From: an uncultured Candidatus Saccharibacteria bacterium
Lineage (GTDB): Bacteria > Patescibacteriota > Minisyncoccia > UBA6257 > 2-01-FULL-56-20
Assembly: GCA_964387675.1 (NCBI GenBank)
Contig: CAYLWL010000003.1
Location: 6,436 to 70,435 of the forward strand
Length of the DNA stretch: 64,000 bases
Direction of reading: 5' to 3'
The notes under the pieces are model-generated. The model was not told where the DNA came from. It searched no databases and saw nothing but the letters and a program-made list of their open reading frames with translations. Both the position numbers and the translations under genes were made by a program. This document shows positions 1 to 64,000 of the stretch, piece after piece (positions within the stretch are counted from its first letter, which is position 1; every line of letters begins with the position of its first letter).

Positions 1-1
1 A

Positions 2-814
2 ATCACGGGGCACGTGCTGCTGCGCAACCGCGATCGGAGCGATTCGGTGGGGGTACGGAGCAATCCGTTCACGTTGCGGCAAGCGCTCGCTTCGCTTGTG
101 TTCCAAACTCCGGTGTTCGCCGAAGAGGTTCCTCGGGAAAAAGTTGAAGTCGAGAGGCGCCTCGCGCTTTCCGAGTTCGAATACGCGGATCCCGACAACG
201 ACGGCATTTACACCGCCACGATTACGATGCCGAACGTATACGGAGAATACGATATTGTCACTATCATTTCTTACAAAGATCCGGAACTCGGAACCCGACA
301 GATCATGCTTACGGCGGTCGTGGATCCCGAAGGGTATGTGTATGAAAAACAGGGAGGCAAGGAAGCCCGTATCGCGCAAGCCACTGTTTCGCTTTACTCG
401 CTCAATCCCGCGACAAATAAGTACGAATTGTGGCCGGCAGAGGAATACAGCCAGCACAATCCGCAAGTGACAGATATGAGCGGTTCATACGCCTTCCTGG
501 TTCCTCCGGGCAACTATTATCTTGCGGCAAAAGCTCCGGGCTACGCGAAGTATACCGGACAGCAGTTTTCCGTATCCGCGGGCAAAGAAGTACACCTCGC
601 GATCGAACTTCGCCCGCAAGGCATACTCCCCGGCGTCGATTGGGAAACGGCGGTTATCGTACTCGTGATTTTGCTCCTCGTTCTCAATTTCTTGATGGAT
701 CGCAGAAGAAATCGTCTTCCGCCACCCGAGCCGCCGCGATTTTATCCCCCCGCTTCCCAAGAGAAACCGCCGGAGATATATCCCAACGCCGACGGGACGC
801 GCCGGCCAATGTAA
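2..814 (+). CDS. Partial (5'-truncated by window edge) secreted/membrane protein with carboxypeptidase-regulatory-like beta-sandwich domain, C-terminal TM helix and Pro-rich tail
   Basis: Frame is open to the window start. The motif GSYAFLVPPGNYYLAAKAPGYAKY...VHLAIELRP is typical of CarboxypepD_reg-like domains. A hydrophobic stretch VIVLVILLLVL is followed by PPPEPPRFYPP. Confidence 0.45.
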   Translation: MTGHVLLRNRDRSDSVGVRSNPFTLRQALASLVFQTPVFAEEVPREKVEVERRLALSEFEYADPDNDGIYTATITMPNVYGEYDIVTIISYKDPELGTRQIMLTAVVDPEGYVYEKQGGKEARIAQATVSLYSLNPATNKYELWPAEEYSQHNPQVTDMSGSYAFLVPPGNYYLAAKAPGYAKYTGQQFSVSAGKEVHLAIELRPQGILPGVDWETAVIVLVILLLVLNFLMDRRRNRLPPPEPPRFYPPASQEKPPEIYPNADGTRRPM

Positions 815-860
815 TTATTAAAACCAAAGGTCTTTTGAAAAACTAACCCAACAAAACACT

Positions 861-1220
861 ATGGAAAAGAAAGCGTTAACGATCGCCGTGGCGATTCTTC
901 TCATCTTCGGGATATTCTCCGTTTCCCAATACTTCAAACTCCAGCGTGAACTGAAAAGCGCGCAGGCCGAGATTGCTCTCGTGAAGGAAGGCCCGTCGAG
1001 CATGGAGGTTCTCGACTTCGCGAGGGCGTTCGTCGAAAAAGTGCTTCGAGCCAAAGGAGAGGTGAGCTTCGAAACCCGGCTGCAGCTCGAGAACATGGTT
1101 CGGGATCTGAAAGACCGGGAATTGCTGGATCGGTGGAACGCGTTTGTTGAGAGCCAGACGGAAACCGAAGCCCAGGAGCAGGTGAAGCTTTTGCTCTCTC
1201 TCTTGCTGAAGAAGATATAA
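861..1220 (+). CDS. Small membrane-anchored hypothetical protein
   Basis: 119 aa ORF with an N-terminal TM helix (LTIAVAILLIFGIFSV) and a coiled-coil-like remainder. No recognisable family. Confidence 0.35.
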   Translation: MEKKALTIAVAILLIFGIFSVSQYFKLQRELKSAQAEIALVKEGPSSMEVLDFARAFVEKVLRAKGEVSFETRLQLENMVRDLKDRELLDRWNAFVESQTETEAQEQVKLLLSLLLKKI

Positions 1221-1229
1221 GATTGACCG

Positions 1230-2702
1230 ATGACACGTTTCTTCGAAATCCTTCCGGGAGCTCTCGCGTGGAGCACCCTAGTTTTGGTGATTGTTTTTTC
1301 GAGGGTTTTGCCCAGCTTTGTTTCTATTTTTATCATACTGTTCGACATTTACTGGCTTCTCAAAACCATATACCTCTCTCTTCATCTGCGAGCCACATTT
1401 ACGGCGATGAAGAAGAATATGAAGATCGACTGGGCAGAGCGTTTGCGAAGGATTCCGCGGTCGCAAGACCTTTACCATTTGATCATCTTGCCGATGTATA
1501 AGGAGCCCTACGAGGTGGTGCGGGAAAGCTTCGAGACCATCCTCGGCGCTCATTACCCGAAAGACAGATTTATCGTTGTTCTCGCCACGGAAGAGCAAGG
1601 AGGGAAAGAGGCGCAAGAAACCGCCAAAAAAATCGAGAAAGAATTCGGCGACGCGTTTTTCAAGTTTTTAGCGATCACGCACCCTGCCGGTCTTCCGGAA
1701 GAAATTCCCGGAAAGGGTTCGAACGAAACATGGGCCGGAAAAGAAGTGAAACGGCTTGTGGTTGATCCTTTGGGGCTGGATTACAAAAAGATACTTGTTT
1801 CCGTTTTCGACGTGGACACACAGGTGTTTCCGGAATACTTCGGACGGCTGGCGTATGTTTTTTTGACCTCGGAGAAACCCTTGCGCGCCATCTACCAGCC
1901 GGTACCGCTTTTCACGAACAACATTTATCGGGCGCCGGCTTTGGCGCGCGTCGTTTCGTTCTCCGCCACGTTTTGGCAGATGATGCAACAGTCGCGGCCG
2001 GAGCGGCTCACTTCTTTTTCTTCGCAGTCCATCCCTTTTCAGGTCTTGGTAGACATCGGTTTTTGGAACACGGACATCGTTTCCGAGGACTCCAGGATTT
2101 TTTGGCAGTGTTTTTTGCACTACGGCGGCGATTTTCGGGTGGAGCCGCTCTTGTACCCGGTTTCGATGGACGCGAACGTTGCCCCGACGTTTTGGGGCAC
2201 GATGAAAAATATTTACAAACAGCAGCGTCGCTGGGGCTGGGGCGTGGAGAACATTCCGTATATGCTCGATGGCTTCAGGAAAAATCCGAACATTTCCCCC
2301 GCTCAAAAGAGATACTGGACGTTCAATGTGCTTGAAGGGTTCCATTCGTGGGCGACGAATTCTTTGATGATCTTCGTGCTTGGCTGGCTGCCGCTCGCGC
2401 TCGGCGGGAAGAGTTTTAACTACACCCTGCTTTCATATAACTTGCCCCAAGTTACCCGGTATATCGTTACCATCTCGATGATTGGCGTGATGAGCTCGGC
2501 GGTTTTGGCGATTCTTTTACTGCCGCCGCGCCCTTCGTGGTTCAAGCCGAAACATTATCTTGTATATTTTTTGGAGTGGATACTGATTCCCATCACGATC
2601 AACGTATTCGGAGCTCTGCCGGGCCTTGAAGCGCAAACAAGGATGATGCTTGGAGGGAAGTTCAGATTGGGATTTTGGGTAACGCCAAAACATAGAGCTT
2701 AG
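1230..2702 (+). CDS. Family 2 glycosyltransferase, processive (cellulose-synthase-like) type, multi-TM
   Basis: 490 aa with N- and C-terminal TM segments. It has a QQRRW motif (QxxRW of processive GT2) and an acidic DxD-like region (FDVDTQ). Confidence 0.7.
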   Translation: MTRFFEILPGALAWSTLVLVIVFSRVLPSFVSIFIILFDIYWLLKTIYLSLHLRATFTAMKKNMKIDWAERLRRIPRSQDLYHLIILPMYKEPYEVVRESFETILGAHYPKDRFIVVLATEEQGGKEAQETAKKIEKEFGDAFFKFLAITHPAGLPEEIPGKGSNETWAGKEVKRLVVDPLGLDYKKILVSVFDVDTQVFPEYFGRLAYVFLTSEKPLRAIYQPVPLFTNNIYRAPALARVVSFSATFWQMMQQSRPERLTSFSSQSIPFQVLVDIGFWNTDIVSEDSRIFWQCFLHYGGDFRVEPLLYPVSMDANVAPTFWGTMKNIYKQQRRWGWGVENIPYMLDGFRKNPNISPAQKRYWTFNVLEGFHSWATNSLMIFVLGWLPLALGGKSFNYTLLSYNLPQVTRYIVTISMIGVMSSAVLAILLLPPRPSWFKPKHYLVYFLEWILIPITINVFGALPGLEAQTRMMLGGKFRLGFWVTPKHRA

Positions 2703-3192
2703 TAGGTGGTAAGTAGTAAGTAGTAGGTGGTAGAATCGAAATATGGCCGAAAAATTGAACATTAAATCCTATAGAGACCTAATCATCTGGCAGAGAACAA
2801 AATCTTCCGCTGTTTTGATATATAAAATAACCGAAAAGTTTCCTACATCCGAGCTTTACGGCATTACGAGCCAAATGCGTCGTGCTGCTGTTTCTATGCC
2901 ATCGAATATCGCAGAGGGATTTAGAAGAAAGTCGGTAAAAGAAAAATTACAATTTTTGCGTATGGCTTACGGATCTGGTGCCGAACTGGAAACTCAACTG
3001 GAAATTAGTCGCGATTTGGGATACTTGAGTGATCAGGATTATAAAAATCTATCTACTGAATTAGACCAGACCATGAAGATGATGAATAGAACAATTAACA
3101 CGCTGGAGAATTAGGTTTGATATAATGAAAGCATCCGGAAACCAATGAAAAAATCAGATTCTACCTACTACCTACTACTTACTACCTACTCG
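2702..3192. mobile_element. Inverted-repeat-bounded cassette carrying a four-helix-bundle gene (MITE-like/IVS-like element)
   Basis: Left arm GTAGGTGGTAAGTAGTAAGTAGTAGGTGGTAGAA (2702-2736). Its reverse complement TTCTACCTACTACCTACTACTTACTACCTAC lies at about 3157-3190. A solo arm copy sits inside uvrC at 57278-57303. Confidence 0.5.
2743..3114 (+). CDS. Four-helix-bundle protein (23S rRNA intervening-sequence protein family; Avd-like fold)
   Basis: 123 aa. Conserved N-terminal motifs L(I)IWQ..., MPSNIAEGF and GSGAELETQLEIS are typical of TIGR02436/PF05635 family proteins. Confidence 0.8.
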   Translation: MAEKLNIKSYRDLIIWQRTKSSAVLIYKITEKFPTSELYGITSQMRRAAVSMPSNIAEGFRRKSVKEKLQFLRMAYGSGAELETQLEISRDLGYLSDQDYKNLSTELDQTMKMMNRTINTLEN

Positions 3193-3963
3193 TCAAGGCG
3201 TGGTTTCACCCTGATCGAGCTCCTCATTTTTGCGGCAATTTTTGCCGGCATCATGATCGCTTTTATATCGATCCTGGTCGTCGTGACGGGCATAGAGGCG
3301 CGCCAGTCGTCGGTGGCCGAAGTGAATCAGCAAAGCCAGTTTCTCCTCCAGCAGATAGAACAGCTCACCGAACGGTCAAGCGTTATCGAATTGCCGGAGA
3401 ATACGGCGACGACCACTCTCATGTTACGGATGCCGTCGCCCTCTGAAGATCCAACCTACCTCACGCTTTCAGACGGGATAGTGTACTTACAGCAAGGCGC
3501 CGGTTCGCAGAATGCTCTTACCTCCAACAAAGTTGTTGTTTCATCGCTCACCTTTACCAAAAAATCCAACGCGCCGGGCCACGATTCGGTTTCCGTATCA
3601 TTCCTTGTGAGCTACAACAGCCAAAGCGTGAAACGGCAATTCTCCCAGACACTGAACACCGCGATCGCGAGGGTCTCGGCGGCCACGTTCGATTCAAACG
3701 TGATTCCTTCCTCGACGGCAACCTACGATCTTGGGGTATCATCCCAAATTTGGAGATCGATCAACAACAAGATTTATTTCAGTGGCTCGAACATAGGCAT
3801 CGGTGTTGTCTCCCCGAATGCTCTTCTCCAAGTGTCCGGCGGAGACGTCTATGTGGATACGGTCGGGAAGGGGATGATAGTACGCGCTCCGGACGGCGGA
3901 TGTTGGCGGATTACGGCCAAAAATGCCGGCGCTTATAATTCTGATTCAGTAGTTTGCCCGTAA
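3145..3963 (+). CDS. Type IV pilin-like protein (prepilin-type N-terminal cleavage/methylation domain)
   Basis: RRGFTLIELLIFAAIFAGIMIAF is a classic prepilin leader (G|FTLIE) plus hydrophobic helix. The annotated N-terminus (MKKSDSTYYLLLTTYSS) is encoded by the right IR arm of the upstream cassette, so the true start is uncertain. Confidence 0.65.
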   Translation: MKKSDSTYYLLLTTYSSRRGFTLIELLIFAAIFAGIMIAFISILVVVTGIEARQSSVAEVNQQSQFLLQQIEQLTERSSVIELPENTATTTLMLRMPSPSEDPTYLTLSDGIVYLQQGAGSQNALTSNKVVVSSLTFTKKSNAPGHDSVSVSFLVSYNSQSVKRQFSQTLNTAIARVSAATFDSNVIPSSTATYDLGVSSQIWRSINNKIYFSGSNIGIGVVSPNALLQVSGGDVYVDTVGKGMIVRAPDGGCWRITAKNAGAYNSDSVVCP

Positions 3964-4022
3964 GAAAAGGTCTGTGGATAACCAGACTTCCAAACGCCGC
4001 GCGAAGTTATACAATAAAAAAG

Positions 4023-4562
4023 ATGGGGTCTAAGAGTAACGTTATCGTAATAGTGGTCGCTGTGGCGGTGATGGCCCTTTTGGTTGTTTTCGGAGTCGTG
4101 TTGAAAAATAAAGGGGGCAACGAAGGGCCTTCTTTGGGGGACTCCGCCGTTTCAAGAGACGTCACCGTCACCAGAGAGCCCGCTCCGGCAAACGTTTTTG
4201 TTCCGAGCGCAGGCGCGAAAAACGTTCCCGCGAACGTCGCTGTCCCCAAAGCGATTTCCAAGAGCGGCCCTCTTAGCGACGCGAGTTATCGCAGTTTTAC
4301 CGTCGCGGCTGACGGCGGAAGGTTTATGCCCGATACCGTGATTGTCAAACAGGGAGATACCGTGGATCTGAATATTACCGCGGTAGACGGGGATTATGAT
4401 TTTACCCAGCCGGATTTCGGGTTCAAGACGGTTATCGCGAAAGCAACCACCCAAAACATTCAATTCCAAGCCACGGCGACCGGTCGATTTGCTTTCTACT
4501 GCTCCCTCTGTGGCGGGCCGTCACAAGGGCCTCTGGGCTACATCGTGGTAGTTCAAAAATAG
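4023..4562 (+). CDS. Membrane-anchored cupredoxin-like domain protein (CuA-like FYCSLCGG motif)
   Basis: The internal ATG at 4023 (MGSKSNVIVIVVAVAVMALLVV, a TM anchor) is the more plausible start than 3954. The C-terminal beta-rich domain ends with FYCSLCGGPSQGPLGYIVV, which resembles cupredoxin/CuA loops but lacks the full ligand set. Confidence 0.4.
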   Translation: MGSKSNVIVIVVAVAVMALLVVFGVVLKNKGGNEGPSLGDSAVSRDVTVTREPAPANVFVPSAGAKNVPANVAVPKAISKSGPLSDASYRSFTVAADGGRFMPDTVIVKQGDTVDLNITAVDGDYDFTQPDFGFKTVIAKATTQNIQFQATATGRFAFYCSLCGGPSQGPLGYIVVVQK

Positions 4563-4589
4563 CCGAATATGGTAGAGTAGGACATAAGC

Positions 4590-4889
4590 ATGGAGAATAA
4601 GTCTTCAAAAATGACAATTGATAAACTGGGAGAAATGAGCCAGCGGGAGTTTATCGCGATTCGTTCGGAAATGATGGACACGCGCGCAGAACTCAAAGAA
4701 GAGATACTTATATTAAGAGAAGATGTTTCTATTTTGCGTCGTGATATGGAAGCAGGTTTTCAGGGTTTAAGCGTGGGTATGAAAGAAATTATGATCAAAC
4801 TCAACGAAATTCAAGCTGATGTGATTGAAATTCACGATCTCCGCGGCAGGGTTGAGCGGCTGGAAAAGAAAGTCAGTTTATCAAACTAA
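4590..4889 (+). CDS. Hypothetical coiled-coil protein
   Basis: 99 aa and heptad-rich (ELKEEILILREDVSILRRDMEAG...). No family recognised. Confidence 0.4.
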   Translation: MENKSSKMTIDKLGEMSQREFIAIRSEMMDTRAELKEEILILREDVSILRRDMEAGFQGLSVGMKEIMIKLNEIQADVIEIHDLRGRVERLEKKVSLSN

Positions 4890-4922
4890 AGTAATAAAAA
4901 ATAAATTAAAATTTAAAAAATT

Positions 4923-5405
4923 ATGCTTCCTAAAAAAATCTTAATTCTACTCGTTGCCGCTGTCGTCGTAATCCTGGCGTTCGGCATCTGGCTCGGTTCG
5001 CTTATTTTGCGCGAGAAGAAAATTAATCCCGCGGGCTCTTCCCAATACTCCGCCGTGTATCTTACGACAGGCGACATTTACTTCGGCAAGCTTTCCTGGT
5101 TTCCGTATCCGCGGCTGAAGAACGTCTGGTTTTTGCAGAGATCGGTTGGCCAGAATAATCAAGTCCAGCTCGGCATCGGTCAATTCAACAACGCGTTCTG
5201 GAGTCCGGTGGACGAGGTTCGCTTAAACCCAAAGCAGATTATTTTGTGGGCGACTCTGCGGAATGACAGCCAGGTTATCAAAGTGTTCGACAATCCGAGC
5301 TTACTCCAGCAATCTTCTCCTTCCGCTGACGGAAGCGCGCCTCAGATTTCTCCTTCAACGAGCACCTTTAGCGGCCCATCGGGTCAGCCGCCAAGCAGAA
5401 ATTAG
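4923..5405 (+). CDS. Hypothetical membrane-anchored protein with Ser/Pro-rich C-terminus
   Basis: N-terminal TM helix (ILILLVAAVVVILAFGIWLGSLIL) and a low-complexity SP-rich tail. Confidence 0.4.
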   Translation: MLPKKILILLVAAVVVILAFGIWLGSLILREKKINPAGSSQYSAVYLTTGDIYFGKLSWFPYPRLKNVWFLQRSVGQNNQVQLGIGQFNNAFWSPVDEVRLNPKQIILWATLRNDSQVIKVFDNPSLLQQSSPSADGSAPQISPSTSTFSGPSGQPPSRN

Positions 5406-5477
5406 TCCGCCCACCAGGACTTGAACCTGGAACCGTCTCCTTAAGAGGGAGCTGCTCTGCCATTGAGCTATGGGCGG
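5406..5477 (-). tRNA. tRNA-Lys (anticodon CTT)
   Basis: Reverse complement folds as a cloverleaf. Acceptor CCGCCCA/TGGGCGG, D-stem GCTC/GAGC, anticodon loop CTCTTAA (anticodon CTT), T-arm CCAGG-TTCAAGT-CCTGG, discriminator A. No encoded CCA. Confidence 0.75.
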
Positions 5478-5520
5478 AAGATTATTTACTTCTTATATTG
5501 TAGTTTATAGAGCGAGCTTT

Positions 5521-5647
5521 TCTCTTTTCGAGAAGCTATCGGACCCAGCCGCAGCTTGGTCTCCGACCGGAGTCGGAGTGCGGCTGGGGAGATGCAGGCG
5601 CGTTCCGACCGCTGGAGTCGGAACGACGCCGGTTCTCGAAAAGAGAA
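5521..5647. repeat. GC-rich structured element, family D copy A, bounded by 14-bp inverted repeat
   Basis: TCTCTTTTCGAGAA at 5521-5534 pairs with TTCTCGAAAAGAGA at 5634-5647. The core CTTGGTCTCCGACCGGAGTCGGAGTG is shared in reverse orientation with the copy at 43486-43635. Confidence 0.5.
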
Positions 5648-5710
5648 ATGCGAGCGGAGTTATCCACAGCCCTCCCCAACCGATTTGTTATAATAATTCT
5701 AACGTAAGAA

Positions 5711-5950
5711 ATGAGCAAAAGAAACCTCGTCGTCCTTATCGTGGTTGTGGCAGTGGTCGCGGGAGCGCTCTATTGGTACTTTGTAATGAACAAAGGGGCT
5801 TTTGTCGCTCCCGAAGAGGCCGCACCCGCTCCCCAGACATTGGGCGGCGATATTTATGAAAAAAGCCAGAATCCCATTCAGGATAAAGTTCCAACGCTTG
5901 ATCCCGTTGCAAACCCCGTTCAAGGTCTCTATAAAAATCCATTTCAATAG
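5711..5950 (+). CDS. Small membrane protein (hypothetical)
   Basis: 79 aa, N-terminal TM helix (LVVLIVVVAVVAGALYWYFV). Confidence 0.35.
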   Translation: MSKRNLVVLIVVVAVVAGALYWYFVMNKGAFVAPEEAAPAPQTLGGDIYEKSQNPIQDKVPTLDPVANPVQGLYKNPFQ

Positions 5951-5956
5951 AAAACT

Positions 5957-8491
5957 ATGCAAAAGTCCATATCCTTCACAAATGCAAAATTTTGGATAGC
6001 CCTCTTTATCGTAGCGGGAGCTCTTTTGGCGAGCTACGCAATTTTAGCAGTCGCTCACGCGCAAACACAAACGAGCGAGCCGACCGACGAGGACGTCAAA
6101 GCAAGCGGTATCACTTTTCCGGTTCCAGAGCTTGGCAACTGCGGCAGTAAAGACGAATGTCGGAGTTACTGTAACGACCAAAGCAATATGGAGGCGTGTA
6201 TCAGCTTCGCCAAATCGCACGGTTTGATGAACAAAGACGAAGCGGAGCGTGCAGAGAAATTCAAAACGGCGTTGCGGGGAGGAACCACTCCTGGGGGGTG
6301 TACCAATCCCGGCCAGTGCCAGGCGTTCTGCGGTGATGTCAAGAATATGGAGGTGTGCGTCAAGTTTGCGGAAGAGCATGGCGTGAAAGACAAACACATC
6401 GAACAGGCAAAGAAAGTTTTAAACCATATCAAGTCGGGCGGCCAAACGCCGGGAGGGTGCGGTTCCGAACAAAGCTGTAAGCAGTATTGCAGTGATTTCA
6501 GCCATGCCGAAGAATGTTTCGAATTCGCCAAAAAGATCGGGATCGTGCAGGCGCGGGGGCAGGCAGGAGTTCGGGCCGGAGAAAGAGCGGGATTTGAAGA
6601 CGAAGAAATCCCCAACGAGGAGCAGTTCCAAAAATTCATTCAACTCGCGAAAAGCGGCGAGACGCCGGGTGGTTGTAAATCGAAAGATGCTTGCGAGTCC
6701 TATTGTCAAGGCGGAAACCACATGGAAGAATGCGTCGCTTTCGGCGAGAAAGTTGGCTTTGTTTCTGCCGAAGAGGCCCAGATGATGAGAAAGTCCGGCG
6801 GCAAAGGGCCGGGGGGATGCAACAGCCGCGAATCCTGCGAATCTTTCTGTAATGATCCAGCGCATCAAGAAGAGTGTTTCAAGTTCGCTGAAGAGCATGG
6901 ATTTGTGAAGCACGAAGAGGTGCAGAGAACGAAAGAAGGGTTTGTGCGTTTGCGCGCGGGTCTTGAGCAAGCGCCTCCGGAGGTTGCGGAGTGTTTGAAA
7001 GCGGCCGTGGGGGAAAACGTTCTCGACAATATCCAATCCGGACAGATTACTCCGGGTCCCGAAATCGGCAACAGCGTGAAGGGTTGTTTCGATAAGTTTG
7101 GCCACCAGAGCGGTTCTCGCCAGCTCTTCAAGGACGCGCCGCCGGAAGTTTCCACTTGTCTCAAAGAAAAACTGGGGAGTGAGTTTGCAAAGGTGCAATC
7201 AGGGGAGAGCATGCCGAGCCCGGAAACGGCAGACACGCTCCGAGTTTGTTTCCAGCAGGCGCAATTTGAAAAAGGCGGATTCCAGTTTGGCGGCCCGCAA
7301 GGTCAGGGTGACGAGCGGGGTCAACCGCAAGGCGGACAAGGCGGTTTTCCGCCCGCGCCCGGTGAACGAGGTCAAGGTTTTAGCGCTCCTTCAGCAGGAC
7401 AATTCTTGCGGAATGCTCCTCCCGGGGTCTCAACTTGTCTTAAGGAAAAACTTGGCGACAAACTCGAGGCGATACAATCCGGAGGAGAACAGCCGGGTCC
7501 GGAGTTTGGTCAGACGCTAAAATCCTGCTTCCAGGAATTCAATCCTCAAAACGATAGAATGCCGCCTCCTCGTCCCGATGAACAGCGCGGCGGTCAAGGA
7601 GGCGAGGGGAGTGGTTTTCTTCCCGCGCCCGGCGAGCGTGGTCAACAGGGTGGTTTTGAACAAGGCCAAGGGGGCTTCCGGGGAGAAGGACAGTTCGAAC
7701 AAGGCGGCGAACAACCGCTTTTCAACAAGAGGCCGTACCCTCAATCGGTGCCATCATTTAACACGCCATCTCCGTATCCAAGGCCTCCCGTCGGCAGTGA
7801 GCAGTATCCCTCTCCCGCTGGCGGCTACAGTTCAGACCCGACTACTGGTTGCGTTCAAGCCGGCGGAAAGTGGGACGTTGCAACAAAGCATTGTGAGATG
7901 CCAAGCACATCGCCAAGTACAGTTCCCAGCGGCGGCTACAGTTCAGACCCAGCCACCGGTTGCGCTCAAGCAGGTGGAAGGTGGGATACCGCGACAAAAC
8001 ACTGTGAGATGCCAGCGAGCACGACATCGCCGAGTAGCCAACCTTCACCGTCAAGCGGCACTCCTCCGCCAAGCGGCGGTTACAGTTCCGACCCGGCTAC
8101 CGGTTGCGCTCAAGCCGGCGGAACATGGGATACGTCGACGAATTACTGCAAAATGCCGGGGAGCACGTCGCCAACTCCAACGAGCGGCACAACTCAACCG
8201 TCAACGACCGATACGCACAGCTGTCCCTCCGGCCAATACTGGAACGGATCCACTTGTATGAGTTCTACGAATACAAGCGGAGGCACAACATATCCGCAGC
8301 CATCTACGTATGAACAACCATCCACATATCAACAACCATCTTTATATCAACAGCCGACAACTCAATCATACCCAAGCGGCGGCAGTTACACTCCTCCTCC
8401 GTCGGACTCCGGTTCCGGAAGCTATACTCAGCCACCTCCACCGCCCCCGGGAGGAAACTTGTTCCAGATTTTCAAGTGGATAGTGCGATAA
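5957..8491 (+). CDS. Large secreted Cys-rich repeat protein (six 4-Cys ~45-aa repeats, Gly/Gln-rich linker, three 2-Cys GGYSSDPATGC repeats, Pro/Thr/Ser-rich tail)
   Basis: 844 aa with an N-terminal TM/signal (FWIALFIVAGALLASYAILAVAHA). It has six repeats of TPGGCxxxxxCxxYCxDxxxMEECxxFAxxHG, then a low-complexity GQG/PAPGERGQ region, then three repeats of GGYSSDPATGCAQAGGxWDTATKHCEMP. Confidence 0.6.
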   Translation: MQKSISFTNAKFWIALFIVAGALLASYAILAVAHAQTQTSEPTDEDVKASGITFPVPELGNCGSKDECRSYCNDQSNMEACISFAKSHGLMNKDEAERAEKFKTALRGGTTPGGCTNPGQCQAFCGDVKNMEVCVKFAEEHGVKDKHIEQAKKVLNHIKSGGQTPGGCGSEQSCKQYCSDFSHAEECFEFAKKIGIVQARGQAGVRAGERAGFEDEEIPNEEQFQKFIQLAKSGETPGGCKSKDACESYCQGGNHMEECVAFGEKVGFVSAEEAQMMRKSGGKGPGGCNSRESCESFCNDPAHQEECFKFAEEHGFVKHEEVQRTKEGFVRLRAGLEQAPPEVAECLKAAVGENVLDNIQSGQITPGPEIGNSVKGCFDKFGHQSGSRQLFKDAPPEVSTCLKEKLGSEFAKVQSGESMPSPETADTLRVCFQQAQFEKGGFQFGGPQGQGDERGQPQGGQGGFPPAPGERGQGFSAPSAGQFLRNAPPGVSTCLKEKLGDKLEAIQSGGEQPGPEFGQTLKSCFQEFNPQNDRMPPPRPDEQRGGQGGEGSGFLPAPGERGQQGGFEQGQGGFRGEGQFEQGGEQPLFNKRPYPQSVPSFNTPSPYPRPPVGSEQYPSPAGGYSSDPTTGCVQAGGKWDVATKHCEMPSTSPSTVPSGGYSSDPATGCAQAGGRWDTATKHCEMPASTTSPSSQPSPSSGTPPPSGGYSSDPATGCAQAGGTWDTSTNYCKMPGSTSPTPTSGTTQPSTTDTHSCPSGQYWNGSTCMSSTNTSGGTTYPQPSTYEQPSTYQQPSLYQQPTTQSYPSGGSYTPPPSDSGSGSYTQPPPPPPGGNLFQIFKWIVR

Positions 8492-8505
8492 GGAAGATAA
8501 ACCAC

Positions 8506-8535
8506 AAACCGCTCTCGAAGAGAGCGGTTTGTGTG
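8506..8535. terminator. Bidirectional rho-independent terminator between convergent genes
   Basis: Hairpin AAACCGCTCTC-gaa-GAGAGCGGTTT followed by a T-rich tract. A-rich on the opposite side, serving the minus-strand peptidase gene. Confidence 0.5.
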
Positions 8536-8564
8536 TTTTCGTTATTCAATCTGTTTGTGCGACG

Positions 8565-9428
8565 TTACAGCTGATCGGCGTTGCTCACGATACTCCGCAA
8601 AACTTCGATGGATTTTTCCACATCTTCGATGCTTGCCTCTTCGTGCGGCGTGTGATTATTCTCAACAGGAATTTCGACGGCCAATACCCCCACATCAGGC
8701 ACGAAAGTAAACTCTATCGAATCGTTGGCGTTGCCCTCCGCGTAACTGACACCGGGTTTCTTCGGGTGAATGATTTTTGCGATTTTCTTCAACATTGCCG
8801 CCGGGAAATAGAATTGCTTGCCGGGTTTTTTAAGACCCGAAGAGGTATACACGATGGGGCCATCGCCCACGTTCCCCATTCGTGTAACGTCCACCACGAT
8901 TATCAACTTCGGCTTATCGGTCTCGGCGGCTAACTTTTCTGCCGCATATCGCGCCCCGGCATTATAAACGCCATCAGGCAATGTCCTTGCTTCGAGATGC
9001 GTTTGCCCGCCTTGTTCGACTTCTCGTTCTGATTCCTCTTCAACCGTAAAGAGTACCGAAGGCCGAAGACCTTTTCGGATGAGCTGAAGAATGATCGAGA
9101 GTCCCAAAGCGTCATCAAGCCGGCCCCTTAATCGATCTTTTTCCAAAACAGCTTTTTCGCCCCTGCCGACTTTATCCATATGAGCGCATACGAGGACACG
9201 CCTCTGGTTTTCATCTCTCGACTTTGCCCAAAGATTGCCCTTATCGTCTACGGAACAGTCCATTCCTAAACTTTCGAGAATGCTTTTCAAGCGGCCCCTT
9301 ATCGCCATTTCTTCCCCGGAAAAACTGTCGAGCGAAGAAAATTCTCGCAAATCTCCAATCAGAGCTTCCAGATTCTTTTCTTGCTCGATTTTGTCGGACA
9401 AGAGATTCTTTTCTAAATGTTCATTCAT
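8565..9428 (-). CDS. M42-family (FrvX/glutamyl aminopeptidase-like) metallopeptidase
   Basis: 287 aa. LVCAHMDKVG resembles the M42 AHMDEIG metal-binding motif, and the overall length and organisation fit. Confidence 0.55.
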   Translation of the reverse strand: MNEHLEKNLLSDKIEQEKNLEALIGDLREFSSLDSFSGEEMAIRGRLKSILESLGMDCSVDDKGNLWAKSRDENQRRVLVCAHMDKVGRGEKAVLEKDRLRGRLDDALGLSIILQLIRKGLRPSVLFTVEEESEREVEQGGQTHLEARTLPDGVYNAGARYAAEKLAAETDKPKLIIVVDVTRMGNVGDGPIVYTSSGLKKPGKQFYFPAAMLKKIAKIIHPKKPGVSYAEGNANDSIEFTFVPDVGVLAVEIPVENNHTPHEEASIEDVEKSIEVLRSIVSNADQL

Positions 9429-9429
9429 A

Positions 9430-10296
9430 TTACTTTTTCTCGCCCGTGAGCAGGTAGTGATATTCCTTTTTGTATGCCGGACCGAGTTCTTCTTTAAACT
9501 TGTCTATACCTTTGTCGTGCGCCCCCGTGCCTAAAGAGAACTCTTTGCGATCCGCAAACATCCTGGCTCGCTCATGATGTAAAAAACGACTGAGCCCCTT
9601 ATATTGATAATCTACTTTTAAGTGGAGCCCCACCCACTGATCCGAATTTTCGCAAGCGATGCCCCAAGCCAAACCGGCCATTCTACCGTCGATCTCAACG
9701 TACGCTTGTTTGATATCATATTTGTTCAGGTTGTCCAAGCAGAACTGGAAGAACTCCTCGGATTCTTCGAACGTTATGCTCTCGTGTTCTTTTTGAGATT
9801 TCCAAAAGTTGTAAAACTCGATTATCTTTGCTTTGTTTGACTCACTGGCTAAGGAATACACATAGCTGGAGCGGAATTTATTCACCCTATTTTTGAGATC
9901 TCCTTTCGGCTCGACGAATTCATCTGTCGCGTAAAAAAACTCCGCTCCCATCGGTTTACTCATCAGGATTTCGATATTTCCTTTTTTGATGTTCGTGATA
10001 TCTTCCTGGGTTGCGAACGCGGTGGAGCAGCGAACCCAATTTTCTTTTTTCTTCGGCATAAAAATACAGGGGAATTCATTCGGGTAGAGAGTATCTTGCC
10101 ACACGAGGAGCGATTCGCCGTTTCTCTCGAACGTATACGCGGCAAAGTCCAAGTAGGGCCTGGTGCTGAAGTAGGAAAAAGGGAGCCCTTTTTGCAATTC
10201 AGAATGTCTATCGCTCGCAAACTTTTCCATATCACTCATTGAATCATTAAAAAGTTCCGGCGTCCACTTTTTTTTCGTCCCCAGCAGGAATCTCAC
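9430..10296 (-). CDS. Hypothetical protein, possibly GNAT-fold DUF2156/MprF-C-terminal-like acyl/aminoacyl transferase
   Basis: 288 aa. The fold assignment is tentative, from G..W.GLHLKVDYQYKGLSRFL.HERAR-like motifs. Its stop overlaps the start of the M42 gene, so the two are probably co-transcribed. Confidence 0.35.
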   Translation of the reverse strand: MRFLLGTKKKWTPELFNDSMSDMEKFASDRHSELQKGLPFSYFSTRPYLDFAAYTFERNGESLLVWQDTLYPNEFPCIFMPKKKENWVRCSTAFATQEDITNIKKGNIEILMSKPMGAEFFYATDEFVEPKGDLKNRVNKFRSSYVYSLASESNKAKIIEFYNFWKSQKEHESITFEESEEFFQFCLDNLNKYDIKQAYVEIDGRMAGLAWGIACENSDQWVGLHLKVDYQYKGLSRFLHHERARMFADRKEFSLGTGAHDKGIDKFKEELGPAYKKEYHYLLTGEKK

Positions 10297-10341
10297 GTCG
10301 CCCCGTTTTGCGGGACTCCTTAAAACCCAGCGGTTTTAATA

Positions 10342-10409
10342 CCTGCCTGCCGGCAGGCAGGTTTCCGCCTCGGGGAAACTACCGTTTCCCCTGCCTGCCG
10401 GCAGGCAGG
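10342..10409. repeat. Two copies of a perfect 20-bp GC-rich palindrome CCTGCCTGCCGGCAGGCAGG (10342-10361, 10390-10409); a third copy at 16349-16368 upstream of tuf
   Basis: Read directly from the sequence. Each copy is preceded by GGTTTTA. They sit upstream of the divergent tRNA-Arg and the 9430-10296 gene. Confidence 0.6.
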
Positions 10410-10483
10410 CCGGCCCCTTTCCCGTTCGACTCCTGCCGGATTAAGTAAAAACAGGATTACATCAATCTTGTTTTTACTTAATG

Positions 10484-10556
10484 CGTCCCCGGCAGGAGTC
10501 GAACCCGCAACCTCTTGGTTCGAAGCCAAGCGCTCTATCCATTGAGCTACGGGGAC
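10484..10556 (-). tRNA. tRNA-Arg (anticodon TCG)
   Basis: Reverse-complement cloverleaf. Acceptor GTCCCCG/CGGGGAC, D-stem GCTC/GAGC, anticodon stem CTTGG/CCAAG with loop CTTCGAA (anticodon TCG), T-arm GCGGG-TTCGACT-CCTGC, discriminator G. Confidence 0.75.
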
Positions 10557-10636
10557 ATCTTCTTTAACGTTAAAAGGAGGACCGCGTATCGTCAAGGAAG
10601 CTGGAACCGAGCGAGAGATTCGACTAGAATAAGGAG

Positions 10637-11278
10637 ATGGGCGATCCAATTCTCCTTATTTTCCAGCTTCTGGTTTTGGTGCTTTCCGTCGTGGTGCACG
10701 AACTCTCGCACGGATATGTGGCGGAGCGGTTGGGGGATCCGACGGCGCGGCTGGCAGGACGGCTGACGTTCAACCCCCTCAAGCATCTTGATCCCTTCGG
10801 TTCTTTTATGCTGCCGGCTTTGCTTTGGTTCTTGACCGGCGGCCAGATGATGTTTGGCTGGGCAAAACCGGTTCCGTACAATCCGCTGAATCTCAAGGAC
10901 CCTCTTGCGGGCGGCGGCAAAATCGCCGCGGCCGGGCCGCTCTCAAACTTTTTCATCGCGGCGGTGTTCGGGATTTTGTTCAGGATTCTTTCCGCGTCGG
11001 GCTTTGTGACCGAATTCTCGGCCGTCCTCTTTTCGATCGTCATCTATATCAACATTCTTCTTGCCGTTTTTAACCTGGTGCCGATCCCGCCCCTCGACGG
11101 ATCGAAGGTGCTGTTCTCGGTGTTGCCGAAAAAAGAATCGAGCGTGCGCCTAGCGATGTTTTTGGAGCGTTACGGAATGGCGCTCGTGATATTTTTTATT
11201 TTCTTCGGCTTCGACCTTATTCTGCCGATTATCAATTTGCTTTTTCGGTTCATAGCGGGCTGGGGAGCAGCGCTCTAA
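10637..11278 (+). CDS. M50-family (site-2 protease/SpoIVFB-like) intramembrane zinc metalloprotease
   Basis: 213 aa, polytopic, with HELSHGYVA (HExxH) in a TM helix. Downstream LDGSKV resembles the LDG motif of the family. Confidence 0.7.
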   Translation: MGDPILLIFQLLVLVLSVVVHELSHGYVAERLGDPTARLAGRLTFNPLKHLDPFGSFMLPALLWFLTGGQMMFGWAKPVPYNPLNLKDPLAGGGKIAAAGPLSNFFIAAVFGILFRILSASGFVTEFSAVLFSIVIYINILLAVFNLVPIPPLDGSKVLFSVLPKKESSVRLAMFLERYGMALVIFFIFFGFDLILPIINLLFRFIAGWGAAL

Positions 11279-11480
11279 TTTGTTTGACAATACTGCGGTG
11301 TTTGACGATACTGCAAGAAGTATTTGCGCCTCATTTTTAGGGAGGTTGGATCTTGAAAAATCAAACGAGAGCCGGTTTTTTGCTGTTGGGGATACTGCTT
11401 ATAGCGGGCATTCAGAGCGTTTGGGCTCAGCACCTGGACCGAAAGCTGAACATTTTTATTTCGCAAATTCTTTAATGAGA

Positions 11481-11510
11481 TTGACGCATCGACCTTTCCC
11501 GTGCTATAAT
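11481..11510 (+). promoter_or_regulatory. Sigma-70-like promoter (TTGACG -N18- TGcTATAAT)
   Basis: -35 TTGACG at 11481-11486. Extended -10 TGCTATAAT at 11502-11510. GGAGG lies 7 nt before the ATG at 11533. Confidence 0.4.
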
Positions 11511-11532
11511 TCCAGGTGGTAAAACACCGGAG

Positions 11533-11817
11533 GTGCGTATGAGAAAGCGTGAAGCCAGGAGGAAGAGGCAGAAGAACCATGCGGGCAACCGCGAGAGCTG
11601 GGCCGCTCGTCGTGAGCGGAAGCGCCGCGAGCATGTGGGCAACCACGTGATCGTGGAAAGCCCTACACCCTCGTCGACGGAAACGTCCCGGGTAACCATG
11701 TTGCCCGAGACGGTCGTCAATATCGTCGACCGAGTGGCGGCATCCGCGCGGCCGCTTCCCTCTATCCTTCCGGGGGCGGAAGCGGATCGGTTCGTTCAAA
11801 CCGGTTCGCATCGCTGA
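11533..11817 (+). CDS. Small Arg/Lys-rich hypothetical protein (94 aa) in a locally GC-rich island
   Basis: It has a consensus promoter, a GGAGG RBS and a strong downstream terminator. The N-terminus is highly basic (RMRKREARRKRQKNHAGNRESWAARRERKRREH). Confidence 0.25.
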   Translation: MRMRKREARRKRQKNHAGNRESWAARRERKRREHVGNHVIVESPTPSSTETSRVTMLPETVVNIVDRVAASARPLPSILPGAEADRFVQTGSHR

Positions 11818-11835
11818 CACGCGGCGACGACTTAT

Positions 11836-11875
11836 GGGGCAGGACTTATGGTCCTGCCCCTCAAAATTGTTTCTG
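11836..11875 (+). terminator. Rho-independent terminator
   Basis: 10-bp stem GGGGCAGGAC-ttatg-GTCCTGCCCC followed by TCAAAATTGTTTCTGTT. Confidence 0.5.
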
Positions 11876-11962
11876 TTATAAATGATTAATCTGTTAAGAT
11901 GTAAACAATTTAGGGTTATTGACCATTAATCTCTTTTCGTATACTATTTCTTAACATACGAA

Positions 11963-11995
11963 GCAAAGAGCAAAGAGCCGAGAGCAAAGAGCGAG
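11963..11995. repeat. Solo copy of the IR arm of the second four-helix-bundle cassette (GCAAAGAGCAAAGAGCCGAGAGCAAAGAGC)
   Basis: Near-identical to 60983-61012. Located in the rpsL upstream region. Confidence 0.55.
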
Positions 11996-12073
11996 TTTCG
12001 AAATATCGAAATCGAAATACCAATATTGCAAGTTTGCCCCTACGCTCTTAGCCCTACGCTCTTAACAAACACC

Positions 12074-12487
12074 ATGCCTACTATTCGACAACTCATTAAA
12101 CACGGACGGCACGTATTGAAGTCGAAGCCCAAGTCACCGGCCCTGTCTTTTTATTTCAACACGTTGAAAAATCGGCCGGTCGATTCCGGGTCGCCATTCA
12201 AGCGAGGAGTGTGTCTCAAAGTGTTCACGCAAACACCCAAGAAACCGAACTCGGCGTTGCGGAAAGTGTGCCGCGTGCGGCTCACGAACGGCATGGAGGT
12301 GACCGCGTACATTCCGGGCGAGGGGCACAATTTACAGGAACACTCGATTGTCGTGATTCGCGGCGGCCGCGTCAAAGACCTGCCCGGCGTGCGGTATCAC
12401 GTCGTGCGCGGCATTTTGGACACTGGGGGGGTGGATAATAGGAAACAACAAAGGAGTAAATACGGCGCGAAACGGGCAAAGAAATAG
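12074..12487 (+). CDS. rpsL: 30S ribosomal protein S12
   Basis: [12 protein letters not shown]...[11 protein letters not shown]...[16 protein letters not shown]...RGG. The start is taken at the conserved MPTIRQL, because the upstream in-frame Met lies in repeat sequence. Confidence 0.9.
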
Positions 12488-12506
12488 TATCACCTAACAC
12501 CGATAC

Positions 12507-12974
12507 ATGCGTAAAAAACGTGTCTATAAAAAATACCACGAACCGGATATGACATACGACCGAATCGATGTCGGCCGGTTTATTAATTATGTGATGCGTG
12601 ATGGCAAGAAATCGACCGCCGAGAGAATTGTTTATTCGGCTTTTGACCGCGTGAAAGAATTGACAAAAGAGGAGCCGGCAAAGGTGTTTGAGAAGGCGCT
12701 CGAAAACGTCTCGCCGGTCTTGGAAGTAAAATCGCGGCGCGTGGGAGGAGCGAATTATCAGGTGCCGATGGAGGTGCGCCCCGAGCGGCGTTTTATGCTT
12801 GCCACCCGCTGGATCATAGGCGCCGCCCGTTCGCGGAAAGGGAAGGGGATGGCGATCAAGCTTGCCGAAGAGATCGTTGCCGCATCCAAAAACGAAGGCG
12901 CGGCGATCAAAAAGAAACAAGACACGCACCGCATGGCCGAGGCAAACAGGGCATTCGCGCATTTCGCGAGATAA
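12507..12974 (+). CDS. rpsG: 30S ribosomal protein S7
   Basis: Follows rps[17 protein letters not shown] and the C-terminal [11 protein letters not shown] are characteristic of S7. Confidence 0.9.
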
Positions 12975-12977
12975 GAT

Positions 12978-15098
12978 ATGCCCCGACTGTATCCGATAGA
13001 AAAGGTACGTAATATCGGCATTATTGCCCATATCGACGCCGGGAAGACCACCGTCTCCGAGCGCGTGCTTTTTTATACCGGCGTTTCTCACAAAATCGGC
13101 GAGGTGCACACGGGTGATACCGTGATGGATTGGATGGAACAGGAACGCGAACGGGGGATCACCATCACCTCCGCCGCCACCACGGCTTTTTGGATACCGA
13201 CGCATGTTAGCAAAGAGCAAAGAGCAAAGAGCAAAGAGGACGAGCACATGATCAATTTAATCGATACTCCGGGACACATCGATTTTACCGTGGAGGTCAA
13301 GCGCTCGCTTCGCGTTTTGGACGGCGCCGTCGTCGTGTTCGACGGCGTGGCCGGCGTTGAGCCCCAGTCGGAAACCAACTGGCGTTACGCGGACGAATAC
13401 CACGTGCCGAGAGTTTGCTTTATTAACAAGCTGGACAGAATGGGCGCGAGCTTCGAGAAAAGTTTCGAGTCCATCAAAGATCGTCTTACTCAAAACGCCA
13501 TCCCCATCCAGCTCAACATCGGCCTCGAGGGGGATTTTAAGGGAGTAATAGATCTTCTTGAGGATAAGGCCTACGAATTCCAAGGGGAGCACGGCGAACG
13601 CATCGTCGAGGTTCCGACTCCGGACAATATGAAAGAGTCCATCAAAAAGCACCGCCACGAACTGATCGAAAAGATCGTTGATAATGACGACGAGCTGATG
13701 GCGGGCTATCTTGAGGGAAAAGACATAGACATTGCTTCGCTCAAGAAAGTTTTGCGGAAGGCCGTCATCGAGAACAAGATCGTGCCGGTGATGTGCGGTT
13801 CGGCCCTGAAGAACAAGGGAGTCCAGTTCATGCTCGACGCGGTGGTTGATTACCTGCCGTCTCCGCTTGACATTCCGCCGGTCAAGGGCATTGACCAAAA
13901 GACCGGAGCGGAAGTGTTTCGGCACCCCAAAGACGAAGAGCCGTTTTCCGCGCTCGCGTTCAAAATAGCGACCGATCCGTACGTGGGAACGCTCACATAC
14001 TTCAGGAATTATTCCGGCGTGCTCAAGAAGGGCTCGTATATTTTGAACTCCACGAAAGGCCAGCAGGAGCGCGTGGGCCGCGTCGTCCGCATGCACGCGA
14101 ACTCAAGGGAAGAAGTGGACGAAATTTACGCCGGTGAAATCGCGGCGATCGTCGGCTTGAAGAACACGACGACGGGGGACACCCTGTGCTCTCCCGACGC
14201 GCCTTTGGTGCTCGAGAGGATCACGTTTCCCGAGCCCGTCATCGGCATTCGCATTGAACCCAAAACGAAAGCCGACCAGGAGAAAATGGGCACTGCTCTG
14301 CATCGTCTCGCGGAAGAAGACCCGACGTTCCGCGTTGCCGGGGACCCGGAAACCGGAGAAACCATCATCTCCGGCATGGGCGAACTGCATTTGGAAATTA
14401 TCGTCGACCGGATGAAGCGCGAGTTCAGCGTCGATGCCTCCGTTGGCAGGCCGCAAGTCGCGTATAAAGAAACGATCATGGCCGAAGCCGAGGCGGAAGG
14501 AAAATACATCAAGCAGTCGGGGGGTCGCGGCCAATACGGGCACGTGCGCTTGCGCGTAAAGCCCCTGGAACGTGGCAAGGGATTCGAGTTTATCGACGAG
14601 ATCAAAGGAGGCGTCATTCCGCAGGAGTTCATCGCTCCGGTTGAAAAAGGCGTGAAGGAGGCGCTTGACAAAGGCGTGATCGCGCATTATCCGATGGTGG
14701 ATATCGAGGTGACGCTCTACGACGGATCGTTCCACGAAGTTGATTCTTCGGAGGCGGCGTTCAAGATCGCGGGATCCATGGCTCTCCAGGAAGCCGCGAA
14801 GCGCGCGAAGCCGGTGATTCTTGAGCCCGTTATGAAAATTCAAGTCGTGATCCCCACGGAATTTTTAGGAGAAGTTACGGGCAATTTGAATTCGAAACGC
14901 GGAAGAATCGAAGAACTTTCCGACCGGCCGAACGTTAAAGTGATCGACGCCAAAGTCCCGCTTTCCGAAATGTTCGGATATGCCACGGAACTTCGCTCGA
15001 TGACGCAAGGACGAGGGGCATTCACGTTAGAGTTTGATCATTACGAACCCGCCCCCCAAAATGTTGCCCAACTCATAATTGAAGGCAAAAAAAGGTAG
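12978..15098 (+). CDS. fusA: Elongation factor G
   Basis: [18 protein letters not shown] and full EF-G domains. It contains an in-frame (CAAAGAG)3 repeat-derived insertion (KEQRAKSKE) just before DTPGH. Confidence 0.95.
13209..13232 (+). repeat. (CAAAGAG)3 heptanucleotide repeat in-frame within fusA; solo fragment of the GCAAAGAGC arm family
   Basis: AGCAAAGAGCAAAGAGCAAAGAGG read directly from the sequence. It encodes [10 protein letters not shown] between switch-region motifs. Confidence 0.8.
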
Positions 15099-15408
15099 GG
15101 CAGAGAAAAAATCTCTTTCCTCAACCCGGATTTTTTGTTCCAGCGACAAAAAATCCTTGTCCTCGTGACGGCGGCCCTCCGACATGAAAACGGAGGGACC
15201 AAGCCCGTCTGCCGCGGAGTTTTGGAAAGAGTTTCTTCTCTTGCGTGAAGTCCGAGCGGGTAAGTCTTATTTCTCCATTGAGGTATATTTGCAACAAGTT
15301 GCCCGCCGAAAAGTCTCAAGCGTGCTGGACGAGTACAGTAAGTATACAAAAAAGCACGCGGCTGCTATACTCCAAGAAGCTCAATAACTTGTAAATAAGG
15401 AGGGCGTC

Positions 15409-16206
15409 GTGCTGCTTGAGTTGAGAATCAGGACGATATTGATTTGCTGCACGATGTTTCTTTTGAGGCCCGCCCTACTTGTGGCCGAAGAACCTGGCAA
15501 TTCCCAGAATCAGCTTGTGCTCAAGGAAGGGCTGAATTATTTTTACAACAGCGACTCCGAATCCGCGAACAGGAAGTTCGACGAATACATCGCGCTCGAG
15601 CCGGACGATCCGGTGGGATATTGGAGAAAGGCCTTGAGCATTTTCCTTCGCGTGAGATCCGAACAGAAAACCGACACGCCGAAGTTCAGCGAGAATCAAC
15701 GCGACGAGCTTATTACGCTCATCAATCAAGGGATTGGCGGGGCGAATACGAGAATACAAAGAGGTGATCAGTCGGACTTCAACCTCTATGTGAAAGCGTG
15801 CTTGTATTCCATCAAGGCCGGTGTGGAGTTCTCGAACGTTTCCATCTGGGCCGCGAGAGGCAGTATGAGAACCGCGATAGGCATTGCTCAGCGATCTCAA
15901 TACCAGGACGCGAAGTATCTCATCGGTCTCACCAACTACCGGGGAGCCGACCGAAACATCATCTTCGGCCTGGCAGGTCTTCCGCATGATCGCGACAAGG
16001 GTCTCAACCTGATTTTCGAAGCCGCGATCCAGAATAACGGTACCTTTGCCGACGATATCTGGTTCGCTGTCTTCAGCATCGAAACGGACAAGAGGAACGA
16101 GCGGTACTACAACCGAGCGACCGTGAGCCGCCTCTTTGAATACCTCTTTGCCAAATACCCGCACAACATGATTTTGCAGAGATACCTGAAAGAAAACAGG
16201 AAATAG
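15409..16206 (+). CDS. Hypothetical secreted protein inserted between fusA and tuf
   Basis: GTG start with AAGGAGG 6 nt upstream. Signal-peptide-like N-terminus (ILICCTMFLLRPALLVAEEP). 265 aa, possibly helical-repeat. Confidence 0.45.
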   Translation: MLLELRIRTILICCTMFLLRPALLVAEEPGNSQNQLVLKEGLNYFYNSDSESANRKFDEYIALEPDDPVGYWRKALSIFLRVRSEQKTDTPKFSENQRDELITLINQGIGGANTRIQRGDQSDFNLYVKACLYSIKAGVEFSNVSIWAARGSMRTAIGIAQRSQYQDAKYLIGLTNYRGADRNIIFGLAGLPHDRDKGLNLIFEAAIQNNGTFADDIWFAVFSIETDKRNERYYNRATVSRLFEYLFAKYPHNMILQRYLKENRK

Positions 16207-16224
16207 ACCTCATCTCGAAAGCGT

Positions 16225-16253
16225 CCCCAGCTCGCGTTGCTGGGGATTTTCTT
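16225..16253 (+). terminator. Rho-independent terminator
   Basis: CCCCAGC-tcgcgtt-GCTGGGG followed by ATTTTCTTG. Confidence 0.45.
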
Positions 16254-16374
16254 GTCCACAGCCCCTCCCTTGACAGAAGAACCCTATCTGGCTTAAAATC
16301 CATTAAGATATAAATTAAATAGGTCGAAGAATGAGCTTTTAGGTTTTACCTGCCTGCCGGCAGGCAGGGCTTAT

Positions 16375-16444
16375 AGGTTTTAGAGTCCGGCGGTTGTCGG
16401 ACTAAAAGCTAGCACCTAGCACCTAACAGCTAAAAGCTAATTTT
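16375..16444. repeat. Family H intergenic repeat (AAAAGCTAA-containing), upstream of tuf; inverted-orientation copy at 45716-45783
   Basis: AAAAGCTAGCACCTAGCACCTAACAGCTAAAAGCTAA compared with GGTGTTAGCTGTTAGCTTTTAG...AAAAGCTAAAAGCTAA. Confidence 0.4.
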
Positions 16445-17644
16445 ATGGCAGAAAAAGAAAAATTCAGCAGGGCCAAGCCGCACGTGAACGTGGGGACCAT
16501 TGGCCACGTCGACCACGGCAAGACCACCTTGACCGCGGCCATCACGCACATCCTTCACTTGAAGGGTTGGGCGAAAAAAGAAGAGTCTGTCGACCAAATC
16601 GATAACGCTCCGGAAGAAAAGGCGCGCGGTATCACGATCGCTTTGCACCACTCGGAGTACGAGTCCGAAAAGCGCCACTACGCGCACATTGACGCTCCGG
16701 GACACGCCGACTACATCAAAAACATGATTACGGGCGCCGCCCAGATGGACGGTGCGATTTTGGTGGTTGCCGCCACCGACGGCCCGATGCCGCAAACGAG
16801 AGAGCACATTCTTTTGGCTCGTCAGGTGGGCGTGCCTTCGGTGATTGTTTTCTTGAACAAAGTTGACCAAGTGGACGACAAAGAATTGATAGATCTCGTC
16901 GAATCCGAAGTCCGCGAACTTTTGAAGAAATATGAATTTCCGGGAGACACGACCCCGATCATCCGCGGTTCGGCGCTCAAGGCCTTGAATGCCAAGTCGG
17001 CAGACGACGCCGACGCGAAGCCGATCATGGATTTGGTCGCCGCCCTCGACGAGCACATTCCGACTCCTGTCCGCGATCTCGACAAACCGTTCCTTATGCC
17101 GATCGAAGACATTTTCTCGATTGAAGGCCGCGGAACCGTGGTCACCGGAAGAGTCGAAAGGGGAAAGGTGAAAGTGAACGAAGAAGTGGAAATCATCGGT
17201 TTGAGGCCGACCCAAAAGACCGTCATCACTGGCATCGAAATGTTCAACAAGCTCTTGGATGAAGGTATGGCCGGAGACAACGTGGGCGCTTTGCTCCGCG
17301 GTTTGAAGAAAGAAGACGTGGAGCGCGGTCAGGTGGTTGCGAAGCCGGGGAGCGTAACGCCGCACACCGAATTCGAAACGGAGGTGTATGTTCTTTCGAA
17401 AGAGGAAGGCGGCAGGCACTCGCCATTCTTCGCTGGATACAAGCCCCAGTTCTACATCAGGACGACCGACGTTACGGGCGAAGTAACTTTGCCAACCGGC
17501 ATGGAAATGGTCATGCCCGGTGACACCGTGAAGCTCAACGTAAAGCTTATTTCTCCGGTCGCTCTTGAAGAGAAGCAGAGGTTTGCCATCAGAGAAGGCG
17601 GAAAGACGGTTGGCGCGGGGGTCGTGACGAAGATCTCGAAATAG
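16445..17644 (+). CDS. tuf: Elongation factor Tu
   Basis: [22 protein letters not shown], and full-length 399 aa. Confidence 0.95.
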
Positions 17645-17710
17645 TATCAAGTGTCATAAGTATCAAGGCGATAAGTCCTGACACTTGACACCTGACACCT
17701 GACACGATAT

Positions 17711-18043
17711 ATGGCCAAAAAGAAAGAAATTGATCTCCCGCAAAAATTGCGTTTGCGGATCAAGTCATACGATCACAAGTTGATAGACAATTCCGCCCGC
17801 CAGATCATTGAGGCGGCGGAGCGGAACGACGCCAAAATCGTGGGCCCCGTGCCGCTGCCGACGGAGATCAAGCGCTACACCGTGAACCGCTCGACTTTTG
17901 TCCACAAGGATTCCCGCGAGCAATTCGAACTCCGCGTCCACAAGCGGCTCGTGGAAATCCTCAACCCCTCGGCCAAAATAATCGAATCATTGTCAAATCT
18001 CAATCTCCCGGCTGGGGTGGATGTGGAAATAAAAATGGTCTAA
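17711..18043 (+). CDS. rpsJ: 30S ribosomal protein S10
   Basis: [21 protein letters not shown]...GPVPLPT...FELRVHKRL. Confidence 0.9.
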
Positions 18044-18046
18044 ATG

Positions 18047-18075
18047 AAAAATCCCGCAGTGCGGGATTTTTCTTG
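18047..18075 (+). terminator. Rho-independent terminator immediately after rpsJ
   Basis: AAAAATCCCGC-agt-GCGGGATTTTTCTTG. Confidence 0.55.
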
Positions 18076-18082
18076 ATCTCCC

Positions 18083-18670
18083 ATGGACTTCGAGCGCGAT
18101 TTCCCGAAATTACGGAGCGATATAGTGTTTCAAACCGGCTTGCTGGGCGAGCCGTTTACGTTTCACGGCACATGGGGGCTCTTCAGCCCGACGGCGATTG
18201 ACGAAGGAAGCAGGTTGCTTTTGGAGAATATAGAAATCAAAAAGAATGGCATATCTCTCGATATCGGCTGTGGATACGGAGCGCTCGGAATACCCATTGC
18301 GAAACTTTCCCCCGAAGGCAAAGCGCATCTCGTGGACAAAGATTATGTCGCCATAGAGTACGCCAAGAAAAACGCGAAACTCAACGGCGTCAATAACTGC
18401 GAGATATATTTAAGCAACGGATTCAGCAAGGTTCCAAACGTGGAATTCGACCTTATTGTTTCCAATTTGCCCGCCAAAGTCGGCAAAGAGCTTTTCTGGA
18501 TATTTCTTGACGACGCCAAAAAACACCTGAAACCCGGAGGCAGGATATATGTCGTTACCATCTCGGGACTCCGCGAATTCATAAAACGGAATTTCAACGA
18601 CTTCTTCGGGAACTACGAAAAAGTGAAACAAGGCAGGAGCTATACCGTCGGCCTGGCGGTGAAGAAATAG
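18083..18670 (+). CDS. Class I SAM-dependent methyltransferase, small-domain (RsmC/RlmG-like N2-G rRNA methyltransferase family)
   Basis: LDIGCGYGALGIPIA (motif I) and DLIVSNLP (NPP-like motif IV). 195 aa. Confidence 0.55.
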   Translation: MDFERDFPKLRSDIVFQTGLLGEPFTFHGTWGLFSPTAIDEGSRLLLENIEIKKNGISLDIGCGYGALGIPIAKLSPEGKAHLVDKDYVAIEYAKKNAKLNGVNNCEIYLSNGFSKVPNVEFDLIVSNLPAKVGKELFWIFLDDAKKHLKPGGRIYVVTISGLREFIKRNFNDFFGNYEKVKQGRSYTVGLAVKK

Positions 18671-19078
18671 CAGAGTTCGCTACACTTGCAGGCTTCTTAC
18701 TTTTTGATTTAAAATAACTAGCGCAAGCGGGGATTTTGGTAGGAGCAATCCTTGATGATCAAAATGGCAAGATAGAATAGTCAGTGCGCTATACTTTCAA
18801 AATATGAAACTCTACCGATTTAGCCCCATAGCAGACAAAGGACAACTCCTCGCGGCGATTGCGCATATCCACTTTGCGTGTTTTGAGTTATGCAAACAGG
18901 CCCTTGGTTATATGAGACCAAGAGACACGACAGAGAAAGTCAGAACGAAAATTGCTACGCCCACCACATAACCGCTCCCACTACATGTACCTAATATATA
19001 GATGCGATCGCAACTATATATTAGTTTGGTAAATTGTACTCCATTTGATTATGGTTCGGGTTTTGGTACAATCGATGT

Positions 19079-19435
19079 ATGAAAAATATCGCACCGGAAA
19101 TTTTTAGAAAAAGGGTACTTGTTGACGCAAGGTATGGTATCTTGGTCTCAGAACAAACTGTTCGAGAGTATCTTATCGAACTTCCTAGCGCCCTGGACTT
19201 GCGTGTGTATGGCGACCCGATCGTTCATTCCACAAGCGGTCAGGGCAAATTGGAGAACCAAGGATACGACGGATTTGCACCCCTTATAGATTCGGGCATT
19301 TACATAGGAGTATGGTCCGGTAAAAAGTTTCTTTCCTCGGTTATCTACACCTGTAAGGATTTTTCCACGGAGAAGGCGATCGAGTTCATCAAGAACTTTT
19401 TCAAAACGAGCGAAATCGAGTTTAAGGAGTTTTAG
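19079..19435 (+). CDS. Pyruvoyl-dependent S-adenosylmethionine decarboxylase-like protein (class 1b AdoMetDC fold)
   Basis: 118 aa. GYDGFAPLIDSGIYIGVWSGKKFLSSVIYTCKD aligns by eye to GVSGVVVIxESHLTIHTWPEYGYAAxDxFTCGD of bacterial SpeH/SpeD, with DS in place of the ES processing site. Confidence 0.4.
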   Translation: MKNIAPEIFRKRVLVDARYGILVSEQTVREYLIELPSALDLRVYGDPIVHSTSGQGKLENQGYDGFAPLIDSGIYIGVWSGKKFLSSVIYTCKDFSTEKAIEFIKNFFKTSEIEFKEF

Positions 19436-19564
19436 CGGGGCTGTTGACACTCCTTGCGTTATACCCTATCATTACAGTATCTCTTTAATGGACGTTCTTA
19501 TCGTTAAATAGAGAGCGTTTTCACAAGGATAGCCACCGCCGGGCTACGCCTTGGCGGTTTTTGT

Positions 19565-19666
19565 TAAGCGAAATACTAATATACTAATTCGTGCGAATGA
19601 TACTAATGGATACTAATTCGTATTATTTGTATCATTAGCATGCATTCGTATATTGGTATCACATTT
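19565..19666. repeat. Family G intercistronic palindromic element (copy 1 of 5), ends at rplC start codon
   Basis: GCGAAATACTAATATACTAATTCGTGCGAATGATACTAATGGATACTAATTCGTATTATTTGTATCATTAGCATGCATTCGTATATTGGTATCACAT. Near-identical copies at 24525-24629, 25530-25630 and 33558-33664, and a diverged copy at 61839-61914. Confidence 0.75.
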
Positions 19667-20236
19667 ATGTTAATCGCTCGCAAGCACAAAATGACCCAAA
19701 TTTGGAAGGAGAACACCGTGATTCCCGTCACGGTGCTTAAGGCCGAACCGAATAATGTGGCGATCATCCGTACGAGCGAGAAGGATGGCTATACGGCTCT
19801 CCAGTTGCAGAGCGGGAAAGCGAGAAAAGAATTCGGCAAAAAAGACAAAACTTTGGATATATCGAAATTTAAGACCGGCGACGAGCTCGCGGTCGATTTT
19901 TTTGCCGAAGGAGACACGGTGGCCGTCTCCGGCACCGTGAAAGGCAGGGGATTCCAGGGTACGGTGAAGCGCCATGGCTTCGGCGGCGGACCGAAAACGC
20001 ATGGGCAGAAAAATCGTTTTCGCGCGCCGGGCTCCATCGGTTCCACCGCGTTTCAGCGCGTTGTTCCCGGAAGAAGGATGGCGGGGCACATGGGCACGAA
20101 CCGCGTGACCGTAAAAAATCTGAAGGTAGTTGGCGTGGATAAAGAAAAAGGAATTCTCTTTTTGCGGGGCGCGGTTCCCGGCGCGAGAGGCGGAGTCGTT
20201 GAAATTGTAAAAATCAAAAATCAAAAATCAAAATGA
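19667..20236 (+). CDS. rplC: 50S ribosomal protein L3
   Basis: MTQIWKENTVIPVTVL... Start placed at MLIARKHKMTQIW. Upstream in-frame codons belong to the family G repeat. Confidence 0.9.
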   Translation: MLIARKHKMTQIWKENTVIPVTVLKAEPNNVAIIRTSEKDGYTALQLQSGKARKEFGKKDKTLDISKFKTGDELAVDFFAEGDTVAVSGTVKGRGFQGTVKRHGFGGGPKTHGQKNRFRAPGSIGSTAFQRVVPGRRMAGHMGTNRVTVKNLKVVGVDKEKGILFLRGAVPGARGGVVEIVKIKNQKSK

Positions 20237-20328
20237 CAATGCAAAATGTAAAAATGAATAAATTAAAAGTCGTGTCCGCAGGACCCCATAATTTTGCATT
20301 TTGATATTTACATTTTGCGTTTACCAGC
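20237..20328. repeat. Family F intercistronic element (copy 1 of 2); copy 2 at 24002-24113
   Basis: AAAAATCAAAAATCAAAATGACAATGCAAAATGTAAAA...GTCGTGTCCGCAGGACCCC...ATTTTGCATTTTG contains internal inverted repeats (CAAAATGCAAAAT / ATTTTGCATTTTG). Confidence 0.7.
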
Positions 20329-20982
20329 ATGAAAGCCACCGTTTACAATTTGAAGAACGAAAAAGTGGGCGAGATGGAATTGCCATCGTCGATCTTCGAA
20401 GCGAAGTGGAACCCCGTGCTCGTGGCGCAGGTTTTGCGCGCCCAGCTTGCCAACTCGCGCCGGCCTTGGGCTCACGCGAAAACGAGAGCCGAAGTGCGCG
20501 GCGGAGGCAGAAAACCCTGGAGACAAAAAGGAACAGGCAGAGCGAGGCACGGCTCTACTCGTTCTCCTCTCTGGGTCGGCGGCGGAAAAGCGCACGGCCC
20601 GAACAAACTCCGCGATTATAGCCAGAAAGTCAATAAAAAAATGGCCCGCTTGGCGCTTTTTTCCGCGCTCGCCAAGAAGCTCAAAGAGAACCAGCTCAAA
20701 GTGTTCGAAGACATGAACATTGCGGAGCCGAAAACCAAAGTCCTTTCCGCGACTCTCAAGCATCTTTTAAATTTGAAAAAAGATCACAAGAAGATGGACG
20801 TGCTCATGGTCGCCGACCGAGAGAACGCGAACGTTCGGCGCGCCTCATCTAACCTGGTGAAAGCGAAAACACTCGACGCACAATCGCTTAACATCTACGA
20901 CGTTTTGAACCACAAGAATATTTTCGTCGATAAAGCATCGGTTGGCGCGCTCACGAAACACTATGCTAGAAAACAGAAATGA
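20329..20982 (+). CDS. rplD: 50S ribosomal protein L4
   Basis: RGGGRKPWRQKGTGRARHGS...GGGKAHGP. Confidence 0.9.
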   Translation: MKATVYNLKNEKVGEMELPSSIFEAKWNPVLVAQVLRAQLANSRRPWAHAKTRAEVRGGGRKPWRQKGTGRARHGSTRSPLWVGGGKAHGPNKLRDYSQKVNKKMARLALFSALAKKLKENQLKVFEDMNIAEPKTKVLSATLKHLLNLKKDHKKMDVLMVADRENANVRRASSNLVKAKTLDAQSLNIYDVLNHKNIFVDKASVGALTKHYARKQK

Positions 20983-21058
20983 GAAATGAGACATGAGACA
21001 TGAGAAATGAGGAACGAAATACACGAAACCTAATCCCTCATATCTCATATCTATCATT
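20983..21058. repeat. Family E intercistronic palindromic element (GAGAAATGAG...CTCATTTCTC type), copy 1
   Basis: Copies fill the spacers at 21332-21417, 22240-22314, 23251-23329, 26464-26533, 27102-27196, 27746-27835, 28737-28822 and 29261-29323. A diverged copy is at 28190-28271 and a partial one at 62605-62645. Confidence 0.75.
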
Positions 21059-21331
21059 ATGAATACTTTCATCATCAAAAAGCCATTGATTACGGAACGC
21101 GCGACGAATTTGAGCAAACTCGGCAAATATGTTTTTATGGTTGCCGATTTTGCCACGAAGCCGGAGGTCAAAAAAGCGGTCAAGGAAATTTATAAAGTTG
21201 ATGCCGTTTCCGTGAACATCGTGGTGAAGCCGTCCAAAAAGAAAAGGATGGGATCGCTCAAGGGTCGGCGTAAAGGTTATAAAAAGGCGATTGTTACCCT
21301 GAAGAAAGGGCAGAAAATCGAGATACAGTAA
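21059..21331 (+). CDS. rplW: 50S ribosomal protein L23
   Basis: LITERATNLSKLGKYVFMVADFATKPEVKKAVKEIYKVDAVSVNI. Confidence 0.9.
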   Translation: MNTFIIKKPLITERATNLSKLGKYVFMVADFATKPEVKKAVKEIYKVDAVSVNIVVKPSKKKRMGSLKGRRKGYKKAIVTLKKGQKIEIQ

Positions 21332-21417
21332 GAAACTAGAAATGAGACATGAGAAATGAGGAACGAAATACATAAAACCTAATCTCTCATCTCTAATTTC
21401 TCATATCTATAAAATCA
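21332..21417. repeat. Family E element, copy 2
   Basis: AGAAATGAGACATGAGAAATGAGGAACGAAATACATAAAACCTAATCTCTCATCTCTAATTTCTCATATCT. Confidence 0.75.
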
Positions 21418-22239
21418 ATGAAAACCTATTCACCAACAACTCCATCGAGGCGAAGCATGACCGGCGTTGACTACGGCGCCTTGAGCAAAAAGCAACCCTA
21501 TAAACCGCTTCTTGTTCGGCTCAAATCAAATGCCGGCAGAAACTCGCAAGGGAGAATCACCGTGCGCCACCAAGGTGGAGGCAACAAAAAGCTGTACAGG
21601 ATGGTCGACTTTATGCAGAATACCCTGAATGCCAAGGCGGCTGTGGAATCGATTGAATACGATCCGTACCGGACGGCGTTCATCGCTCTCATCAAATATC
21701 CGAACAACGCGAAGAGTTATATTCTTGCGCCGAATACGCTGAAAGCGGGAGACACCGTTTTGGTGGCCGAAGCGGCGCCCCTCAAAGTCGGTAATCGTCT
21801 GAAGATGAAGAACATCCCCGTCGGTTACCAGGTGCACAGCGCGGAACTTTTGCCGGGACATGGCGGGAAGCTCGCGCGCTCGGCCGGTTCGTACGCCGAG
21901 GTTTTGGCGAACGCCGACGGTTACACGGACTTGAAATTGTCTTCGGGAGAAGTGCGGCGCGTTCCGTGGGAAGGGTTCGCCTCCGTCGGGCAGGTTTCGA
22001 ACGCGGAGCATAATCTTGTCGTTATCGGCAAGGCGGGAAGATCGCGGTGGCTCGGCGTGCGCCCCACAGTGCGCGGAAAAGCGATGAACCCGGTTGATCA
22101 CCCCTACGGAGGAGGCGAAGGGAGCCAGCCGCGCGGCACGAGAAAACCGAAGACCCTGTGGGGCAAGATCACCGGCGGCCATAAAACTCGAAACAAAAAG
22201 AAGTGGTCGAGCAAGATGATAGTTAAACGCAGAAAGTAG
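21418..22239 (+). CDS. rplB: 50S ribosomal protein L2
   Basis: 273 aa. GRNSQGRITVRHQGGG...HPYGGGEG. Confidence 0.95.
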   Translation: MKTYSPTTPSRRSMTGVDYGALSKKQPYKPLLVRLKSNAGRNSQGRITVRHQGGGNKKLYRMVDFMQNTLNAKAAVESIEYDPYRTAFIALIKYPNNAKSYILAPNTLKAGDTVLVAEAAPLKVGNRLKMKNIPVGYQVHSAELLPGHGGKLARSAGSYAEVLANADGYTDLKLSSGEVRRVPWEGFASVGQVSNAEHNLVVIGKAGRSRWLGVRPTVRGKAMNPVDHPYGGGEGSQPRGTRKPKTLWGKITGGHKTRNKKKWSSKMIVKRRK

Positions 22240-22314
22240 AAATGAGGCATGAGAAATGAGGAACGAAATACACAAAACCTAATCTCTCATATCTAATTTC
22301 TCATATCTTTTACC
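22240..22314. repeat. Family E element, copy 3
   Basis: GAAATGAGGCATGAGAAATGAGGAACGAAATACACAAAACCTAATCTCTCATATCTAATTTCTCATATC. Confidence 0.75.
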
Positions 22315-22641
22315 ATGTCCAGAAGTTCCAAAAAGGGTCCCTACGTCGATCCAAAACTCTTAAAAAAGATTTCCAAACTGAAGCCGGAGAGCGCGCCGGT
22401 TATTAAAACGTGGTCCAGAGCATCCGAGATTTCTCCGGAAATGGTTGGTTTTATCATCGGCGTTCACAACGGCAAAGTGTTTACCGAGGTCAGAATTTCG
22501 GAGGATATGGTGGGCCATCGGCTCGGCGAGTTTTCTCCGACGAGAAAATTCGTGCGGCACGGCGGAAAGATACAAAAAGAACTGGAGCAAAAGACCGCGC
22601 AGGCAGCGGCTCCGGCGGCGGCAAAAGAAACCAAAAAGTAA
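22315..22641 (+). CDS. rpsS: 30S ribosomal protein S19 (with C-terminal extension)
   Basis: [15 protein letters not shown]...[13 protein letters not shown]. Confidence 0.9.
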
Positions 22642-22728
22642 TCACTAATAACGCGAATACCGGCAAATAACGCTAAGACGACTCGCATTATTACCTAAAA
22701 ACGATTAGCATTATTCGCGAATACTCCC
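22642..22728. repeat. Cargo-less (empty) copy of the AATAACGCGAATA / TATTCGCGAATACTCC inverted-repeat element that elsewhere carries the GxxExxY gene
   Basis: Both arms face each other with a ~50-bp spacer. The right arm ends at the rplV ATG. Confidence 0.6.
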
Positions 22729-23250
22729 ATGACGAAGCAAACGGCAAAACTGAATTACTTGCGAATGACGCCACGAAAAGTGCGGCTGGTTGCCGATCTT
22801 ATCAAGGGCCTGCCTATTAACGAAGCCGAGGCCCAGCTTTTGACGATCCGCAAAAGAGCTGCGGTGCCGCTGTTGAAACTTCTGCGTTCGGCGATGGCCA
22901 ACGTGAAGAACAATAAAAAGTTGAGCGAAGAGAGATTTTTCATAGAAACCTTGAAGGTGGACGGCGGGCCGATGCTCAAACGGTTCCTTCCGCGCGCGCG
23001 CGGCATGGCAACGCCGATTCAGAAAAAAATGAGCCACGTGACGATGGTGCTCGCGGAGCATCCGGACGCGAAGCCGCCTCGGTTCAAGATCGTAGTTCGG
23101 AAGAAAACCAAACTGCCGCCCGGTTCCGAGGGCCCGGTCCGGAGACAAAAGCCAGAGAGGCCGAAAAAGCCGGAACAGGAGGGAGCGAAACCGAAGTCGA
23201 CCGGTTTCTTCAAGAAACTATTCAGGCGGAAAGCCGGATTCGCTAAATAA
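22729..23250 (+). CDS. rplV: 50S ribosomal protein L22 (with basic C-terminal extension)
   Basis: RMTPRKVRLVADLIKGLPINEAEAQL... Confidence 0.9.
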   Translation: MTKQTAKLNYLRMTPRKVRLVADLIKGLPINEAEAQLLTIRKRAAVPLLKLLRSAMANVKNNKKLSEERFFIETLKVDGGPMLKRFLPRARGMATPIQKKMSHVTMVLAEHPDAKPPRFKIVVRKKTKLPPGSEGPVRRQKPERPKKPEQEGAKPKSTGFFKKLFRRKAGFAK

Positions 23251-23329
23251 GAAAACAGAAATGAGAAAGGAGAAATTAGGAACGCTTAACGACCTCATTT
23301 CTCATATCTAATCTCTCATCTCTAACACC
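23251..23329. repeat. Family E element, copy 4 (diverged)
   Basis: GAAATGAGAAAGGAGAAATTAGGAACG...CCTCATTTCTCATATCTAATCTCTCATCTC. Confidence 0.65.
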
Positions 23330-24001
23330 ATGGGACACAAAATTAATCCATTATCACTACGAGTCGGCGTCACGAAGAACTGGCCAGTCAGATGGTTTAT
23401 TAAAGGTAAGTACGCCAAGTTTTTGGAGGAGGACGAAGCGATACGGAACGTGATCAGGTTGAAAATCGGCCAGGCCGGCATTTCCGCGATCGAGATAGAA
23501 CGAACCCAAGGGAGCGTCAAAGTTTTCATCAAAGCCGCGAGGCCCGGGTTCGTAATCGGCCGAGGCGGAAAAGGCATCGAGGATCTGAACAAAGCAATAG
23601 AGAAGGCCTTGAAAAAGGTCCGCAAAGTAAAAACCGCGATTGCTTTAAGCGTGAACGTGGAGGAATTGAAGAGATCGGAAATCGCCGCGCCGTACGTCGC
23701 CCAGCAAATCGCCTGGGATCTCGAGAAGCGTCTGCCGTTCCGGAGAACGCTGAAAAAATATCTTGAAGGAATTATGCAAAACAGGGAAGTGAAGGGAGCG
23801 AAGATCATGATGTCGGGCAGATTGGACGGCAACGAAATAGCGAGGACGGAGTGGCTGGCCAAGGGGTCATTGCCTCTTCAGACATTCCGCGCCGACATCG
23901 ACTATGGAACATCCACCGCTTTTACGACCTATGGAACAATCGGAATAAAGGTGTGGATATATAAGGGCGAGATATTCGCTGACGCTCAAAATAAAAATTA
24001 A
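23330..24001 (+). CDS. rpsC: 30S ribosomal protein S3
   Basis: MGHKINPLSLRVGVTKNW..., with KH and S3-C domains. Confidence 0.9.
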   Translation: MGHKINPLSLRVGVTKNWPVRWFIKGKYAKFLEEDEAIRNVIRLKIGQAGISAIEIERTQGSVKVFIKAARPGFVIGRGGKGIEDLNKAIEKALKKVRKVKTAIALSVNVEELKRSEIAAPYVAQQIAWDLEKRLPFRRTLKKYLEGIMQNREVKGAKIMMSGRLDGNEIARTEWLAKGSLPLQTFRADIDYGTSTAFTTYGTIGIKVWIYKGEIFADAQNKN

Positions 24002-24113
24002 AAAATCAAAAATCAAGATGACAATGCAAAATGTAAAATTAAATAAATTAAAAGTCGTGTCCGCAGGACCCCTAAATTTTGCATTTTGATCTTTGCATTT
24101 TGCATTTACTGAT
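24002..24113. repeat. Family F element, copy 2
   Basis: Near-identical to 20237-20328. Confidence 0.7.
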
Positions 24114-24524
24114 ATGTTGATTCCAAAGAAAGTAAAACATCGTAAGTGGCAGAAAGGCCGCTCGAAGAGACGGCTTGTGGAAACGCGCGGTCTTACTTTG
24201 AATTATGGCCAATATGGTTTAAAATCCCTGGAAGCGGCGTGGCTCAATTCTCGCCAGATCGAGGCGGCGCGGAAAACCATAACGAATTTCTTGAAGCGCA
24301 GCGGCCGCCTGTGGATCAGGGTTTTTCCGGATAAACCGATCACTCAGCAAGCTCCGGAGAAAACGTTGGGCGGCGGCAAGGGCAGTGTCGAATATTATGT
24401 TTTTCCGGTGAGGCCGGGGAGGATTATTTTCGAGATTGACGGCGTTCCCAAAGAAACCGCCACCGAGGCGCTCCGGCTGGCTTCTTATAAACTGCCGTTC
24501 AAAAGCAGAATCATAACCAAATAA
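24114..24524 (+). CDS. rplP: 50S ribosomal protein L16
   Basis: MLIPKKVKHRKWQKGR... Start at the ATG at 24114. The ORF track's TTG at 24093 lies in the repeat. Confidence 0.9.
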   Translation: MLIPKKVKHRKWQKGRSKRRLVETRGLTLNYGQYGLKSLEAAWLNSRQIEAARKTITNFLKRSGRLWIRVFPDKPITQQAPEKTLGGGKGSVEYYVFPVRPGRIIFEIDGVPKETATEALRLASYKLPFKSRIITK

Positions 24525-24629
24525 CAAGCGAAATACTAATATACTAATTCGTGCGAATGATACTAATGGATACTAATTCGTATTATTTGTATCATTAGCA
24601 TGCATTCGTATATTGGTATCACATTATTC
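24525..24629. repeat. Family G element, copy 2
   Basis: Near-identical to 19565-19666. Ends at the rpmC start. Confidence 0.75.
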
Positions 24630-24836
24630 ATGAGAAAGAAAGAAATCCAAGAATTAAAAATGAAGCCCGCGGCCGAGCTCCAAAAGTTCCTGAAAGACGG
24701 ACGGGAACGGCTCCGCTCGTTGAAGTTCGATTTGGCCGCAGGCAAAGTGAAAAACGTGAAGGAGCTCCGCACGCTCAAAAAAGACCTCGCGAGAGCCAAC
24801 ACGTTCATACACGCTTCCCGGTCGGGGAATAAATAA
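24630..24836 (+). CDS. rpmC: 50S ribosomal protein L29
   Basis: MRKKEIQELKMKPAAELQKFLKDGRERLRSLKF. Confidence 0.85.
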   Translation: MRKKEIQELKMKPAAELQKFLKDGRERLRSLKFDLAAGKVKNVKELRTLKKDLARANTFIHASRSGNK

Positions 24837-24840
24837 ACTT

Positions 24841-25107
24841 ATGGAACAAGTCAAAAAAAGAAAAATAACCGGCGTCGTGGTCAGCGACAAAATGATGAAA
24901 ACGAGAGTGGTTGAGGTCAAACGATCGAAGAAGCACCCGAAGTATCTCAAGTACTACACGGTGACGACCAAGTTTAAAGCCCATGACGAAAAGAACGATT
25001 ACCACGTGGGCGATGTGGTTATTATGGAAGAAACCAGGCCTCTCTCGAAAGAGAAGAGGTGGCGCATTATTGGAGTAGTCGCTAATAATGCGAATAAAAA
25101 GAGGTAA
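24841..25107 (+). CDS. rpsQ: 30S ribosomal protein S17
   Basis: ITGVVVSDKMMKTRVVEVKR...YHVGDVVIMEETRPLSKEKRW. The last 8 codons (ANNANKKR) are encoded by the AATAACGCGAATA repeat arm. Confidence 0.9.
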   Translation: MEQVKKRKITGVVVSDKMMKTRVVEVKRSKKHPKYLKYYTVTTKFKAHDEKNDYHVGDVVIMEETRPLSKEKRWRIIGVVANNANKKR

Positions 25108-25160
25108 TAACGCGAATCCGCGTTATTAAATAAAAATTAGCGTTATTCGCGAATACTACA
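25078..25160. repeat. Second cargo-less copy of the AATAACGCGAATA/TATTCGCGAATACT element, overlapping the rpsQ 3' end and ending at the rplN ATG
   Basis: GCTAATAATGCGAATAAAAAGAGGTAATAACGCGAATCCGCGTTATTAAATAAAAATTAGCGTTATTCGCGAATACTACA. Confidence 0.6.
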
Positions 25161-25529
25161 ATGATCCAAGAACGCTCAATACTCAAGGTGGCCGACAACA
25201 GCGGCGCGAAGATCGTGCGGTGCTTTAGAATTCTGGGCGGCACAAGAAGGCGATACGCGAGGATCGGCGATATCATCGTGACCTCCGTTCAGGTGGCCGA
25301 GCCGCGCAAGACCATCAAGAAAAAAGACATTGTGAAGGTTCTGATCGTTCGGCAGAGAGCTCCGTTGCGGCGCAAAGACGGCTCGTATATCCGTTTCGAC
25401 GACAACGCCGTCGTGGTGATAGATGCCAAGCGCGAGCCGGTCGCGACAAGAATCTTCGGCCCGATGCCGCGCGAGCTCAAAGAAAAAGGGTTCGATACCC
25501 TTATGACAATGGCGGAAGAAATCGTATAA
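25161..25529 (+). CDS. rplN: 50S ribosomal protein L14
   Basis: MIQERSILKVADNSGAK... Confidence 0.95.
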   Translation: MIQERSILKVADNSGAKIVRCFRILGGTRRRYARIGDIIVTSVQVAEPRKTIKKKDIVKVLIVRQRAPLRRKDGSYIRFDDNAVVVIDAKREPVATRIFGPMPRELKEKGFDTLMTMAEEIV

Positions 25530-25630
25530 GCGAGATACTAATATACTAATTCGTGCGAATGATACTAATGAATACTAATTCGTATTATTTGTATCATTAG
25601 CATGCATTCGTATATTGGTATCACATGTAT
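25530..25630. repeat. Family G element, copy 3
   Basis: Near-identical to 19565-19666. Confidence 0.75.
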
Positions 25631-25936
25631 ATGAACATTAAAAAAGGTGACCAAGTAAAAATTCTTTCCGGAAAAGACCGGGGCAAAACCGGAGCCGTGT
25701 TAAACGTTTTCCCGAAAGACGGGAAAATTTCGGTGGAAGGATTGAACGTGTATAAAAAACGGGTGCGCCCGAAGCGCCAGGGGCAGAAGGGCGAAACGGT
25801 TTTAGTGCCGAGGTCTTTTTACGCTTCCAAGGCGATGGTGATCTGTTCGAATTGCAAAGAGCCGGCTCGTTTGGGTCATCGTTTGGAAGGCAAGAAGAAG
25901 GTCCGCTACTGCAAAAAGTGTAAAGCGGCGATATAG
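25631..25936 (+). CDS. rplX: 50S ribosomal protein L24 with C-terminal C4 zinc-ribbon-like extension
   Basis: KOW motif KKGDQVKILSGKDRGKTG. The C-terminus CSNCKEPARLGHRLEGKKKVRYCKKCK replaces the usual L24 C-terminal half. Confidence 0.85.
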   Translation: MNIKKGDQVKILSGKDRGKTGAVLNVFPKDGKISVEGLNVYKKRVRPKRQGQKGETVLVPRSFYASKAMVICSNCKEPARLGHRLEGKKKVRYCKKCKAAI

Positions 25937-25944
25937 TAAGAAAC

Positions 25945-26463
25945 ATGACACAGCACAAATCTAAACAATCAAATCTTGGCTTTGAAGCAACAAAGTTTCT
26001 TGAGAAAGTTGTGATTGACGTTGGCGTGGGACGCTTGAGCGGCCAGCCGAATTTCGAAGAAAAAGCGCTCTCTCAAATCACGAAAGATCTCTCTCTCGTT
26101 GCTGGTCAGAAGCCGCAGGTGAGGCGCGCGAAGAAGTCAATCGCCGGATTCAAAACGAGGGAAGGCCAGATCGTCGGTTTAAGAGTAACGCTCCGAAAAA
26201 AGAAAATGGTTGATTTTTTCGAGCGGCTCATTAGAATAGTATTGCCGCGCGTGCGAGATTTCAGGGGGCTCGATCCGAACATTATCGATCAAGGCGGCAC
26301 GTTGAACATCGGCCTCAAGGAATCAGTTGTTTTTCCGGAAATCAACCCGGAGCAGTCGCCCATTTCATTTTCGCTGGGAATCAGCGCGGTTCCAAGAATA
26401 AAAAATCGGGAAAAATCAGTCGAACACTTCAGAGCCCTCGGGGTACCATTAAAAAAGAAATGA
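25945..26463 (+). CDS. rplE: 50S ribosomal protein L5
   Basis: FEATKFLEKVVIDVGVG...RDFRGL. Confidence 0.9.
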   Translation: MTQHKSKQSNLGFEATKFLEKVVIDVGVGRLSGQPNFEEKALSQITKDLSLVAGQKPQVRRAKKSIAGFKTREGQIVGLRVTLRKKKMVDFFERLIRIVLPRVRDFRGLDPNIIDQGGTLNIGLKESVVFPEINPEQSPISFSLGISAVPRIKNREKSVEHFRALGVPLKKK

Positions 26464-26533
26464 GAAATAAAGAAATGAGAAATTAGGATTTTCGTCCTCA
26501 TGTCTCATCTCTTATGCCTCATATCTTGTCACC
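26464..26533. repeat. Family E element, copy 5 (diverged)
   Basis: GAGAAATAAAGAAATGAGAAATTAGG...CCTCATGTCTCATCTCTTATGCCTCATATC. Confidence 0.65.
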
Positions 26534-26719
26534 ATGCCTAAAACATCCTGGATAGCAAGAAGTAAAAAACAGCCGAAACATAAAACACGCGACGTGAATC
26601 GGTGTTTTCGATGCGGCAGAAAACGCGGCTATATGCGGGATTTTAATCTTTGCAGGATTTGTTTTCGGGAAATGGCGAGCCATCAAGAGATACCCGGAGT
26701 AAAAAAAGCAAGCTGGTAA
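26534..26719 (+). CDS. rpsN: 30S ribosomal protein S14 (type Z, zinc-binding)
   Basis: 61 aa. [23 protein letters not shown]. Confidence 0.9.
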
Positions 26720-26723
26720 ATTC

Positions 26724-27101
26724 ATGTATTACGATTTATTGCCAAAACTGAAGAATGCCGAAGCCGCGGGGAAAGAAACGGTTTTGGCGCCTTTTTCCAA
26801 GATGGATCTGAGCGTCTGCAAAATTCTTGCCGACGCCGGTTATATCAAAGACGCCAAAGAAAAAACACTGGGCCGCAAGAGATTTATCGAAATCCGGATG
26901 TTCGGCAGAAGAAAGCGCCTCATCAACGGCGTGAAGATTATGAGCAAGCCAAGCAGGCATTTGTATTTTTCGTATACCGACCTCCGCCCGGTGAAAAGCG
27001 GCCACGGGATCGGCGTCATATCGACTTCCAAAGGGATGATGACGCAAAAAGAAGCCAGAAAAAAGAAGGTCGGCGGGGAATATTTGTTCCAAATATGGTG
27101 A
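26724..27101 (+). CDS. rpsH: 30S ribosomal protein S8
   Basis: YYDLLPKLKNA...ILADAGYIKD...GIGVISTSKGMMT. Confidence 0.9.
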   Translation: MYYDLLPKLKNAEAAGKETVLAPFSKMDLSVCKILADAGYIKDAKEKTLGRKRFIEIRMFGRRKRLINGVKIMSKPSRHLYFSYTDLRPVKSGHGIGVISTSKGMMTQKEARKKKVGGEYLFQIW

Positions 27102-27196
27102 ATAGCTAGAAATCAGATATGAGATATGAGACATGAGAAATGAGGGACGAAATAAAAACCTAATTTCTCATTTCTAATTACTCATCTCTAACTACC
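27102..27196. repeat. Family E element, copy 6
   Basis: GATATGAGATATGAGACATGAGAAATGAGGGACG...CCTAATTTCTCATTTCTAATTACTCATCTCTAAC. Confidence 0.75.
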
Positions 27197-27745
27197 ATGA
27201 GCCGTTTAATCAAAAAACCAGTTCAAATATTGCCCGGCGTCCAGGTAAAAATAGACGGCGACTTTTTGGTTTTTAACGGCCCGAAAGGCGAGAACCGGCT
27301 CAGGATACCGGCATCGGTTGAGTTAAAAATTGACGCGGAGAACATTTGGCTCACGGCGAAAACGGAAAGCGAGCTCAATAAGGCCGTGTACGGAACAACG
27401 TGGTCGCTCATCAGGAATTCCGTGAATGGCGCCGCGAACGGCTTTATGAAGGTTTTAGAGATTGAGGGGGTTGGCTACCGCGCGGCTCTTGAGGGCAAGG
27501 AATTGGTTCTCTCGCTGGGTTATGTGAATCCGGTGCGCGTCAAGGTGCCGGACGGCATCGCAATCGAGGTTGAGAAAAACGTCATAAAAGTTTCCGGACA
27601 CGATAAAGATTTAGTCGGCAGAACCGCCTCGACTATCCGGGCCCTCAAAAAACCGGAGCCGTACAAGGGAAAGGGAATCCGATATCGGGGAGAAATTATC
27701 CGGAGGAAGGTCGGCAAGAAAGCGGGAGCGACGGCCGCCACATAA
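27197..27745 (+). CDS. rplF: 50S ribosomal protein L6
   Basis: MSRLIKKPVQILPGVQVKIDGDFLVFNGPKGE. Confidence 0.9.
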   Translation: MSRLIKKPVQILPGVQVKIDGDFLVFNGPKGENRLRIPASVELKIDAENIWLTAKTESELNKAVYGTTWSLIRNSVNGAANGFMKVLEIEGVGYRAALEGKELVLSLGYVNPVRVKVPDGIAIEVEKNVIKVSGHDKDLVGRTASTIRALKKPEPYKGKGIRYRGEIIRRKVGKKAGATAAT

Positions 27746-27835
27746 GAAATAAGACATGAGAAATGAGAGATGAGGAACGGAACACGTAAAAACCTAATTT
27801 CTCATTTCTAATTACTCATCTCTATTATATATACC
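27746..27835. repeat. Family E element, copy 7
   Basis: GACATGAGAAATGAGAGATGAGGAACGG...CCTAATTTCTCATTTCTAATTACTCATCTCTATT. Confidence 0.75.
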
Positions 27836-28189
27836 ATGAACCCCAGAAAACGTCTCAACAAAATACGGACGCGACGAACGGCAAGAACACGGGCCAAGAT
27901 TTTCGGCACGGCGAAAAAGCCGCGTCTTGCCGTGTCGCGCAGTAACCGTTATATTTATGCCCAGTTGATCAACGACGAAGCTGGACGAACCGTGGTTCAT
28001 GGTTCGGGCCAGGAGGTGAAGGGCAAGAAGCCGAAAACGGAAGTTGCCGCCTTGGTGGGAGAGTTGATCGGAAAAAGGGCGGTGGAAAAAGGGGTTACCT
28101 CGGCGGTTTTTGATCGCCGCGCGTATAAGTATCATGGTCGAATTAAGGCGCTGGCCGAAGGAGCGCGAAAGGCCGGACTTAAGTTATAA
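27836..28189 (+). CDS. rplR: 50S ribosomal protein L18
   Basis: [23 protein letters not shown]. Confidence 0.9.
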
Positions 28190-28271
28190 GACATCAGAAA
28201 CTAGACATCAGAAATCAGAACGTAGCCAACCCAAACTAATTACTGATAACTGATAACTAATCCCTATTAAT
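28190..28271. repeat. Diverged family E-like element (CATCAGAAAT...CTGATAACTGAT variant)
   Basis: GACATCAGAAACTAGACATCAGAAATCAGAACG...TAATTACTGATAACTGATAACTAAT has the same architecture with CAG/CTG in place of GAG/CTC. Confidence 0.55.
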
Positions 28272-28736
28272 ATGTTTCGACGTCCCGAGAAAAACTTAAA
28301 AAAAGAAGAGTTCAAAGATAAGGTGTTGGATCTGCGGCGGGTTACTCGCGTTGTTGCCGGAGGAAAACGCTTTCGTTTTCGCGCCACCGTGGTGCTTGGC
28401 GATGAGAAAGGCAGGGTGGGCATAGGCGTGGCGAAGGGGCTCGATGTCGCTCAATCCGTGGCGAAAGCGAAAACGGCGGCAAATAAGAATATGATGAGGA
28501 TTCCCCTTAAAGACGAACGGACGATAGCTCACGAGGTGTACGCGAAATACAGCGCCGCCAAGGTGCTCTTGAAGCCCGCCGGTTCCGGCCACGGTCTCCG
28601 GGCCGGAGGAGCGGTGCGTTCCGTGTTGGCCTTGGTCGGCATAAAAGACGCTACCGCGAAATGTCTTGGCAGGACCCCCAACAAACTGACGAATGCCATG
28701 GCAACGCTCGAGGCGTTGAAAAAATTAAAAGCATGA
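28272..28736 (+). CDS. rpsE: 30S ribosomal protein S5
   Basis: RVTRVVAGGKRFRFRATVVLGDEKGRVGIGVAKG. Confidence 0.9.
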   Translation: MFRRPEKNLKKEEFKDKVLDLRRVTRVVAGGKRFRFRATVVLGDEKGRVGIGVAKGLDVAQSVAKAKTAANKNMMRIPLKDERTIAHEVYAKYSAAKVLLKPAGSGHGLRAGGAVRSVLALVGIKDATAKCLGRTPNKLTNAMATLEALKKLKA

Positions 28737-28822
28737 AAAGGAATTAGACGAGAGACATTAGACATTAGGAACGACTTACATAAAACCTAATTTCTCATTT
28801 CTAATTACTCATCTCTATTACC
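28737..28822. repeat. Family E element, copy 8 (occupies the position where rpmD/L30 is normally found)
   Basis: AGACATTAGACATTAGGAACGACTTACATAAAACCTAATTTCTCATTTCTAATTACTCATCTCTATT. Confidence 0.7.
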
Positions 28823-29260
28823 ATGCAGCTGCACGAGCTCAAAAAATTCAGAAATAAAAACAAAAAACGCATCGGCCGCGGCGGCAAGCGCGGCAGTTAT
28901 TCGGGGCGCGGCGTGAAGGGTCAGAAATCGAGAGCGGGGAGGAGGATTCGCCCGGCAGAAAGAGATTTGATTATACGCCTGCCGAAGCGGCGCGGTTTTC
29001 GAAACAAACCCAAGAGTCCCAAGCCGATGGTTTTCAACCTGAAAGATTTGTCGAAGTATATCAAGACCCATTCCGAGAAAGGGAAAAGTTTGGTTATCGA
29101 TAAAACGTTCTTGCGGGAAGTCGGTCTTGTGCCGACCCATTATCGCGGTGAAGTGAAAATCTTGGGAATGGGAGAGGTGTATGCCCCCGTGAAAGTTCAA
29201 GGATTAAAATTGTCGAAGAGTGCTAAGATGAAGGTTGAGAAAGTAAGATATGAGAAATGA
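28823..29260 (+). CDS. rplO: 50S ribosomal protein L15
   Basis: KRIGRGGKRGSYSGRGVKGQKSRAG. Confidence 0.9.
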   Translation: MQLHELKKFRNKNKKRIGRGGKRGSYSGRGVKGQKSRAGRRIRPAERDLIIRLPKRRGFRNKPKSPKPMVFNLKDLSKYIKTHSEKGKSLVIDKTFLREVGLVPTHYRGEVKILGMGEVYAPVKVQGLKLSKSAKMKVEKVRYEK

Positions 29261-29323
29261 GATATGAGGGACGGAACGTATAAAAACCTAATTTCTCATC
29301 TCTAATTACTCATCTCTATTGCC
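29261..29323. repeat. Family E element, copy 9
   Basis: GATATGAGAAATGAGATATGAGGGACGG...CCTAATTTCTCATCTCTAATTACTCATCTCTATT. Confidence 0.75.
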
Positions 29324-30595
29324 ATGAACCGTTTTCTCCAAATATTTAAAATCCCCGACTTGCGCAACAAAATCCTCATCGTGGTCGGTCTTTTGGCCGC
29401 GTACCGGCTTCTTGCGGTCATTCCCATTCCGGGAGTCGACGCAATCCGGCTTGAGAATTATTTCAACTCCAACCAGTTTTTGGGATTTTTGAACTTTTTC
29501 TCCGGCGGCGGTTTGTCCAATCTGTCGGTCGTGATGCTCGGCGTGGGCCCCTATATTACCGCCACCATCATCATGCAGCTTCTCACCATCATTTTCCCGA
29601 AGCTGAAGCAGATATATTACGAAGAGGGCGCCCGAGGCCAGGCCAAGTTCAACCAGTACTCGCGGCTTATCACCGTGCCGCTTGCGGTTCTTCAGGCGTA
29701 CGGTTTTCTCTCTCTTCTTATCTCGCAAAACGTGATTGATCGGCCGGACTTTTTCAGTTTAGTGAGAAACGTCTTGGTGATCACGGCCGGTTCCATGATC
29801 GCGCTCTGGCTCGGCGAACTCATCAGCGAACAAAAAGTGGGGAATGGGATATCGCTCATCATTTTGGCCGGTATCGTGGCGGGGCTTCCAAATGACGTTG
29901 GGCTTGCGCTCGCGACCTACACCCCAAATCTCTTGCCGACCTACGCGGGATTTATTATTGTGGCCGTTTTGCTTGTTGCCGGTGTTGTGTATCTCAACGA
30001 AGGCGAACGTAAAATCCCGATTGCCTACGCAAGGCGCGTGCGCGGAATGAAAATGTACGGCGGCGCCCAGAGTTATCTGCCGCTCAAGGTGAACCAGGCA
30101 GGCATGATCCCTCTCATATTCGCGATCTCCGTCTTGCTTTTCCCGCAATTTATCGCTCAAGCGGCTTCTATTCTCTCTCCGGATTTGGCGGTCCGCATCA
30201 ATACTTTCGTCACCAACTTTTTGAACAACCAGCTGTTCTACGGATTGTTCTACTTCCTCTTGGTTTTCGTCTTTACGTACTTCTATACGGCCATCACTTT
30301 CAATCCGGAGGAGGTCGCGAAAAATCTTCAGCGTGGCGGGGGATTCGTGCCCGGCATCCGGCCCGGCGAGGCGACTGCCACGTTTTTCTCAACCGTCATC
30401 AACCGGCTCACGTTCTTTGGGGCGGCGTTTCTCGGCCTCATCGCGATATTGCCGCTTATCATTCAGCGGCTGACCGGCGTTCAGGTTTTGAATATCTCGG
30501 GCACCGCTCTTTTGATCGTGGTGGCGGTCGCCTTGGAAACGATGCGCCAGATCAATTCCCAGCTCACGGTTCGCGAATACGAGGGGCTCGAATAG
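29324..30595 (+). CDS. secY: Preprotein translocase subunit SecY
   Basis: 423 aa with 10 TM segments and conserved SecY motifs (GVGPYITATIIMQLL, PLKVNQAGMIPLIFA). Confidence 0.95.
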   Translation: MNRFLQIFKIPDLRNKILIVVGLLAAYRLLAVIPIPGVDAIRLENYFNSNQFLGFLNFFSGGGLSNLSVVMLGVGPYITATIIMQLLTIIFPKLKQIYYEEGARGQAKFNQYSRLITVPLAVLQAYGFLSLLISQNVIDRPDFFSLVRNVLVITAGSMIALWLGELISEQKVGNGISLIILAGIVAGLPNDVGLALATYTPNLLPTYAGFIIVAVLLVAGVVYLNEGERKIPIAYARRVRGMKMYGGAQSYLPLKVNQAGMIPLIFAISVLLFPQFIAQAASILSPDLAVRINTFVTNFLNNQLFYGLFYFLLVFVFTYFYTAITFNPEEVAKNLQRGGGFVPGIRPGEATATFFSTVINRLTFFGAAFLGLIAILPLIIQRLTGVQVLNISGTALLIVVAVALETMRQINSQLTVREYEGLE

Positions 30596-30906
30596 TTTTT
30601 TGAAGAACCTGCTCCGGCGGCGAAAATGATATTCGCTCGGCTTAATTTTTTAAGCAAACGAAGCGGTTCCCGTCGCGTTTTTCGCTCCGACCATTTCGTT
30701 TGCAGATAAAAAATTCGCGCCTCGTTCGTTCATTTTTATGCCGCCTCCACTTACGGTTCCTCAAAAAGCTATTCTTCGCCTTGGTGAAAACCGTTTCTGT
30801 TTCCGATAACCCCACCGCAAAAGAGTTATTCCTGCGCTCGAAAAGAAAACATCATACCAAGAACTTGCGCTACGAGCGGTAGTTTTATAAAATACGAGAA
30901 GCCATT

Positions 30907-31449
30907 TTGTTACAAAGCGGGGAGGCCGGCGTGAGAGAACTGAAAGCCGTGATAATCCTTGCCGTGCTTGTGCTGGGATCGGTGATTGTCTACCGGCCCG
31001 TCGCGGATTTCGCAAGATCGTTTCCGTATAAGTTCGAAGCACGCGGCTACGTTGTTGTAGACGCAAGCCGGGAAATTCAAAAGCGATTCGACTCGGCAGT
31101 TCCTCAAGGGTCTTATGGAAATGCGAATGGCCCGGTGATTTTCTATTCATCTTTCTACGACGAGTCAACCCGCACTTATTTCTACAGAATCAGAAATAAT
31201 TCCAACAAGGAATTTTACGCCAGGTCCAGGATCTTTTTGATACTTCTGGGAGAGGCGAGCGTCGCGATTTCTTCGAAGAACGACCTTTATGCGGGGGTTC
31301 AGGACTTGCGTCCGCCCGTTGAGAGGGAGGAAACTTTGTATCTCGCCGACGATAGATACTCGCTAAACCTTAGCCGCGGCATTGGAATGAAGCTTGTGAT
31401 GCCGGAAGAAAAACCGCAGCATCATTTGGTGTGGAGGCCGCGTTATTAA
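30907..31449 (+). CDS. Hypothetical membrane-anchored protein
   Basis: N-terminal TM (AVIILAVLVLGSVIVY). No recognisable family. It sits where adk normally follows secY directly. Confidence 0.35.
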   Translation: MLQSGEAGVRELKAVIILAVLVLGSVIVYRPVADFARSFPYKFEARGYVVVDASREIQKRFDSAVPQGSYGNANGPVIFYSSFYDESTRTYFYRIRNNSNKEFYARSRIFLILLGEASVAISSKNDLYAGVQDLRPPVEREETLYLADDRYSLNLSRGIGMKLVMPEEKPQHHLVWRPRY

Positions 31450-31520
31450 CCTTGTTTACCTCGGCCTCTGGCCGAGGAATCTTTTTGGCTTAATTTTTTG
31501 ATTCTGCTACAATTGTAGAA

Positions 31521-32192
31521 ATGCGTAAAATCGCTATAGTCTTATACGGCCCGCCGGGATCGGGCAAGGGAACGCAGGCGAATCTTCTGGCAGACAAGCT
31601 TGGGATCACCCACTTTGACACGGGCAAATTTCTTGAGGCGGTCGTTCATGACCCGAAACGGCAGAGAGAAAAAGTTATAAAGCGTGAACGGAAAAATTTC
31701 GATACGGGGATTCTTGTGACCCCCAGTTTTACTTTAAGAGAAGTCGCGCGAGAGACAATAAGAATCGGTAAGTGCGGTTTGGGGATCATCTTTAGCGGCT
31801 CGCCCCGAACGGTCTACGAAGCGAGCGGTTTGTACCCTCTTTTTGAAAAATTATACGGTAAGAAGAACATTTATGTCTTTGAACTAAAGTTATCTCCCGA
31901 AGGTTCCATCGAGAGAAATTCCAGCCGACTGGTGTGCTCCGTTTGCGGCTACACGTTGCTTACTGCCTACTATCCATCGAAGAAGCCGCGGTATTGTCCG
32001 GTTTGCGCGGGGTCTTTTTATCGCCGGACTCTTGACAAGCCGGAAGTGATCAAGGTGCGACTGAAACAATATCGGGATCGCACCGAGCCGATCTTCGATC
32101 TCATCAAAAAGCATGGATACAAAGTCCATCAAATAGACGCTCGACCCGCTCCGCACAAAGTTCTGAAAAAATTACTCGGTTATTTTGGGTAA
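31521..32192 (+). CDS. adk: Adenylate kinase (long variant, Zn-binding lid)
   Basis: P-loop GPPGSGKGTQA. Lid CxxC...CxxC (CSVCGY...CPVCAG). It has an insertion relative to canonical Adk. Confidence 0.85.
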   Translation: MRKIAIVLYGPPGSGKGTQANLLADKLGITHFDTGKFLEAVVHDPKRQREKVIKRERKNFDTGILVTPSFTLREVARETIRIGKCGLGIIFSGSPRTVYEASGLYPLFEKLYGKKNIYVFELKLSPEGSIERNSSRLVCSVCGYTLLTAYYPSKKPRYCPVCAGSFYRRTLDKPEVIKVRLKQYRDRTEPIFDLIKKHGYKVHQIDARPAPHKVLKKLLGYFG

Positions 32193-32953
32193 TGGTAGAG
32201 ATTAAAACCCCGTCGGAAATCGAGCTCATGGCCGAAGGCGGCCGGATGCTCGCCGAGGTGCTCAAAGAACTGAAGCGCGCGACCCGCGCCGGCGTTTCCA
32301 CCAAGTTTTTAGACGAGTTTGCCCATAAGCTGATACAAGACCGCGGCGCGACGCCGGCCTTTTTGAACTATCTTCCGGCCTGGGGCAAGAAGCCCTACCT
32401 GTGCAGTTTGTGCGCTTCTTTAAACGACACCGTTGTGCACGGACTGCCGTCGGATTATGTGATAAAAGATGGCGACCTCGTAAAGCTGGATCTCGGCTTG
32501 AAGTACAAAGGATTTTATACCGATACGGCGACAACCGTTGCTGTGGGAAACGTTTCCAAAGAGGAAAAACGACTCATCAAAGTTACGGAAGATGCCCTGC
32601 AGAAAGGGATTGCCGAGGCGCGGGCGGGGAAAACGCTTGGCGATATCGGTTCCGCGATCCAAAAGCACGTCGAGAAGAACGGAATGTCGGTGGTGAAGAG
32701 TTTGACCGGCCACGGCATCGGCCGCGCTCTCCACGAAGAGCCGTCGGTTCTGAACGTGGGAAACCCCGGACACGGCCTTGAGCTTGAAGTCGGGATGGTT
32801 CTCGCAATCGAGCCGATGGTCGCGCTCGAATCGGGCGAGATCAAACAGCTCAAAGATGACAGTTTTATAACACGAGACGGGTCGCTTGCGGCTCACTTCG
32901 AACACACCGTCGCCATCACCGAAAAAGGGCCGAGGATATTGACCCTTCGATAA
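32192..32953 (+). CDS. map: Methionine aminopeptidase type I
   Basis: Pita-bread fold motifs (HGLPSDYVIKDGDLVKLDLG, TGHGIGRALHEEP, EPMV). Confidence 0.9.
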   Translation: MVEIKTPSEIELMAEGGRMLAEVLKELKRATRAGVSTKFLDEFAHKLIQDRGATPAFLNYLPAWGKKPYLCSLCASLNDTVVHGLPSDYVIKDGDLVKLDLGLKYKGFYTDTATTVAVGNVSKEEKRLIKVTEDALQKGIAEARAGKTLGDIGSAIQKHVEKNGMSVVKSLTGHGIGRALHEEPSVLNVGNPGHGLELEVGMVLAIEPMVALESGEIKQLKDDSFITRDGSLAAHFEHTVAITEKGPRILTLR

Positions 32954-33098
32954 ACTCAGGGTCAATCCTGAGCAAGGTCGAATGGATTGAGTTTTGAACA
33001 TCTATTTGCTACAATTTACATCAAGTATCAGGTGGCAGGTATCAAGAAGCAACGGAGGTGAGTTCTTGACGCTTGACACATGACACTTGACACATTGT

Positions 33099-33557
33099 AT
33101 GGCCAAATACTATCTCACCAAAGAGCGTCTCGAGGAGCTCAAAGAAGAGTTGGACGATCTGAAGAACAAGAAGCGCGTGGAGATCGCTGAACGGCTGAAG
33201 CACGCCAAGGAGTACGGCGACCTTTCGGAAAACTCCGAGTACGCGCAAGCGAGAGAAGATCAATCCGTCGTGGAGACGAGGATTTTCGAGCTCGAGGAGA
33301 TGCTCAAGAAAGCGGTCATTATTAAAAAGTCCGCGGGCGGGGACAAAGTCGAGGTGGGTTCGACGATAACCGCAAAAAAAGGCGATCATGTGGTGAGTTA
33401 CACCATCGTGGGAGCGTACGAAGCGAAACCGGAGGAAGGAAGGATTTCGGACCAGTCGCCCTTGGGCCGCGCGTTCTTGGGGCACCGCGTCGGGGACAAA
33501 GTGAGCGTTCAGACTCCGTCGGCGCTGGTTGAGTATCAGATTACGAAGATTGAGTAA
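33099..33557 (+). CDS. greA: Transcription elongation factor GreA
   Basis: MAKYYLTKERLEELKEEL...EYGDLSENSEYAQAREDQ... Confidence 0.85.
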   Translation: MAKYYLTKERLEELKEELDDLKNKKRVEIAERLKHAKEYGDLSENSEYAQAREDQSVVETRIFELEEMLKKAVIIKKSAGGDKVEVGSTITAKKGDHVVSYTIVGAYEAKPEEGRISDQSPLGRAFLGHRVGDKVSVQTPSALVEYQITKIE

Positions 33558-33664
33558 GCGAAATACCAATATACTAATTCGTGCGAATGATACTAATCAT
33601 ACTAATAACAGATTCGTATTATTTGTATCATTAGTATGCATTCGTATATTGGTATCACATTTTT
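33558..33664. repeat. Family G element, copy 4
   Basis: Near-identical to 19565-19666, with a small internal duplication. Ends at the lysS start. Confidence 0.75.
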
Positions 33665-35110
33665 ATGCTTGACGACCTCATTAACGAACGGTTAAAAAAA
33701 CTCGACGAGATCAAGAAGGCCGGCCTTGATCCGTATCCTGCGAGCGCCGCGAGAACCTTGGAAATTGCGGAGGCGCGCAAGAAGTTTGACGAGTTGAGCG
33801 CGAGCAAAAAGAGCGTGGTGTTGGCGGGGCGCCTTATGAGTATGCGGGATCAGGGCAATATTTCTTTTTTGGATCTGGCCGACGAGAGCGGGAAAATCCA
33901 GATCGTTTTCAAAAAGGATATTCTGTCGAAGTTCGATTTCTGGAAAGATGTTTTGGATATAGGCGATTTCGTTGAGGCCGGCGGCGTTCTTTTTAAGACG
34001 CAGAAAGGCGAGGAAAGTTTGGAGGTCCACGATTTTCGCATGCTCACTAAATCGCTTCGTCCGATACCGAGCGAGTGGTACGGCGTGCAGGATATAGAGA
34101 CACGCCTTCGCAAGCGGTATTTGGATTTGATCGCCAACAAGGAAACGCGGGAGTTATTCAGAAAAAAAGCCGTTTTCTGGCAGACCATTCGGAATTTTAT
34201 GATCAGGCAGGGATTTTTGGAGGTGTGGACGCCGGTTCTCGAAAACATTCCCGGCGGCGCGGACGCCGAGCCGTTTGTTACTCACCACAATGCTCTAGAC
34301 AGGGATTTTTACCTGCGCATTTCGCTCGAATTGCCGCTCAAGCGACTGCTTGTCGGCGGCTACGACAAGGTCTTCGAAATCGGCCGGCTTTTCAGAAACG
34401 AGGGTATCGACCGCGAGCATTTGCAGGAATATGACGATATGGAATTTTACTGGGGCTACGCCGATTACAAAGATGGCATGAAGTTTGTGGAAAAGTTGTT
34501 CAAGGCGGTCGTTAAAAACGCCGTCGGTTCGATGGAAACCGAATATGAGGGCGCCAAAATCAACTGGGACGGGAAGTGGCCAAAAGTTGATTATTTCTCG
34601 GCGTTCAAAAAAGAAGCGGGCTTGGATTTGAACAAAGTTAATGAAGATGCGTTAAGAAAAAAAGCTCGGGATTTGGGGGTTGCCGTTGACGTTACGTCGG
34701 GCAAGGGGCGACTCATAGACGCGATTTACAAAAAAACCGTAAGGCCAAAACTAATCCAGCCGTGTTTTTTGGTCGGCCATCCGGTGGAAATATCGCCCTT
34801 GGCGAAAGCGGACTCCAAGAATCCCAAGAAAGTTTTGCGTTTTCAGGTTGTGGCGGGAGGCACGGAATTGGGTAACGGTTTTTCAGAGCTCAATGACCCG
34901 ATTGATCAAAAAGAGCGTTTTCAGGCGCAAATGAAGTTGCGCGAAGCTGGCGACAAGGAGGCGCAGATGCTGGACGAGGATTTTGTGGAAGCGTTGGAGT
35001 ACGGCATGCCACCGGCGGTGGGCTTCGGCGTGAGCGAGCGACTGTTCGCGGTGTTGATGAATAAGCCCGTGAGAGAGACGGTGATTTTTCCTCCGATGCG
35101 TTTGGAGTAA
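33665..35110 (+). CDS. lysS: Lysyl-tRNA synthetase (class II)
   Basis: OB anticodon-binding N-terminus. Class II motifs FRNEG, and motif 3 near ERLFAVLMN. Confidence 0.9.
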   Translation: MLDDLINERLKKLDEIKKAGLDPYPASAARTLEIAEARKKFDELSASKKSVVLAGRLMSMRDQGNISFLDLADESGKIQIVFKKDILSKFDFWKDVLDIGDFVEAGGVLFKTQKGEESLEVHDFRMLTKSLRPIPSEWYGVQDIETRLRKRYLDLIANKETRELFRKKAVFWQTIRNFMIRQGFLEVWTPVLENIPGGADAEPFVTHHNALDRDFYLRISLELPLKRLLVGGYDKVFEIGRLFRNEGIDREHLQEYDDMEFYWGYADYKDGMKFVEKLFKAVVKNAVGSMETEYEGAKINWDGKWPKVDYFSAFKKEAGLDLNKVNEDALRKKARDLGVAVDVTSGKGRLIDAIYKKTVRPKLIQPCFLVGHPVEISPLAKADSKNPKKVLRFQVVAGGTELGNGFSELNDPIDQKERFQAQMKLREAGDKEAQMLDEDFVEALEYGMPPAVGFGVSERLFAVLMNKPVRETVIFPPMRLE

Positions 35111-35111
35111 T

Positions 35112-35572
35112 CGCGAATAACGCGAATAATCGGATGAATAACGCGAATAGTAAAATAGTCCTGCCAGAATTAAGTTACTCCATAATCGGAGCCGCCTTTA
35201 GAGTTTTTAATGAATTGGGGTGGGGATTTTCAGAAAAACATTATCAAGGTGCGCTCGCGAAGGAATTAGAAGATGCGGGTCTGCTATTTCGCCGAGAGGT
35301 TTATATCCCCTTCACTTACAAAAGTTCAACCATAGGTCGTTACTTTGCCGATTTCATTGTTAACGATAAGATTCTCCTAGAACTTAAAGTAGTTCCAAAA
35401 TTTGGATACGTTCATTTACATCAGGCATTGGGTCACTTGCATAGTGCAAAGTTGAAACTAGGAATATTAATCTACTTTACACGCGAAGGAATAAAGTATC
35501 GGAGGGTTGTTAATCCGGATGTATAATAATTCGCGTTATTTAATTAAAGATTCGAGTTATTCGCGATTACTC
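35112..35572. mobile_element. Inverted-repeat-bounded cassette carrying a GxxExxY (PD-(D/E)XK) gene
   Basis: Left arm CGCGAATAACGCGAATAATCGGATGAATAACGCGAAT contains the cargo start codon. The right arm is its reverse complement (ATTCGCGTTATTTAATTAAAGATTCGAGTTATTCGCG) and ends at the ATG of the next gene. Empty copies are at 22642-22728 and 25078-25160. Confidence 0.55.
35134..35526 (+). CDS. GxxExxY family protein (PD-(D/E)XK nuclease fold)
   Basis: 130 aa with a GALAKELEDAG motif. The N-terminal MNNANSK is encoded by the repeat arm. Confidence 0.8.
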   Translation: MNNANSKIVLPELSYSIIGAAFRVFNELGWGFSEKHYQGALAKELEDAGLLFRREVYIPFTYKSSTIGRYFADFIVNDKILLELKVVPKFGYVHLHQALGHLHSAKLKLGILIYFTREGIKYRRVVNPDV

Positions 35573-35573
35573 C

Positions 35574-35993
35574 ATGGCTAAGGTGATGGTTTTCGGTGTT
35601 TTCGATGGCATTCATGAGGGCCATCGAGCGCTTTTTCGAGAAGCAAAAAAATACGGCAAATACTTGGTCGCCGTGGTCGCGCAAGACAGGACGGTCGAAT
35701 ACTTGAAGGGCCATCTCCCGAAATATACTTTGGCGAAAAGAATCGAGGACTTGCAAAAAGAAAAACTGGTTAATGAAGTGGCGCTCGGCGACGCCGAGCC
35801 GGGAAGTTATGAAGTCATACTCAAGCATCGGCCGGACGTTCTCGCGCTCGGTTATGACCAGGAAGATTTCAAAGAAAACCTCGAGGAAAATCTGGAAAGA
35901 TTCGATTGGCGGCCGGAGATCGCGGTCTGTCGCTCCTACGAGCCGGAGAAATATCACAGCCACCTGCTTCATTTTGGCAAGTATAAAAATTAA
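35574..35993 (+). CDS. Cytidylyltransferase-like nucleotidyltransferase (HxGH motif; FAD synthetase N-domain-like)
   Basis: FGVFDGIHEGH, then a YLVAVV Rossmann-like segment. 139 aa. Confidence 0.55.
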   Translation: MAKVMVFGVFDGIHEGHRALFREAKKYGKYLVAVVAQDRTVEYLKGHLPKYTLAKRIEDLQKEKLVNEVALGDAEPGSYEVILKHRPDVLALGYDQEDFKENLEENLERFDWRPEIAVCRSYEPEKYHSHLLHFGKYKN

Positions 35994-36016
35994 AAAATCG
36001 AAACGTAAAGGATAAT

Positions 36017-36055
36017 ATCATTTCCGTTATAACATAATATTATGTTATAACGGAA
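36017..36055. repeat. Perfect AT-rich palindrome TTTCCGTTATAACATAAT|ATTATGTTATAACGGAAA between convergent genes; degenerate copy at about 52555-52595
   Basis: Read directly from the sequence. Could be a bidirectional terminator or protein-binding site. Confidence 0.55.
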
Positions 36056-36157
36056 ACAAAAAATTTGATTGCGGCTTAGTTTCCGTCTGCTCTTTTTATC
36101 TCTGCTCCCAAGATCGTAAAAATAAGCCCCTCCGACGCGCGTCGGAGGGGTGTTCGA

Positions 36158-37279
36158 TTACAGGTGCAAGAGCCGTATGATTCTGGAAACGTGTTTGCCA
36201 ATCGCCATGGACGCGGAAAGTCCGGGGGATTCGATGCCGATAAGATTGATCCAGAGAGGGTGGTTGTTATCCGCGCGCACGATAAAATCCGATTCCTGCG
36301 GAGTGTTCACGATTTTCGGCCTGATTCCCGAGTAGGCCCACCGGAGGTCTTCTTCTTTGATCGCTGGGCAAAACTTTTGGATTTCTTCGAGAAAAACTTC
36401 CACGGGAGTTTTGTCTTCTTCGTAATAATCTTTCGCAGGCACTGGCCTGGCATTGGGGCCGAAAAAGAGCCGTCCGCCAACTCGAGGGCTGAAGTGCGCT
36501 CCTTTTCCCGGTGAGTTTCGCGGAACTACGGGATACACGAGCCGTTTCACCAGTTCTCGTTTCGAGCCGATGATCTCATAGTACTCACCGCGCCACGGGT
36601 AAATCTTGTACTGCACGAATCCCGCAAGGCGCGCCACGTCGTCCGCGTAGAGCCCCGCGGAGTTTATCACGCTTCCCGCGAAAAACTCGAGATTTTCCGT
36701 TTCGAGCCGGTACCGTTTGCCGACATTGCCGGCTTTTTTGAGGCCCTCGCCGAAAAAGAAGCGCGCACCTCTCATTTCGGCATCGCGTCGCAGGGAGTTC
36801 ACGAAGGTCGGCGAGTCGATGACGCAAACACTCGGTATGAATATTCCCGCGAGCGCCCTGATGTTCGGTTCGAGCCGCTGTATCCCGAATGGCGAAAGAA
36901 ATTTGAAACCGATCTTTTGTTTTCTTCCGTAACGGAGGAGGTGGCGCAGATTTTGCCATTCCTGAAGCCCGCTCATCATCCCCGCGCAGGGAACAGAGAC
37001 GATCATTCCGCAACCCATTACCGCGAGCGATCTCTCGACCATATAACGCTCGGCTAATTCGCTTCCTTCCCGCGCGAATTTCGATTTGAGAAACGCGGGA
37101 TTCTGGTGAAAACCGGAATGGAGCACGCCGCTGTTTCTGCCGCTCGTTTCGAGTCCGGCGCCGGCCAGTTTTTCGAGAACCGCGATTTTGCGGCTCCGGT
37201 AATCAAGTGCGAGCTGTCGCGCGATGGCGCAGCCCACCACCCCGGCGCCGACGATCACAACGTCAAACTCGCTTTCCAT
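36158..37279 (-). CDS. FAD-dependent oxidoreductase (L-2-hydroxyglutarate oxidase LhgO-like)
   Basis: DVVIVGAGVVGCAIARQL dinucleotide-binding motif and C-terminal YSGIRP. Confidence 0.6.
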   Translation of the reverse strand: MESEFDVVIVGAGVVGCAIARQLALDYRSRKIAVLEKLAGAGLETSGRNSGVLHSGFHQNPAFLKSKFAREGSELAERYMVERSLAVMGCGMIVSVPCAGMMSGLQEWQNLRHLLRYGRKQKIGFKFLSPFGIQRLEPNIRALAGIFIPSVCVIDSPTFVNSLRRDAEMRGARFFFGEGLKKAGNVGKRYRLETENLEFFAGSVINSAGLYADDVARLAGFVQYKIYPWRGEYYEIIGSKRELVKRLVYPVVPRNSPGKGAHFSPRVGGRLFFGPNARPVPAKDYYEEDKTPVEVFLEEIQKFCPAIKEEDLRWAYSGIRPKIVNTPQESDFIVRADNNHPLWINLIGIESPGLSASMAIGKHVSRIIRLLHL

Positions 37280-37335
37280 AGCTCCTCGTTCTCGAATAAA
37301 GGTTCTTCTGGTATCTTACGACGAGAAGAGATAAA

Positions 37336-38388
37336 ATGAAAATCAATCTTAAAAACATGCGTAAAAGAAAAGTCATTATTTTAGGGTTCGGCGGAACCAT
37401 CGCGATGGTTCCCGATGCTCACGGGGTATTAAAGCCGGCGAAAGGCGTGGATGAGATTCTTGCTATCGTTCCGTCTCTCAAGGAAATGGCGGATATTTCA
37501 TTGCGCCAGCTGGAGAATCGCGATAGCACCAATATCAATCCCAACCACTGGACCAATCTGGCGCTTGCCATTCAAGAAATCCACGGCCAGGTTGACGGGA
37601 TTATCGTGACCCATGGGACCGACACGATGGCATACACGGCATCAGCTATTTCGCTCGCGCTTGGCCGCGGATTGAAAATTCCCGTTGTGTTTACCGGCTC
37701 GCAATTGCCGCTGATTGCCTACGGAACCGATGCGCGGTTTAATCTCGAGAACTCGATGAAGACGGTGCTTCGGGCATGCGAAGAAAGAATCGCGGAAGTG
37801 ATGATTGTTTTCAGCGAACGCGTTATGCGGGCAAGCCGGGCGATCAAAACGAGCGAAGCAAGTTTTCATGCTTTTGATTCCCCGGCATTCCCGCGTCTCG
37901 CGCGCGTTGATGCCATCGGAGTCCATTTTATTCCCGAAGTTCTCAAGGTTGACGAGGACGCACCGTTGAATGTGCTCCCAAACTTTGAGCATGGTATTTT
38001 CGCGATTGACCTGTTGCCCGGACTTGAGCCGGAGATCCTGTTTGGAGTCCTGCGTTCAGGAAAATGTAGAGGGCTTCTTTTCAAGTCGCTTGGCGCCGGC
38101 AATGTGCCGAGTGAGGAAGGTTACTCGCTCCTGCCGGTCATCCGCGAGGCCGTCGGTACTTTGAAGATACCCGTGCTTGTTTCCACGAAATTCGTGGGAG
38201 GAAAAGTGCATATGGAAATGTACGAACCGGGTAAATTGGCCCTTGAGGCAGGCGCCATTCCTACGGGGGACTTGACCGACGTTATGGCGCAAGTGAAGTT
38301 GATGTGGGCGCTGGCTCAAGGTTATACCTCGATGGAGGATTTAAAGAATATCATCAATACCAATATCGTCGGAGAAATTACGGCCTAG
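37336..38388 (+). CDS. L-asparaginase family protein (type I/GatD-like)
   Basis: ILGFGGTIAMV (TGGTIAG-like) and HGTDTMAYTAS (HGTDT) motifs. Confidence 0.75.
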   Translation: MKINLKNMRKRKVIILGFGGTIAMVPDAHGVLKPAKGVDEILAIVPSLKEMADISLRQLENRDSTNINPNHWTNLALAIQEIHGQVDGIIVTHGTDTMAYTASAISLALGRGLKIPVVFTGSQLPLIAYGTDARFNLENSMKTVLRACEERIAEVMIVFSERVMRASRAIKTSEASFHAFDSPAFPRLARVDAIGVHFIPEVLKVDEDAPLNVLPNFEHGIFAIDLLPGLEPEILFGVLRSGKCRGLLFKSLGAGNVPSEEGYSLLPVIREAVGTLKIPVLVSTKFVGGKVHMEMYEPGKLALEAGAIPTGDLTDVMAQVKLMWALAQGYTSMEDLKNIINTNIVGEITA

Positions 38389-38409
38389 AAACTCCCTCTT
38401 AATAGTTTT

Positions 38410-38898
38410 ATGCGCGAATATTTCACCGAAGCAGTTGTGTTGGATCGCGAGCCGTCGGGCGAACTGGATTTTAGAGTTTCTCTTTTTACCAAAAAATTCG
38501 GGAAGCTGATGGCGAAAGCAAAAAGCGCGCGGAAGATCACCTCGAAACTTTCCGGGCATCTTCTGCCCGGGAATATCGCCGACGTCCGGCTTATAGAAAA
38601 AAACGGGCTGCAGGTCGTGGATGCCATAAAAAAGAGTTCGACTTCTTCGGGCGCCGACCTCTTTCTGCTGAACAAAATTCTTGCCGACGCCGAACCGGAC
38701 CCCGCTCTTTGGCAAAAGGTTATCTCCGGCAATCTCCGGTGGGGTGAAGTTATAAAAATATTGGGGTGGGATCCCGAATTCGCTCTTTGTTCGGCTTGCG
38801 CCATTCCGAAGCCGGAGTCATTTAGTATTCGCGGCCAGGAGTTTTTCTGCCGCACGTGCGCTTTAAGATCCGGTCAAAAAGAGTTATTATATCTATAA
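38410..38898 (+). CDS. recO: Short RecO-like DNA repair protein (OB fold plus C4 zinc finger)
   Basis: N-terminus AVVLDREPSGELDFRVSLFTKKFGKLMAKAKSARK resembles the RecO OB domain. C-terminus has CSACA...CRTCA. Only 162 aa. Confidence 0.45.
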   Translation: MREYFTEAVVLDREPSGELDFRVSLFTKKFGKLMAKAKSARKITSKLSGHLLPGNIADVRLIEKNGLQVVDAIKKSSTSSGADLFLLNKILADAEPDPALWQKVISGNLRWGEVIKILGWDPEFALCSACAIPKPESFSIRGQEFFCRTCALRSGQKELLYL

Positions 38899-38935
38899 GT
38901 ACGGCACATGTCGCTTGTTACATGTCACTTGTCAC

Positions 38936-40720
38936 ATGCCCAATGAATCCCCGTGGGGAACAAAACCGAGTTTGAAAAGAGCGGCCTCCGAAGAAAAATC
39001 AATAGGAAGGGGCGTTTTTTGGCTCGTTGGAATAATCGTTCTGGGAATTGCGGCAGCCGGCGCTTATTACTTTTTACAGCCGCAAGGCGCGAATGTGGGA
39101 CTCGACTTTTCTAAGCCAAACCAGGTGCTTCTTGGGGACCCCTTAACGCTTTCCGTTTCCGCCTCGAATTACTCGGACGGCGTTTTAAGGGGGGCGAAAA
39201 TCTCGCTTTTTTTGCCGGAAGGAGTTTCTTTCACGGGACAGCCGCAAAGCCAGCGGGCGATGGAGCAAACATTGGGCGACGTGGGGCCAGGGAGCATCAA
39301 CCAGCAAGGGTTTTCGCTCATCGTCACCAGCGGTCCGAATTCGGTAAAGCGCATAGAAGCGAAATTGATCTATTCCACCGCGGGGAATCCCAATACCCAG
39401 TTCGAGCACGCGCAAAACGTCGATCTTTTGGTGGGACAGCCGGCGGTGAGCGTCAATCTTTCCTCGCCGGAGAATGTATTCAGCGGTGAGGAATTCCAGG
39501 TGCAAATTACGTATCTGAACAACACAGGCCGTGATTTTAAGAACCTGCGCCTGAAGATTGATTATCCGCCGATTTTCGAGTTCAAGAGAAGTTCCATGGC
39601 AACCGAGGATTCGAGCAATAATGTTTGGAGTATTGGCACGCTCACTGCCGGCTCCGGAGGGAATATCTCCGTTACGGGGAGCATCGTCGGTCAGGAAAAA
39701 TCGTTTTTCAGTTTCAACGGGTCGGTGGTCGCCGACTTTTTGGGCGTGACGTATACCATCAATACCCAGTCGGCGAACGTCGCCATTTCTCCGGCGCCGC
39801 TTTCGCTTGGAATCGTTTTGAGTAACGGTTCGGATTATGTCGTCCGCCCCGGAGACATGCTGGATTACGCTTTACAGTTCAAAAACAATTCCGACGTCGC
39901 GATGCAGAATGTCAACATAAAAGCCAAGCTGATCGGGGAAATGTTCGATTTTTCGAGCCTGCAGTCGGGAGCGGCTTTCGATTCTTTGACAAACACGGTT
40001 TCCTGGTCGCCGGCGACGACCGCGGGGCTTTCGAACGTCGCGCCGGGCGCAAGCGGCTCGGTGGATTTCCGCGTTCACGCGAGACAAACGTTCCCCATCA
40101 AATTCATCAGCGACAAAAATTATACTTTAAAAATCCAGGCCCGGATCGAGTCTCCCACGGTGCCGCAGAACACGACGGCGCAAAAAACCGTTTCCGTGGC
40201 CGATGTGGAACATAAGGTGGCCGGCCGGTTGGCGCTCACGGCAGAGGCATACTGGCGGGACGCCGCTTCCGGGATTTTGAACACAGGTCCTTATCCTCCG
40301 AAGGTCAACAAACCGACTCAATATACCGTTCATTGGCGATTGGCGAATTACGCGACTGACGTGTCGAGTATTATCGTTTCCGCTCACCTGCAATCAGGCG
40401 CCCGCTTTACCGGCAAGACGAAAAACACGGGAGGCGGTGTCGTAAATTACGACTCGAACTCCGGCTTGGTCACGTGGAATATCGCCTCCGTGCCGGCAAC
40501 GAAAGGCGTGGTGAGCGCCCCTCTCGAGCAGGTATTCCAAATCGAAGTAACACCTGCTATAAATCAAGTGAACCAGAATATAGTGTTTTTGAGCGAGAGC
40601 AAGGCGGAAGGCAACGACGTGTTTACGGGACTTTCCATAAGCGCGGGCGCGCCGCAACTGGATTCCAATTTGCCGTATGACAAAACGATTGCCGTGTCGG
40701 ACAGAACCGTAAAACAATAA
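38936..40720 (+). CDS. Large membrane-anchored/secreted beta-rich repeat protein (possible DUF11-type repeats)
   Basis: TM anchor VFWLVGIIVLGIAAAGAYYF, then ~550 aa of repeated Ig-like-looking segments (…VSVNLSSPENVFSGEEFQVQITYLNNTG…). The real start is probably at MPNESP or later. Confidence 0.45.
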   Translation: MPNESPWGTKPSLKRAASEEKSIGRGVFWLVGIIVLGIAAAGAYYFLQPQGANVGLDFSKPNQVLLGDPLTLSVSASNYSDGVLRGAKISLFLPEGVSFTGQPQSQRAMEQTLGDVGPGSINQQGFSLIVTSGPNSVKRIEAKLIYSTAGNPNTQFEHAQNVDLLVGQPAVSVNLSSPENVFSGEEFQVQITYLNNTGRDFKNLRLKIDYPPIFEFKRSSMATEDSSNNVWSIGTLTAGSGGNISVTGSIVGQEKSFFSFNGSVVADFLGVTYTINTQSANVAISPAPLSLGIVLSNGSDYVVRPGDMLDYALQFKNNSDVAMQNVNIKAKLIGEMFDFSSLQSGAAFDSLTNTVSWSPATTAGLSNVAPGASGSVDFRVHARQTFPIKFISDKNYTLKIQARIESPTVPQNTTAQKTVSVADVEHKVAGRLALTAEAYWRDAASGILNTGPYPPKVNKPTQYTVHWRLANYATDVSSIIVSAHLQSGARFTGKTKNTGGGVVNYDSNSGLVTWNIASVPATKGVVSAPLEQVFQIEVTPAINQVNQNIVFLSESKAEGNDVFTGLSISAGAPQLDSNLPYDKTIAVSDRTVKQ

Positions 40721-40721
40721 T

Positions 40722-40889
40722 ATGATGAGCAAGATGCGTTTTTCGGAACCGGCGGTTCGTCTGCTCCTGCGGCAGACGCCCGCCTGGCTCTCGGGCTTCT
40801 CGACCGAGCACAGAGAGAATTCTCTCTGTGCTCGGTACCAAGCCGAGAAGCCCTCCGAGGTCTTCCTCAAAACGCATCTTGCTCATCAT
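40722..40889. repeat. GC-rich structured element, family D copy B, bounded by 21-bp inverted repeat
   Basis: ATGATGAGCAAGATGCGTTTT...AAAACGCATCTTGCTCATCAT. Internal motifs TTCGGAACCGGCGGTTCG and CTTCCTCAAAAC are shared with copies C and D. Confidence 0.55.
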
Positions 40890-40902
40890 TAGCGCGTAGA
40901 AT

Positions 40903-42219
40903 ATGACGGAGGACATGAAACAAATCAAAGAAGAAAACAATCTAATGGAAAAAGTAGTTTCGCTTTGCAAGAGGCGCGGTTTTATTTTTCCGGGCTCGGA
41001 GATTTATGGCGGCCTTGCGAATTCATGGGATTATGGCCCCTTAGGAGTGGAGCTGAAGAACAACATCAAGCAGCTGTGGTGGAATATGTTCGTCCACAGA
41101 CGGGACGATGTGGTCGGGATTGACGCGGCGCTCATTATGAATCCGAAGGTGTGGGAAGCGAGCGGGCACACAGGAGCCGGTTTTGCGGATCCGCTCATCG
41201 AATGCCGCAAGTGCCATGAGCGTTATCGCCTTGATCAGCTCGAAGAAAAGAAATGTCTTAACTGCGGCGGAAAGGAATTCACGGAACCGAAAATGTTCAA
41301 CATTCTTATGAAAACTTATCTCGGAGCGGTTGAAGGAGACAAATCCGAGGTTTATCTCCGAGGAGAGACCGCGCAAGCGATGTTCGTTGACTTCAAAAAT
41401 ATCCTTGATACCACAAGAAAAACTCTGCCATTCGGTGTCGCGCAAATAGGAAAGGCGTTTCGTAACGAAATCACGCCCGGAAATTTCATTTTCCGCACAC
41501 GCGAATTCGAGCTGATGGAGGTTGAGTATTTCGTCAAGGAGGAAAACTGGGAAAATTACTTCGAATATTGGCGGAAAGAAATGAACGGCTGGCTTAAAGA
41601 AATCGGAGTAGATATGAGAAAGATTCACGAAGTAGAAATTCCGGAAGGAGAACGGGCACACTATTCGAAACGGACGATCGATTTTGAATACGATTATCCT
41701 TTTGGCCAGAAAGAGCTTTACGGACTTGCGTATAGAACCGATTTCGATCTAAAGAACCACTTTAAGGAGCCGCCATACCGCGATCCGGAGACCGGCGGAG
41801 AATTCTGGCCGCACGTCATCGAACCCGCGTTGGGCGTAGACCGCTCGGTTCTTGTTGTTCTTCTCGATGCCTACACGGAGGAAAAAGACCGCGTCGTACT
41901 CAAACTCAAACCTCGCCTCGCGCCGTATAAAGCCGCAGTTTTCCCGCTTCTCGCGAACAAGCCGCAACTCGTGGAGAAGGCTCGTGAAGTATTCCGAAAT
42001 CTGAAGTCCGATCTCCGATATCCGATCGCATGGGACGACCGCGGCAACATCGGTAAGCGTTACTACTCACAAGACGAGATCGGCACGCCTTTTTGTATCA
42101 CAATTGACTTCGATAGTTTGGACAAAAACGACGTTACGGTGAGAGACAGGGATACGGCGAAACAAGAAAGAGTGGCGATAGCCGATCTCAAAGAGTATAT
42201 CTCCGGTAAAATTCGCTAG
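40903..42219 (+). CDS. glyQS: Glycyl-tRNA synthetase, dimeric alpha2 (archaeal/eukaryote-like GlyQS) type
   Basis: RRGFIFPGSEIYGGLANSWDYGPLG, an insertion domain with C..C...C..C, and a C-terminal anticodon-binding domain. Confidence 0.85.
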   Translation: MTEDMKQIKEENNLMEKVVSLCKRRGFIFPGSEIYGGLANSWDYGPLGVELKNNIKQLWWNMFVHRRDDVVGIDAALIMNPKVWEASGHTGAGFADPLIECRKCHERYRLDQLEEKKCLNCGGKEFTEPKMFNILMKTYLGAVEGDKSEVYLRGETAQAMFVDFKNILDTTRKTLPFGVAQIGKAFRNEITPGNFIFRTREFELMEVEYFVKEENWENYFEYWRKEMNGWLKEIGVDMRKIHEVEIPEGERAHYSKRTIDFEYDYPFGQKELYGLAYRTDFDLKNHFKEPPYRDPETGGEFWPHVIEPALGVDRSVLVVLLDAYTEEKDRVVLKLKPRLAPYKAAVFPLLANKPQLVEKAREVFRNLKSDLRYPIAWDDRGNIGKRYYSQDEIGTPFCITIDFDSLDKNDVTVRDRDTAKQERVAIADLKEYISGKIR

Positions 42220-42225
42220 ATTCAG

Positions 42226-43488
42226 ATGAAGTTTGTTGTAGAGGGTGGAAAAACTTTGCAAGGTGAAATCGAAGTACGGGGCGCGAAGAACTCTGTGATG
42301 AAAGCGATGGCCTGCTCGCTTCTTTTTGACGAGCCGGTAGTTCTCGAGAATGTGCCCTTGATCGAAGATGTGTTTAGGATGGCAGAGCTTTTGGAGAACC
42401 TGGGCGCGAAGGTAGAAAAAACGGGCGAGCGGAGTTTCCGGCTTGATCCAAGCGCTGCCGAAGGCACCGATTTGAGGAAAGAAATAGCCAAAAGACTGCG
42501 GGCATCGATCGTTATCGCGGGACCGCTCCTCGCGCGCAACAAAAAGGTTTCCTCTCCCCACCCCGGCGGATGCGTGATAGGGAAGAGGCCCATCGATCTG
42601 TTTCTTGATGGCTGGAGGGCTATGGGGGCGAACGTTACGGACGGCGAAGCCGGATTCGAGGTCGAAGCGGAAAAGTTGAAAGGAACGGATTTTACGTTCC
42701 GCGTGGTGAGCGTGACCGGAACGGAAACGTTGATGATGACCGCCGTGCTCGCCGATGGAAAAACGGTCTTGCGGAACGCGGCGATGGAGCCGGAAATTCC
42801 GGCGCTCGCGAAGTTTTTGAATGATTCCGGAGCCGAGATCAGCGGCGCGGGTACGCCGACCGTCGAGATTGTGGGTACGGGAGGACGATTGCTTCGCGCC
42901 AAAAGTCCTTTCCGGATTATTCCCGACAGGATTGAGGCGGGAAGTTTTTTGATACTGGGCGCGGCATTGGGCCGCAACGTGAAGATCAAAAACTGCAACC
43001 CCGAGCATCTTGCTTCTGTTATCGCGACATTGATCAGCGCGGGAGTGCCTATCGGCATCGGGAGAGATTGGATCTCCGTTTCGCGTCCTCCGAAGATTTC
43101 CGCTCTCGATGTGAAAACGAAAGAGTACCCCGGTTTCCCGACCGATTTGCAGGCGCCGATCACCGCGCTGATGACCCAGGCGGAAGGCGAAAGCAAGATC
43201 GTTGAAACCATATTTGAGAATAGGTTTGGGTATATTGAGGACTTAAAACGAATGGGCGCGAATATTATTTTGTGCGATCCACAGAGAATTTTAGTGAAAG
43301 GACCGACGGAACTCCGCGGACGGGAAATAGAAAGCCCGGATTTGCGAGCGGGGCTTGCGTTCGTGATCGCCGCGCTTCTCGCAAAAGGGGGGTCCGTGGT
43401 GAGTAATGTGTATCAAATCGACCGCGGATACGAAAAAATCGACGAGCGGTTGCGTTTGTTGGGAGCAGAGATAAAGAGAGTGGACTGA
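42226..43488 (+). CDS. murA: UDP-N-acetylglucosamine 1-carboxyvinyltransferase
   Basis: MKFVVEGGKTLQGEIEVRGAKNS..., an EPSP-synthase fold. The active-site Cys region is replaced by ...PGGCVIGKRPID. Confidence 0.9.
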   Translation: MKFVVEGGKTLQGEIEVRGAKNSVMKAMACSLLFDEPVVLENVPLIEDVFRMAELLENLGAKVEKTGERSFRLDPSAAEGTDLRKEIAKRLRASIVIAGPLLARNKKVSSPHPGGCVIGKRPIDLFLDGWRAMGANVTDGEAGFEVEAEKLKGTDFTFRVVSVTGTETLMMTAVLADGKTVLRNAAMEPEIPALAKFLNDSGAEISGAGTPTVEIVGTGGRLLRAKSPFRIIPDRIEAGSFLILGAALGRNVKIKNCNPEHLASVIATLISAGVPIGIGRDWISVSRPPKISALDVKTKEYPGFPTDLQAPITALMTQAEGESKIVETIFENRFGYIEDLKRMGANIILCDPQRILVKGPTELRGREIESPDLRAGLAFVIAALLAKGGSVVSNVYQIDRGYEKIDERLRLLGAEIKRVD

Positions 43489-43635
43489 TTTCTGCGGCAC
43501 TGCTCTTCGGAACCGCGGTTCGCTCGCTCCAGCGGCTCGCGCCCGCTGCCTCTCGGCAATTCGACTCCGACTGCGGTTGGAGACCAAGCTCGAATTGCCT
43601 CCGAGAGCTTCCTCAAAACAGCGCGGCAGAAATCA
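43486..43635. repeat. GC-rich structured element, family D copy C
   Basis: TGATTTCTGCGGCAC...CAGCGCGGCAGAAATCA terminal inverted repeats. The core ACTCCGACTGCGGTTGGAGACCAAG is the reverse complement of the core of copy A. Confidence 0.55.
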
Positions 43636-43654
43636 ATTTTATAAAAGAAATGAA

Positions 43655-43690
43655 AGCGGCCGCCAAATTTGGCGGCCGATTATTTATGAA
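43655..43690. terminator. Bidirectional terminator (perfect palindrome GGCCGCCAAATTTGGCGGCC)
   Basis: Flanked by A-rich sequence on the 5' side and T-rich on the 3' side. Lies between convergent murA and the lipoprotein gene. Confidence 0.5.
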
Positions 43691-43706
43691 AGAAGCGGGT
43701 TCTTCG

Positions 43707-44396
43707 TTATTGGCTTGGTATTTTCTTCAGTTTTTCAGTCCACTCAAAGTCAAAAACAATCTCAGCGGCTCTTACGTTTTTGACTGCTTCTTCAAGATAG
43801 GTAATAGTTTCTTCCAGCCGTCCATAGCCAATACTTATTGCTCCGGCGGTGAAGTAAAGGTCGTGAAGCTCTTTTGCTTTTTGATATGCATGTTCTCCTT
43901 CGCGGTCGTGAACGGGCTTAACCCCTTTTTCTTCGTAGCCCTCCAGCTTTTTTCTAATCTCCCAGTACTGCCTAAGTAATTTCTTTACTTCTGGGTCAAT
44001 CTCGACATTCCTTGATGAGAGATGTCTGTAGAATCCGGCAAACATTTCTTCTTTGGCAAACCGGATTTCTTTTCGAGCGTCCTCCACATCTCCTTTCGTG
44101 AGAGACTTTTCCGCACGCTCAAGAGCCAACAAACCCCACTTGAGATCGTCTCTGATAATTTCGTCGTAGCCGCTTTTGCCTTGGCCGGGAAATAATCCAT
44201 GCTCCCTGATTGTTTCCCAGACGTCACGCGGGGTACTTCCCTTGACGCCAGTCTCTTTTTGAATTGTCTGTATAAGCTCGGTGATTTCTTTCTGTTCCGG
44301 CGATAGATTTGGTTTTTGCGCAATAGTAGGTTTGTTGTCTCTACAGCCACCCAGACCGAAAGTTACAATCACAATAAGGGCGAGAACTCTTTTCAC
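43707..44396 (-). CDS. Hypothetical lipoprotein
   Basis: MKRVLALIVIVTFGLGGC has a lipobox-like LGGC. The 229-aa mature region is charged and helical. Confidence 0.5.
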   Translation of the reverse strand: MKRVLALIVIVTFGLGGCRDNKPTIAQKPNLSPEQKEITELIQTIQKETGVKGSTPRDVWETIREHGLFPGQGKSGYDEIIRDDLKWGLLALERAEKSLTKGDVEDARKEIRFAKEEMFAGFYRHLSSRNVEIDPEVKKLLRQYWEIRKKLEGYEEKGVKPVHDREGEHAYQKAKELHDLYFTAGAISIGYGRLEETITYLEEAVKNVRAAEIVFDFEWTEKLKKIPSQ

Positions 44397-44469
44397 TTGC
44401 CACCCCTTTTATCAAAAACTGGAAACTAATTAGAGTATATAACGAGCTTTTGGCTTGTCTAGGGTGGGT

Positions 44470-44662
44470 GTGAGTGCCGCACCGTTCTGAGGAAGCTCTC
44501 GGAGCTCCGATGGGCTTGGTCTCGAGAGAAGCGAGAGCCATCGGAGCGAGAGGCAGGCCCGATTTGCCGTCCCGACCAGAGGTCGAGGATCCTCGATTCC
44601 GCAAAGCGGAATCGGGACTGGAATAAATCGAGGCCGGTTCCGAATGGCGGTGTGGCACTCAC
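44470..44662. repeat. GC-rich structured element, family D copy D (inverted orientation relative to B/C)
   Basis: GTGAGTGCCGCACCG...CGGTGTGGCACTCAC terminal inverted repeats. GTTCTGAGGAAGC and GGCCGGTTCCGAATGGCGG are reverse-complement matches to motifs in copy B. Confidence 0.55.
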
Positions 44663-44706
44663 GTATCATCTTTACATTTCGATTTTTTAGTTTTACACTT
44701 ACCAAG

Positions 44707-45714
44707 ATGTTTACCAAGAAAATAGGCATTGATTTGGGGACCGCGAACACGGTCGTTTTCGTGCCGGGGCGCGGTTTTGTGATCAACGAACCCACTATTG
44801 TGGCTCTTACGAAGCCGGAGAATTCCGTTCTCGCGGTGGGTGTCGAGGCAAAAGAGATGATCGGCCGGACACCGGAGGAGATTGTGGCTTATAGGCCCCT
44901 CAAAGACGGCGTAATCGCGGACTACTACATCACGAAAGCGATGCTCACGTATTTCATCTCGAAGGCGGTCGGCTGGTTCAATATTTTGAAGCCGGATGTT
45001 GTCGTTTCCGTGCCCGCCGGCATCACGCAGACGGAGCGAAGGGCGGTCATCAACGCGTCGCGCGAAGCGGGCGCGAGGAACGCGTTTATCGTCCGGGAAC
45101 CGGTGCTCGCGGCCTTGGGAGCCGGTATTCCCATAAACGCGAGGTCGGGAAACATGATCATCAACATCGGCGGCGGCACGTCCGAGGTGGCGGTGATAGC
45201 GCTCGGCAATATCATCTCATGGACCAGCTTGCGCATCGCCGGCAACAAATTCGATCAGGCGATCAGCGACTATGTGAAGAAGAAATATGCTCTCGCGATC
45301 GGAGAGCAAACGGCCGAAAACGTAAAAATAGAAATCGGGTCTGCCCTGAACACCAAAGATAAAATGGAATATCAGCTTCGCGGCCGCGATTTGATCACCG
45401 GATTGCCGAAGGACATAGTAATCACCTCGAACGAAATCGCGGACGCCCTCAATCCGTTGCTTGTCGAGATCGCGAGCTCGATTCAGAACGTTTTCAATGT
45501 CACTCCGCCGGAACTCGTGGCCGACATTATGGAGAAGGGGATTATTCTTTCCGGTGGCAGTGTCCAGCTTCATCACCTCCCCGAGTTTTTTGAGAGATTC
45601 CTGGGGGTGCAGGCCTATGTGGCGGAAGACCCGCTTTTCTGCGTTGCCAAAGGTACGGGGCTCATCTTAAGCCATTTGGATACCTATAAGCGCACGTTAC
45701 TCAATAAACGATAG
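44707..45714 (+). CDS. mreB: Rod shape-determining protein MreB
   Basis: KIGIDLGTANTVVFV...Actin-like ATPase motifs. Start taken at MFTKKIGIDLG. Upstream in-frame codons lie in the GC-rich element. Confidence 0.9.
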   Translation: MFTKKIGIDLGTANTVVFVPGRGFVINEPTIVALTKPENSVLAVGVEAKEMIGRTPEEIVAYRPLKDGVIADYYITKAMLTYFISKAVGWFNILKPDVVVSVPAGITQTERRAVINASREAGARNAFIVREPVLAALGAGIPINARSGNMIINIGGGTSEVAVIALGNIISWTSLRIAGNKFDQAISDYVKKKYALAIGEQTAENVKIEIGSALNTKDKMEYQLRGRDLITGLPKDIVITSNEIADALNPLLVEIASSIQNVFNVTPPELVADIMEKGIILSGGSVQLHHLPEFFERFLGVQAYVAEDPLFCVAKGTGLILSHLDTYKRTLLNKR

Positions 45715-45715
45715 A

Positions 45716-45783
45716 GCTTTGAGGTGTTAGCTGTTAGCTTTTAGGGGGAATACTAAAAGCTAAAACTTATAAGCTAAAAGCTA
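45716..45783. repeat. Family H repeat, second copy (inverted orientation)
   Basis: See the entry at 16375-16444. Confidence 0.4.
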
Positions 45784-46611
45784 ATGTTAATCGGCCACGA
45801 AAAATCAATCTCTGATCTTAAACGACTCGCAAAGAGCGGGGCGTTGCCGCACGGTTACATTTTTTCCGGTCCATCGATGGTGGGAAAACGCTTGGTTGCG
45901 CTCGGCTTCGCAAATTATCTCGAAACGGGCAAATTCGAAGAAGGGGGTTTATTGCAAGACGCGATTCTTATCCGCCCGGACGAAAAAGGCACCCTGGGAA
46001 TTGACGCTATACGAACGTTAAAAAACTTTTTATGGCAGAAACCGGTATTCAGTTCTCGCCGCGCCGCCATCATCGACGAAGCGGAATTATTAACAACCGA
46101 AGCGCAGAATGCTCTTCTTAAGATCGCCGAGGAGCCGCCACCGTCGACTCTTTTAATTCTCGTGACGAGCGATATCGAAGCATTGGCGCCGACGCTCAGA
46201 TCCCGCCTGTCAAGAATCTATTTTTCTATCGTATCGAAAGGTTCCATTCTGGAGCTTCTTCAAAAAATGGGACTGCCGAAAAAAACGGCCGATGATATAG
46301 CGGAGCGGTCTTTCGGCAAGCCCGGACTGGCTTCTCGGTTGGTGAATGACGACGCGCTCAAGGCCCGATTACAATCCGCGAGTACTCTCTGCAAAGTATC
46401 AGGGGATAAAAGGCGCGCTTTTATTAAGGGTTTGTTGGACGACGAAGAATTTGATTTCAACGCATTTTTGGACGCGATGATCTTGAACATAGTTCCCGAG
46501 GCGAAGCAGAACCCCCAATTTTGGCATCAATTACTCGAACTGCGGGGCAAAGAGGCCTCCTTTAACCTTAATCCGAGATTACAACTGGATAATCTCACCC
46601 GGGATTTATAA
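45784..46611 (+). CDS. holB: DNA polymerase III delta-prime-like AAA+ clamp-loader subunit
   Basis: HGYIFSGPSMVGKRLVALGFANYL (degenerate P-loop), IIDEAELLTTEAQNALLKIAEEPP, and TSDIEALAPTLRSR (SRC-like). Confidence 0.6.
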   Translation: MLIGHEKSISDLKRLAKSGALPHGYIFSGPSMVGKRLVALGFANYLETGKFEEGGLLQDAILIRPDEKGTLGIDAIRTLKNFLWQKPVFSSRRAAIIDEAELLTTEAQNALLKIAEEPPPSTLLILVTSDIEALAPTLRSRLSRIYFSIVSKGSILELLQKMGLPKKTADDIAERSFGKPGLASRLVNDDALKARLQSASTLCKVSGDKRRAFIKGLLDDEEFDFNAFLDAMILNIVPEAKQNPQFWHQLLELRGKEASFNLNPRLQLDNLTRDL

Positions 46612-46620
46612 AATAAAAGT

Positions 46621-47184
46621 ATGTCATCTGCGGGAGAAACATACCTGAAAGAGTTGGAGGCAGATTTGAAAGTCGTAGCCGGTAAGCTGGGCGAGGAACT
46701 TAAGATGATTCGCGGCAACCGGCCCTCGGTTGATCTGATCGAGAATATCAAAGTCAGCATCTATGAACAAGAGATGACCGTAAAACAACTCGGTTCCATT
46801 TCCGTTGTGCCGCCGCGAGGGATTCAAATAGCGGTGTGGGACAAAACCGCCGTGGGCGCGGTGATGAAGGCGATCGAAAACGCGAAAATCGGGCTCTCGG
46901 TTTCGAATGACGGGAATAATATTATTGCCAATCTTTCGGCCCTGGGCGATGAGCGGCGCGAGGAGCTCTCGAGGATTGTCAAAAAAACGAGCGAGGGTTT
47001 CAGGATTCAGGTGCGCGCCAGGCGCGATGACGCGATCAAAAAACTTCGCGACTCCGAGGGCGAAAAGGAGATAAGCGAGGACGAAGCATTCAAGGCAAAA
47101 GAGAAGATCCAGAAAGCGGTTGACGAGGCGAATAAGCAGATCGAGTCGGCAGTTGAGGGCAAACTGAGGGAACTCGCAGAGTAA
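46621..47184 (+). CDS. frr: Ribosome recycling factor
   Basis: 187 aa. RGNRPSVDLIENIKV...VPPRGIQIAVWDK. Confidence 0.85.
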   Translation: MSSAGETYLKELEADLKVVAGKLGEELKMIRGNRPSVDLIENIKVSIYEQEMTVKQLGSISVVPPRGIQIAVWDKTAVGAVMKAIENAKIGLSVSNDGNNIIANLSALGDERREELSRIVKKTSEGFRIQVRARRDDAIKKLRDSEGEKEISEDEAFKAKEKIQKAVDEANKQIESAVEGKLRELAE

Positions 47185-47337
47185 AAAGCAGCCATCTTTA
47201 TAGTACTATGCTATAGCATAGTACTATGATCTATCATAGCGCCTCGCAGTGAGGCCGTTGCGCTTTACAACTTTATAAAAAGTGTTCTCTTATTCTCTCA
47301 TTCGCGCGAATTAGCCGAAGAGAAAAAGAAAAATGAA

Positions 47338-47366
47338 AATCCGCCGCGGTGTTGTTGCGGCGGATT
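47338..47366 (-). terminator. Rho-independent terminator for the minus-strand small gene
   Basis: ATCCGCCGC-ggtgttgtt-GCGGCGGAT. The minus strand reads a T-rich tract after the stem. Confidence 0.45.
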
Positions 47367-47404
47367 GTGTACGATTTGTGCCGATTCGTTACAACCGAAC
47401 TTCG

Positions 47405-47668
47405 TTACAACCGAACCAAGTCGATGGCATGCAATTCAAGCCATCGCATCATTTCCTGAAGCTTGGACTCAGCTTTAGGGCCGAGCTTGATAGTAGGTGG
47501 AAGACGAGAAAATTGCTCGCTGTCAATTCCTAATTCTTCTAGTATTGCTGATCTGATCTCCCTACGATACGCGTCAAACTGGGATACGTATTGTGAATTG
47601 GGTCCAAAGAAATATATCATTTTTATCTGCATCTGAAGAGCAGAGCAAACATCGGCTAGAGTTGTCAT
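47405..47668 (-). CDS. Hypothetical small protein (87 aa), orphan
   Basis: Isolated minus-strand ORF with its own terminator. No recognisable motif. Confidence 0.3.
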   Translation of the reverse strand: MTTLADVCSALQMQIKMIYFFGPNSQYVSQFDAYRREIRSAILEELGIDSEQFSRLPPTIKLGPKAESKLQEMMRWLELHAIDLVRL

Positions 47669-47729
47669 CCAGCTTACCTCCTCGAGCTTATCTTGTGACT
47701 ATACGAAGAGTGGCATATAAGTTATACTT

Positions 47730-48770
47730 TTGTCAATGATTATTTTAATCGTCATCGTCGGTCTTTCACTTCTAATTCTCGGCCATGAGGCAGGGCACTT
47801 TTTTGTAGCCAAGCTGTTCAAGTTAAGAGTGGATGAGTTCGGTTTCGGTTTTCCGCCGCGGATGTTTGCCAAGAAGAAAGGCGAGACCGAATACAGTTTC
47901 AACTGGCTGCCGTTTGGAGGATTTGTGAGAATCGCGGGCGAAGACGGAGAGTTCGGTCTCAAAAACGGTGATGGATCAACCGATAAAAACCGTCTCTTCT
48001 TCGCGCAACCGGCCTGGAAAAAAGGCCTCATCATTTTGGCGGGCGTGGCCACGAATTTTGTGCTCGGATGGTTCCTGATCTCCGCGATTTTGATGGTCGG
48101 TATTCCCAAAGCCGTCATCATAAGCTCCGTTCAGCCGGATTCGCCTGCGGCTCGGATAGGGCTGCAACCGGCGGACATCGTGAGCAATTTTTCCACCGCC
48201 AAAGATTTTACTCGTTTCGTGAAGGAACACGCGGGGCAGACGGTGGATCTTGAAATAAAAAGAGGAGATCGGCATCTTACTCTTTCGGTCGTGCCCCGCA
48301 AAGAAACGAAGCCGGGAGAAGGGGCGGTCGGAGTGGTTTTGGTTGACGCCGGAGAAGATCGGCAGGGAATTCTCACCGCGGCCTGGGATGGCCTGCGTCG
48401 GGCGCTTATGATTTCCGGCCTTACGTTCCAATCGCTTTACGAACTGGTCAAAACACTGTTCTTCGACGGGTCGCTTCTTCCGGGAGTCGTGGGGCCGGTC
48501 GGAATTTTCTCGGTCGCCGCGGAAACCGGGAAAATCGGCTTGATCTATTTGGTGCAACTCATCAGTATCATTTCTCTCAATTTGGCCGTGATCAACCTTG
48601 TTCCATTTCCGGCGCTTGACGGCGGAAGGTTCTTGATGATCCTCATAGAGAAAATGAAGGGCTCGCCGATTTCGAGGAAAACCGAGGCGATCGTCAACGC
48701 GACGGGGTTTCTGTTTCTCATCGCCTTGATGATCGCGCTCACCGCGCGTGATGTGGGGAAGTTGTTCTAA
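47730..48770 (+). CDS. rseP: RIP metalloprotease RseP (M50 site-2 protease with PDZ domain)
   Basis: HEAGHFFVAK (HExxH) in TM1, a central PDZ-like region, and C-terminal NLVPFPALDGG. Confidence 0.8.
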   Translation: MSMIILIVIVGLSLLILGHEAGHFFVAKLFKLRVDEFGFGFPPRMFAKKKGETEYSFNWLPFGGFVRIAGEDGEFGLKNGDGSTDKNRLFFAQPAWKKGLIILAGVATNFVLGWFLISAILMVGIPKAVIISSVQPDSPAARIGLQPADIVSNFSTAKDFTRFVKEHAGQTVDLEIKRGDRHLTLSVVPRKETKPGEGAVGVVLVDAGEDRQGILTAAWDGLRRALMISGLTFQSLYELVKTLFFDGSLLPGVVGPVGIFSVAAETGKIGLIYLVQLISIISLNLAVINLVPFPALDGGRFLMILIEKMKGSPISRKTEAIVNATGFLFLIALMIALTARDVGKLF

Positions 48771-48775
48771 TCATT

Positions 48776-49984
48776 TTGAGAAGCGGGGTTCACATCTGGC
48801 AGCCGCACGATATTCAGCACCTTTTCAGTTTATCTGAACAATGGGCGACGAAAAATCGCCGTCCGATCGTAGTATTCGCTGATCAGTTCGACAATTGGCT
48901 GGGAATTCACAGCAACGTGGCGGCCCAGCTCGAAATCGAACTTGACGGTTTCTCCGGTCGGCGAGAAGGAGTATACTTTATAGCCACCGCCCAGCAAGAA
49001 CCGCGGGAATTCGGCGGATCCATGTTTCGTTCGGGAAGAATCGAAACCGAGGTTGCATTCAGCGATCCTGATCGGCGGCAACAAATCGAACTTTTAGAGG
49101 GGTTTTTACATCGATATCCGCATGATCCCGATATCGATATCGGCAACCTCATACACCTGCTTGACGTTCCGACACCTGCTGACCTTAAGGCCTTTGTTGA
49201 CGACGCATTTGTTTGTGCTCTGCAAGAGGTTGCGGTCGCGAAAGTGAAAAAAGAGAAGGGTTGGGCTTCGAAGGAAGCAAAAGTTACCGAGAACTTGCTT
49301 ATTGATGTGTTTCTTCCTCAAGTATTGGATCCGAAAACGGGGCACACGATGTCGCCCGAAGAAGAACGTGGTGTGGCCATCCACGAGATGGGCCATGTTG
49401 TTGTGGCAAGGGCGCTCGGTGTGCCTGCGCACTCCGTATCTTGCAGGCCGGGACTGGAATCGCTTGGATTGATGTATCAAGGAGATAGCGGTTTGGAAAG
49501 AAAAAATCCGTTCGTCGAGGAAAGGTATGCGATGATTTGCATCGGTCTGGGAAGTATCGAGGCCGAGACGCTTCTCGATGTGCCGCCCAATATAGGTTGT
49601 AATGCCGATCTCCACAATGCGGCGGATATGGCACAGCGTTTGATCGCGACCGGCGTCGACCCCCAAAGCCCGCTGGTTCCGAAATATGGAAGGTTGCACT
49701 TTCATCCGGGCGGCGACGTGGACGATGAAGGCAAGGTGGGTCCACCACAAATCTCCGAAGAGCTGAAAGGGGACCTTGAAAAAGCGGTGGTGCTGGTTTT
49801 GAGAGAAAGACAAGCGATGGCCCGCAACATCGTTGCTTTCTTCGGAAAGGAATTGATTGGCATGCTTGCCGACGCCTTGATTGCCAAACCGAACAAAGTG
49901 ATGCTGCAAAAAGAATTGGATCGGCTCCTCGAGCCGAAACTTAGTGAGTTCAGAAGTAAGCATAACATTGTCGAAATCCAATAA
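48776..49984 (+). CDS. N-terminally truncated FtsH-like protein: lacks TM region and Walker A, degenerate Walker B, intact M41 HEMGH motif
   Basis: PIVVFADQFD corresponds to the Walker B position (hhhhDEhD). ATAQQEPREF...RSGRIETEVAFSDPDRRQQIEL corresponds to the AAA C-terminal lid. HEMGHVVVA is the protease HExxH. Confidence 0.55.
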   Translation: MRSGVHIWQPHDIQHLFSLSEQWATKNRRPIVVFADQFDNWLGIHSNVAAQLEIELDGFSGRREGVYFIATAQQEPREFGGSMFRSGRIETEVAFSDPDRRQQIELLEGFLHRYPHDPDIDIGNLIHLLDVPTPADLKAFVDDAFVCALQEVAVAKVKKEKGWASKEAKVTENLLIDVFLPQVLDPKTGHTMSPEEERGVAIHEMGHVVVARALGVPAHSVSCRPGLESLGLMYQGDSGLERKNPFVEERYAMICIGLGSIEAETLLDVPPNIGCNADLHNAADMAQRLIATGVDPQSPLVPKYGRLHFHPGGDVDDEGKVGPPQISEELKGDLEKAVVLVLRERQAMARNIVAFFGKELIGMLADALIAKPNKVMLQKELDRLLEPKLSEFRSKHNIVEIQ

Positions 49985-50097
49985 CGCAGAAGCCGTTTCA
50001 TTCCTTGCTCCGACCGCGGTCGGAGCAATTTTATTCCATTTTTCGGGTGTGCATAACTCAACTTCCGAAGAGATCGAGACATTGTATAATAAATAGT

Positions 50098-51378
50098 ATG
50101 AGAAAAGTTTTCTCTCTCAAATTCATCCTCGTTGCCCCCTTTTTTCTCCTTGCGTTTTTCTATGCCTTTCATTTGGCGCGGGGATTCACCGGCCCCTCCT
50201 CAAGCGCCGGCGTCGGCAGCGGCGTCATTTCCAGCTTGAACGGCAATATCGGCATCGGGACGGCAACACCCGGCGCCTTGCTTCACCTTCTTGGCGCCTC
50301 TCCTTATCTCCGGCTCGATTGTACGTCCGCGAACTGCGGCGCGTTCGAGCTCCGCGTCGACACCTCGGGCGGATCCAAATACTTCGCGGTCTATGACGTC
50401 AATAATTCGACCCAGCCCTTTACTATTCTGAACAGCGGCAATATCGGCATTGGAACAACCACCCCCGCCTATCCCTTGAGCGTGGCCGGCGCCGTTTACT
50501 CCTCCTCCGGAGGATTCCGCTTTCCGGACGGCACCACGCAGACCACCGCCGCAAGCGGCGGCGCCACTGTGAACGCCTCAAATGTGACGGCCGGTGTTTT
50601 CGCCTCCGGCAACTTCTCCTTCCCGTCTTCCCTCGGCATCGCGACCACCACCCAGGTGAGCTTGCCCCAAGCCCTCTCGGTCTATGGCGGAGGATACTTC
50701 AGCGGCAACGTCGGCATCGGGACGACGGCGCCGGGAGCGAAGTTGCATATCTATGATCCCGTAGGAAGTAGTGCCGATGCGTGGCTTAAAATTGAATCGG
50801 ACAGCGCTAGTTCTGACGCGAGATTAGATTTTGATGGCGCTACTGGACGTGACGGAATAATACGATTTTTGCAGACAGGAACGATTGAGGCAAGAATCGA
50901 CTACGATAGTGCTACAGGAGATCTAATATTTTCTAAAGGATCAGCCGTTGGAAGCAACCTTGTTATTGATACATCCGGCAACGTCGGCATCGGGACGACA
51001 AGTCCGAGCTATAAGTTGCATGTTGCAGGAGATGTCGGCGCGACCGCTTTTTACTATACCTCCGACGCGCGCCTCAAGGCAGACATCCGCCCAACCGGCG
51101 GTCTGGAGATCATAAGCGGTTTGCGCGGGGTGACATTTTCGTGGAAGAATTCCGGAAAACGGAGCGCCGGTTTTATCGCCCAGGAGGTGGAGCAAGTTTT
51201 GCCCGAAGCGGTTTCTACTGATTCTGCGACAGGACTAAAGTCATTGAACTACGGCGCGCTCTCGGCGCCGATCGTGGAGGCGATCAAAGAGCTGGAGCGC
51301 GACTCGGAGGCGAAAGGTCAAAAGATCGCGGAGCTGGAACGAGAAATAGAGGAATTAAAACAGGTTCCGGGGAGATAA
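50098..51378 (+). CDS. Tail-fibre-like surface protein with GN(I/V)GIGTTxP repeats and C-terminal intramolecular-chaperone (peptidase S74) domain
   Basis: Signal/TM at the N-terminus. Four GNIGIGT motifs. The C-terminus DARLKADIRPTGGLEIISGLRGVTFSWKN...AGFIAQEVEQVLPEAV...LNYGAL plus a coiled coil is typical of the S74 self-cleaving chaperone. Confidence 0.55.
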   Translation: MRKVFSLKFILVAPFFLLAFFYAFHLARGFTGPSSSAGVGSGVISSLNGNIGIGTATPGALLHLLGASPYLRLDCTSANCGAFELRVDTSGGSKYFAVYDVNNSTQPFTILNSGNIGIGTTTPAYPLSVAGAVYSSSGGFRFPDGTTQTTAASGGATVNASNVTAGVFASGNFSFPSSLGIATTTQVSLPQALSVYGGGYFSGNVGIGTTAPGAKLHIYDPVGSSADAWLKIESDSASSDARLDFDGATGRDGIIRFLQTGTIEARIDYDSATGDLIFSKGSAVGSNLVIDTSGNVGIGTTSPSYKLHVAGDVGATAFYYTSDARLKADIRPTGGLEIISGLRGVTFSWKNSGKRSAGFIAQEVEQVLPEAVSTDSATGLKSLNYGALSAPIVEAIKELERDSEAKGQKIAELEREIEELKQVPGR

Positions 51379-51387
51379 TTTTCGTCA

Positions 51388-52452
51388 ATGAAGAGTGTTC
51401 GCAAGCTGAATTATTTGAATGTCGCAATACTGGTTGCGGCTTTTTCAATGTTTGGTTTCATCGTTCTGCGCGCGGCTACGACCTATCGGCTGAATACCGG
51501 CACAACTTCCGATATCACGGAATTTAACACCTGCAAGAAGGTTGCCAATTCCACCGGCAAAGACCTCTTTATTCCCACCAACTCCTCCGCGGAGTGGTCT
51601 TCTTTCTACAATAATATTCCTTCAGGCGTGACGATTTCCACCTGTGACGTTATCGTCACGTATAGCGGGGCGGCAAATGGCACTCACAACCTCTCTGCGA
51701 GCGGCTCGCTTGCTCTAACAACCCCGGGCAACTACACAATCTCCTTCGGTCGCAGTGCCAATATCCGGATTAGGGGCGTAGCTGGCGGCGGAGGCGGAGG
51801 TTCTGGAAGTTGGGTATATGGGGGCATTGGAGGCGGCGGTGGTGGTGGAGGTGGTGGAAGTGCCAATACAGACGGCGTGGTGGTGAGCGTTACTGCGACG
51901 AGTTACTCTGCGTCGGTTGGAGACGGTGGGGCGGGAGGTCCCGGTGGAAACGATGTGGAAACGAACGGTAGTGCGGGTGGCAATACCGCCTTCGGTTCAT
52001 GGTTGAGTCTGGCAGGCGGCGGTTATGGCAAAAGCCCGGGATCTGGTGGCGGAGGCGGGAGTTCTAACGGCGCCAACGGTGGTTGCGAGAGTCACGGCTC
52101 ATCGGGTATTACCGGCGGCGGCGGAGGTGGCGGTTCAAGCAGTAATTGCATAGGAGGTAATGGTGGGGCGGGATCCAGTCAGAATCCGGGCTGTGAGGCG
52201 AGAAGCGGCGGCAGCGGCACCAGGTCCTATTGCTCTTCCCCCGAAGCGCAGGGTGGTGTCACAGGTAATTGCGGCGGCGCAGGCGGCGGCGGTGGTGGGG
52301 GTGGCGTGAACTTGCTTGGTATAACCGGCAATCGAGGCGGCGGCGGTGGTGGCGGTGGCGCAAGCAAATGTGGAGGCAGTGGCCCTGGTGCAGCAGAAGG
52401 CGGCAGCGGCGGCAAAGGAAGTAGTGGCGCTCTGACAATTACGCTGGAATAA
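51388..52452 (+). CDS. Glycine-rich secreted protein
   Basis: N-terminal TM/signal, a ~120-aa globular region, then ~200 aa dominated by GGGGG/GGSG runs with scattered Cys. Confidence 0.45.
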   Translation: MKSVRKLNYLNVAILVAAFSMFGFIVLRAATTYRLNTGTTSDITEFNTCKKVANSTGKDLFIPTNSSAEWSSFYNNIPSGVTISTCDVIVTYSGAANGTHNLSASGSLALTTPGNYTISFGRSANIRIRGVAGGGGGGSGSWVYGGIGGGGGGGGGGSANTDGVVVSVTATSYSASVGDGGAGGPGGNDVETNGSAGGNTAFGSWLSLAGGGYGKSPGSGGGGGSSNGANGGCESHGSSGITGGGGGGGSSSNCIGGNGGAGSSQNPGCEARSGGSGTRSYCSSPEAQGGVTGNCGGAGGGGGGGGVNLLGITGNRGGGGGGGGASKCGGSGPGAAEGGSGGKGSSGALTITLE

Positions 52453-52819
52453 AAATGAAAACTCGCGGTCTCCAAGAACGGAGCATATTCGCGGCGTTGG
52501 GAATCCTCCTCTTCTTGACTTTCGCGTTCCTTTCTTTTTCCCTCTAATCCAATCTTTTCCGTTATAACATAATATTATATTATAATGGAAAAGAGAAAAA
52601 AGAGAACGAGAAAAAGAATAGAATAAGAGGGACGCATCCGGATGTTCACTGTCCGTTTGCTATAATAGAAGCATGTACCTTTCTGACACCCCTTCGACTC
52701 CGCTCCCTCGACAGAACTAGGGACAAGTCGGGGCAGGCCCTTCGATAGAGCTCGGGGCAAGCCCCTAGGCAATCGCATCTTCATACTATGAAGAAAAGAT
52801 CATCCACAACCATTCCTTC

Positions 52820-52840
52820 GAGAGAGAGAGAGAGAGAGAG
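52820..52840. repeat. (GA)10 dinucleotide microsatellite 8 nt upstream of the likely start codon of the giant fibre gene
   Basis: GAGAGAGAGAGAGAGAGAGAG read directly from the sequence. Confidence 0.9.
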
Positions 52841-52847
52841 TAACACC

Positions 52848-55800
52848 ATGCCCCGACTCCGCTCTCTACAACTCGTTTACCTCGCCTCCTTCCTCCTCTC
52901 TTCATTCCTCTTTGCCCCTCCACTCTTGGCCGCCCCTCCTTCCTCCCCGTATACCCCCGGAGAGACCCTGAATCCCACCTGCTCCCCCGGAGACGCGAAT
53001 TGCACGGTCGTCGCTCCCCCCGCGGGAACCGGCTCCGCGGGACTCCTGACCTACTGGAGCGCCTCCTCCACCGTCTCATCCTCCCTCTCCCTCTTCTGGG
53101 ACAACCCCAACATACGCCTCGGCATCGGCACCTCCCAGCCCTCCTCCACCTTTCACATCATCGCGGGAACGACGGGCGCGACCACCCTGCAACTGATGGG
53201 ACTCCCCAACCAGACCGGGAATCTTCTCACGGTCGGATCATCCTCCGGACAACGCTATTTCACCATCTCGTCCCTCGGACTTGCATCGTCTACCGAGTTT
53301 CGCTCTCCGAGTTCGACGATCGATACCCTCTTCCTTACCTCGGCGTCCTCCACCAACCTCTCCCTCTCCGGCTACGGCCTCTTTCCCACGCTCCTTGCCC
53401 AGAACGCCGTGGGACTCGGCTCTCTTTCCACTTCCACCTCCCTCGTTTTCATCCAGGGGACGCAGGTGGCGTCAACCACACTCAACCTCCGAGGCACAAC
53501 CAACCAAACCGCCAATCTCCTCACGATCGCGAGTTCAACGGGAATCAACTTCTTCACGATTGGCCCAACTGGCCTCGCTTCCTCCACCGAGTTCAGGGCC
53601 AACTCGTCCACCATCGCCTCGCTCTACGATTTCAACGGCAACAAGTACGCCACCTCGAGCGCCTTCACCGCTGGCGTTGACACCCAGCTCTTATTTGGCC
53701 AACTCGGAGGAGGAGCAACCTCGAGCATTGCTTTCACGATCACCACCTCCACCTCCCAACTCCTCTTTTCCGGCTCCAATGTCTCCATCGCTCCGGTCGG
53801 AACCTCCACCTCCCTCGTCTTCCTGCAGGGAAGCCAGATAACATCCACCACGCTCAATATCTTCGGCGCCGCGGCCCAGACCGCGTCTCTCCTCTCCATC
53901 TCCTCCAGCACCGGCATCCCTCTTTTCAACATCAATGCCATAGGCCAAGTAGCCATCGCCACCTCTACCTACCCCTCATCGAGCACCCTGCTGACCATCG
54001 CCTCCTCAAGCCAGATATTCAATATCTCCGCGGGAGGCAACATCATGATTGGGACCTCGACCTCTCCCAATGCCGCGCTTCTGCAGATCGCGACGACCAC
54101 CAATATCTTCACGATCTTGAGCAACGGGAGAGTGGGAATCGGAACCTCGACGCCGGGTTCCGCCCTTGACGTGAAAGGCACCTTGCGTCTGTCGGGTTCC
54201 GCGTCGGGATATGTGGGATTCGCTCCAGCCGCCGCGGCGGGAGCAACCACCTATACCCTCCCTTCCGCCGACGGCTCATCGGGACAAGTCCTTACCACCG
54301 ACGGCTCGGGGACTTTGTCCTGGACGACGAAAGTAGAGGGCACCTCCCAGGACTTCAAAGGACTTTCCTTGAGAACCCATCCCAACGCGAACATCGCCAC
54401 CACCACGGTCTATCTTGACCACGCAGACGAGATCGTGATGGATACCGGGAACCGGGTGGCAACCTGGGACGACCTGTCGGCTGACATCACCGTATCAGGA
54501 GCCGGAGGACTGGATACCGGTTCTGAAGCCGCTTCCACTTGGTATGAGATTTATGCGATACGAAAATCATCTGATGGCACAAAGAATCTCTTGCTTCATA
54601 GGGCCAAGGATTATTTTTTGGATGAGGATTTTTCAACTGGCGATGATCAGTCACAAGGGATTCGGCGCACGACTAATAGTGTTACTTCTGTTGCTCAACA
54701 GTTTGAGGTTGATACTTCCGGGCTTGTTGAATTTGTCGACGTATATCTTCTTCGCGCCGGATCGGTAAGCGGACGGTTGTGGGCCGAGCTCTATGCAGAT
54801 AGCGGAGGAGCGCCAACGGGTTCAGCGCTTGCCACTTCTGACAAAATCGACGCCTCACTTATATCGACTAGTGCCCAATGGATACGTTTGCCGTTCCGTT
54901 CGCCTGTTACATTGAGTGCCACGCCGACAATTTACCATCTTGTGCTGACAGGCGACTGGACACAAAGTGATACGGTAACTATCAGCTGGCGCGCAGACAG
55001 CACATCGCCGACCTATGCTCGCGGATCATTTGAGCGTAAAGAATCTGGCAGTTGGGTAGAATATTCCGATATTGATGTGTTGTTCAAAATCTATGTCACC
55101 CGCAACGACACCTCGGTCACCATGCCGACCGGCTATGACCAGAAAGCGAAGGTGGGGTATGTATATAACGATAGCGGGAGTAACTTTAGCCCATTCGTGG
55201 CCAATGATCGGCGCGTAACCTATCAAACTACGTTCAATACGGGCAGCATCACGGCGACGATTATGACGTTAACCGACGTGTCATCATCACTGCCACCAGT
55301 TGCCGTCAGCGACGTGTTCGGCACGGCAGAGAACAGCGCGGTCAACGATTGGCTGCGTATTCTGGGCGTCCCAGACGGCTATTCGGCGAATGGCTATCCA
55401 ATTTCTGTCCCGACTGCAAATGCCACAGTATTTGCGGGAGGTATCTCAACTGAATATCAAGCGTTATATTTTCAGGTTAGTTCTGGAACTGGAATATTCC
55501 GACTGCGAGGCTACACTTGGGGCTCCACCGGCGGCGCGGACCTGGCTGAAGAATATCTGGTGGATGACGAAAGCATCAACGCCGGAGACATCGTGTCTCT
55601 GACCTCTTTTGGTACCAACTATGTCGAGAGAGCCGCCGCCTCCTCTTCATACCCGGTCCTCGGCATCGTCTCCACCAAGCCGGGCATAGTCCTCAAGGAC
55701 TGGTCATACAGCCCCCGGAATACGAGGAATGTGGCTCTCACCGGCCGCGTCCCGGTCAAGGTTACCGAAGAGAACGGCCCGATCAAGACAGGGGATCGCC

Positions 55801-56435
55801 TCACCCTCTCGGCAACGACCCCCGGCTATGCGATGAAGATGACCGAGCCGGGCCAATCAATAGGTATTGCTATGGAATCGTCGGAGAACAAAGACCCCGA
55901 CGCTACGGTCCCGACGCAAGGATCGGGACAGGTCGGGACGGGCAAAATCCTCGCCTTCATCAATTTGACCTATTGGATACCGGATATATCTGCATCAACA
56001 TCCACCGATGCTTCCGCTTCCACCTCAACTGTTGCATCAACCGACTTCTCACTCGACGGCCTGATGAAATACATCGTGAACAAACTCAAAAATGTTCTGG
56101 AGATCGTCTTCGAGAAAGGACTCCTCAAGGTGGCGCATCTGATTACGGATCTTGTGGAGACGAAAAAGGTTGTGACGGAAGAAGTGGTGACCGAAAAACT
56201 GGAATTGAAAGACGCGGCAACGGGCGGGGTGTATTGCGTCAAGATGCTGAACGGTCAGTTGGCGAGCGTGTCGGGAGGATGCGGGTCAGACGCGCAATCT
56301 TCAACCTCGACGGCAGAATCCGATTCCACTTCCAGCTCTGCCACGAGTTCCGTTTCGGACTCCGACAATTCCGATTCTGCCGCAAGTTCAACCGATTCGA
56401 CGGCCGATACTAACAGCACTTCGACTGAGCCGTAA
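52848..56435 (+). CDS. Giant (~1195 aa) surface fibre-like protein with Ser/Thr-rich repeats and acidic Ser-rich C-terminus
   Basis: The start at MPRLRSLQLVYLASFLLSSFLFAPPLLAAP (signal peptide) is preferred over the upstream ATG at 52788. It has repeated ...LLTIASSTGINFFTIGPTGLASSTEFR... modules, motifs shared with the 50098 protein, and a C-terminus of SDSTSSSATSSVSDSD. Confidence 0.55.
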   Translation: MPRLRSLQLVYLASFLLSSFLFAPPLLAAPPSSPYTPGETLNPTCSPGDANCTVVAPPAGTGSAGLLTYWSASSTVSSSLSLFWDNPNIRLGIGTSQPSSTFHIIAGTTGATTLQLMGLPNQTGNLLTVGSSSGQRYFTISSLGLASSTEFRSPSSTIDTLFLTSASSTNLSLSGYGLFPTLLAQNAVGLGSLSTSTSLVFIQGTQVASTTLNLRGTTNQTANLLTIASSTGINFFTIGPTGLASSTEFRANSSTIASLYDFNGNKYATSSAFTAGVDTQLLFGQLGGGATSSIAFTITTSTSQLLFSGSNVSIAPVGTSTSLVFLQGSQITSTTLNIFGAAAQTASLLSISSSTGIPLFNINAIGQVAIATSTYPSSSTLLTIASSSQIFNISAGGNIMIGTSTSPNAALLQIATTTNIFTILSNGRVGIGTSTPGSALDVKGTLRLSGSASGYVGFAPAAAAGATTYTLPSADGSSGQVLTTDGSGTLSWTTKVEGTSQDFKGLSLRTHPNANIATTTVYLDHADEIVMDTGNRVATWDDLSADITVSGAGGLDTGSEAASTWYEIYAIRKSSDGTKNLLLHRAKDYFLDEDFSTGDDQSQGIRRTTNSVTSVAQQFEVDTSGLVEFVDVYLLRAGSVSGRLWAELYADSGGAPTGSALATSDKIDASLISTSAQWIRLPFRSPVTLSATPTIYHLVLTGDWTQSDTVTISWRADSTSPTYARGSFERKESGSWVEYSDIDVLFKIYVTRNDTSVTMPTGYDQKAKVGYVYNDSGSNFSPFVANDRRVTYQTTFNTGSITATIMTLTDVSSSLPPVAVSDVFGTAENSAVNDWLRILGVPDGYSANGYPISVPTANATVFAGGISTEYQALYFQVSSGTGIFRLRGYTWGSTGGADLAEEYLVDDESINAGDIVSLTSFGTNYVERAAASSSYPVLGIVSTKPGIVLKDWSYSPRNTRNVALTGRVPVKVTEENGPIKTGDRLTLSATTPGYAMKMTEPGQSIGIAMESSENKDPDATVPTQGSGQVGTGKILAFINLTYWIPDISASTSTDASASTSTVASTDFSLDGLMKYIVNKLKNVLEIVFEKGLLKVAHLITDLVETKKVVTEEVVTEKLELKDAATGGVYCVKMLNGQLASVSGGCGSDAQSSTSTAESDSTSSSATSSVSDSDNSDSAASSTDSTADTNSTSTEP

Positions 56436-56512
56436 GTGAAGGATTTTGTCCCTCCGCCACGGCTTTGCGCCGCGGCGGATTTGTTTTATTGTAGGTAGGT
56501 ATTTTCATTTGT

Positions 56513-57790
56513 ATGCATCGAGAAAACTTATATAAAAACCTCCCCGATTCTCCGGGCGTATATCTTATGAAGGATGCGTGCGGGGCCGTGATCTATGTCG
56601 GCAAGGCCGGAAATTTGAAAAGACGGGTATCGAGTTACTTCGCGAGAGCCCACGATTTGCGGATCGAGCGATTGGTAAACGAAATTAAAAAGATCGACTG
56701 TCAGAAAACGGACACCGCGCTCGAGGCCTTGATTTTAGAGTCCAAGCTCATCAAACGGCTTAACCCCAAGTTCAATGTCAAAGAAAAAGACGACAAAAGT
56801 TTTTTGTACGTCGCGATTACCAAAGAAAAGTTTCCGCGCGTGCTTTTGGCGAGAGGGTCAAGGGTCAAGAGTCAGGGGTCAAGAATTGATGATTGGTATG
56901 GACCCTTTACTTCGGCCGGCAGTATCCGCGAGGCATTGAAGATTTTGCGCCGGATTTTCCCGTGGAGCAACCACATAGTGACAAGGGACATGAGACAAGC
57001 GACAAGGGACGCCACCAAGCCATGTTTCGATTACGAGATCGGCCTTTGTCCGGGAACCTGCATCGGCGCGATAAGCAGCAAAGATTATTTGAAAAATATC
57101 AACCGGCTCAAATTGTTTTTTGCGGGCAAGAAGCTTCGGGTACTGGGGTCTTTGCAAAAGGAAATGAAAGCGGCGAGCAAGCGCCTGGAATTCGAGAAGG
57201 CCGAAAAACTCCGCCGCCAGATATTCGCCCTTCAACATATTCGCGACACGGCGCTGATTAATGAAGAGCCGTTTCCACATACTACCTACTACCTACCACA
57301 TACTTTTCGTATTGAGGGCTACGACATCTCCAACATCTCCGGCGCTTCCGCCGTCGGCGCGATGGTGGTGTTCAGGGGCGATCATCCGCGGAAAGACGAG
57401 TATCGGAAGTTCAAAATAAAAACAATCCACGGTTCTCATGATGTCGGCATGCTCCGCGAAGTTCTCGGGCGTCGATTTGGAAATTGGAAATTGGAAATTG
57501 GAAATTCGAAGAGATGGCCTCTGCCCGACCTCATTCTTGTCGACGGCGGCATTCCCCAGGTGAACGCCGCGCGATCGGTGCTTCGCGAATATGGCCTTGC
57601 CATCCCGATTGTGGGCATAGCCAAGGGGCCAACGAGAAAAAGGAATGACGTTATCGGGATTATTCCAGCGGGCATTAGTCGAAAAACGCTTATCCGCGTG
57701 CGTGACGAAGCGCACCGCTTCGCCATCGGTTATCACAAAAAACTCCGCGGCAGAGAATTCATTCCTCGAACTAACGAACGGTCACTTTGA
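56513..57790 (+). CDS. uvrC: Excinuclease ABC subunit C, short form lacking C-terminal (HhH)2 domain, with several repeat-derived in-frame insertions
   Basis: GIY-YIG (GVYLMKDACGAVIYVGKAGNLKRRVSSY), a UVR domain (LEFEKAEKLRRQIFALQHI), and an RNase H-like endonuclease region. Insertions are at 56850-56885, 56975-57015, 57278-57303 and 57479-57506. Confidence 0.8.
   Translation: MHRENLYKNLPDSPGVYLMKDACGAVIYVGKAGNLKRRVSSYFARAHDLRIERLVNEIKKIDCQKTDTALEALILESKLIKRLNPKFNVKEKDDKSFLYVAITKEKFPRVLLARGSRVKSQGSRIDDWYGPFTSAGSIREALKILRRIFPWSNHIVTRDMRQATRDATKPCFDYEIGLCPGTCIGAISSKDYLKNINRLKLFFAGKKLRVLGSLQKEMKAASKRLEFEKAEKLRRQIFALQHIRDTALINEEPFPHTTYYLPHTFRIEGYDISNISGASAVGAMVVFRGDHPRKDEYRKFKIKTIHGSHDVGMLREVLGRRFGNWKLEIGNSKRWPLPDLILVDGGIPQVNAARSVLREYGLAIPIVGIAKGPTRKRNDVIGIIPAGISRKTLIRVRDEAHRFAIGYHKKLRGREFIPRTNERSL
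57479..57506 (+). repeat. (GGAAATT)4 heptanucleotide tandem repeat inside uvrC coding sequence
   Basis: Read directly from the sequence. It encodes GNWKLEIGNS. The unit length is not a multiple of 3. Confidence 0.9.
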
Positions 57791-58571
57791 GCTTGAGAGA
57801 AGAATAGACGTCCGAGTAAAAGTCGTATATCCCCGGGAAAAGAGACGATGTGTCGAAGGTATACGATGCGCCCGGTTCTACCACGAACGGACTGTAGCTC
57901 CCGACAATGATTCGGTGCGTGACCGAGTCGTTGTTTATGAATGTGATGTTGTCTTTCTGCCGCACATTGAGCATGGAGGGCGAGAAAACGTAATTTTTGA
58001 TCGGGACAGTGTATTCTCCGATGGGGGCCTCGCTTTTATAGATGAGCGAGAACACGCCGCTCGATGCTTCCGGAATCTGGCTCCTGTCGAACTTGATTTT
58101 TATGATATAGTCGCCGTGCTCCACGTTTTTCTTTTGGGAGCCGTACCGGCTTACGGCAACATCTTGTCCGTTCCACGCGAATGACGTTTGGTGAGCGCCG
58201 GTTTCGGAATTGATCCATCCCGTGACCGACTTGTCGGATGCTTTTACGAGATAGATAGAGCCCGGCAAGCCGCTTTCTTTATTCCAGCTAATTGTATTCG
58301 TTTCTCCAATCACCCATTTTTCGGACACGGTTGGGGATACGAGAGAAACGGACTTCGACGTTTGCGGCGCGGGGGCGGGCGATTTGGGCGCGGGCGGCGT
58401 CGGCGCGGCGGCGGATGTCTGCGTTTGTTCCTGGGGAGCCGGCGGGTTTTGAGCGGCGGGGTATTCTTGCGAAGGCGCTTCTTTGGAGTATCGTGTCAAA
58501 AAACTGACCACGCCCAAAGCCAGTACCACTATAATGAGCACGAGCACGATGAGGGGTTTTGTCCTGAACAT
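57771..58571 (-). CDS. Membrane-anchored protein with Pro/Ala-rich linker and C-terminal cupredoxin-like beta domain
   Basis: TM LIVLVLIIVVLALGVVSFL, a linker PPAPQEQTQTSAAAPTPPAPKSPAPAPQ, and a C-terminal ~100 aa beta-rich region. Its 3' end overlaps the uvrC 3' end by 20 nt (convergent). Confidence 0.45.
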   Translation of the reverse strand: MFRTKPLIVLVLIIVVLALGVVSFLTRYSKEAPSQEYPAAQNPPAPQEQTQTSAAAPTPPAPKSPAPAPQTSKSVSLVSPTVSEKWVIGETNTISWNKESGLPGSIYLVKASDKSVTGWINSETGAHQTSFAWNGQDVAVSRYGSQKKNVEHGDYIIKIKFDRSQIPEASSGVFSLIYKSEAPIGEYTVPIKNYVFSPSMLNVRQKDNITFINNDSVTHRIIVGSYSPFVVEPGASYTFDTSSLFPGIYDFYSDVYSSLKLKVTVR

Positions 58572-58628
58572 GATTTCTATTATAACATAGCGAGCTCGCG
58601 GGTCTTTTTATTTTTCGCTATAATCTTT

Positions 58629-60350
58629 ATGATGCTCGCCGAAGAAATAAAAAACTTTTTGCACGGAGACGTCGCGGCGGATGACGCAACGCTCTCGGAT
58701 TACAGCCACGACTATTCAATTTTTAGGGTTAAGCCGAGTGTCGTTGTCTTTCCAAAGGATACTGATGATATAAAAAACTTAGTCGCTTTTGTTGCTAAAA
58801 AAGCAACAAGCGGCGAGAAAATGTCGCTCACGGGGCGTTCGGCCGGAACCGACATGACTGGCGGGCCACTCACGGAGTCCATCGTTGTCTCATTCACGAA
58901 ATACTTTAATCATATTAAGGAGATTAAGGAGTTGCCCTTCGACGCGGTTCGACCCGGCTCACCACAAGCGACTCAAAGTGATGGCGGCTACGCCATCATC
59001 GAGCCGGGCGTTTACTTCCGCGATTTTGAAAAAGAACTTTCGAAGAGGGGGTTGCTGTATCCTCCGTATCCCGCATCAAAAGACATTTGCGCATTGGGCG
59101 GTATGGTTTCCAACAATTCGGGCGGAGAAAAGACGTTGGCTTACGGGAAAACAGAGGATTATGTTGAAGAACTGAAAATGGTCTTAAGCGACGGAGAAGA
59201 GTATATTCTCAAGCCACTCTCCAAGCCGGAACTTGAAGCGAAGATTCGCGAGCAAACCTTCGAGGGAGGGTTGTATCGCGATCTCTATACATTGATAACT
59301 GATCACTATGCCCTCATCATGTCCGCCAAGCCCGACGTTTCCAAAAACTCCGCCGGTTACGCCCTGTGGAACGTATGGGACGGAAAAACATTCGACATAA
59401 CGAAATTGATAGTCGGTTCGCAGGGAACACTGGGACTCGTGACGGAGGCAAAGATCCGGCTCGTCAAGCCAAAAAAGTATTCACGGATGGCCGTTGTATT
59501 TCTGAAGGACTTTGGGCCGCTCGCCGAACTGATCGCGGAGATTTTGCAGTTTAAGCCGGAAGGCCTTGAGTCCTACGACGACAAAACATTGAGCGTCGCT
59601 TTGAAGTTTTTGCCGGGGATCATCAGGTCCATGGGCGGAAACTTTTTCAAGCTCATGTGGCAGTTTTTGCCGGAGATACTCATGGTGTTAAGGGGCGGTT
59701 TTCCTAAAATGGTGATGCTCGTTGAACTCACTTCCGACGATGAAACGGAGGTCAAGAATCGCCTTGCGGCCCTAAGGATTGCGTTGGGGAAATATAGAGT
59801 GCGGGTGCGGATATTGAAAAACCAGGATGAATCGAAGAAGTACTGGACCATCCGCCGGCAGAGTTTCAAGTTACTCCACGATCATTCCACGGGGAAAGAT
59901 ACGGCGCCGTTCATAGACGACATCATCGTGAAACCGGAATATCTGCCGGAGTTTTTGCCGAAACTCAACGCGATTTTGGACAAATACAAAAATGATTTGG
60001 TCTACACGATCGCGGGGCATCCCGGCAACGGCAATTTCCACATTATTCCGCTGATGAATTTGAAGAAACCCAACACCCGTTCTCTTATTGCCGAACTTTC
60101 CGACGAGGTGTATCGGCTTGTTTTTGCGTATAAGGGTTCGATGACGGCGGAGCACAATGACGGATTGATCCGAAGCCCGTACCTGGAAAAGATGTACGGC
60201 AAGGACGTGGTCAAGCTTTTCGAAGAAGTAAAAAAGATTTTCGACCCCCTGAACATCTTCAATCCCGGAAAAAAAGTTGGCGGGAGCTTGGAGTACAGCT
60301 TAGACCATCTTGCCGCGGCACAAACGAAGCCGCACCATGCTATAAGCTAA
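58629..60350 (+). CDS. FAD-linked oxidase (PCMH-type FAD-binding domain; GlcD/D-lactate dehydrogenase-like)
   Basis: VVVFPKDTDDIKNLVAFV...MSLTGRSAGTDMTGGPL FAD-binding motifs. The start is placed at the first ATG after the divergent gene. The ORF-track 5' extension is low-complexity and overlaps the minus-strand gene. Confidence 0.7.
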   Translation: MMLAEEIKNFLHGDVAADDATLSDYSHDYSIFRVKPSVVVFPKDTDDIKNLVAFVAKKATSGEKMSLTGRSAGTDMTGGPLTESIVVSFTKYFNHIKEIKELPFDAVRPGSPQATQSDGGYAIIEPGVYFRDFEKELSKRGLLYPPYPASKDICALGGMVSNNSGGEKTLAYGKTEDYVEELKMVLSDGEEYILKPLSKPELEAKIREQTFEGGLYRDLYTLITDHYALIMSAKPDVSKNSAGYALWNVWDGKTFDITKLIVGSQGTLGLVTEAKIRLVKPKKYSRMAVVFLKDFGPLAELIAEILQFKPEGLESYDDKTLSVALKFLPGIIRSMGGNFFKLMWQFLPEILMVLRGGFPKMVMLVELTSDDETEVKNRLAALRIALGKYRVRVRILKNQDESKKYWTIRRQSFKLLHDHSTGKDTAPFIDDIIVKPEYLPEFLPKLNAILDKYKNDLVYTIAGHPGNGNFHIIPLMNLKKPNTRSLIAELSDEVYRLVFAYKGSMTAEHNDGLIRSPYLEKMYGKDVVKLFEEVKKIFDPLNIFNPGKKVGGSLEYSLDHLAAAQTKPHHAIS

Positions 60351-60358
60351 AATTAAGA

Positions 60359-60380
60359 AGCGCGGTCCGAAGACCGCGCT
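60359..60380. terminator. Bidirectional terminator between convergent genes
   Basis: AGCGCGGTC-cgaa-GACCGCGCT. Confidence 0.5.
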
Positions 60381-60387
60381 GTGCGAG

Positions 60388-60696
60388 TTATCCGTAGATC
60401 AACTTGTAGGCCATGATCATGAGCCCAAGAAACAGAGTTATAGAATTGAAGCCAATGAGAACCCTATTTTTTATTCTCGCGCCGTACCACAGCCAGAGAA
60501 CTACGCCCACGCAAAAGATTGAAAACGTGGCAAGAGAGATGATTTCTGCCGGATTCGGACGGTTTTTCCAAACGGCTATCACTTGCGGAATAAAAGAGGT
60601 TGTCGTAAGAAGTCCGGCCAGAAGCCCGATGCGTTCGTCGCTTTTGTGATTGCTCACGCGGCACCTCGTTTTTGATCTTTGCAATGCTGGGTGCAA
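60388..60696 (-). CDS. SemiSWEET / PQ-loop family sugar transporter
   Basis: Three TM helices with a PQ motif (TSFIPQVIAVWKNR). Length is about 90-100 aa, typical of bacterial SemiSWEETs. Confidence 0.7.
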   Translation of the reverse strand: MHPALQRSKTRCRVSNHKSDERIGLLAGLLTTTSFIPQVIAVWKNRPNPAEIISLATFSIFCVGVVLWLWYGARIKNRVLIGFNSITLFLGLMIMAYKLIYG

Positions 60697-60830
60697 CTTA
60701 CCATTTTTTATCTAAAAAGTCAATTTTTCGCACGCAACTTGACCTCAATCTGAAAATGCACTAAGATAAAAAATAGGATTTAGGATTTGTAACGCAGGAG
60801 TAATAATCCTAGATTCTAGATTCTCGTCTC

Positions 60831-60983
60831 ATGGGCGGCGTACCGGTAAAACATCACTCAAAAGGAAAAGTAGGCCGGAGACGGTCTCATTTGGCGCTCA
60901 AAAAGCAGCGTCTTTTCGTTTGTGCAAACTGCGGCGGGCCAAAGGTGGCGCATCGGGTTTGCAGACAGTGCGGGAAGTCGTAG
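60831..60983 (+). CDS. rpmF: 50S ribosomal protein L32 (zinc-binding form); below the 60-aa ORF-track cutoff
   Basis: Manually translated: MGGVPVKHHSKGKVGRRRSHLALKKQRLFVCANCGGPKVAHRVCRQCGKS. It matches the bacterial L32 pattern RR.H.AL......C.NCG.PK..HRVC..CG. Confidence 0.8.
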   Translation: MGGVPVKHHSKGKVGRRRSHLALKKQRLFVCANCGGPKVAHRVCRQCGKS

Positions 60984-61392
60984 CAAAGAGCAAAGGGCCG
61001 AGGGCAAAGAGCATACAGCATGTTTAGATTTGAAAACTTAGAAATTTGGCGCTTGGGCGTTGATTATGGCAAAGATTGTTACAAAATTTCCTCATCTTTT
61101 CCCGGGCATGAAAGATTCGGGTTGGGTGACCAGCTTCGTCGAGCCGCTATCTCCATTTCCAACAATATCGCAGAAGGATCTGTTGGCTCCACGGCAAACT
61201 TTAAAAAATATCTCGTCACCGCATTGGGTTCAACTCTAGAAACTGTCAATATATTGAATTTTGCTTGCGAAGTTGGTTACATAACCGCCAATATTAAGGA
61301 AGAAATGTATGGTAGGGCAGAGTTGTTAATTAAGAAGTTAAGAGCGTTTTCTAAAGTTTTAAACCCTTAGCTCTTTGCTCTTCGCTCTTTGC
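60983..61392. mobile_element. Second inverted-repeat-bounded cassette carrying a four-helix-bundle gene, inserted with no spacer between rpmF and nusB
   Basis: Left arm GCAAAGAGCAAAGGGCCGAGGGCAAAGAGC (60983-61012). Right arm GCTCTTTGCTCTTCGCTCTTTGC (61370-61392) is its imperfect reverse complement. Solo arm copies at 11963-11995 and 13209-13232. Confidence 0.55.
61020..61370 (+). CDS. Four-helix-bundle protein (23S rRNA intervening-sequence protein family), second copy
   Basis: 116 aa. LEIWRLGVDYGKDCYKI..., ISNNIAEGS and GSTLETVNIL are paralogous to the protein at 2743-3114. Confidence 0.8.
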   Translation: MFRFENLEIWRLGVDYGKDCYKISSSFPGHERFGLGDQLRRAAISISNNIAEGSVGSTANFKKYLVTALGSTLETVNILNFACEVGYITANIKEEMYGRAELLIKKLRAFSKVLNP

Positions 61393-61400
61393 AAAATTTT

Positions 61401-61838
61401 ATGGCCACGCGGCATCTTATAAGAACAGTTATCCTCCAATCCCTCTATGAATGGGATTTTTACGCCCAAAAAAGAGATATTGTGGCGATTTTGGACAGAA
61501 ATCTTTCCGAATACGCCCCCGGGATCGACGAGCCGGAATTCGCCTGGAAGATTTTGAACGGCATCGCCGAGCGCATCAAGGACCTGGACAACGTCATCAC
61601 GAAAGCCGCTCCGGAGTGGCCGCTCGACAAAATCGCCGTTATCGACAGAAACATTTTGCGCATCGGCCTTTACGAACTTTTGTACGCCGATCCGAACGAA
61701 GTGCCTCCAAAAGTTGCCATCAACGAAGCGATAGAACTTGCCAAAAACTATGGCGGCCCGAACGCCGCGCGATTCATCAACGGAGTTTTGGGAACGATTT
61801 ATCGTGAACTCGAGGCAAGCAAAGGAATAACTAAGTGA
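61401..61838 (+). CDS. nusB: Transcription antitermination factor NusB
   Basis: [19 protein letters not shown]...[17 protein letters not shown]...[24 protein letters not shown]. Confidence 0.85.
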
Positions 61839-61914
61839 GATACCAATATACGAATTCATGCGAATGATACTAATCATACAAATTCGTATTATTTAGTATC
61901 ATATTCCTAATATC
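61839..61914. repeat. Family G element, copy 5 (diverged)
   Basis: GATACCAATATACGAATTCATGCGAATGATACTAATCATACAAATTCGTATTATTTAGTATCAT. Confidence 0.6.
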
Positions 61915-62604
61915 ATGCAACCAAAACCAGACAACCTTGAGGAAAAAGTCGGGGTAAAATTCAAGAATCCCGATTTGTTGATCGAGGCCCTCACGCACCG
62001 CTCGTATCTCAACGAATATCCGAAGTGGCGCCTGCCGCATAATGAACGCCTTGAGTATCTGGGCGACGCGGTTTTGGAACTCATGGTCACCGAAGAACTA
62101 TTCTCCCGATTCCCGAGTTATCCGGAGGGACAGCTTACCGTTTTGAGGGCGGCGCTCGTGAATTATCAAACGCTGTCTAAAATCGCCGAAGAAATAAAAC
62201 TGCAAAGTTTTATTTTGCTTTCGCGGGGAGAAAAGAAAGATATGGGCAAGGCGCGAGAGGTGATTCTCGCGAACGCGATGGAGGCGGTCATCGGGGCGAT
62301 GTATCTCGACCATGGTTTTGAGCCGACCAGGAAGTTCGTTAAAAAGTTCGTTATGGCGCGCCTCGACGAAATTATGAAGACCAAAAGCTATAAAGACGCG
62401 AAGAGCGAGCTTCAGGAGATAGTGCAGGAACGATTGAAAGTTACGCCGACGTATAAGGTCTTGGAAGAGTCCGGGCCGGCTCATAAGCGAGTTTTCAAAA
62501 TCGGGGTTTATTTCGGAGAAAAACTCATTGCTTCCGGCTCTGGCGCCTCAAAGCAAGACGGCGAGATCGAAGCGGCGAAGGAGGCAGTGAAGAGGTATAG
62601 ATAG
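61915..62604 (+). CDS. rnc: Ribonuclease III
   Basis: ALTHRSYLNE, the ERLEYLGDAVLEL signature, and a C-terminal dsRBD. Confidence 0.9.
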   Translation: MQPKPDNLEEKVGVKFKNPDLLIEALTHRSYLNEYPKWRLPHNERLEYLGDAVLELMVTEELFSRFPSYPEGQLTVLRAALVNYQTLSKIAEEIKLQSFILLSRGEKKDMGKAREVILANAMEAVIGAMYLDHGFEPTRKFVKKFVMARLDEIMKTKSYKDAKSELQEIVQERLKVTPTYKVLEESGPAHKRVFKIGVYFGEKLIASGSGASKQDGEIEAAKEAVKRYR

Positions 62605-62691
62605 AGAGTAGAAATGAGATATGAGAAATGAGGGTTTTTGAATCCTTATCTCCGACTTTGACCACGACTGGTTTATGAGTATAATGTAGGT

Positions 62692-62880
62692 ATGCTCGCA
62701 AGTTCCAAGCAAAATTTAATAGTTCCGTTGTCTGTCACGTTACCCCAAATCGCGGACGCCTTGCGGAAACTCTCGAAAAGCGATCTCGAGACCCTTGAGG
62801 TTCTTCTTGACAAGCGCGCGATGTCCGCACTTCAAAAAAGCGTGCGGGAATCAAATCGTGGAAAGCGGAGAGAGTTATAG
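62692..62880 (+). CDS. Putative antitoxin (partner of RelE/ParE toxin)
   Basis: 62-aa ORF ending 2 nt before the toxin start. The assignment rests only on its position. Confidence 0.35.
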   Translation: MLASSKQNLIVPLSVTLPQIADALRKLSKSDLETLEVLLDKRAMSALQKSVRESNRGKRREL

Positions 62881-62882
62881 CC

Positions 62883-63179
62883 ATGAAGCAATGGAGGGTT
62901 TTTATCACGCCCACAGCCGAAAAGTTGGCGAAAAATCTTGAACCTAAAGCGAAGCATTTCATTCTCAACGAATTCCCGGATATCGTAAGAAAAAATCCGT
63001 TGGCTGGCGATAAGCTCTCCGGGCCACTTTCGTGGCTACGGAGTTTTCATTTTTCAAGTGAGGGAAAACCTTATAGAATTGCATATAGTGTCAACCTAGA
63101 AGAATCAGAAATAGTCGTTCACTATATGGGGTATCGGGGAAAGTTTTATGAAAAACTACGGAGGCATTTTGGTCGCTAG
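62883..63179 (+). CDS. RelE/ParE-family type II toxin
   Basis: 98 aa. The FHFSSEGKPYRIAYSVNLEESEIVVHYMGYRGK pattern matches the RelE/ParE core. Confidence 0.55.
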   Translation: MKQWRVFITPTAEKLAKNLEPKAKHFILNEFPDIVRKNPLAGDKLSGPLSWLRSFHFSSEGKPYRIAYSVNLEESEIVVHYMGYRGKFYEKLRRHFGR

Positions 63180-63309
63180 TAATTTTATGGGCGGCTCCGG
63201 CGCGTCAAAACAGGAAATGGAAATCGAAAATTACGAGTAATGGCTCATTATGCGAAGCGTCCCAAAAGGTTTAGAAATTAGATATTAGTAATTAGAAATT
63301 TCGCAAGAT

Positions 63310-64000
63310 ATGCCCCATCTTCTCAAGCGCCTCGAACTCAACGGATTCAAGTCCTTCGCCGGAAAGACCGTTTTGGAATTCCCGGCCGGGATCACGGCGA
63401 TCGTGGGGCCGAATGGCTCCGGCAAATCGAACGTGGTGGACGCCATCCGATGGCTTCTTGGAGAACGCGACACCAAAAATCTCCGCGGCGCGAAGGTGGA
63501 GGACTTGATTTTCGCGGGCACCATAAAGCGTCCGCGGATGGGACAAGCGCAGGCCAGTTTACATTTTGAAAATAAAAATAAGTTTTTCCCGGTTGATTTT
63601 GCGGAGGTTACGGTCTCAAGGCAGGTCTCCCGCGACGGCGCAAGCCAGTATTTTTTGAACAAATCGGAAATTTTACTCCGCGACCTCGTCGATTTTTTCG
63701 CCAAAGCCCGGCTCGGTTCAAGGGGGCTTATTATTATCGGTCAGGGGAACAGCGATGTTTTTATAGAGTCCTCGCCCCAAGAGCGGCGAGAGATGATGGA
63801 AGAGATTTTGGGTCTCCGCGAGTATCAAATCAAGCGGGCCGACGCGGAACGCCGGCTCAAAAACAGCGTCATCAACTTGGATAAAGTGAAAGCTCTTATC
63901 GAGGAAATCCTGCCGCACTTGCGATCACTGCGCCGCCAGACATCGCGTTGGGAAAAACGCGGGACGATGGAAGAAGAGTTGAGATCTTCGGAAAACGAGT
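63310..64000 (+). CDS. smc: Chromosome segregation protein SMC (N-terminal fragment, continues past window end)
   Basis: LKRLELNGFKSFAGKTVLEFPAGITAIVGPNGSGKSNVVDAIRWLLGE (Walker A and SMC N-terminal signature). No stop codon before position 64000. Confidence 0.85.
   Translation, partial: MPHLLKRLELNGFKSFAGKTVLEFPAGITAIVGPNGSGKSNVVDAIRWLLGERDTKNLRGAKVEDLIFAGTIKRPRMGQAQASLHFENKNKFFPVDFAEVTVSRQVSRDGASQYFLNKSEILLRDLVDFFAKARLGSRGLIIIGQGNSDVFIESSPQERREMMEEILGLREYQIKRADAERRLKNSVINLDKVKALIEEILPHLRSLRRQTSRWEKRGTMEEELRSSENE

Follow-up and report, generated by a model that had tools for sequence, protein, structure and literature searches.

Genomic context of the four-helix-bundle gene

The analysed window, a stretch of 64,000 nucleotides from a CPR/Paceibacteria bacterium, encodes a small four-helix-bundle (4HB) protein between genes for a GT2 glycosyltransferase and a prepilin-type protein (Table 1). 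The 4HB identity of this open reading frame (ORF; 2743-3114), proposed in an earlier note made from the DNA alone, was confirmed by matches above the curated cut-offs to PF05635, covering the whole domain (profile positions 1-105 of 106; 130.8 bits, cut-off 33.8; E = 3e-38), and to TIGR02436 (128.4 bits, cut-off 24; E = 1e-37). The protein also matches PDB 2GSC (E = 5e-23), a structure with five chains, the homologue being the pentameric Xanthomonas protein XCC0516. The PF05635/TIGR02436 family is very large, with 21,864 clusters at 50% identity matching at E <= 1e-3, and we know of no function for it outside DGRs. A candidate -10-like hexamer shortly upstream of the 4HB start codon, found at the same place in two orthologous loci, possibly represents an own promoter giving rise to a leaderless 4HB mRNA.

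Table 1. Coordinates of the 4HB locus and of related features in the window (position 1 is its first letter).
Feature	Position	Strand	Basis or remarks
GT2 glycosyltransferase gene, upstream neighbour	1230..2702	+	anchor for orthologous loci
Left (5') arm	2700..2737	+	heptamer array TAGTAGG/TGGTAAG, ~4.9 units
TAGAAT, -10-like hexamer, candidate	2731..2736	+	6 nt before 4HB ATG; same place in L018 and L023
4HB protein gene, 123 aa	2743..3114	+	PF05635 23S_rRNA_IVP, TIGR02436
Extended -10 box TGATATAAT of prepilin gene, predicted	3118..3126	+	inside loop; conservation across loci
Prepilin-type (type IV pilin/pseudopilin-like) gene	3145..3963	+	leader motif; N_methyl score just below cut-off
Right (3') arm	3157..3192	+	heptamer array CTACCTA x4.3, pyrimidine-rich, open in 3/3 frames
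Solo (AGCAAAG)x4 array, unit of second cassette's arms	13209..13238	+	in frame in EF-G
Third cassette, GxxExxY / PDDEXK_3 gene 35134-35526	35103..35574	+	46-nt inverted repeat, period 9, CGCGAATAA
Solo array, heptamer TACTACC (arm family of cassette 2743-3114)	57277..57303	+	in frame in uvrC-like ORF 56513-57790
Second cassette, 4HB paralogue 61020-61370	60982..61392	+	arms (AGCAAAG)n 60982-61013 and (CTTTGCT)n 61364-61392
rnc (ribonuclease III)	61915..62604	+	TIGR02191, 250 bits vs cut-off 166

The 4HB gene is enclosed by two arms of 28 nt each (2701-2728 and 3163-3190), which are complementary at 26 of 28 positions (93%). The inverted repeat reported in the earlier note is therefore real, albeit not the exact reverse complement that was claimed, and its flanking inverted-repeat score of 22 exceeds the 99th percentile found among 676 control genes (median 7, 95th percentile 10, 99th percentile 16), so that the similarity does not fall to chance level. 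Both arms are tandem arrays of period 7, with 4.9 units of TAGTAGG on the left and 4.3 of CTACCTA on the right, and pairing reaches 2700-2737 and 3157-3192 via other registers. The purine-rich left arm begins with the TAG stop codon of the GT2 gene and contains stop triplets in all three frames. In the predicted RNA fold of 2690-3205 the arms pair as the closing stem in both the minimum free energy (MFE) and the centroid structure (z = -3.3), i.e. the complementary termini close the element in an extended stem as in the intervening sequences (IVSs) of rRNA, and closing stems were predicted in the MFE and centroid folds of all three cassettes of the window. The whole unit of approximately 450-490 nt fills the spacer between the GT2 and prepilin genes. 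Its sequence is identical across nine assemblies, among which no variation of arm copy number within the population was found, and no target-site duplication was seen at this cassette (flanks AGAGCT|...|CGTCAA) or at the other two in the window.

The prepilin gene and its leader

The downstream ORF scores just below the cut-off of PF07963 (N_methyl; 20.2 vs 21.2 bits) and contains the cleavage/methylation motif RRG/FTLIELLIFAAIFAG followed by a hydrophobic helix, which identifies it as prepilin-type; its homologues carry the source names prepilin-type or pseudopilin. The leader (MKKSDSTYYLLLTTYSSRRG/FTLIELL) comprises 20 aa, compared to 4-10 aa in orthologues at sites lacking the cassette. Codons 5-16 (DSTYYLLLTTYS) are encoded by the right arm, which is thus translated as part of the leader as previously proposed, but does not supply the first 16 codons from the start. 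The right arm is also read as pilin leader in orthologues, and occupied loci have long, heptamer-coded leaders. The prepilin start codon at 3145 lies inside the hairpin loop and is the sole in-frame start before G/FTLIELL. Since prepilin peptidase removes the leaders of such proteins, we infer that the insertion of an arm into the leader is tolerated.

Promoters were called from an extended -10 box that is conserved between loci. Nearly all orthologous loci, empty as well as occupied, have a TGnTAnAAT box that precedes the pilin ATG by approximately 10-19 nt, and a scan for two-hexamer (-35/-10) promoters gave no match in 2500-3400. In one case, L175, the 4HB ORF and a prepilin are fused via an arm.

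Occupied, hairpin-only and empty orthologous loci

Comparison of GT2-pilin loci in related genomes, which the earlier note had proposed as a way to find an empty site, yielded 19 orthologous spacers with neither inverted repeat nor 4HB gene. The 4HB cassette is present in seven loci (the window, L018, L023, L041, L084, L172 and L174), and a further three to four, including L171, L047 and L028, are hairpin-only: heptamer arms enclose the promoter and start codon of the pilin gene, and a 4HB gene is absent. The occurrence of empty, hairpin-only and occupied loci therefore shows that the cassette has been gained and lost at orthologous sites. In L084 the 4HB gene lies on the opposite strand, with the orientation of the pilin promoter and start codon unchanged. 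The closest relative of the pilin is encoded in L171 (71% identity), where the context is rearranged, with DoxX upstream, and the arms and those of the window cassette are unrelated, so that the closest pilin does not define the exact boundaries of the insertion.

Heptamer arrays and further cassettes in the window

The window contains 32 period-7 arrays, compared to 0.4 expected from shuffled sequences, and these represent at least 14 heptamer families, most of which have no 4HB partner inside the 64 kb. Dozens of heptamer hairpins are devoid of cargo, and nearly every spacer of the ribosomal-protein operon has one. The 18-mer CTACCTACTACCTACTAC recurs at 57275-57299 with one to two mismatches, in frame in the uvrC-like ORF, where shuffled sequences gave 0.00 expected matches. 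The recurrence of the arm heptamer beyond its locus, which the earlier note had reported as a solo arm within uvrC, was hence reproduced; however, this copy is one of 32 arrays. As it belongs to a population of at least 14 heptamer families, it provides no evidence that the cassette at 2743-3114 has spread there. It immediately precedes the segment for which an alignment to solved UvrC endonuclease domains was obtained, and the uvrC-like gene holds four different in-frame heptamer arrays, the TACTACC-type array among them.

The second cassette, located between an upstream small ORF and nusB-rnc, carries the only paralogue of the 2743-3114 protein in the window (34% identity); its predicted fold is not significantly more stable than shuffled sequences (z = -1.5). 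The AGCAAAG unit of its arms is also present in a hairpin arm at 11962-11992 and in the solo array in EF-G, which constitutes an in-frame insertion of eight residues relative to solved EF-G structures. Thus, within the 64 kb visible here, both 4HB cassettes have same-unit arrays elsewhere, in uvrC for the first and in EF-G and at 11962 for the second. The third cassette shares the architecture of these two but carries another cargo, a GxxExxY / PDDEXK_3 gene. A 30-nt inverted repeat in 43200-44900 was considered as a candidate for splitting an RNA gene, and Rfam returned only chance-level matches at the E-value threshold.

Hairpins around 4HB genes in other genomes

A flanking inverted-repeat score of at least 13, reached by only about 2% of the control genes, was found for 46 of 76 4HB genes in a metagenome sample and for 10 of 11 in related Paceibacteria loci. 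In environmental DNA, the hairpin is thus present at the majority of genes of this very large family. Of 46 cassettes, 35 have arms of period 7, eight of period 8 and three of period 9, and each cassette has its own unit of 7-9 nt, the three in the window and 56 others all being different. The median length of 52 measured cassettes is 465 nt, with median gaps of 23 nt from the end of the 5' arm to the start codon and 11.5 nt from the stop codon to the 3' arm.

Pairs of 4HB proteins with at least about 65% identity share arm 6-mers (Jaccard 0.20 vs 0.01 for the remaining pairs), and no similarity was found between the 2-kb flanks of related pairs. As judged from this comparison of proteins, arms and flanks, the 4HB gene and its arms form a single unit in inheritance and duplication. 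No rRNA was detected near the sampled cassettes by blastn with the E. coli 16S and 23S genes (window and 160 loci), and an Rfam scan of the window identified two tRNAs and no rRNA, which agrees with the protein-coding neighbourhood described in the earlier note.

On the sense strand of the 4HB genes, the stems exhibit no G:U bias (38 G:U vs 41 A:C mismatches, next to 71 of the transversion type), and therefore nothing indicates selection at the RNA level over homogenisation of the arms at the DNA level. Furthermore, no MFE difference was observed between the strands of the stems (32 vs 24, p = 0.49). A purine-rich 5' arm was considered as a test of gene/arm polarity and holds in 47 of 57 cassettes, yet it is uninformative: a near-perfect inverted repeat reads alike from either strand, and purine-rich-first is therefore a property of the repeat that cannot separate the models.

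High-scoring control genes were inspected as further cargo. GIY-YIG genes were rejected, as only one of eight has an inverted repeat, and Cas2-like (PaaX_M) genes have flanks of a different kind, namely copies of a palindromic operator-like site. A scan of viral contigs for relatives of the GxxExxY gene found none.

Comparison with rRNA intervening sequences and DGRs

IVSs are inserted at the tips of helices (H9, H25 or H45) of 23S, or 16S, rRNA genes, and those carrying S23p (PF05635) genes are known from Coxiella burnetii (helix 45), Leptospira, Brucella and Xanthomonas. Their stems are excised from the precursor RNA by RNase III in other bacteria, and the ends are not religated. To our knowledge, the rRNA IVSs after which the family is named have lacked an explanation since about 1990. 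The IVS of Coxiella (428-444 nt) has a terminal inverted-repeat stem of 28 bp, cut inside by RNase III, and tandem GACAGAT heptamers (two to three copies) upstream of the S23p ORF (PMC4990558). The window cassette shares with it the stem of approximately 28 bp, the loop of approximately 400 nt, the tandem-heptamer arms, the total length of approximately 430-490 nt and a cargo ORF from one protein family, and the host likewise has RNase III, the gene of which had been correctly located within the window. The IVS architecture postulated by the earlier note, a long terminal stem with PF05635 cargo, accordingly matches that of Coxiella, tandem heptamers included. Contrastingly, the window cassette resides between GT2 and prepilin genes and not in an rRNA gene, has one arm in protein-coding sequence and contains the promoter and ATG of a neighbouring gene in its loop. 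In the open-access literature searched, the Coxiella paper (PMC4990558) was the only one linking heptamer repeats to IVSs; an earlier description elsewhere is conceivable.

The Avd proteins (bAvd) of DGRs belong to the same four-helix-bundle superfamily, and the window protein weakly matches the corresponding models; however, its scores are far below the cut-offs (PF22296, 24 vs 40 bits; NF033474, 29 vs 80 bits). Its neighbours are GT2 and prepilin genes, neither of which encodes a reverse transcriptase, and no template/variable repeat pair was seen in the surroundings of the cassette. The gene hence lacks the equivalog match and the adjacent reverse transcriptase of a DGR Avd.

Interpretation of the cassette

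We consider it probable that the locus is an IVS-type stem-loop cassette outside rRNA, in which a 4HB (S23p/Avd-like) gene is tightly enclosed by inverted 7-nt arrays. In transcripts reading through from the GT2 gene, the two arms would pair as a duplex of 28-40 bp. By analogy with the 23S rRNA IVSs, this stem would be cut by the host RNase III, which would free the RNA of the loop and separate the messages on either side from each other. Transcripts starting at the internal promoters would contain one arm only and stay intact. The pyrimidine-rich 3' arm is open in all frames and adds residues to the prepilin leader. The anatomy of an IVS, an inverted 7-nt-repeat stem around an ORF, is the norm for the sampled 4HB genes outside rRNA, which shifts the question from an ORF found in some rRNA insertions to the nature of the stem-plus-4HB unit.

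The insertion of a single block fits awkwardly with a pilin promoter and ATG located downstream of the 4HB gene but still ahead of the right arm. The hairpin-only sites L171, L047 and L028, with their arms around the pilin promoter and ATG, and the inverted 4HB gene of L084, where the orientation of promoter and ATG is retained, better fit a history in which heptamer hairpins, either regulatory or selfish, are primary around spacers and the pilin promoter/ATG, with the 4HB gene as a secondary passenger, either entering their loops or being deleted from them. Such a history would parallel the IVSs sitting at the tips of rRNA helices and would agree with the dozens of cargo-less hairpins, including those in nearly every ribosomal-protein operon spacer, and with the unrelated arms of L171, although its pilin and that of the window are the closest pair. 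Nevertheless, we regard it as unlikely, though conceivable. Related 4HB genes have related arms in unrelated contexts, which random entry into hairpins would not give, and the arms hug the ORF tightly, as the median gaps indicate. Hairpin-only loci could equally be remnants of deletion.

Alternatively, the 4HB pentamer might bind its own heptamer array. The cassette would then act as master copy, and same-unit hairpins and in-frame solo arrays elsewhere would be its non-autonomous derivatives or regulatory targets. Both 4HB cassettes of the window indeed have same-unit arrays elsewhere (uvrC; EF-G, 11962-11992), and protein similarity and arm similarity co-vary. The 4HB protein family is probably abundant in Cyanobacteria, Bacteroidetes and Beggiatoaceae. 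Heptamer direct repeats have been described from these groups, as STRR in Cyanobacteria and TAACTGA in Beggiatoaceae/Bacteroidetes (MacGregor 2015, PMC4679880). Like the arrays of the window, these are built from a 7-nt unit repeated two to six times or more, are abundant intergenically and often just upstream of start codons, occur in ribosomal-protein operons and are unexplained in origin and function; unlike them, the window arrays comprise many units per genome and inverted pairs, are linked to 4HB and GxxExxY genes and belong to a CPR/Paceibacteria host. The arrays contain about four to five units, and the homologue XCC0516/S23p, represented by the five chains of PDB 2GSC, is given as a homopentamer in PMC4990558 with reference to Lin et al. 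(2006). Furthermore, inverted copies of a dispersed repeat on both sides of a gene characterise REPIN/RAYT systems (Bertels & Rainey 2011, PMC3116915). The cassettes share with them a short inverted flanking repeat and a separate repeat flavour for each gene copy, and may also share the dispersal of that repeat through the genome, mostly as hairpin-forming doublets.

The cassette differs from these systems in its cargo, a four-helix bundle rather than an HUH tyrosine transposase, and in its repeats, which are tandem 7-mers rather than palindromic REPs of about 20 nt, are also found in frame inside genes and have no known transposition intermediate. No catalytic activity is known for the 4HB fold, and the cassette encodes neither nuclease nor transposase. 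In addition, most heptamer families of the window have no 4HB partner in the 64 kb, arms are common to the closest protein pairs only, and their co-variation with the protein would equally result from common descent of the whole cassette. We therefore judge such a REPIN-like relationship to be quite improbable. If true, it would offer one explanation for the rRNA IVSs, the very large 4HB family and the STRR/TAACTGA-type heptamers, and would cover the heptamers of Cyanobacteria, Bacteroidetes, Beggiatoaceae and CPR bacteria together.

The earlier note had interpreted the locus as a mobile, MITE-like IVS element. A classical element of this kind would have a fixed terminal inverted repeat (TIR) on which a transposase acts and of which solo or paired copies are dispersed. 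An inverted repeat does lie at both ends, the arm heptamer is also present in uvrC, and the presence/absence polymorphism at orthologous GT2-pilin sites is that of an insertion element. However, the arms are not conserved termini: they differ among cassettes, both within one genome and between genomes, and consist of 7-9-nt tandem repeats instead of unique ends. None of the three window cassettes has a target-site duplication, the window holds no near-identical copies, the sole paralogue being 34% identical, and the promoter and start codon of the downstream gene lie within the repeat-bounded unit. A classical MITE/TIR element is accordingly very improbable, and the movement of the cassette is not classical TIR transposition. 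No enzyme can be proposed for its mobility.

A chance match of two low-complexity tracts, to which simple-repeat arms would lend inflated ungapped matches and several pairing registers, is refuted by the recurrence of the architecture at 56 further 4HB loci, whose units all differ, and has practically no probability left given the absence of expected shuffle matches for the 18-mer (0.00) and a flanking inverted-repeat score of 22, beyond the 99th percentile of the controls.

Repeat arms in coding sequences

Repeat arms have been absorbed into the coding sequences of prepilin leaders, EF-G and UvrC. The palindromic elements of Rickettsia, reportedly described by Ogata and colleagues in 2000, are said to be selfish palindromic DNA located in frame in protein genes. 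While the window inserts are single heptamer arrays of approximately 30 nt and not palindromes of 100-150 nt, they may resemble these elements in that repeat DNA is tolerated in frame in housekeeping genes (EF-G, UvrC) and in a prepilin leader.

The GT2-pilin cassette

In the first cassette, a four-helix-bundle (4HB) gene is enclosed by inverted tandem heptamer arrays between a GT2 gene and a prepilin gene. Its product matches the 23S rRNA intervening sequence (IVS) protein family above both cut-offs (PF05635, E = 3e-38; TIGR02436, E = 1e-37), and its closest solved relative is Xanthomonas XCC0516 (PDB 2GSC, E = 5e-23). Arms 2701-2728 and 3163-3190 are complementary at 26/28 positions and, because both are tandem repeats, the duplex can be extended to 2700-2737/3157-3192 in other pairing registers. 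When 2690-3205 is folded as RNA, the MFE and centroid structures alike are closed by a stem of the two arms (z = -3.3 versus dinucleotide shuffles). The description in the earlier note was right in substance, although the arms are 93% rather than 100% complementary. The NCBI MAG GCA_016204365.1 has the identical sequence, as do eight assemblies built independently from read sets.

Features of the three cassettes and associated elements (window positions)
Feature	Position	Remarks
GT2 gene	1230-2702	TAG stop (2700-2702) is already the first unit of the 5' heptamer array
5' array	2700-2733	Tandem heptamer TAGTAGG/TGGTAAG, about 4.9 units
Candidate -10 box for 4HB, TAGAAT	2731-2736	Internal start; pilin counterpart is TGATATAAT
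4HB ORF	2743-3114	Between the arms; full-length PF05635/TIGR02436
Extended -10 box TGATATAAT	3118-3126	3' of 4HB stop codon, inside loop, upstream of prepilin
Prepilin-type ORF, ATG	3145	Inside loop, 3' of 4HB stop codon
3' array	3161-3190	Tandem heptamer CTACCTA x4.3, inverted copy of 5' array
(AGCAAAG)x4 array in EF-G	13209-13238	In frame; unit is the arm unit of the second 4HB cassette
Third cassette, GxxExxY/PDDEXK_3 (TIGR04256) gene	35134-35526	46-nt inverted repeat, period 9
Second cassette, 4HB paralogue	61020-61370	34% identical to first; (AGCAAAG)n on one side, (CTTTGCT)n on the other
rnc	61915-62604	Two genes downstream of second cassette

The first ~16 prepilin codons had been attributed to the right arm; this holds for codons 5-16 of the 20-residue leader (MKKS-DSTYYLLLTTYS-SRRG↓FTLIELL), whereas the start codon does not come from the arm, and no other in-frame start was found for this ORF. 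The 5' arm, which opens on the GT2 stop codon, contains stop triplets in all three frames; its complement, the 3' arm, is consequently open in all three and can sit within a coding region. Prepilin leaders are cleaved off by prepilin peptidase, so that the 12 extra residues are probably harmless.

Across 57 cassettes (window and loci L018-L174), the 5' arm is purine-rich in 47 (mean 63% purine) and exceeds the 3' arm in stop triplets (2.5 vs 1.4, p = 0.002); purine-first polarity in an inverted repeat is the same from either strand. In another CPR genome, a 4HB ORF without a stop codon reads through its 3' heptamer arm into a prepilin (L175:1450-1940, also L176). The resulting 316-aa fusion (P0122; linker SRSPLNPQSSILNSERG, prepilin motif G↓FTIIELL) is present in two independent assemblies, and its locus adjoins a prepilin peptidase gene. 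Four proteins among the top 4HB homologues (P0124, P0126, P0127 and P0131) are likewise fused, to proteins with N-terminal hydrophobic segments.

Occupied and empty loci

With GT2 as anchor, 80 loci were fetched from Paceibacteria-type genomes, the GT2, 4HB, pilin and cupredoxin genes were located and the spacers read. The empty site that the earlier note had proposed to look for was found repeatedly: 19 GT2-pilin spacers contain neither inverted repeat nor 4HB gene, and their pilins have short leaders (e.g. MKVRRG↓FTIIELL) with a TGnTAnAAT box ~10 nt 5' of the ATG. Besides the window, four GT2-anchored loci are occupied (L018, L023, L041 and L084), as are two from a pilin search (L172 and L174). 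Every occupied locus has the order stop codon, 5' arm, 4HB, -10 box, ATG, 2-4 codons, 3' arm and (R/K)xG↓F, and the 3' arm is therefore always translated as leader. Many database pilin orthologues have leaders resembling translated heptamers (TTYHLPPTTY, TYYLLHTTY, ILHSTFYILHS). The arms of L018, L172 and L174 belong to the window's family (GTAGGTG/GTAAGTA), while L023, L041 and L084 have other units. The site is thus polymorphic for the cassette, through either gain or loss: GT2 identity to the nearest genomes, about 70%, is too low to give a direction of change. As for the outcomes named in the earlier note as telling against its reading, none was found.

Gene and arms were also found to be inherited together. 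Arm 6-mers are shared between 4HB proteins that are at least ~65% identical (mean Jaccard 0.20, against ~0.01 for all more distant pairs), and no tblastx similarity was detected in the 2-kb flanks of such close pairs (e.g. L103/L147, L146/L147 and L093/L104). One window-like cassette (L062; 69% identity, GGTGGTA arms) lies 3' of a cupredoxin gene instead of 5' of a pilin. Arm sharing between unrelated flanks argues that arms and gene duplicate as one unit, and against a 4HB gene merely dropping into any available hairpin. No target duplication was seen, and the cargo is a non-enzyme. That the hairpins are primary and the 4HB gene a secondary passenger would explain three loci with heptamer arms around promoter and ATG without a 4HB gene (L171, L047 and L028, of which L171 holds the closest pilin relative, at 71% identity), as well as the opposite-strand 4HB gene of L084; given the joint duplication of gene and arms, we consider this unlikely.

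Heptamer arrays and further cassettes in the window

The window contains 32 period-7 arrays, compared with 0.4 in shuffles, built from at least 14 distinct units; other periods from 4 to 15 gave at most five arrays each, save 14, a multiple of 7. Most intergenic arrays fold with a nearby partner into hairpins, and nearly every ribosomal-protein operon spacer (19.6-29.3 kb) has such a hairpin, with a conserved loop. Other arrays stand alone, in frame within conserved genes (uvrC-like ORF, EF-G). The "solo arm" in uvrC (57277-57303), read earlier as a dispersed cassette arm, is real (0.00 expected by chance); as one of 32 arrays, it is by itself no evidence of cassette transposition.

Four in-frame arrays, each of another unit (AGGGTCA, GACAAGG, TACTACC and TTGGAAA; 56854-57510), lie in the 425-aa uvrC-like ORF, all of them falling in linkers or loops when compared with solved UvrC domains. 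The EF-G array, set against solved EF-G structures, is an 8-residue insertion just ahead of the DTPGH motif. The operon hairpins (19436-29323; ~85 nt; spacers from L3 to past L16 and further on) have arms of AGAAATG/AGACATG versus CTCATMT/CTAATTT and the loop GGAACGAAATACAYRAAACCTAATC. Their minus-strand RNA is more stable than the sense RNA in 12/16 spacers (mean 4.7 kcal/mol, p = 0.04, for copies of one family that are not independent), and their mismatches are therefore A:C in the mRNA sense. A second hairpin family built from 8-10-nt units ATACTAAT/ATTCGTAT (33563-33655, 19573-19617, 24533-24577 and 25535-25579) includes one copy with 44-nt arms and a 5-nt loop and recurs in the ribosomal-protein operon. 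Two further inverted repeats were identified. One (43599-43628/44475-44504; 30 nt, 90% complementary) encloses ~850 nt, within which lie a bidirectional terminator-like hairpin (43655-43680) and a 229-aa minus-strand ORF that matched no Pfam family; the GC-rich, structured-looking flanks of this repeat matched no Rfam family. The other (40722-40748/40863-40889; 27 nt, 93% complementary, 114 nt between arms) lies at the end of ORF 38915-40720.

The second and third cassettes repeat this architecture. Both have the closing stem in MFE and centroid folds; the overall fold of the second gains no significant stability over shuffles (z = -1.5). The GxxExxY repeat (35103-35574; arms 83% complementary) starts in the final codons and stop codon of the gene upstream and ends directly before the ATG of the one downstream.

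In the RAYT/REPIN pattern, a gene has inverted copies of a repeat on its two sides, and further copies of that repeat are scattered as hairpins (PMC3116915). A cognate system of this kind, joining 4HB protein and heptamer arrays, would fit the same-unit arrays found elsewhere in the window for both 4HB cassettes (uvrC; EF-G and 11962), and the number of units per array, about 4-5, would be in keeping with a pentamer; we rate it slightly below the hairpins-first explanation.

Generality of the 4HB hairpin

Flanking inverted repeats were scored ungapped (+1/-2) with a threshold of 13 or more, against 676 control genes (median 7, 95th percentile 10, 99th percentile 16). The threshold was reached by 10/11 PF05635 genes of the Paceibacteria loci and window, and by 46 of 76 testable loci among 80 retrieved from public metagenomes with the family alignment; inverted heptamers are still recognisable in many of the remainder. 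Arm period in the 46 is 7 (35), 8 (8) or 9 (3), and the units are almost all different between cassettes. Median element length is 465 nt, with median gaps of 23 nt from 5' arm to start codon and 11.5 nt from stop codon to 3' arm. rRNA was detectable in none of 160 loci. The family is very large, with 21,864 clusters at 50% identity matching it (E <= 1e-3).

The finding is real, and more general than the earlier note assumed: 4HB genes enclosed by tandem 7-9-mers in inverted orientation form a widespread unit, and the rRNA IVSs seem to be one special case of it, the first to be noticed. The MITE-like element of the earlier note, taken as one with fixed ends that came from rRNA, does not agree with such differing arm units, and a classical MITE is very improbable. 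A chance match is refuted by the recurrence of the architecture and can practically be dismissed.

Small PaaX_M/Cas2-like genes (L063:2167-2673, L066:7147-7656 and L086:961-1560) have copies of a palindromic site on both sides (TTGTTAACA...CGATCG...TGTTAACAA), which look like an operator present twice rather than a heptamer stem.

Relation to rRNA IVSs and proposed working

The IVS in 23S rRNA helix 45 of Coxiella burnetii measures 428-444 nt, with a 28-bp stem of terminal inverted repeats, two or three tandem GACAGAT heptamers (copy number strain-dependent) just 5' of the S23p ORF, and an RNase III cleavage site at the first repeat, inside the stem (PMC4990558). The window cassette is alike in every anatomical respect except location, with cleavage known in Coxiella and assumed here by analogy. 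In CPR, 23S_rRNA_IVP ORFs occur in 16S and 23S insertions (PMC11270868), hence this radiation has both rRNA and non-rRNA contexts. Beggiatoaceae, Cyanobacteria and Bacteroidetes have tandem heptamers of unknown function, which often directly precede a start codon or occupy ribosomal-protein operons (PMC4679880). In the searchable literature, we found no statement that inverted heptamer arrays generally enclose non-rRNA 4HB genes. The window cassette is very probably the same kind of element as the rRNA IVS, outside rRNA.

If so, transcripts reading through from GT2 would contain both arms, and these would pair over at least 28 bp. RNase III could cut this duplex as in rRNA IVSs, separating the GT2 message from downstream sequence and, in such read-through RNAs, destroying the start region of the pilin. 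Transcripts from the internal -10 boxes would carry the 3' arm alone and escape cleavage. By this analogy, processing of this particular stem by RNase III is a serious possibility, slightly short of an even chance. Against selection at the RNA level, G:U-compatible changes are not in excess among the stem mismatches when these are read on the sense strand (38 vs 41; 71 transversion-type), and complementarity may therefore be kept by DNA-level homogenisation.

Follow-up and report, generated by a model that had tools for sequence, protein, structure and literature searches.

Along the stretch of DNA analysed here, a segment of 64 kb that is called the window in the following, a GC-rich island recurs in intergenic positions, one of them beside the tRNA-Lys gene. 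This raises the question of whether such an island is a structured RNA, a mobile hairpin or something of both. An initial annotation had described four islands, each bounded by its own terminal inverted repeat, and had proposed a novel non-coding RNA or a MITE.

Copies of the element in the window

All four islands are present, and each is indeed closed by an inverted repeat of its own. A covariance model of the element (R1) detects five copies (c1-c5) within the window, compared with the four first noticed. Copy c1 occupies positions 5516-5651 on the reverse strand (R1 100.8 bits, E = 1.5e-24; fold z = -8.7) and is bounded by the arms of a closing helix, P1, at 5516-5534 and 5633-5651 (19 nt, 95% complementary). 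The tRNA-Lys gene (5405-5477) is encoded on the same strand, and the whole of c1 lies 38 nt upstream of it. Copy c2 extends from 40722 to 40889 on the forward strand (85.3 bits; z = -13.3), has an enlarged P5 hairpin and is closed by P1 arms at 40722-40748 and 40863-40889 (27 nt, 93% complementary). Its 5' edge lies 2 nt past the stop codon (TAA, 40718-40720) of a gene for a 601-aa DUF11 protein. Copy c3, at 43486-43635 on the forward strand (115.5 bits; z = -4.8), has P1 arms at 43486-43512 and 43609-43635 (27 nt, 78% complementary). Its P1 starts on the murA stop codon itself (TGA, 43486-43488), and a separate terminator is found at 43657-43678, about 20 nt downstream of the copy.

Copy c4 (44470-44662, reverse strand; 72.7 bits; z = -8.0) is closed by a 15-bp helix (44470-44484 with 44648-44662) and lies in a divergent region between a gene for a 229-aa protein on the reverse strand and mreB on the forward strand. 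Within the loop of its P2a helix it carries a nested extra hairpin module (44570-44617, reverse strand; TCCCGA...TCGGGA), which splits the motif UCCAG|CGG and appears as an insertion of 48-49 nt in the R1 alignment. The fifth copy, c5, which had been missed, is diverged and occupies about 15100-15244 on the forward strand. Its R1 match (15112-15236) is full-length and reaches 39.4 bits (E = 3e-8). It sets in 2-4 nt past the stop codon (TAG, 15096-15098) of the EF-G gene fusA (ORF 12978-15098), retains the UCCAGCG loop and the ACCAAGC bulge and has a P1 of 20 bp.

The fold z-scores, which compare each copy with dinucleotide shuffles, range from -4.8 to -13.3. The islands had been called much more GC-rich than their surroundings; they are richer, only moderately so, with a GC fraction of 0.58-0.62 versus 0.40-0.54 in the 200-nt flanks and 0.51 in the whole window. 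The internal motifs that had been quoted in either orientation are found at all four islands and form part of a much larger common core. The pattern ACCAAGC-N10-TCCGA-N3-CTTC has exactly four sites in the window, in c1-c4 and with 0 mismatches, compared with 0.05 in shuffled windows. The aligned copies c1 and c4 are oriented in reverse, c2 and c3 forward. Identity among the window copies is 46-68%, and each of them resembles copies in other metagenome-assembled genomes (MAGs) more strongly (up to 88%).

A common three-way junction

Comparative modelling predicts that every copy folds into the same three-way junction. The variable closing helix P1 ends on its inner side in GGAA/UUCC and is followed by the junction nucleotides CC. 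The first arm consists of P2 (GCGG/CCGC) and P2a, whose cap is the loop UCCNGCG closed by a U.G pair, and is followed by a single U. The second arm is built from P3 (GC.CUC with GAG.A.GC), an invariant internal loop of pyrimidines (UC/UCC), a variable P4 of 8-10 bp and a variable P5 hairpin, and bears an ACCAAG bulge on its 3' side. In c3, on the forward strand, GGAA and the junction CC correspond to 43509-43514, with GGAA pairing to UUCC at 43609-43612. The P2-P2a hairpin spans 43515-43546 with its nearly invariant 7-nt loop UCCAGCG at 43528-43534, and the P3-P4-P5 arm of the RNAalifold structure spans 43548-43608, comprising the variable helix P4 (43555-43564 with 43590-43599), the variable P5 hairpin (43565-43582) and the invariant ACCAAG bulge (43583-43588).

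Helices vary by compensatory change, whereas junctions, loops and bulges stay constant. When RNAalifold was run on a plain MAFFT alignment of 36 copies, the two arms were recovered; 91.9% of the cells were paired, compared with 71.0% in shuffles and 39-51% for slid partners, and 254 cells were changed on both sides versus 67 in the control. The 53 model-aligned copies described below gave 94.1% paired cells, against 69.2% in shuffles and 36-50% for slid partners, with 435 double changes versus 113 in shuffles and compensatory changes in 31 of 34 pairs. The covariation check that the initial annotation had called for thus bears out its view that variable closing stems around a conserved core mark a true family. 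Changes on both sides affect all four P2 pairs, seven of the eight P2a pairs and all ten P4 pairs. In P3 a single pair exchanges C-G for A-U in 9-10 sequences, the helix being otherwise invariant, and its register is fixed by this covarying pair. At the inner end of P1, the AU pairs are kept in 51-52 and the GC pairs in 47 of the 53 copies, and the next pair outward exchanges AU and GC.

The unpaired blocks GGAACC, the UCCNGCG loop, CUGC/CUCUC, the ACCAAG bulge and UCCGAGAGCUUCC are near-invariant by column composition and amount to about 30 invariant unpaired nucleotides. The 5' blocks among them (GGAACC, UCCNGCG and CUGC-CUCUC) are near-invariant although they lie outside the pattern used for searching. 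Extra hairpins and length variants are tolerated at peripheral places only, such as the P2a loop of c4, the long P5 of c2 and further sites in loci L034 and L053; another copy, L058, has an extra of about 130 nt between P3 and P1. A tertiary pairing of CCAGC in the P2a loop with CGCUG in the junction was considered and discarded, as the variable position of the loop (A/G/U) would face an invariant U and no covariation is seen.

With the exception of one invariant U.G, the core helices are almost free of wobble pairs: G.U occurs in 23 of about 1750 cells and A.C mismatches in 32. They therefore carry no wobble-based signal of the transcribed strand. In P1 the G.U fraction is 8.9%.

A family of Patescibacteria genomes

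Relatives outside the window were sought by a scan for the pattern ACCAAGC-N8-12-TCCGAKRKCTTCYYSA in one genome per species (GTDB representatives), for which about 5 chance matches are expected by estimate. The scan returned 53 stretches, 41 of them from Patescibacteria MAGs labelled as Liptonbacteria, Wolfebacteria, Azambacteria, Paceibacterota, Spechtbacterales, Parcubacteria or, in many cases, uncultured Saccharibacteria. The remaining stretches are parts of coding sequence, from Corynebacterium, Microbacterium, Alphaproteobacteria and other taxa. The matches from the candidate phyla radiation (CPR) have blocks in common on the 5' side of the pattern that the search had not requested, namely UUUCGGAACC, the UCCNGCG-capped hairpin and CUGC-CUCUCG. 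R1 confirmed all 41 Patescibacteria loci with 49 matches, two in some loci, and none of the seven non-CPR loci on which it was run. Taken together, pattern scan and covariance model yield 53 copies, none of them outside Patescibacteria MAGs; within the Patescibacteria (CPR), the family occurs only in some genomes of the Parcubacteria type. As a separate observation, the label 'Saccharibacteria' needs caution, for two loci that bear it (L051 and L045) have their post-23S spacer in common with the Liptonbacteria locus L011.

The structured family is uncatalogued and new to Rfam 15. A cmscan of the whole window with its 4227 models at the gathering score returned two tRNAs only, a search at E <= 10 over c1 and c2-c4 gave nothing relevant, and in 14 related loci nothing besides rRNA and tRNA was found. 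A hit to a known family, which the annotation had named as grounds for losing interest in the islands, was therefore not obtained. Two pattern scans of viral sequences in IMG/VR produced one chance match, rejected by R1, and nothing else, and blastn against PLSDB gave no match. In the literature searched, no element of this kind is described for CPR bacteria, which does not prove that there is no such description.

Position relative to genes

The annotation had seen the regularity of placement in the nearness of highly expressed or essential genes. The regularity is rather one of stop codons: the dominant placement of the element is directly after a stop codon, in sense. Neighbouring genes were called crudely as longest ORFs with the elements masked. 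On the 5' side, the stop codon of a co-oriented gene lies at a median distance of 19 nt (n = 28; 20 nt or less in 15/28), versus a median of 121 nt on the 3' side, where the stop codon belongs to a convergent gene (n = 21; 20 nt or less in 0/21). This asymmetry has a Mann-Whitney p of 3.6e-5, with distances taken to the model match. Between the stop codon and the base of P1, the gap is mostly -9 to +7 nt. The genes upstream are functionally unrelated and include murA, murB, glyQS and fusA, besides others that by eye we take to encode GAPDH, superoxide dismutase, CorA and a sigma factor.

In the window, the orientation of the copies tracks the local direction of the genes, and the cumulative GC skew is monotonic. 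Only about 14-27 nt separate the 3' edge of c2 from glyQS, which is for this reason probably co-transcribed through c2; at L022 the element lies 3' of glyQS, not 5'. Copies c1 and c4 occupy divergent intergenic regions in which a co-oriented upstream gene is absent. A promoter scan of these two copies revealed no promoter of their own, and the promoter-like sites of both neighbours of c4 fall outside it. Where both neighbouring genes point the same way, about 6 of 20 copies are antisense to the pair and have intact cores (L021, L015 and L048).

Stable RNA genes are a further setting. Three copies follow the 3' end of 23S rRNA in sense; at L011 and L051 a 5S rRNA recognised by Rfam lies directly downstream, and in the third 23S-linked MAG the element comes after the same 23S-end flank. 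In at least six MAGs, the element forms the tip of a larger, hairpin-like RNA whose flanks are conserved; at L014, a terminator-like hairpin on this strand comes after that RNA. At L054b and L039b, P1 is part of a helix of this host RNA, GCGCCGCC/GGCGGCGC. Comparison of the host RNA with Rfam at E <= 0.1 and E <= 10 gave no family. Its 5' flank GGGCAGGGUGC is similar to the P7/P8 region of Escherichia coli RNase P RNA. An assignment to RNase P RNA was rejected, since the RNA is too short and Rfam returned nothing at E <= 10; SRP RNA and 6S RNA were considered as well and likewise found no Rfam match at this threshold.

Terminator-like hairpins were found 3' of the element in 8 sense and 8 antisense cases out of 47 (16/94 strand-sides), and 5' of it in 1 and 3 out of 47, respectively (4/94 strand-sides). 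A T-run (at least 5 T in 9 nt) follows P1 in only 9/53 copies.

The closing helix and the turnover of copies

P1 is present in nearly all copies. It is long and almost perfect, with a median of 21 bp, and unrelated in sequence from copy to copy; its mean duplex energy is -30.9 kcal/mol, versus -16.3 kcal/mol for shuffled arms. Common to the copies is only the inner UUUCGGAA/UUCCUCAAA, and the outer arms differ in each. At L022 the last four codons of GlyRS lie inside the 5' arm, and the length and pattern of this C-terminus match those of the GlyRS encoded in the window, so that it is the 3' arm that complements native coding sequence. Three copies of the Azambacteria MAG (L042, L046 and L053) have the inner 10-12 bp of P1 in common and a unique outer P1, which at L053, together with TTTTATTTTG, resembles a pre-existing terminator. 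The whole of P1 and a few flanking bases are common to L016 and L032, and likewise to L023, L047 and L054a.

The copies show the dynamics of a repeat, with gain and loss, duplication and nesting. Other CPR murA loci, 540 kb on 80 metagenome contigs, contained a single copy. It belongs to L058, the closest relative (MurA 68% identical), and again lies directly after murA, with a P1 that is unrelated in sequence to that of c3 and still paired. L058 has no copy at the sites that correspond to c2 and c4, and in L059 and L060 murA is not followed by one. Within some MAGs, near-identical pairs represent within-genome duplicates of 0.9-0.97 identity, P1 included, and at L023, L047 and L054 one copy is nested in another, adjoining its 5' P1 arm. 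Breaks in short-read assemblies of the same strain fall inside c2, c3 and c4.

Flanking direct repeats of at least 4 nt accompany 6/41 copies compared with 3.9 expected, a number that 92/500 permutations reach, with P1 boundaries being approximate; three of the six have a (T)CGCTC-like flank in common. The nearest murA relatives, at 68% identity, are too distant to define insertion junctions. The 229-aa protein encoded next to c4 has, apart from itself, one homologue (62%) in the database, and every contig with its gene belongs to the same strain. No transposase gene adjoins the copies within the window.

Relation to known repeats and structured RNAs

The element is small, non-coding, multi-copy and present or absent between relatives, as a MITE would be. 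The MITE that the annotation had considered is nevertheless, in the strict sense, not what these features describe: each copy has terminal inverted repeats of its own rather than ones common to the family, target-site duplications are not in excess over permuted flanks, and no link to a transposase was found next to the window copies. The element does behave as a repeat, in that it is patchy and occurs in many copies, some of them nested, and makes assemblies break. REP sequences and REPINs were set aside, as the unit measures 100-200 nt and has two unlike arms on a three-way junction. Integron attC sites are simple bulged hairpins that end in conserved R''/R' core sites (RYYYAAC ... GTTRRRY) and are organised in cassette arrays. 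By inspection, the outer P1 ends of the element lack a consensus; its neighbours are housekeeping genes rather than cassette arrays and its fold is a three-way junction, so that attC was rejected too. An intrinsic terminator is contradicted by the rarity of a T-rich tail (9/53) and by the separate terminator downstream of c3, and a riboswitch or T-box leader by the diverse neighbours, the usual site 3' of a stop codon and the lack of such matches in Rfam. Compensatory change beyond the controls, the hallmark of a structured RNA, is what the family displays. Known ribozyme families gave no match; the pattern of conservation is compatible with catalysis and not diagnostic of it.

Among described systems, the Correia elements (CREE or NEMIS) of Neisseria are similar in being non-coding intergenic repeats of 100-160 nt with inverted-repeat ends and a conserved core. 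CREE are co-transcribed with their neighbours, as is inferred for the present element, and both are mobile and variable between strains. CREE duplicate a TA target, whereas no target duplication is seen here. The copies of CREE have common terminal inverted repeats as well as promoter and IHF sites, in contrast to the copy-specific closing helix and the covarying three-way-junction core of the element, which moreover is distributed over many distant MAG lineages, CREE being restricted to one genus. The long end hairpin of CREE binds RNase III and is cleaved or protected, whereby the expression of neighbouring genes is altered (PMC2649163).

The REP, BIME and REPIN sequences resemble the element as abundant, structured extragenic repeats located after stop codons, between convergent genes or between the genes of an operon. 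They differ in being simple imperfect palindromes of about 20-40 nt with a conserved sequence, largely species-specific and tied to RAYT proteins; the element has invariant loops and bulges and a non-conserved outer helix. Liang, Rudd and Deutscher reportedly found in 2015 that REPs within about 15 nt of a stop codon stall ribosomes and thereby lower translation of the upstream gene. By analogy, this stalling would be the closest functional counterpart to the stop-codon abutment of the element. REPs also behave as miniature mobile DNA (PMC3116915; review PMC3184786) and influence mRNA turnover (PMC3479197).

Two other comparisons are informative. Intervening sequences of 23S rRNA are sporadic, extended stem-loops at the helix tips or in the spacers of stable RNAs, tolerated as helix extensions and excised by RNase III. 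The copies at the apex of the host RNA and between 23S and 5S rRNA are reminiscent of them, a long helix being formed by the paired ends in either case; the intervening sequences, however, are not known to have a three-way-junction core common to several phyla, or to occur behind the stop codons of protein genes. Multi-copy motifs in Rfam, such as the hammerhead, twister and hatchet ribozymes, HEARO/omega-RNA and IS605-orfB, are like the element in their many copies, their patchy distribution and their conserved junction nucleotides within covarying helices. They differ from it in that no IscB, TnpB or reverse transcriptase gene adjoins the window copies.

Possible modes of action

The reading we prefer, with about an even chance of being right, is that of a structured RNA module which is co-transcribed and spreads in the manner of REP or Correia repeats. 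From the position of the copies, in sense behind stop codons and ahead of terminators, in spacers of rRNA genes and inside a second RNA, from the fold kept even in old, diverged copies, the invariant unpaired nucleotides and the expansion at peripheral places only, we infer that the element is carried on host transcripts and has a role as RNA; its transcription, as a putative non-coding RNA, is read from position. The element would be transcribed passively within host transcripts, usually starting a few nucleotides past the stop codon of a co-oriented gene and ahead of any terminator. Where a transcript ends, or between two of its cistrons, the long P1 and the compact core would then form a stable structure. 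Such a structure could stop exonucleases or offer an RNase III site in the long P1, it would shape the ends of mRNAs, and the invariant single-stranded blocks may be displayed to a putative partner. A gene-specific regulator is not to be expected, because the upstream genes are so diverse. At the level of DNA, the element would be a non-autonomous repeat of the REP or Correia type, with copies arising by some DNA-level process.

Several observations fit a role as RNA poorly. These are the near absence of G.U pairs, which also agrees with a DNA-level constraint on Watson-Crick pairs only, the P1 3' arms that match local sequence including coding sequence, the copies c1 and c4 in divergent regions and the antisense copies. 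They lend weight to a purely DNA-level mobile hairpin of the MITE or REPIN kind, an explanation that we consider rather unlikely as a whole. The core would here be a single-stranded DNA structure recognised by a transposase or recombinase encoded elsewhere, with no role as RNA, and the element would insert in or beside palindromes, such as terminator stems or the hairpin tips of RNA genes, that supply the outer P1. The three Azambacteria copies with common inner and unique outer P1, one of them terminator-like, agree with such insertion. The patchy multi-copy spread, the nesting, the recent duplicates that include P1 and the assembly breaks point the same way, as do A.C mismatches being as frequent as G.U, the intact antisense copies and the location of c1 and c4 in promoter regions. 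Against this reading stands the strong strand-specific asymmetry relative to flanking stop codons, together with the sense orientation in rRNA spacers and the agreement with gene direction in the window despite a monotonic GC skew. Likewise, terminal inverted repeats are not common to the copies, target-site duplications (6 vs 3.9 expected) show no excess, a T-run follows only 9/53 P1 helices, and no match was found in IMG/VR or PLSDB. Finally, the fold is kept at 46-68% identity, and long-term selection on each copy would be unexpected for dead insertions.

A trans-acting or catalytic RNA is an unlikely explanation too. Such an RNA, for example a self-cleaving ribozyme or a protein-sequestering RNA, would be released from host transcripts, with the number of copies serving dosage and the form at the tip of the host RNA being the ancestral or master copy. 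About 30 invariant unpaired nucleotides in a compact junction with variable helices are the pattern of ribozymes, aptamers and protein-binding RNAs. Known self-cleaving ribozymes occur as many copies in unrelated gene contexts, and so does the element, which in addition is embedded in a conserved stand-alone RNA and shares its P1 with the host helix at L054b and L039b. No Rfam ribozyme or small RNA matched even at E <= 10, however, and no own promoter was detected. The tight abutment to stop codons would not be needed by such an RNA, and a cleavage site, partner or target cannot be read from the sequence.

A cis-regulator of adjacent genes, be it a riboswitch, an attenuator, a T-box-like leader or an intrinsic terminator, is highly improbable: c2 just upstream of glyQS, c1 of tRNA-Lys and c4 of a gene would suit it, as would the strong P1 helix and the T-runs after some copies, but the diversity of functionally unrelated neighbours already largely refutes it, the main site is after a stop codon rather than in 5' leaders, L022 has its element 3' of glyQS, the T-rich tail is confined to 9/53 copies, c3 has its separate terminator at 43657-43678, and Rfam contains no T-box or riboswitch match.

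One further reading, which we regard as quite doubtful, is bolder. The conserved three-way junction might represent a new class of functional RNA in the CPR, either a self-cleaving or self-processing ribozyme or the dock of a lineage-specific RNA-binding protein, which would define or protect mRNA 3' ends directly past the stop codon. It might at the same time be the working apical domain of a housekeeping-type non-coding RNA, with the dispersed copies as its mobile derivatives, a bacterial analogue of those SINEs that descend from a structural RNA.

Significance for the biology of Patescibacteria

For annotation, the model R1 is of immediate use, as it flags ORF calls that are likely to be spurious, such as a 56-aa ORF over c2, and the copies it finds explain assembly breaks in these MAGs. 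The CPR, or Patescibacteria, account for a very large share of bacterial diversity; they are mostly uncultured, their genomes are tiny and their RNA biology is almost unexplored. These compact genomes retain several copies of an element of about 130 nt with an invariant core and covarying helices. An action on RNA would make it a new module that shapes mRNA 3' ends or recruits a factor. As selfish DNA, it would be unusual among repeats in making a new closing helix at each site, once from native coding sequence.

The element as a domain of a larger RNA

In several Patescibacteria MAGs, the three-way-junction element forms the apical domain of a conserved non-coding RNA of about 270-300 nt, found in six of the loci compared with the window (L014, L025, L030, L035, L039 and L055) and partially in a seventh (L052). 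The flanks of this host RNA read ..CCGUCUCGCAGGCCGAGCGGGCAKGGUGCGCCGCC[element]GGCGGCGCGAGCGAGGCCGAGAGCGAGCG and are followed by a small hairpin and the closing stem. In L014 it occupies positions 4380-4800 on the minus strand, and no match to it was found among the Rfam families. Just downstream, at 4203-4379 on the same strand, lies a weak cobalamin-riboswitch-like match, whose score of 22.4 bits (E = 0.098) falls short of the gathering score of 31.5.

Two element copies are covered by open reading frames in public gene calls, namely a 56-aa ORF over c2 (window 40722-40892, corresponding to L001 8497-8667) and a 79-aa ORF over c4 (L139 2728-2967). Both calls are probably false, because the element is a covarying structure whose length changes disrupt reading frames. 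Directly 5' of another copy, c1, is the DnaA-box-like sequence TTATCCACA (window 5660-5668), which reads TGTGGATAA in the orientation of the element. Boxes of this kind occur just twice in the 64-kb window, and the same box is also found 5' of related element copies in two other MAGs (L005 and L057).

Other repeats and palindromes in the window

A second intergenic repeat family, unrelated to the element copies c1-c5, is present at about ten sites within 20978-29300 (for example 27115-27189 and 27742-27823) and again at 62613-62632. It is built from three to four tandem (N)ATGAGA heptads followed by an inverted copy of the same units, which yields AT-rich hairpins. A scan of the window with the CATGAGAAATGAG pattern at up to two mismatches returned 34 matches, compared to 1.8 expected.

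Inverted repeats of AGCTTTTAGC-like units were located at 16330-16442 and 45715-45782, one before a probable EF-Tu gene and the other directly 3' of mreB; the units show a weak excess in the window (11 matches versus 4.7 expected). In the region 10342-10504, the palindrome CCTGCCTGCCGGCAGGCAGG occurs twice, with 28 nt between the occurrences. The adjoining tRNA-Arg gene (10483-10556, minus strand) is accompanied by a partial inverted copy of its T-arm (10424-10439 versus 10489-10504), an arrangement that resembles an integration scar at a tRNA gene. Another palindrome, TTTCCGTTATAACATAAT/ATTATGTTATAACGGAAA, is repeated in perfect or near-perfect form at two distant sites (36021-36056 and 52553-52594) and looks like an operator. 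By far the most extreme 1-kb bin in base composition is 53001-54000, with a GC content of 0.60 and a GC skew of -0.38.

Possible relatives and nested inserts of the element

In the relative L059, mreB directly follows murA at the place where c3, c4 and a gene lie in the window. Separating murA from mreB (1600-1690) is another kind of structured element, small and GC-rich, which has a UCCGGCGG loop and the motif ACCAAC and could be related to the c1-c5 element as a distant or miniature form. Extra hairpin modules are nested inside two element copies, at L058 4745-4900 and window 44570-44617. Their ends are similar, TCCCGCA...TGCGGGA and TCCCGA...TCGGGA, respectively, and these modules could form another family of small inserts.

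Follow-up and report, generated by a model that had tools for sequence, protein, structure and literature searches.

A two-gene unit conserved throughout Parcubacteria encodes an exported Cys-rich repeat protein and a small membrane-anchored partner

What is the large Cys-rich protein encoded at positions 5957..8491 of the window (the whole 64,000-nucleotide stretch of DNA analysed here), and what role does it play at the cell surface? Parcubacteria, a large and nearly all uncultured part of bacterial diversity, have tiny genomes and are presumed to live as symbionts, and the proteins with which they build their unusual envelope or contact other cells are essentially uncharacterised so far. 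A first-pass annotation, made from the DNA letters, had described a secreted protein with two new Cys-rich repeat types and had suggested a host-interaction or adhesion factor of a CPR-like organism. The organism was judged correctly, as the DNA comes from a Candidatus Liptonbacteria MAG of the Parcubacteria group.

The large gene is a real open reading frame on the forward strand, running complete from the ATG at 5957 to a stop codon that is included in the coordinates, and its 844-residue product, read correctly at the outset, contains 34 Cys by sequence count. This product is 100% identical to the NCBI MAG protein HY434_02255, which as deposited comprises 821 residues, its start lying 23 residues downstream and inside the signal peptide; of the two starts, the ATG at 5957 agrees better with the family. 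The N-terminal signal or anchor that had been proposed is found as a signal peptide (5957..6061, forward strand; aa 1-35) with a K-containing n-region, a long h-region, modelled as a hydrophobic helix at aa 8-30, and an AHA/Q signal-peptidase-type site, the slash marking the cleavage point. A site of the form [AVSTG]xA/Q is present in 93 of 111 homologues, upholding the view that the protein is secreted. By contrast, a Tat RRxFL-like motif occurs in only 2 of these 111 and is absent from the query, which sets the family apart from the Tat-exported, cofactor-binding class. As judged from its signal sequence, the 844-aa protein is an exported protein of the Sec type.

The signal peptide is followed by four-Cys repeats, here called A units, all on the forward strand. 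Their reported spacing, C-x5-C-x3-C-x8-C, is confirmed within a consensus PGGC-x5-C-x2-YC-x8-C-x2-FA, but there are five of them rather than six, with their first Cys at aa 62, 115, 168, 240 and 288. Unit 1 (6116..6274; aa 54-106; Cys 62, 68, 72, 81) opens with a conserved FPVPELGNC; unit 2 (6275..6433; aa 107-159; Cys 115, 121, 125, 134) follows directly. Unit 3 (6434..6655; aa 160-233; Cys 168, 174, 178, 187) carries an insert, disordered in the model, at aa 199-216 ahead of its third helix. Unit 4 (6656..6793; aa 234-279; Cys 240, 246, 250, 259) precedes unit 5 (6794..6967; aa 280-337; Cys 288, 294, 298, 307), which ends in a long C-terminal helix.

Two repeat types had been distinguished at first; the four-Cys and GGYSSDP types both stand, but there is a third, here called B, with the pattern APPEVxxC-x29/30-C, two Cys and a length of about 45 aa. 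Its three copies lie on the forward strand at 6968..7102 (aa 338-382; Cys 346, 377; three short helices), 7133..7267 (aa 393-437; Cys 401, 431) and 7412..7546 (aa 486-530; Cys 494, 524). Unit-to-unit pairwise scores lie 12-29 SD above shuffled controls, and with z values of this size the repeats cannot be put down to chance; between A and B units no relationship is detectable (pairwise z≤2.3, hhalign probability 0.5%). The Gly/Gln/Pro-rich linker of the earlier description exists, but it is found between and after the B units instead of directly after the A units: its first part (7268..7411, forward strand; aa 438-485) is disordered with pLDDT below 50, and its second (7547..7813, forward strand; aa 531-619; pLDDT 30-40) begins the stalk. 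Across the family, the stalk is composed of 16% P, 11.5% G, 9% Q and 8% S.

Beyond this point lie the three GGYSSDPxTGC-x13-C units, here called C, which had been counted correctly: C unit 1 at 7814..7903 (aa 620-649; GGYSSDPTTGC-x13-C), C unit 2 at 7925..8014 (aa 657-686) and C unit 3 at 8069..8158 (aa 705-734), all on the forward strand. An additional variant mini-module, CPSGQYWNGSTC (8216..8263, forward strand; aa 754-769; Cys 756, 767), had been missed; it is likewise predicted to be a beta-hairpin, and modules of its type recur in other proteins. The model places the C modules as beta-hairpins with low confidence; that of C unit 3, a small hairpin predicted to be closed by the two Cys, has strands at 723-725 and 730-732 with a pLDDT of about 65. 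The P/T/S-rich tail noted earlier is present as a low-complexity region rich in S, T, Q, Y and P (8264..8446, forward strand; aa 770-830), which includes 6-aa repeats of the form QPSTY(E/Q), but the extreme C-terminus is different in kind, being a conserved amphipathic tail, GGNLFQIFKWIVR (8447..8488, forward strand; aa 831-844), with a helix at 835-843 in the model.

AlphaFold2 gave a confident, all-helical model for the A region (pLDDT 89.1, pTM 0.78), in which each A unit is a three-helix unit of about 50 aa and the five pack into a single helical array. This is not the small disulfide knot to which the module had been likened. In the model the B units reach pLDDT values of 81-94, the stalk is disordered and the tail is helical; predicted disorder covers more than 40% of the chain.

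The statement that no named family accounts for the repeats withstood every search that we made. The whole protein had no match in Pfam (hmmscan, E≤10) or in NCBIfam (E≤10, C-terminal sorting domains included), and none in PADLOC or PHROGs that would tie it to defence systems or phages; PDB sequences gave no match to whole-region or single-unit profiles, and a fold search against PDB and BFVD returned nothing reaching E<0.9. The repeat did not map onto an EGF-like or anaphylatoxin-like module, and its novelty stands. An EGF-like domain has six Cys in about 40 aa and a beta-hairpin where the A unit has four Cys and is all-helical, and there was no Pfam match to one; for the six-Cys bundle of the anaphylatoxin-like (ANATO) type there was no Pfam, PDB-sequence or fold match. 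Two homologues carry a precomputed label, PF25052 (AtDEF-like), which we regard as spurious because it scores below threshold (24.2 bits, cutoff 25) and extends over the signal peptide and the initial Cys cluster.

Homologues are spread over Parcubacteria. There are at least 572 of them, every one annotated "hypothetical", and in literature searches we found neither a description of the family nor expression or proteomic data. In 110 of the best 120 of these homologues there are exactly five A units, and none of the 20 A-unit Cys varies among those aligned; the Cys count is even in 112 of the 120 family proteins listed, among them the query's own database entry. The A region, or head, retains 46-72% identity across Parcubacterial lineages, and its units are individually orthologous, with 52-62% identity between corresponding units against 34-48% between non-corresponding ones. 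Each of the best 80 loci comes from a different assembly. What varies is the length of the stalk (7-365 aa) and the number of B units (0-6). The query shows every feature that defines this A5-Bn family: signal peptide, five orthologous A units with 20 invariant Cys, at least one B unit and an upstream partner with an NPF tail. A paralogous family of large proteins, family 2, is linked to the A array with an hhalign probability of 97.5% (E=6e-12); one family-2 protein bears a precomputed PF27023 label.

The partner gene (5711..5950, forward strand) encodes 79 aa: a TM helix at the N-terminus, about 50 aa of ectodomain that contain no Cys and, at the C-terminal end, the conserved motif LGxxIYEKxQNPIQDKVP...NPVQGLYKNPFQ; its stop codon is separated by 6 nt from the ATG of the large gene. 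Pfam gave no match to it. A small membrane-anchored partner lies directly upstream of the large gene in 82 of 82 evaluable loci, on the same strand and a median of 8 nt away across homologous loci; homologous partners take this place in loci L002 and L003. We established this distribution from the locus DNA because a word-indexed protein search with the 79-aa query found only 3 proteins. A TM helix is present in all 69 partner proteins compared and Cys is absent from 66 of the 69, and the partners end in "...NPxxxxYKNPF[EQ]". Family-2 members have an NPF-tail partner of their own (4 of 4 tested).

Upstream of the pair lies a tRNA gene on the opposite strand, and downstream, between convergent genes, a terminator-like GC-rich hairpin of 14 bp (8503..8533, both strands); with these flanks, the pair forms a unit of its own. 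The homologous loci occupy core-genome positions next to recG, an M50 protease gene and rpsL-fusA. Positions 5711..8491 comprise two genes that have stayed together as a unit throughout Parcubacteria, and the family-wide conservation together with the constant small membrane partner makes the pair a candidate core component of the envelope. The window also contains, 1.4 kb upstream, a gene for a cupredoxin-like protein with a membrane anchor; we discarded this neighbour as a functional clue, since it is not conserved beside homologues.

The C unit and the short amphipathic tail recur as modules in other secreted proteins, and both are found in proteins with CARDB, PG_binding_1 or VirB-type domains, which are surface contexts. 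The tail is about 14 aa long, contains charged residues and terminates in a single R or K. Scored by a stringent definition, it was detected in 46% of family-1 proteins, in 78% of family 2 and in 48% of the other proteins with C units, against 0.9% of control ORFs, which is an enrichment of about 100-fold (Fisher p=7e-29). Some family-1 members end in other Cys modules and have no tail. Only 4 of 184 members have a TM-like tail, and the median helical hydrophobic moment of the family tails is 1.19. Known sorting signals do not account for it: the sequence contains no LPXTG and NCBIfam gave no sorting-domain match, and for PEP-CTERM, PGF-CTERM and GlyGly-CTERM, the exosortase, archaeosortase and rhombosortase signals with a TM helix of about 17-20 aa and an Arg-rich cluster, there was no NCBIfam match at E≤10, the segment here being charged and about 14 aa long. 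The sole resemblance to GlyGly-CTERM is a GG just before the tail in the query and in some homologues. Among the C-unit proteins, one weak outlier match was seen in Cysteiniphilum.

The reading that we prefer, to which we give a probability of about one half, is that this head-stalk-tail surface protein works together with its partner in the envelope as a conserved two-gene unit. The amphipathic tail would keep the mature protein on the outside face of the membrane, by analogy with PBP5, and the stalk would project the head outward from the membrane. The helical head may then bind the extended NP-motif peptide of the partner, in the way that TPR, Sel1 and armadillo proteins bind linear peptides, and head and partner peptide would form a stoichiometric complex in the envelope. 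In biological terms, the pair probably has a conserved function in the envelope or as a scaffold and not one in strain-variable adhesion.

Adhesion is nevertheless the rival that survives best, although we consider it unlikely. Here, the exposed head would bind a molecule on the surface of the host cell on which the episymbiont lives, and the partner would be merely accessory. An extracellular protein with a head-stalk-anchor layout, a variable stalk and a variable number of B units would suit such a function, as would the occurrence of its C modules and tail in the surface contexts just described, and for another CPR lineage, the Peregrinibacteria, large extracellular proteins rich in Cys have been proposed to mediate attachment (PMC4736985). 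Set against this are the single locus per assembly among the best 80, the core-genome synteny and the head itself: its fixed array of five units with invariant Cys is unusually conserved for an adhesin. Such strong conservation, across numerous candidate phyla whose hosts presumably differ, speaks against a variable adhesin. The strict pairing, moreover, is with a partner that the cell itself encodes, which suggests a self ligand instead. Of the host-interaction proposal, export holds; the conserved head, the core synteny and the fixed partner do not look like those of a fast-evolving adhesin.

Still less likely, in our estimation, is a component of an S-layer-type lattice for which the small protein would provide the membrane stalk, in analogy to SlaA and SlaB of Sulfolobales. 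The strict pairing of two co-encoded proteins, one a membrane anchor and the other large and exported, would fit this arrangement, as would the core-gene-like spread and conservation of the pair, and a tail common to several exported families could serve as an envelope-attachment signal. S-layer proteins are typically Cys-poor and rich in beta structure, whereas the present protein has 34 Cys, an all-helical head and a chain more than 40% of which is predicted to be disordered; nor did the literature search find abundance or proteomic data.

The Cys of the A units are better explained by the preferred envelope reading, with a stapled head, than by cofactor chemistry. The family-2 units that align to A2 and A3 retain C2 and C4 (31 of 31) and lack C1 and C3, and one of them preserves the same C-x12-C spacing; A unit 4 is the one preserved intact, with all four Cys, in its family-2 counterpart. 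The disulfide connectivity rests on this alignment, which is ambiguous for unit A1. The loss of Cys in pairs, together with Sec-type export, favours a pair of disulfides in each A unit rather than a metal site, at which four ligands would be expected to be conserved or lost together. The A units would thus contain two disulfides each, C1-C3 and C2-C4, and the B and C units, which have exactly two Cys apiece, one each. The class of disulfide-stapled extracytoplasmic repeat proteins is therefore favoured on sequence grounds, the S-S bonds themselves being predicted. An extracellular metal-binding or redox protein, in which the A-unit Cys would coordinate Zn, Cu or Fe-S or take part in thiol exchange, is improbable despite four invariant Cys at fixed spacing, His residues that are common in the stretch from C3 to C4 and in the "HG" behind C4, and the cupredoxin-like neighbour, because the paralogue loses Cys two at a time and keeps an invariant, staple-like pair, B and C units have only two Cys, a cofactor assembled beforehand is unlikely to be exported with signal peptides that are of the Sec and not the Tat type, His is not invariant across units, the cupredoxin gene is not retained beside homologues, and CxxC and CxxCH motifs are absent from the protein; the metal-binding site suggested at first is accordingly disfavoured.

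The disulfides would form outside the cell, possibly by machinery of the MdbA/VKOR type, and an MdbA-like oxidoreductase plus VKOR has been reported as enriched in CPR (bioRxiv 10.1101/335083). Within the 64-kb window we found no Dsb, MdbA or VKOR genes; the CxxC-containing ORFs scanned there encode Adk, Map, RecO and a tRNA synthetase.

A wider reading can be put forward tentatively, as one that is less likely than not. Parcubacteria and related Patescibacteria may possess a lineage-specific system of surface display, in which small membrane proteins with NP/NPF linear motifs would dock disulfide-stapled helical heads and a short, previously unrecognised amphipathic tail signal would attach exported proteins to the envelope. 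The docked heads would belong to one superfamily that comprises two or more paralogous branches, and the signal [LI][LF]xx[ILF][LIF]x[LF][LF]x[RK]-COOH would attach a whole set of exported proteins. If so, the A5-Bn/NPF pair would rank among the core complexes of the envelope in these ultra-small cells. The constant upstream partner, the partner pairs of family 2 and the shared C-unit and tail modules are new here.

This work defines a gene pair across many Parcubacterial lineages that is adjacent in every evaluable locus, and the pair is a possible marker of, and handle on, the CPR cell surface. It also offers three unannotated domain types, A, B and C, fit for new Pfam entries, a new and confident helical-repeat model, a candidate peptide-in-solenoid interaction between the NPF tail and the A5 head, and a candidate C-terminal envelope-attachment signal common to several exported protein families. 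Should the large protein turn out to be merely another conserved hypothetical surface protein, the gain would be a corrected start codon, domains and an operon for thousands of entries.

Among known systems, the Cys-rich proteins of Peregrinibacteria come from the same radiation. Compared by description, they share with the present protein a CPR origin, a signal peptide, a high Cys content, a lack of functional annotation and a proposed place at the cell surface. They form a strain-variable multi-gene cluster, are about 1,655 aa long and weakly resemble Myxococcus Cys-rich repeats (PMC4736985), whereas the present family is conserved, occurs once per assembly in the best 80 and has its own repeats and a partner gene.

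Mitochondrial CHCH proteins with twin-Cx3C or twin-Cx9C motifs are likewise built from short helix-turn-helix units with two disulfides, which are predicted here, and with Cys at i and i+4 of one helix, and they acquire their disulfides after translocation of the unfolded chain, as is proposed here. In the A unit, by contrast, the spacing is C-x5-C-x3-C-x8-C, one Cys sits in the preceding loop, the probable bonds are C1-C3 and C2-C4 instead of inter-helix staples, and the unit is bacterial, extracellular and repeated five-fold in tandem.

The overall layout, with a signal peptide, an N-terminal head, a disordered stalk rich in P, G, S, T and Q and a conserved C-terminal element, recalls wall-spanning proteins of Gram-positive bacteria, but these end in a sortase motif, a 20-aa TM helix and a basic cluster, and the 844-aa protein has neither the motif nor the helix with its cluster. 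For the tail, a parallel is found in the DD-carboxypeptidases PBP5 and PBP6 of E. coli, which are exported, have their signal peptide removed and use a short amphipathic C-terminal helix as membrane anchor. A short amphipathic helix, a putative anchor, is predicted here at the same extreme position (aa 835-843), although the proteins have no sequence kinship and the 844-aa protein lacks an enzyme domain.

The head is reminiscent of Sel1/Hcp proteins, the Hcp family being the Helicobacter cysteine-rich proteins, which are also secreted bacterial proteins with tandem helical units of about 36-50 aa stacked as a solenoid, with intra-unit disulfides stapling the helices, as predicted here, and with a scaffold suited to binding a ligand or peptide. 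The Sel1 protein 6ork_B was among the weak top Foldseek matches (E=4.0-6.9, TM 0.18-0.22), which are insignificant, and the Sel1-like repeat PF08238 gave no profile match (Pfam hmmscan, E≤10). Sel1/Hcp units form a two-helix solenoid with two Cys per unit; those of the 844-aa protein, with three helices in the model and four Cys, follow a different consensus and are accompanied by a dedicated partner gene.

The large gene is an ATG-to-stop open reading frame on the plus strand of the window (5957..8491) that encodes 844 residues, 34 of them cysteines. A hydrophobic N-terminal segment closing with AHA/Q precedes five A units (C-x5-C-x3-C-x8-C; first cysteines at residues 62, 115, 168, 240, and 288), three B units (APPEVxxC-x29/30-C; residues 338–382, 393–437, and 486–530), and three C units (GGYSSDPxTGC-x13-C; residues 620–649, 657–686, and 705–734), with Gly/Gln/Pro-rich linkers at residues 438–485 and 531–619. 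A single mini-module, CPSGQYWNGSTC (residues 756–767), is placed after the C units and is unlike them; a stretch rich in Ser, Thr, Gln, Tyr, and Pro also comes after the C region, and the last 13 residues are GGNLFQIFKWIVR. The QPSTY(E/Q) hexapeptide repeats of the low-complexity tail are encoded by an 18-nt tandem repeat of 3.6 copies (window 8288–8352). Local alignments between units of the same type score 12–29 SD above shuffled controls, and no relation was found between A and B units (z≤2.3; hhalign probability 0.5%). The repeat-bearing reading frame noted in the first-pass annotation is therefore real but had been miscounted: six four-cysteine repeats were claimed where we count five, and the three C units stand, but the B type was overlooked.

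An NCBI MAG protein from Candidatus Liptonbacteria (Parcubacteria group, Patescibacteria), HY434_02255, is 100% identical. As deposited, it has 821 residues and begins 23 codons after the ATG at 5957, which removes most of the signal peptide (window 5957–6025); alignment of the family favours the longer version. Of 111 homologues, 93 have a signal-peptidase-type site, [AVSTG]xA/Q, and two have a Tat motif; the chain is thus exported unfolded via the Sec route.

At least 572 proteins match the query at E≤1e-3, none bearing a functional name, and the best 120 all do so at E≤1e-146. Named sources are Liptonbacteria, Colwellbacteria, Jorgensenbacteria, Lloydbacteria, and unclassified Parcubacteria/Patescibacteria MAGs. 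Scanning one genome per GTDB species gave 342 stretches with relatives, the best 80 of which belong to 80 different assemblies and add Kaiser-, Nomura-, Niyogi-, Sung-, Harrison-, Brenner-, Yanofsky-, and Wildermuthbacteria. About 40% of the related loci, from TPA MAGs, are titled “uncultured Candidatus Saccharibacteria bacterium”; because their proteins are 50–60% identical to the Liptonbacteria protein, this title is probably generic and not a true taxonomic placement.

Exactly five A units occur in 110 of the best 120 homologues, among which the number of B units ranges from 0 to 6. Across an alignment of 88 sequences, all 20 A-unit cysteines are invariant and identity to the query in the A region is 46–72%. 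Units at the same position in different proteins share 52–62% identity, versus 34–48% for other units; the five-unit array was therefore fixed before these lineages diverged. One sub-branch (L063, L071, L077, L080, and L081; e.g., Sungiibacteriota and Parcubacteria Gr01) carries an extra N-terminal domain of ~170–190 residues before A unit 1 and 4–7 A-type matches per protein; its small partner protein ends in ...NPLDRANPFKYxNPLR.

This partner is encoded directly upstream of the large gene: a 79-aa reading frame at 5711..5950, ending 6 nt before the ATG, whose product bears a TM helix at its N-terminus and ...LGGDIYEKSQNPIQDKVP...NPVQGLYKNPFQ at its C-terminus. Homologous small frames occupy the same position at loci L002 and L003, and BLAST clustering of all neighbouring reading frames at 84 loci identified the partner as the sole strongly conserved neighbour (67/84 loci, always on the same strand, median gap 8 nt). 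A search independent of start codons, for TM-anchored frames that contain two or more NP motifs and finish in an NP[FYLIW]-type sequence, located it at all 82 evaluable loci, two further loci being cut by contig ends. All 69 partner sequences have a TM helix and 66 of them are free of cysteine; the ectodomain has a median of 62 residues, and the partner consensus is LGxx[IL]YEKxxNPxx[DE]K[LV]P[ED]..NP..NP[FIL]xxxYKNPF[EQ]. Bounded upstream by a tRNA gene on the opposite strand (5406–5477, minus; it overlaps a spurious 129-aa reading frame at 5470..5859) and downstream by a 14-bp hairpin (8503–8533), the pair is a self-contained two-gene unit. A second tRNA gene lies at 10484–10556 (minus). Two small, unannotated upstream genes, encoding a 160-aa TM-anchored protein (4923–5405) and a 99-aa coiled-coil-like protein (4590–4889), lack Pfam matches and are not conserved beside the homologues.

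The next most frequent neighbours, RecG, an M50 protease, S12, and EF-G (13–20 loci each), reflect core-genome synteny. The strong conservation of the protein, its orthologous A units, this core-synteny location, and the self-encoded partner together point to a conserved envelope role and not to a variable host adhesin. The adhesion function proposed in the first-pass annotation stays one possibility among several; the protein might still attach to a ligand that is conserved among hosts.

The C region was searched exhaustively against 1.84 billion representative proteins; of the 58 retrieved, only two are members of the query's own family. The others, up to 1,718 residues long, are likewise exported and Cys-rich, with 1–11 copies of C-x2-[AG]GG-x-W-x4-6-[YF]C and of the CPSGQYWNGSxC module, signal peptides ending in AxAQT, a C-terminal tail of the same type as that of the query, and, in some cases, PG_binding_1, CARDB, or VirB-type domains. 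One group among them is a paralogous family (P0125, P0126, P0128, P0130, P0164, and others; named sources Magasanikbacteria, Paceibacter, and Patescibacteria) of large exported Cys-rich helical proteins of 900–1,500 residues with one intact A-type unit. The four members examined each have an upstream TM-anchored partner of their own (before P0125, L084 4702–4968; P0164, L085 2671–2988; P0128, L086 524–838; P0130, L088 2705–2980) that carries three or four NPF motifs and ends in ...ANPFQxxNPLEGVxANPFxxxKKxLNPF[EQA]; two-gene systems of this kind thus recur. One paralogue, P0183, carries the precomputed accession PF27023, absent from the Pfam copy searched; it may be a very recent entry that already covers part of the family.

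The tail, [LI][LF]xx[ILF][LIF]x[LF][LF]x[RK]-COOH preceded by a P/S/T/G-rich stretch (window 8447–8488 in the query), is common to several unrelated exported protein families (C-termini of P0002–P0217). By a stringent definition it is present in 46% of the query family, 48% of the other C-unit proteins, and 78% of the paralogous family, versus 0.9% of 779 control reading frames from the same loci, a ~100-fold enrichment (Fisher p=7e-29). Of 184 sequences, only 4 have a TM-like tail and 97 end in Arg or Lys; the tail may serve as a new signal for sorting or for attachment to the envelope. From their recurrence, the C unit and tail are shuffled modules in a set of Patescibacterial exported proteins. 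Elsewhere in the window, a 1,215-aa reading frame without a Pfam match (52788–56435), which combines S/T-rich repeats with a hydrophobic segment at the N-terminus and lies where GC content is highest (0.58, negative GC skew), possibly encodes another large surface protein.

Searches of Pfam (best E=0.07, well below cutoffs), NCBIfam, PADLOC, and PHROGs gave no match to the large protein, nor did PDB sequences with the whole-region profile. Profiles of single A, C, and B units, the nearest equivalent to the HHpred comparison advised earlier, gave nothing better than E=0.1 against PDB sequences. The units thus lie outside described families, as first suspected of the A and C types, map confidently onto no well-known domain, and are novel as family and as fold. 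AlphaFold2 with the family alignment models the A region as all-helical, with three helices per unit (mean pLDDT 89.1, pTM 0.78); the first cysteine sits in the loop that leads into helix 1, helix 1 itself bears the second and third, spaced by one turn, and the fourth is on helix 2. In the full-length model, the A region reaches pLDDT 90–97 and each B unit forms three short helices (81–94), the linkers and stalk are disordered, the C units are small hairpins of low confidence, C unit 3 and the mini-module have paired strands (55–65), and residues 835–843 form a tail helix.

The cysteines would form two disulfides in each A unit and one in each B and C unit. Of the family proteins listed, 120 with the database entry of the query itself counted in, 112 have an even number of cysteines. 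The paralogous family aligns to the A region over 214 columns (probability 97.5%, E=6e-12); its units aligned to A2 and A3 lack the first and third cysteines and retain the second and fourth in 31/31 sequences, in one of these units with the C-x12-C spacing unchanged. The unit aligned to A4 retains all four, and that aligned to A1 two, in an ambiguous part of the alignment. Such paired loss, with the remaining pair invariant, is the behaviour of disulfide staples and, in agreement with the helix positions in the model, points to a putative C1–C3 and C2–C4 connectivity. An MdbA-like oxidoreductase together with VKOR is reportedly enriched in CPR bacteria (bioRxiv 10.1101/335083). A metal-binding role, the other option raised for the four-cysteine module, is improbable: every B or C unit contains just two cysteines, too few for a tetrahedral site, the paralogues lose cysteines pairwise, Sec export argues against a pre-assembled cofactor, and the membrane-anchored cupredoxin-like gene 1.4 kb upstream (3954–4562; PF13473, E=1.7e-8) is not conserved next to family members. 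Neither is a type IV pilin-like gene at 3145–3963 (N-terminal GFTLIELL, weak N_methyl match).

The large protein is thus a Sec-exported head–stalk–tail protein with a new, helical, Cys-rich, confidently modelled head, and it is invariably encoded beside a small protein that is anchored in the membrane and bears conserved NP/NPF linear motifs. The most interesting results lie outside the coordinates first noted: the partner with its NPF tail, which is never missing, the second pair formed by the paralogues, and the common C-terminal tail. Our literature search found no description of the family; large Cys-rich extracellular proteins have been discussed for another CPR lineage in general terms only (PMC4736985). 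We place the protein, as a new form, among the helical-repeat surface proteins stapled by disulfides. Its tail may be an in-plane membrane anchor, like the C-terminal helix of PBP5, and the extended C-terminal peptide of the partner may dock onto the helical array much as linear peptides dock onto TPR, Sel1, and armadillo repeats.
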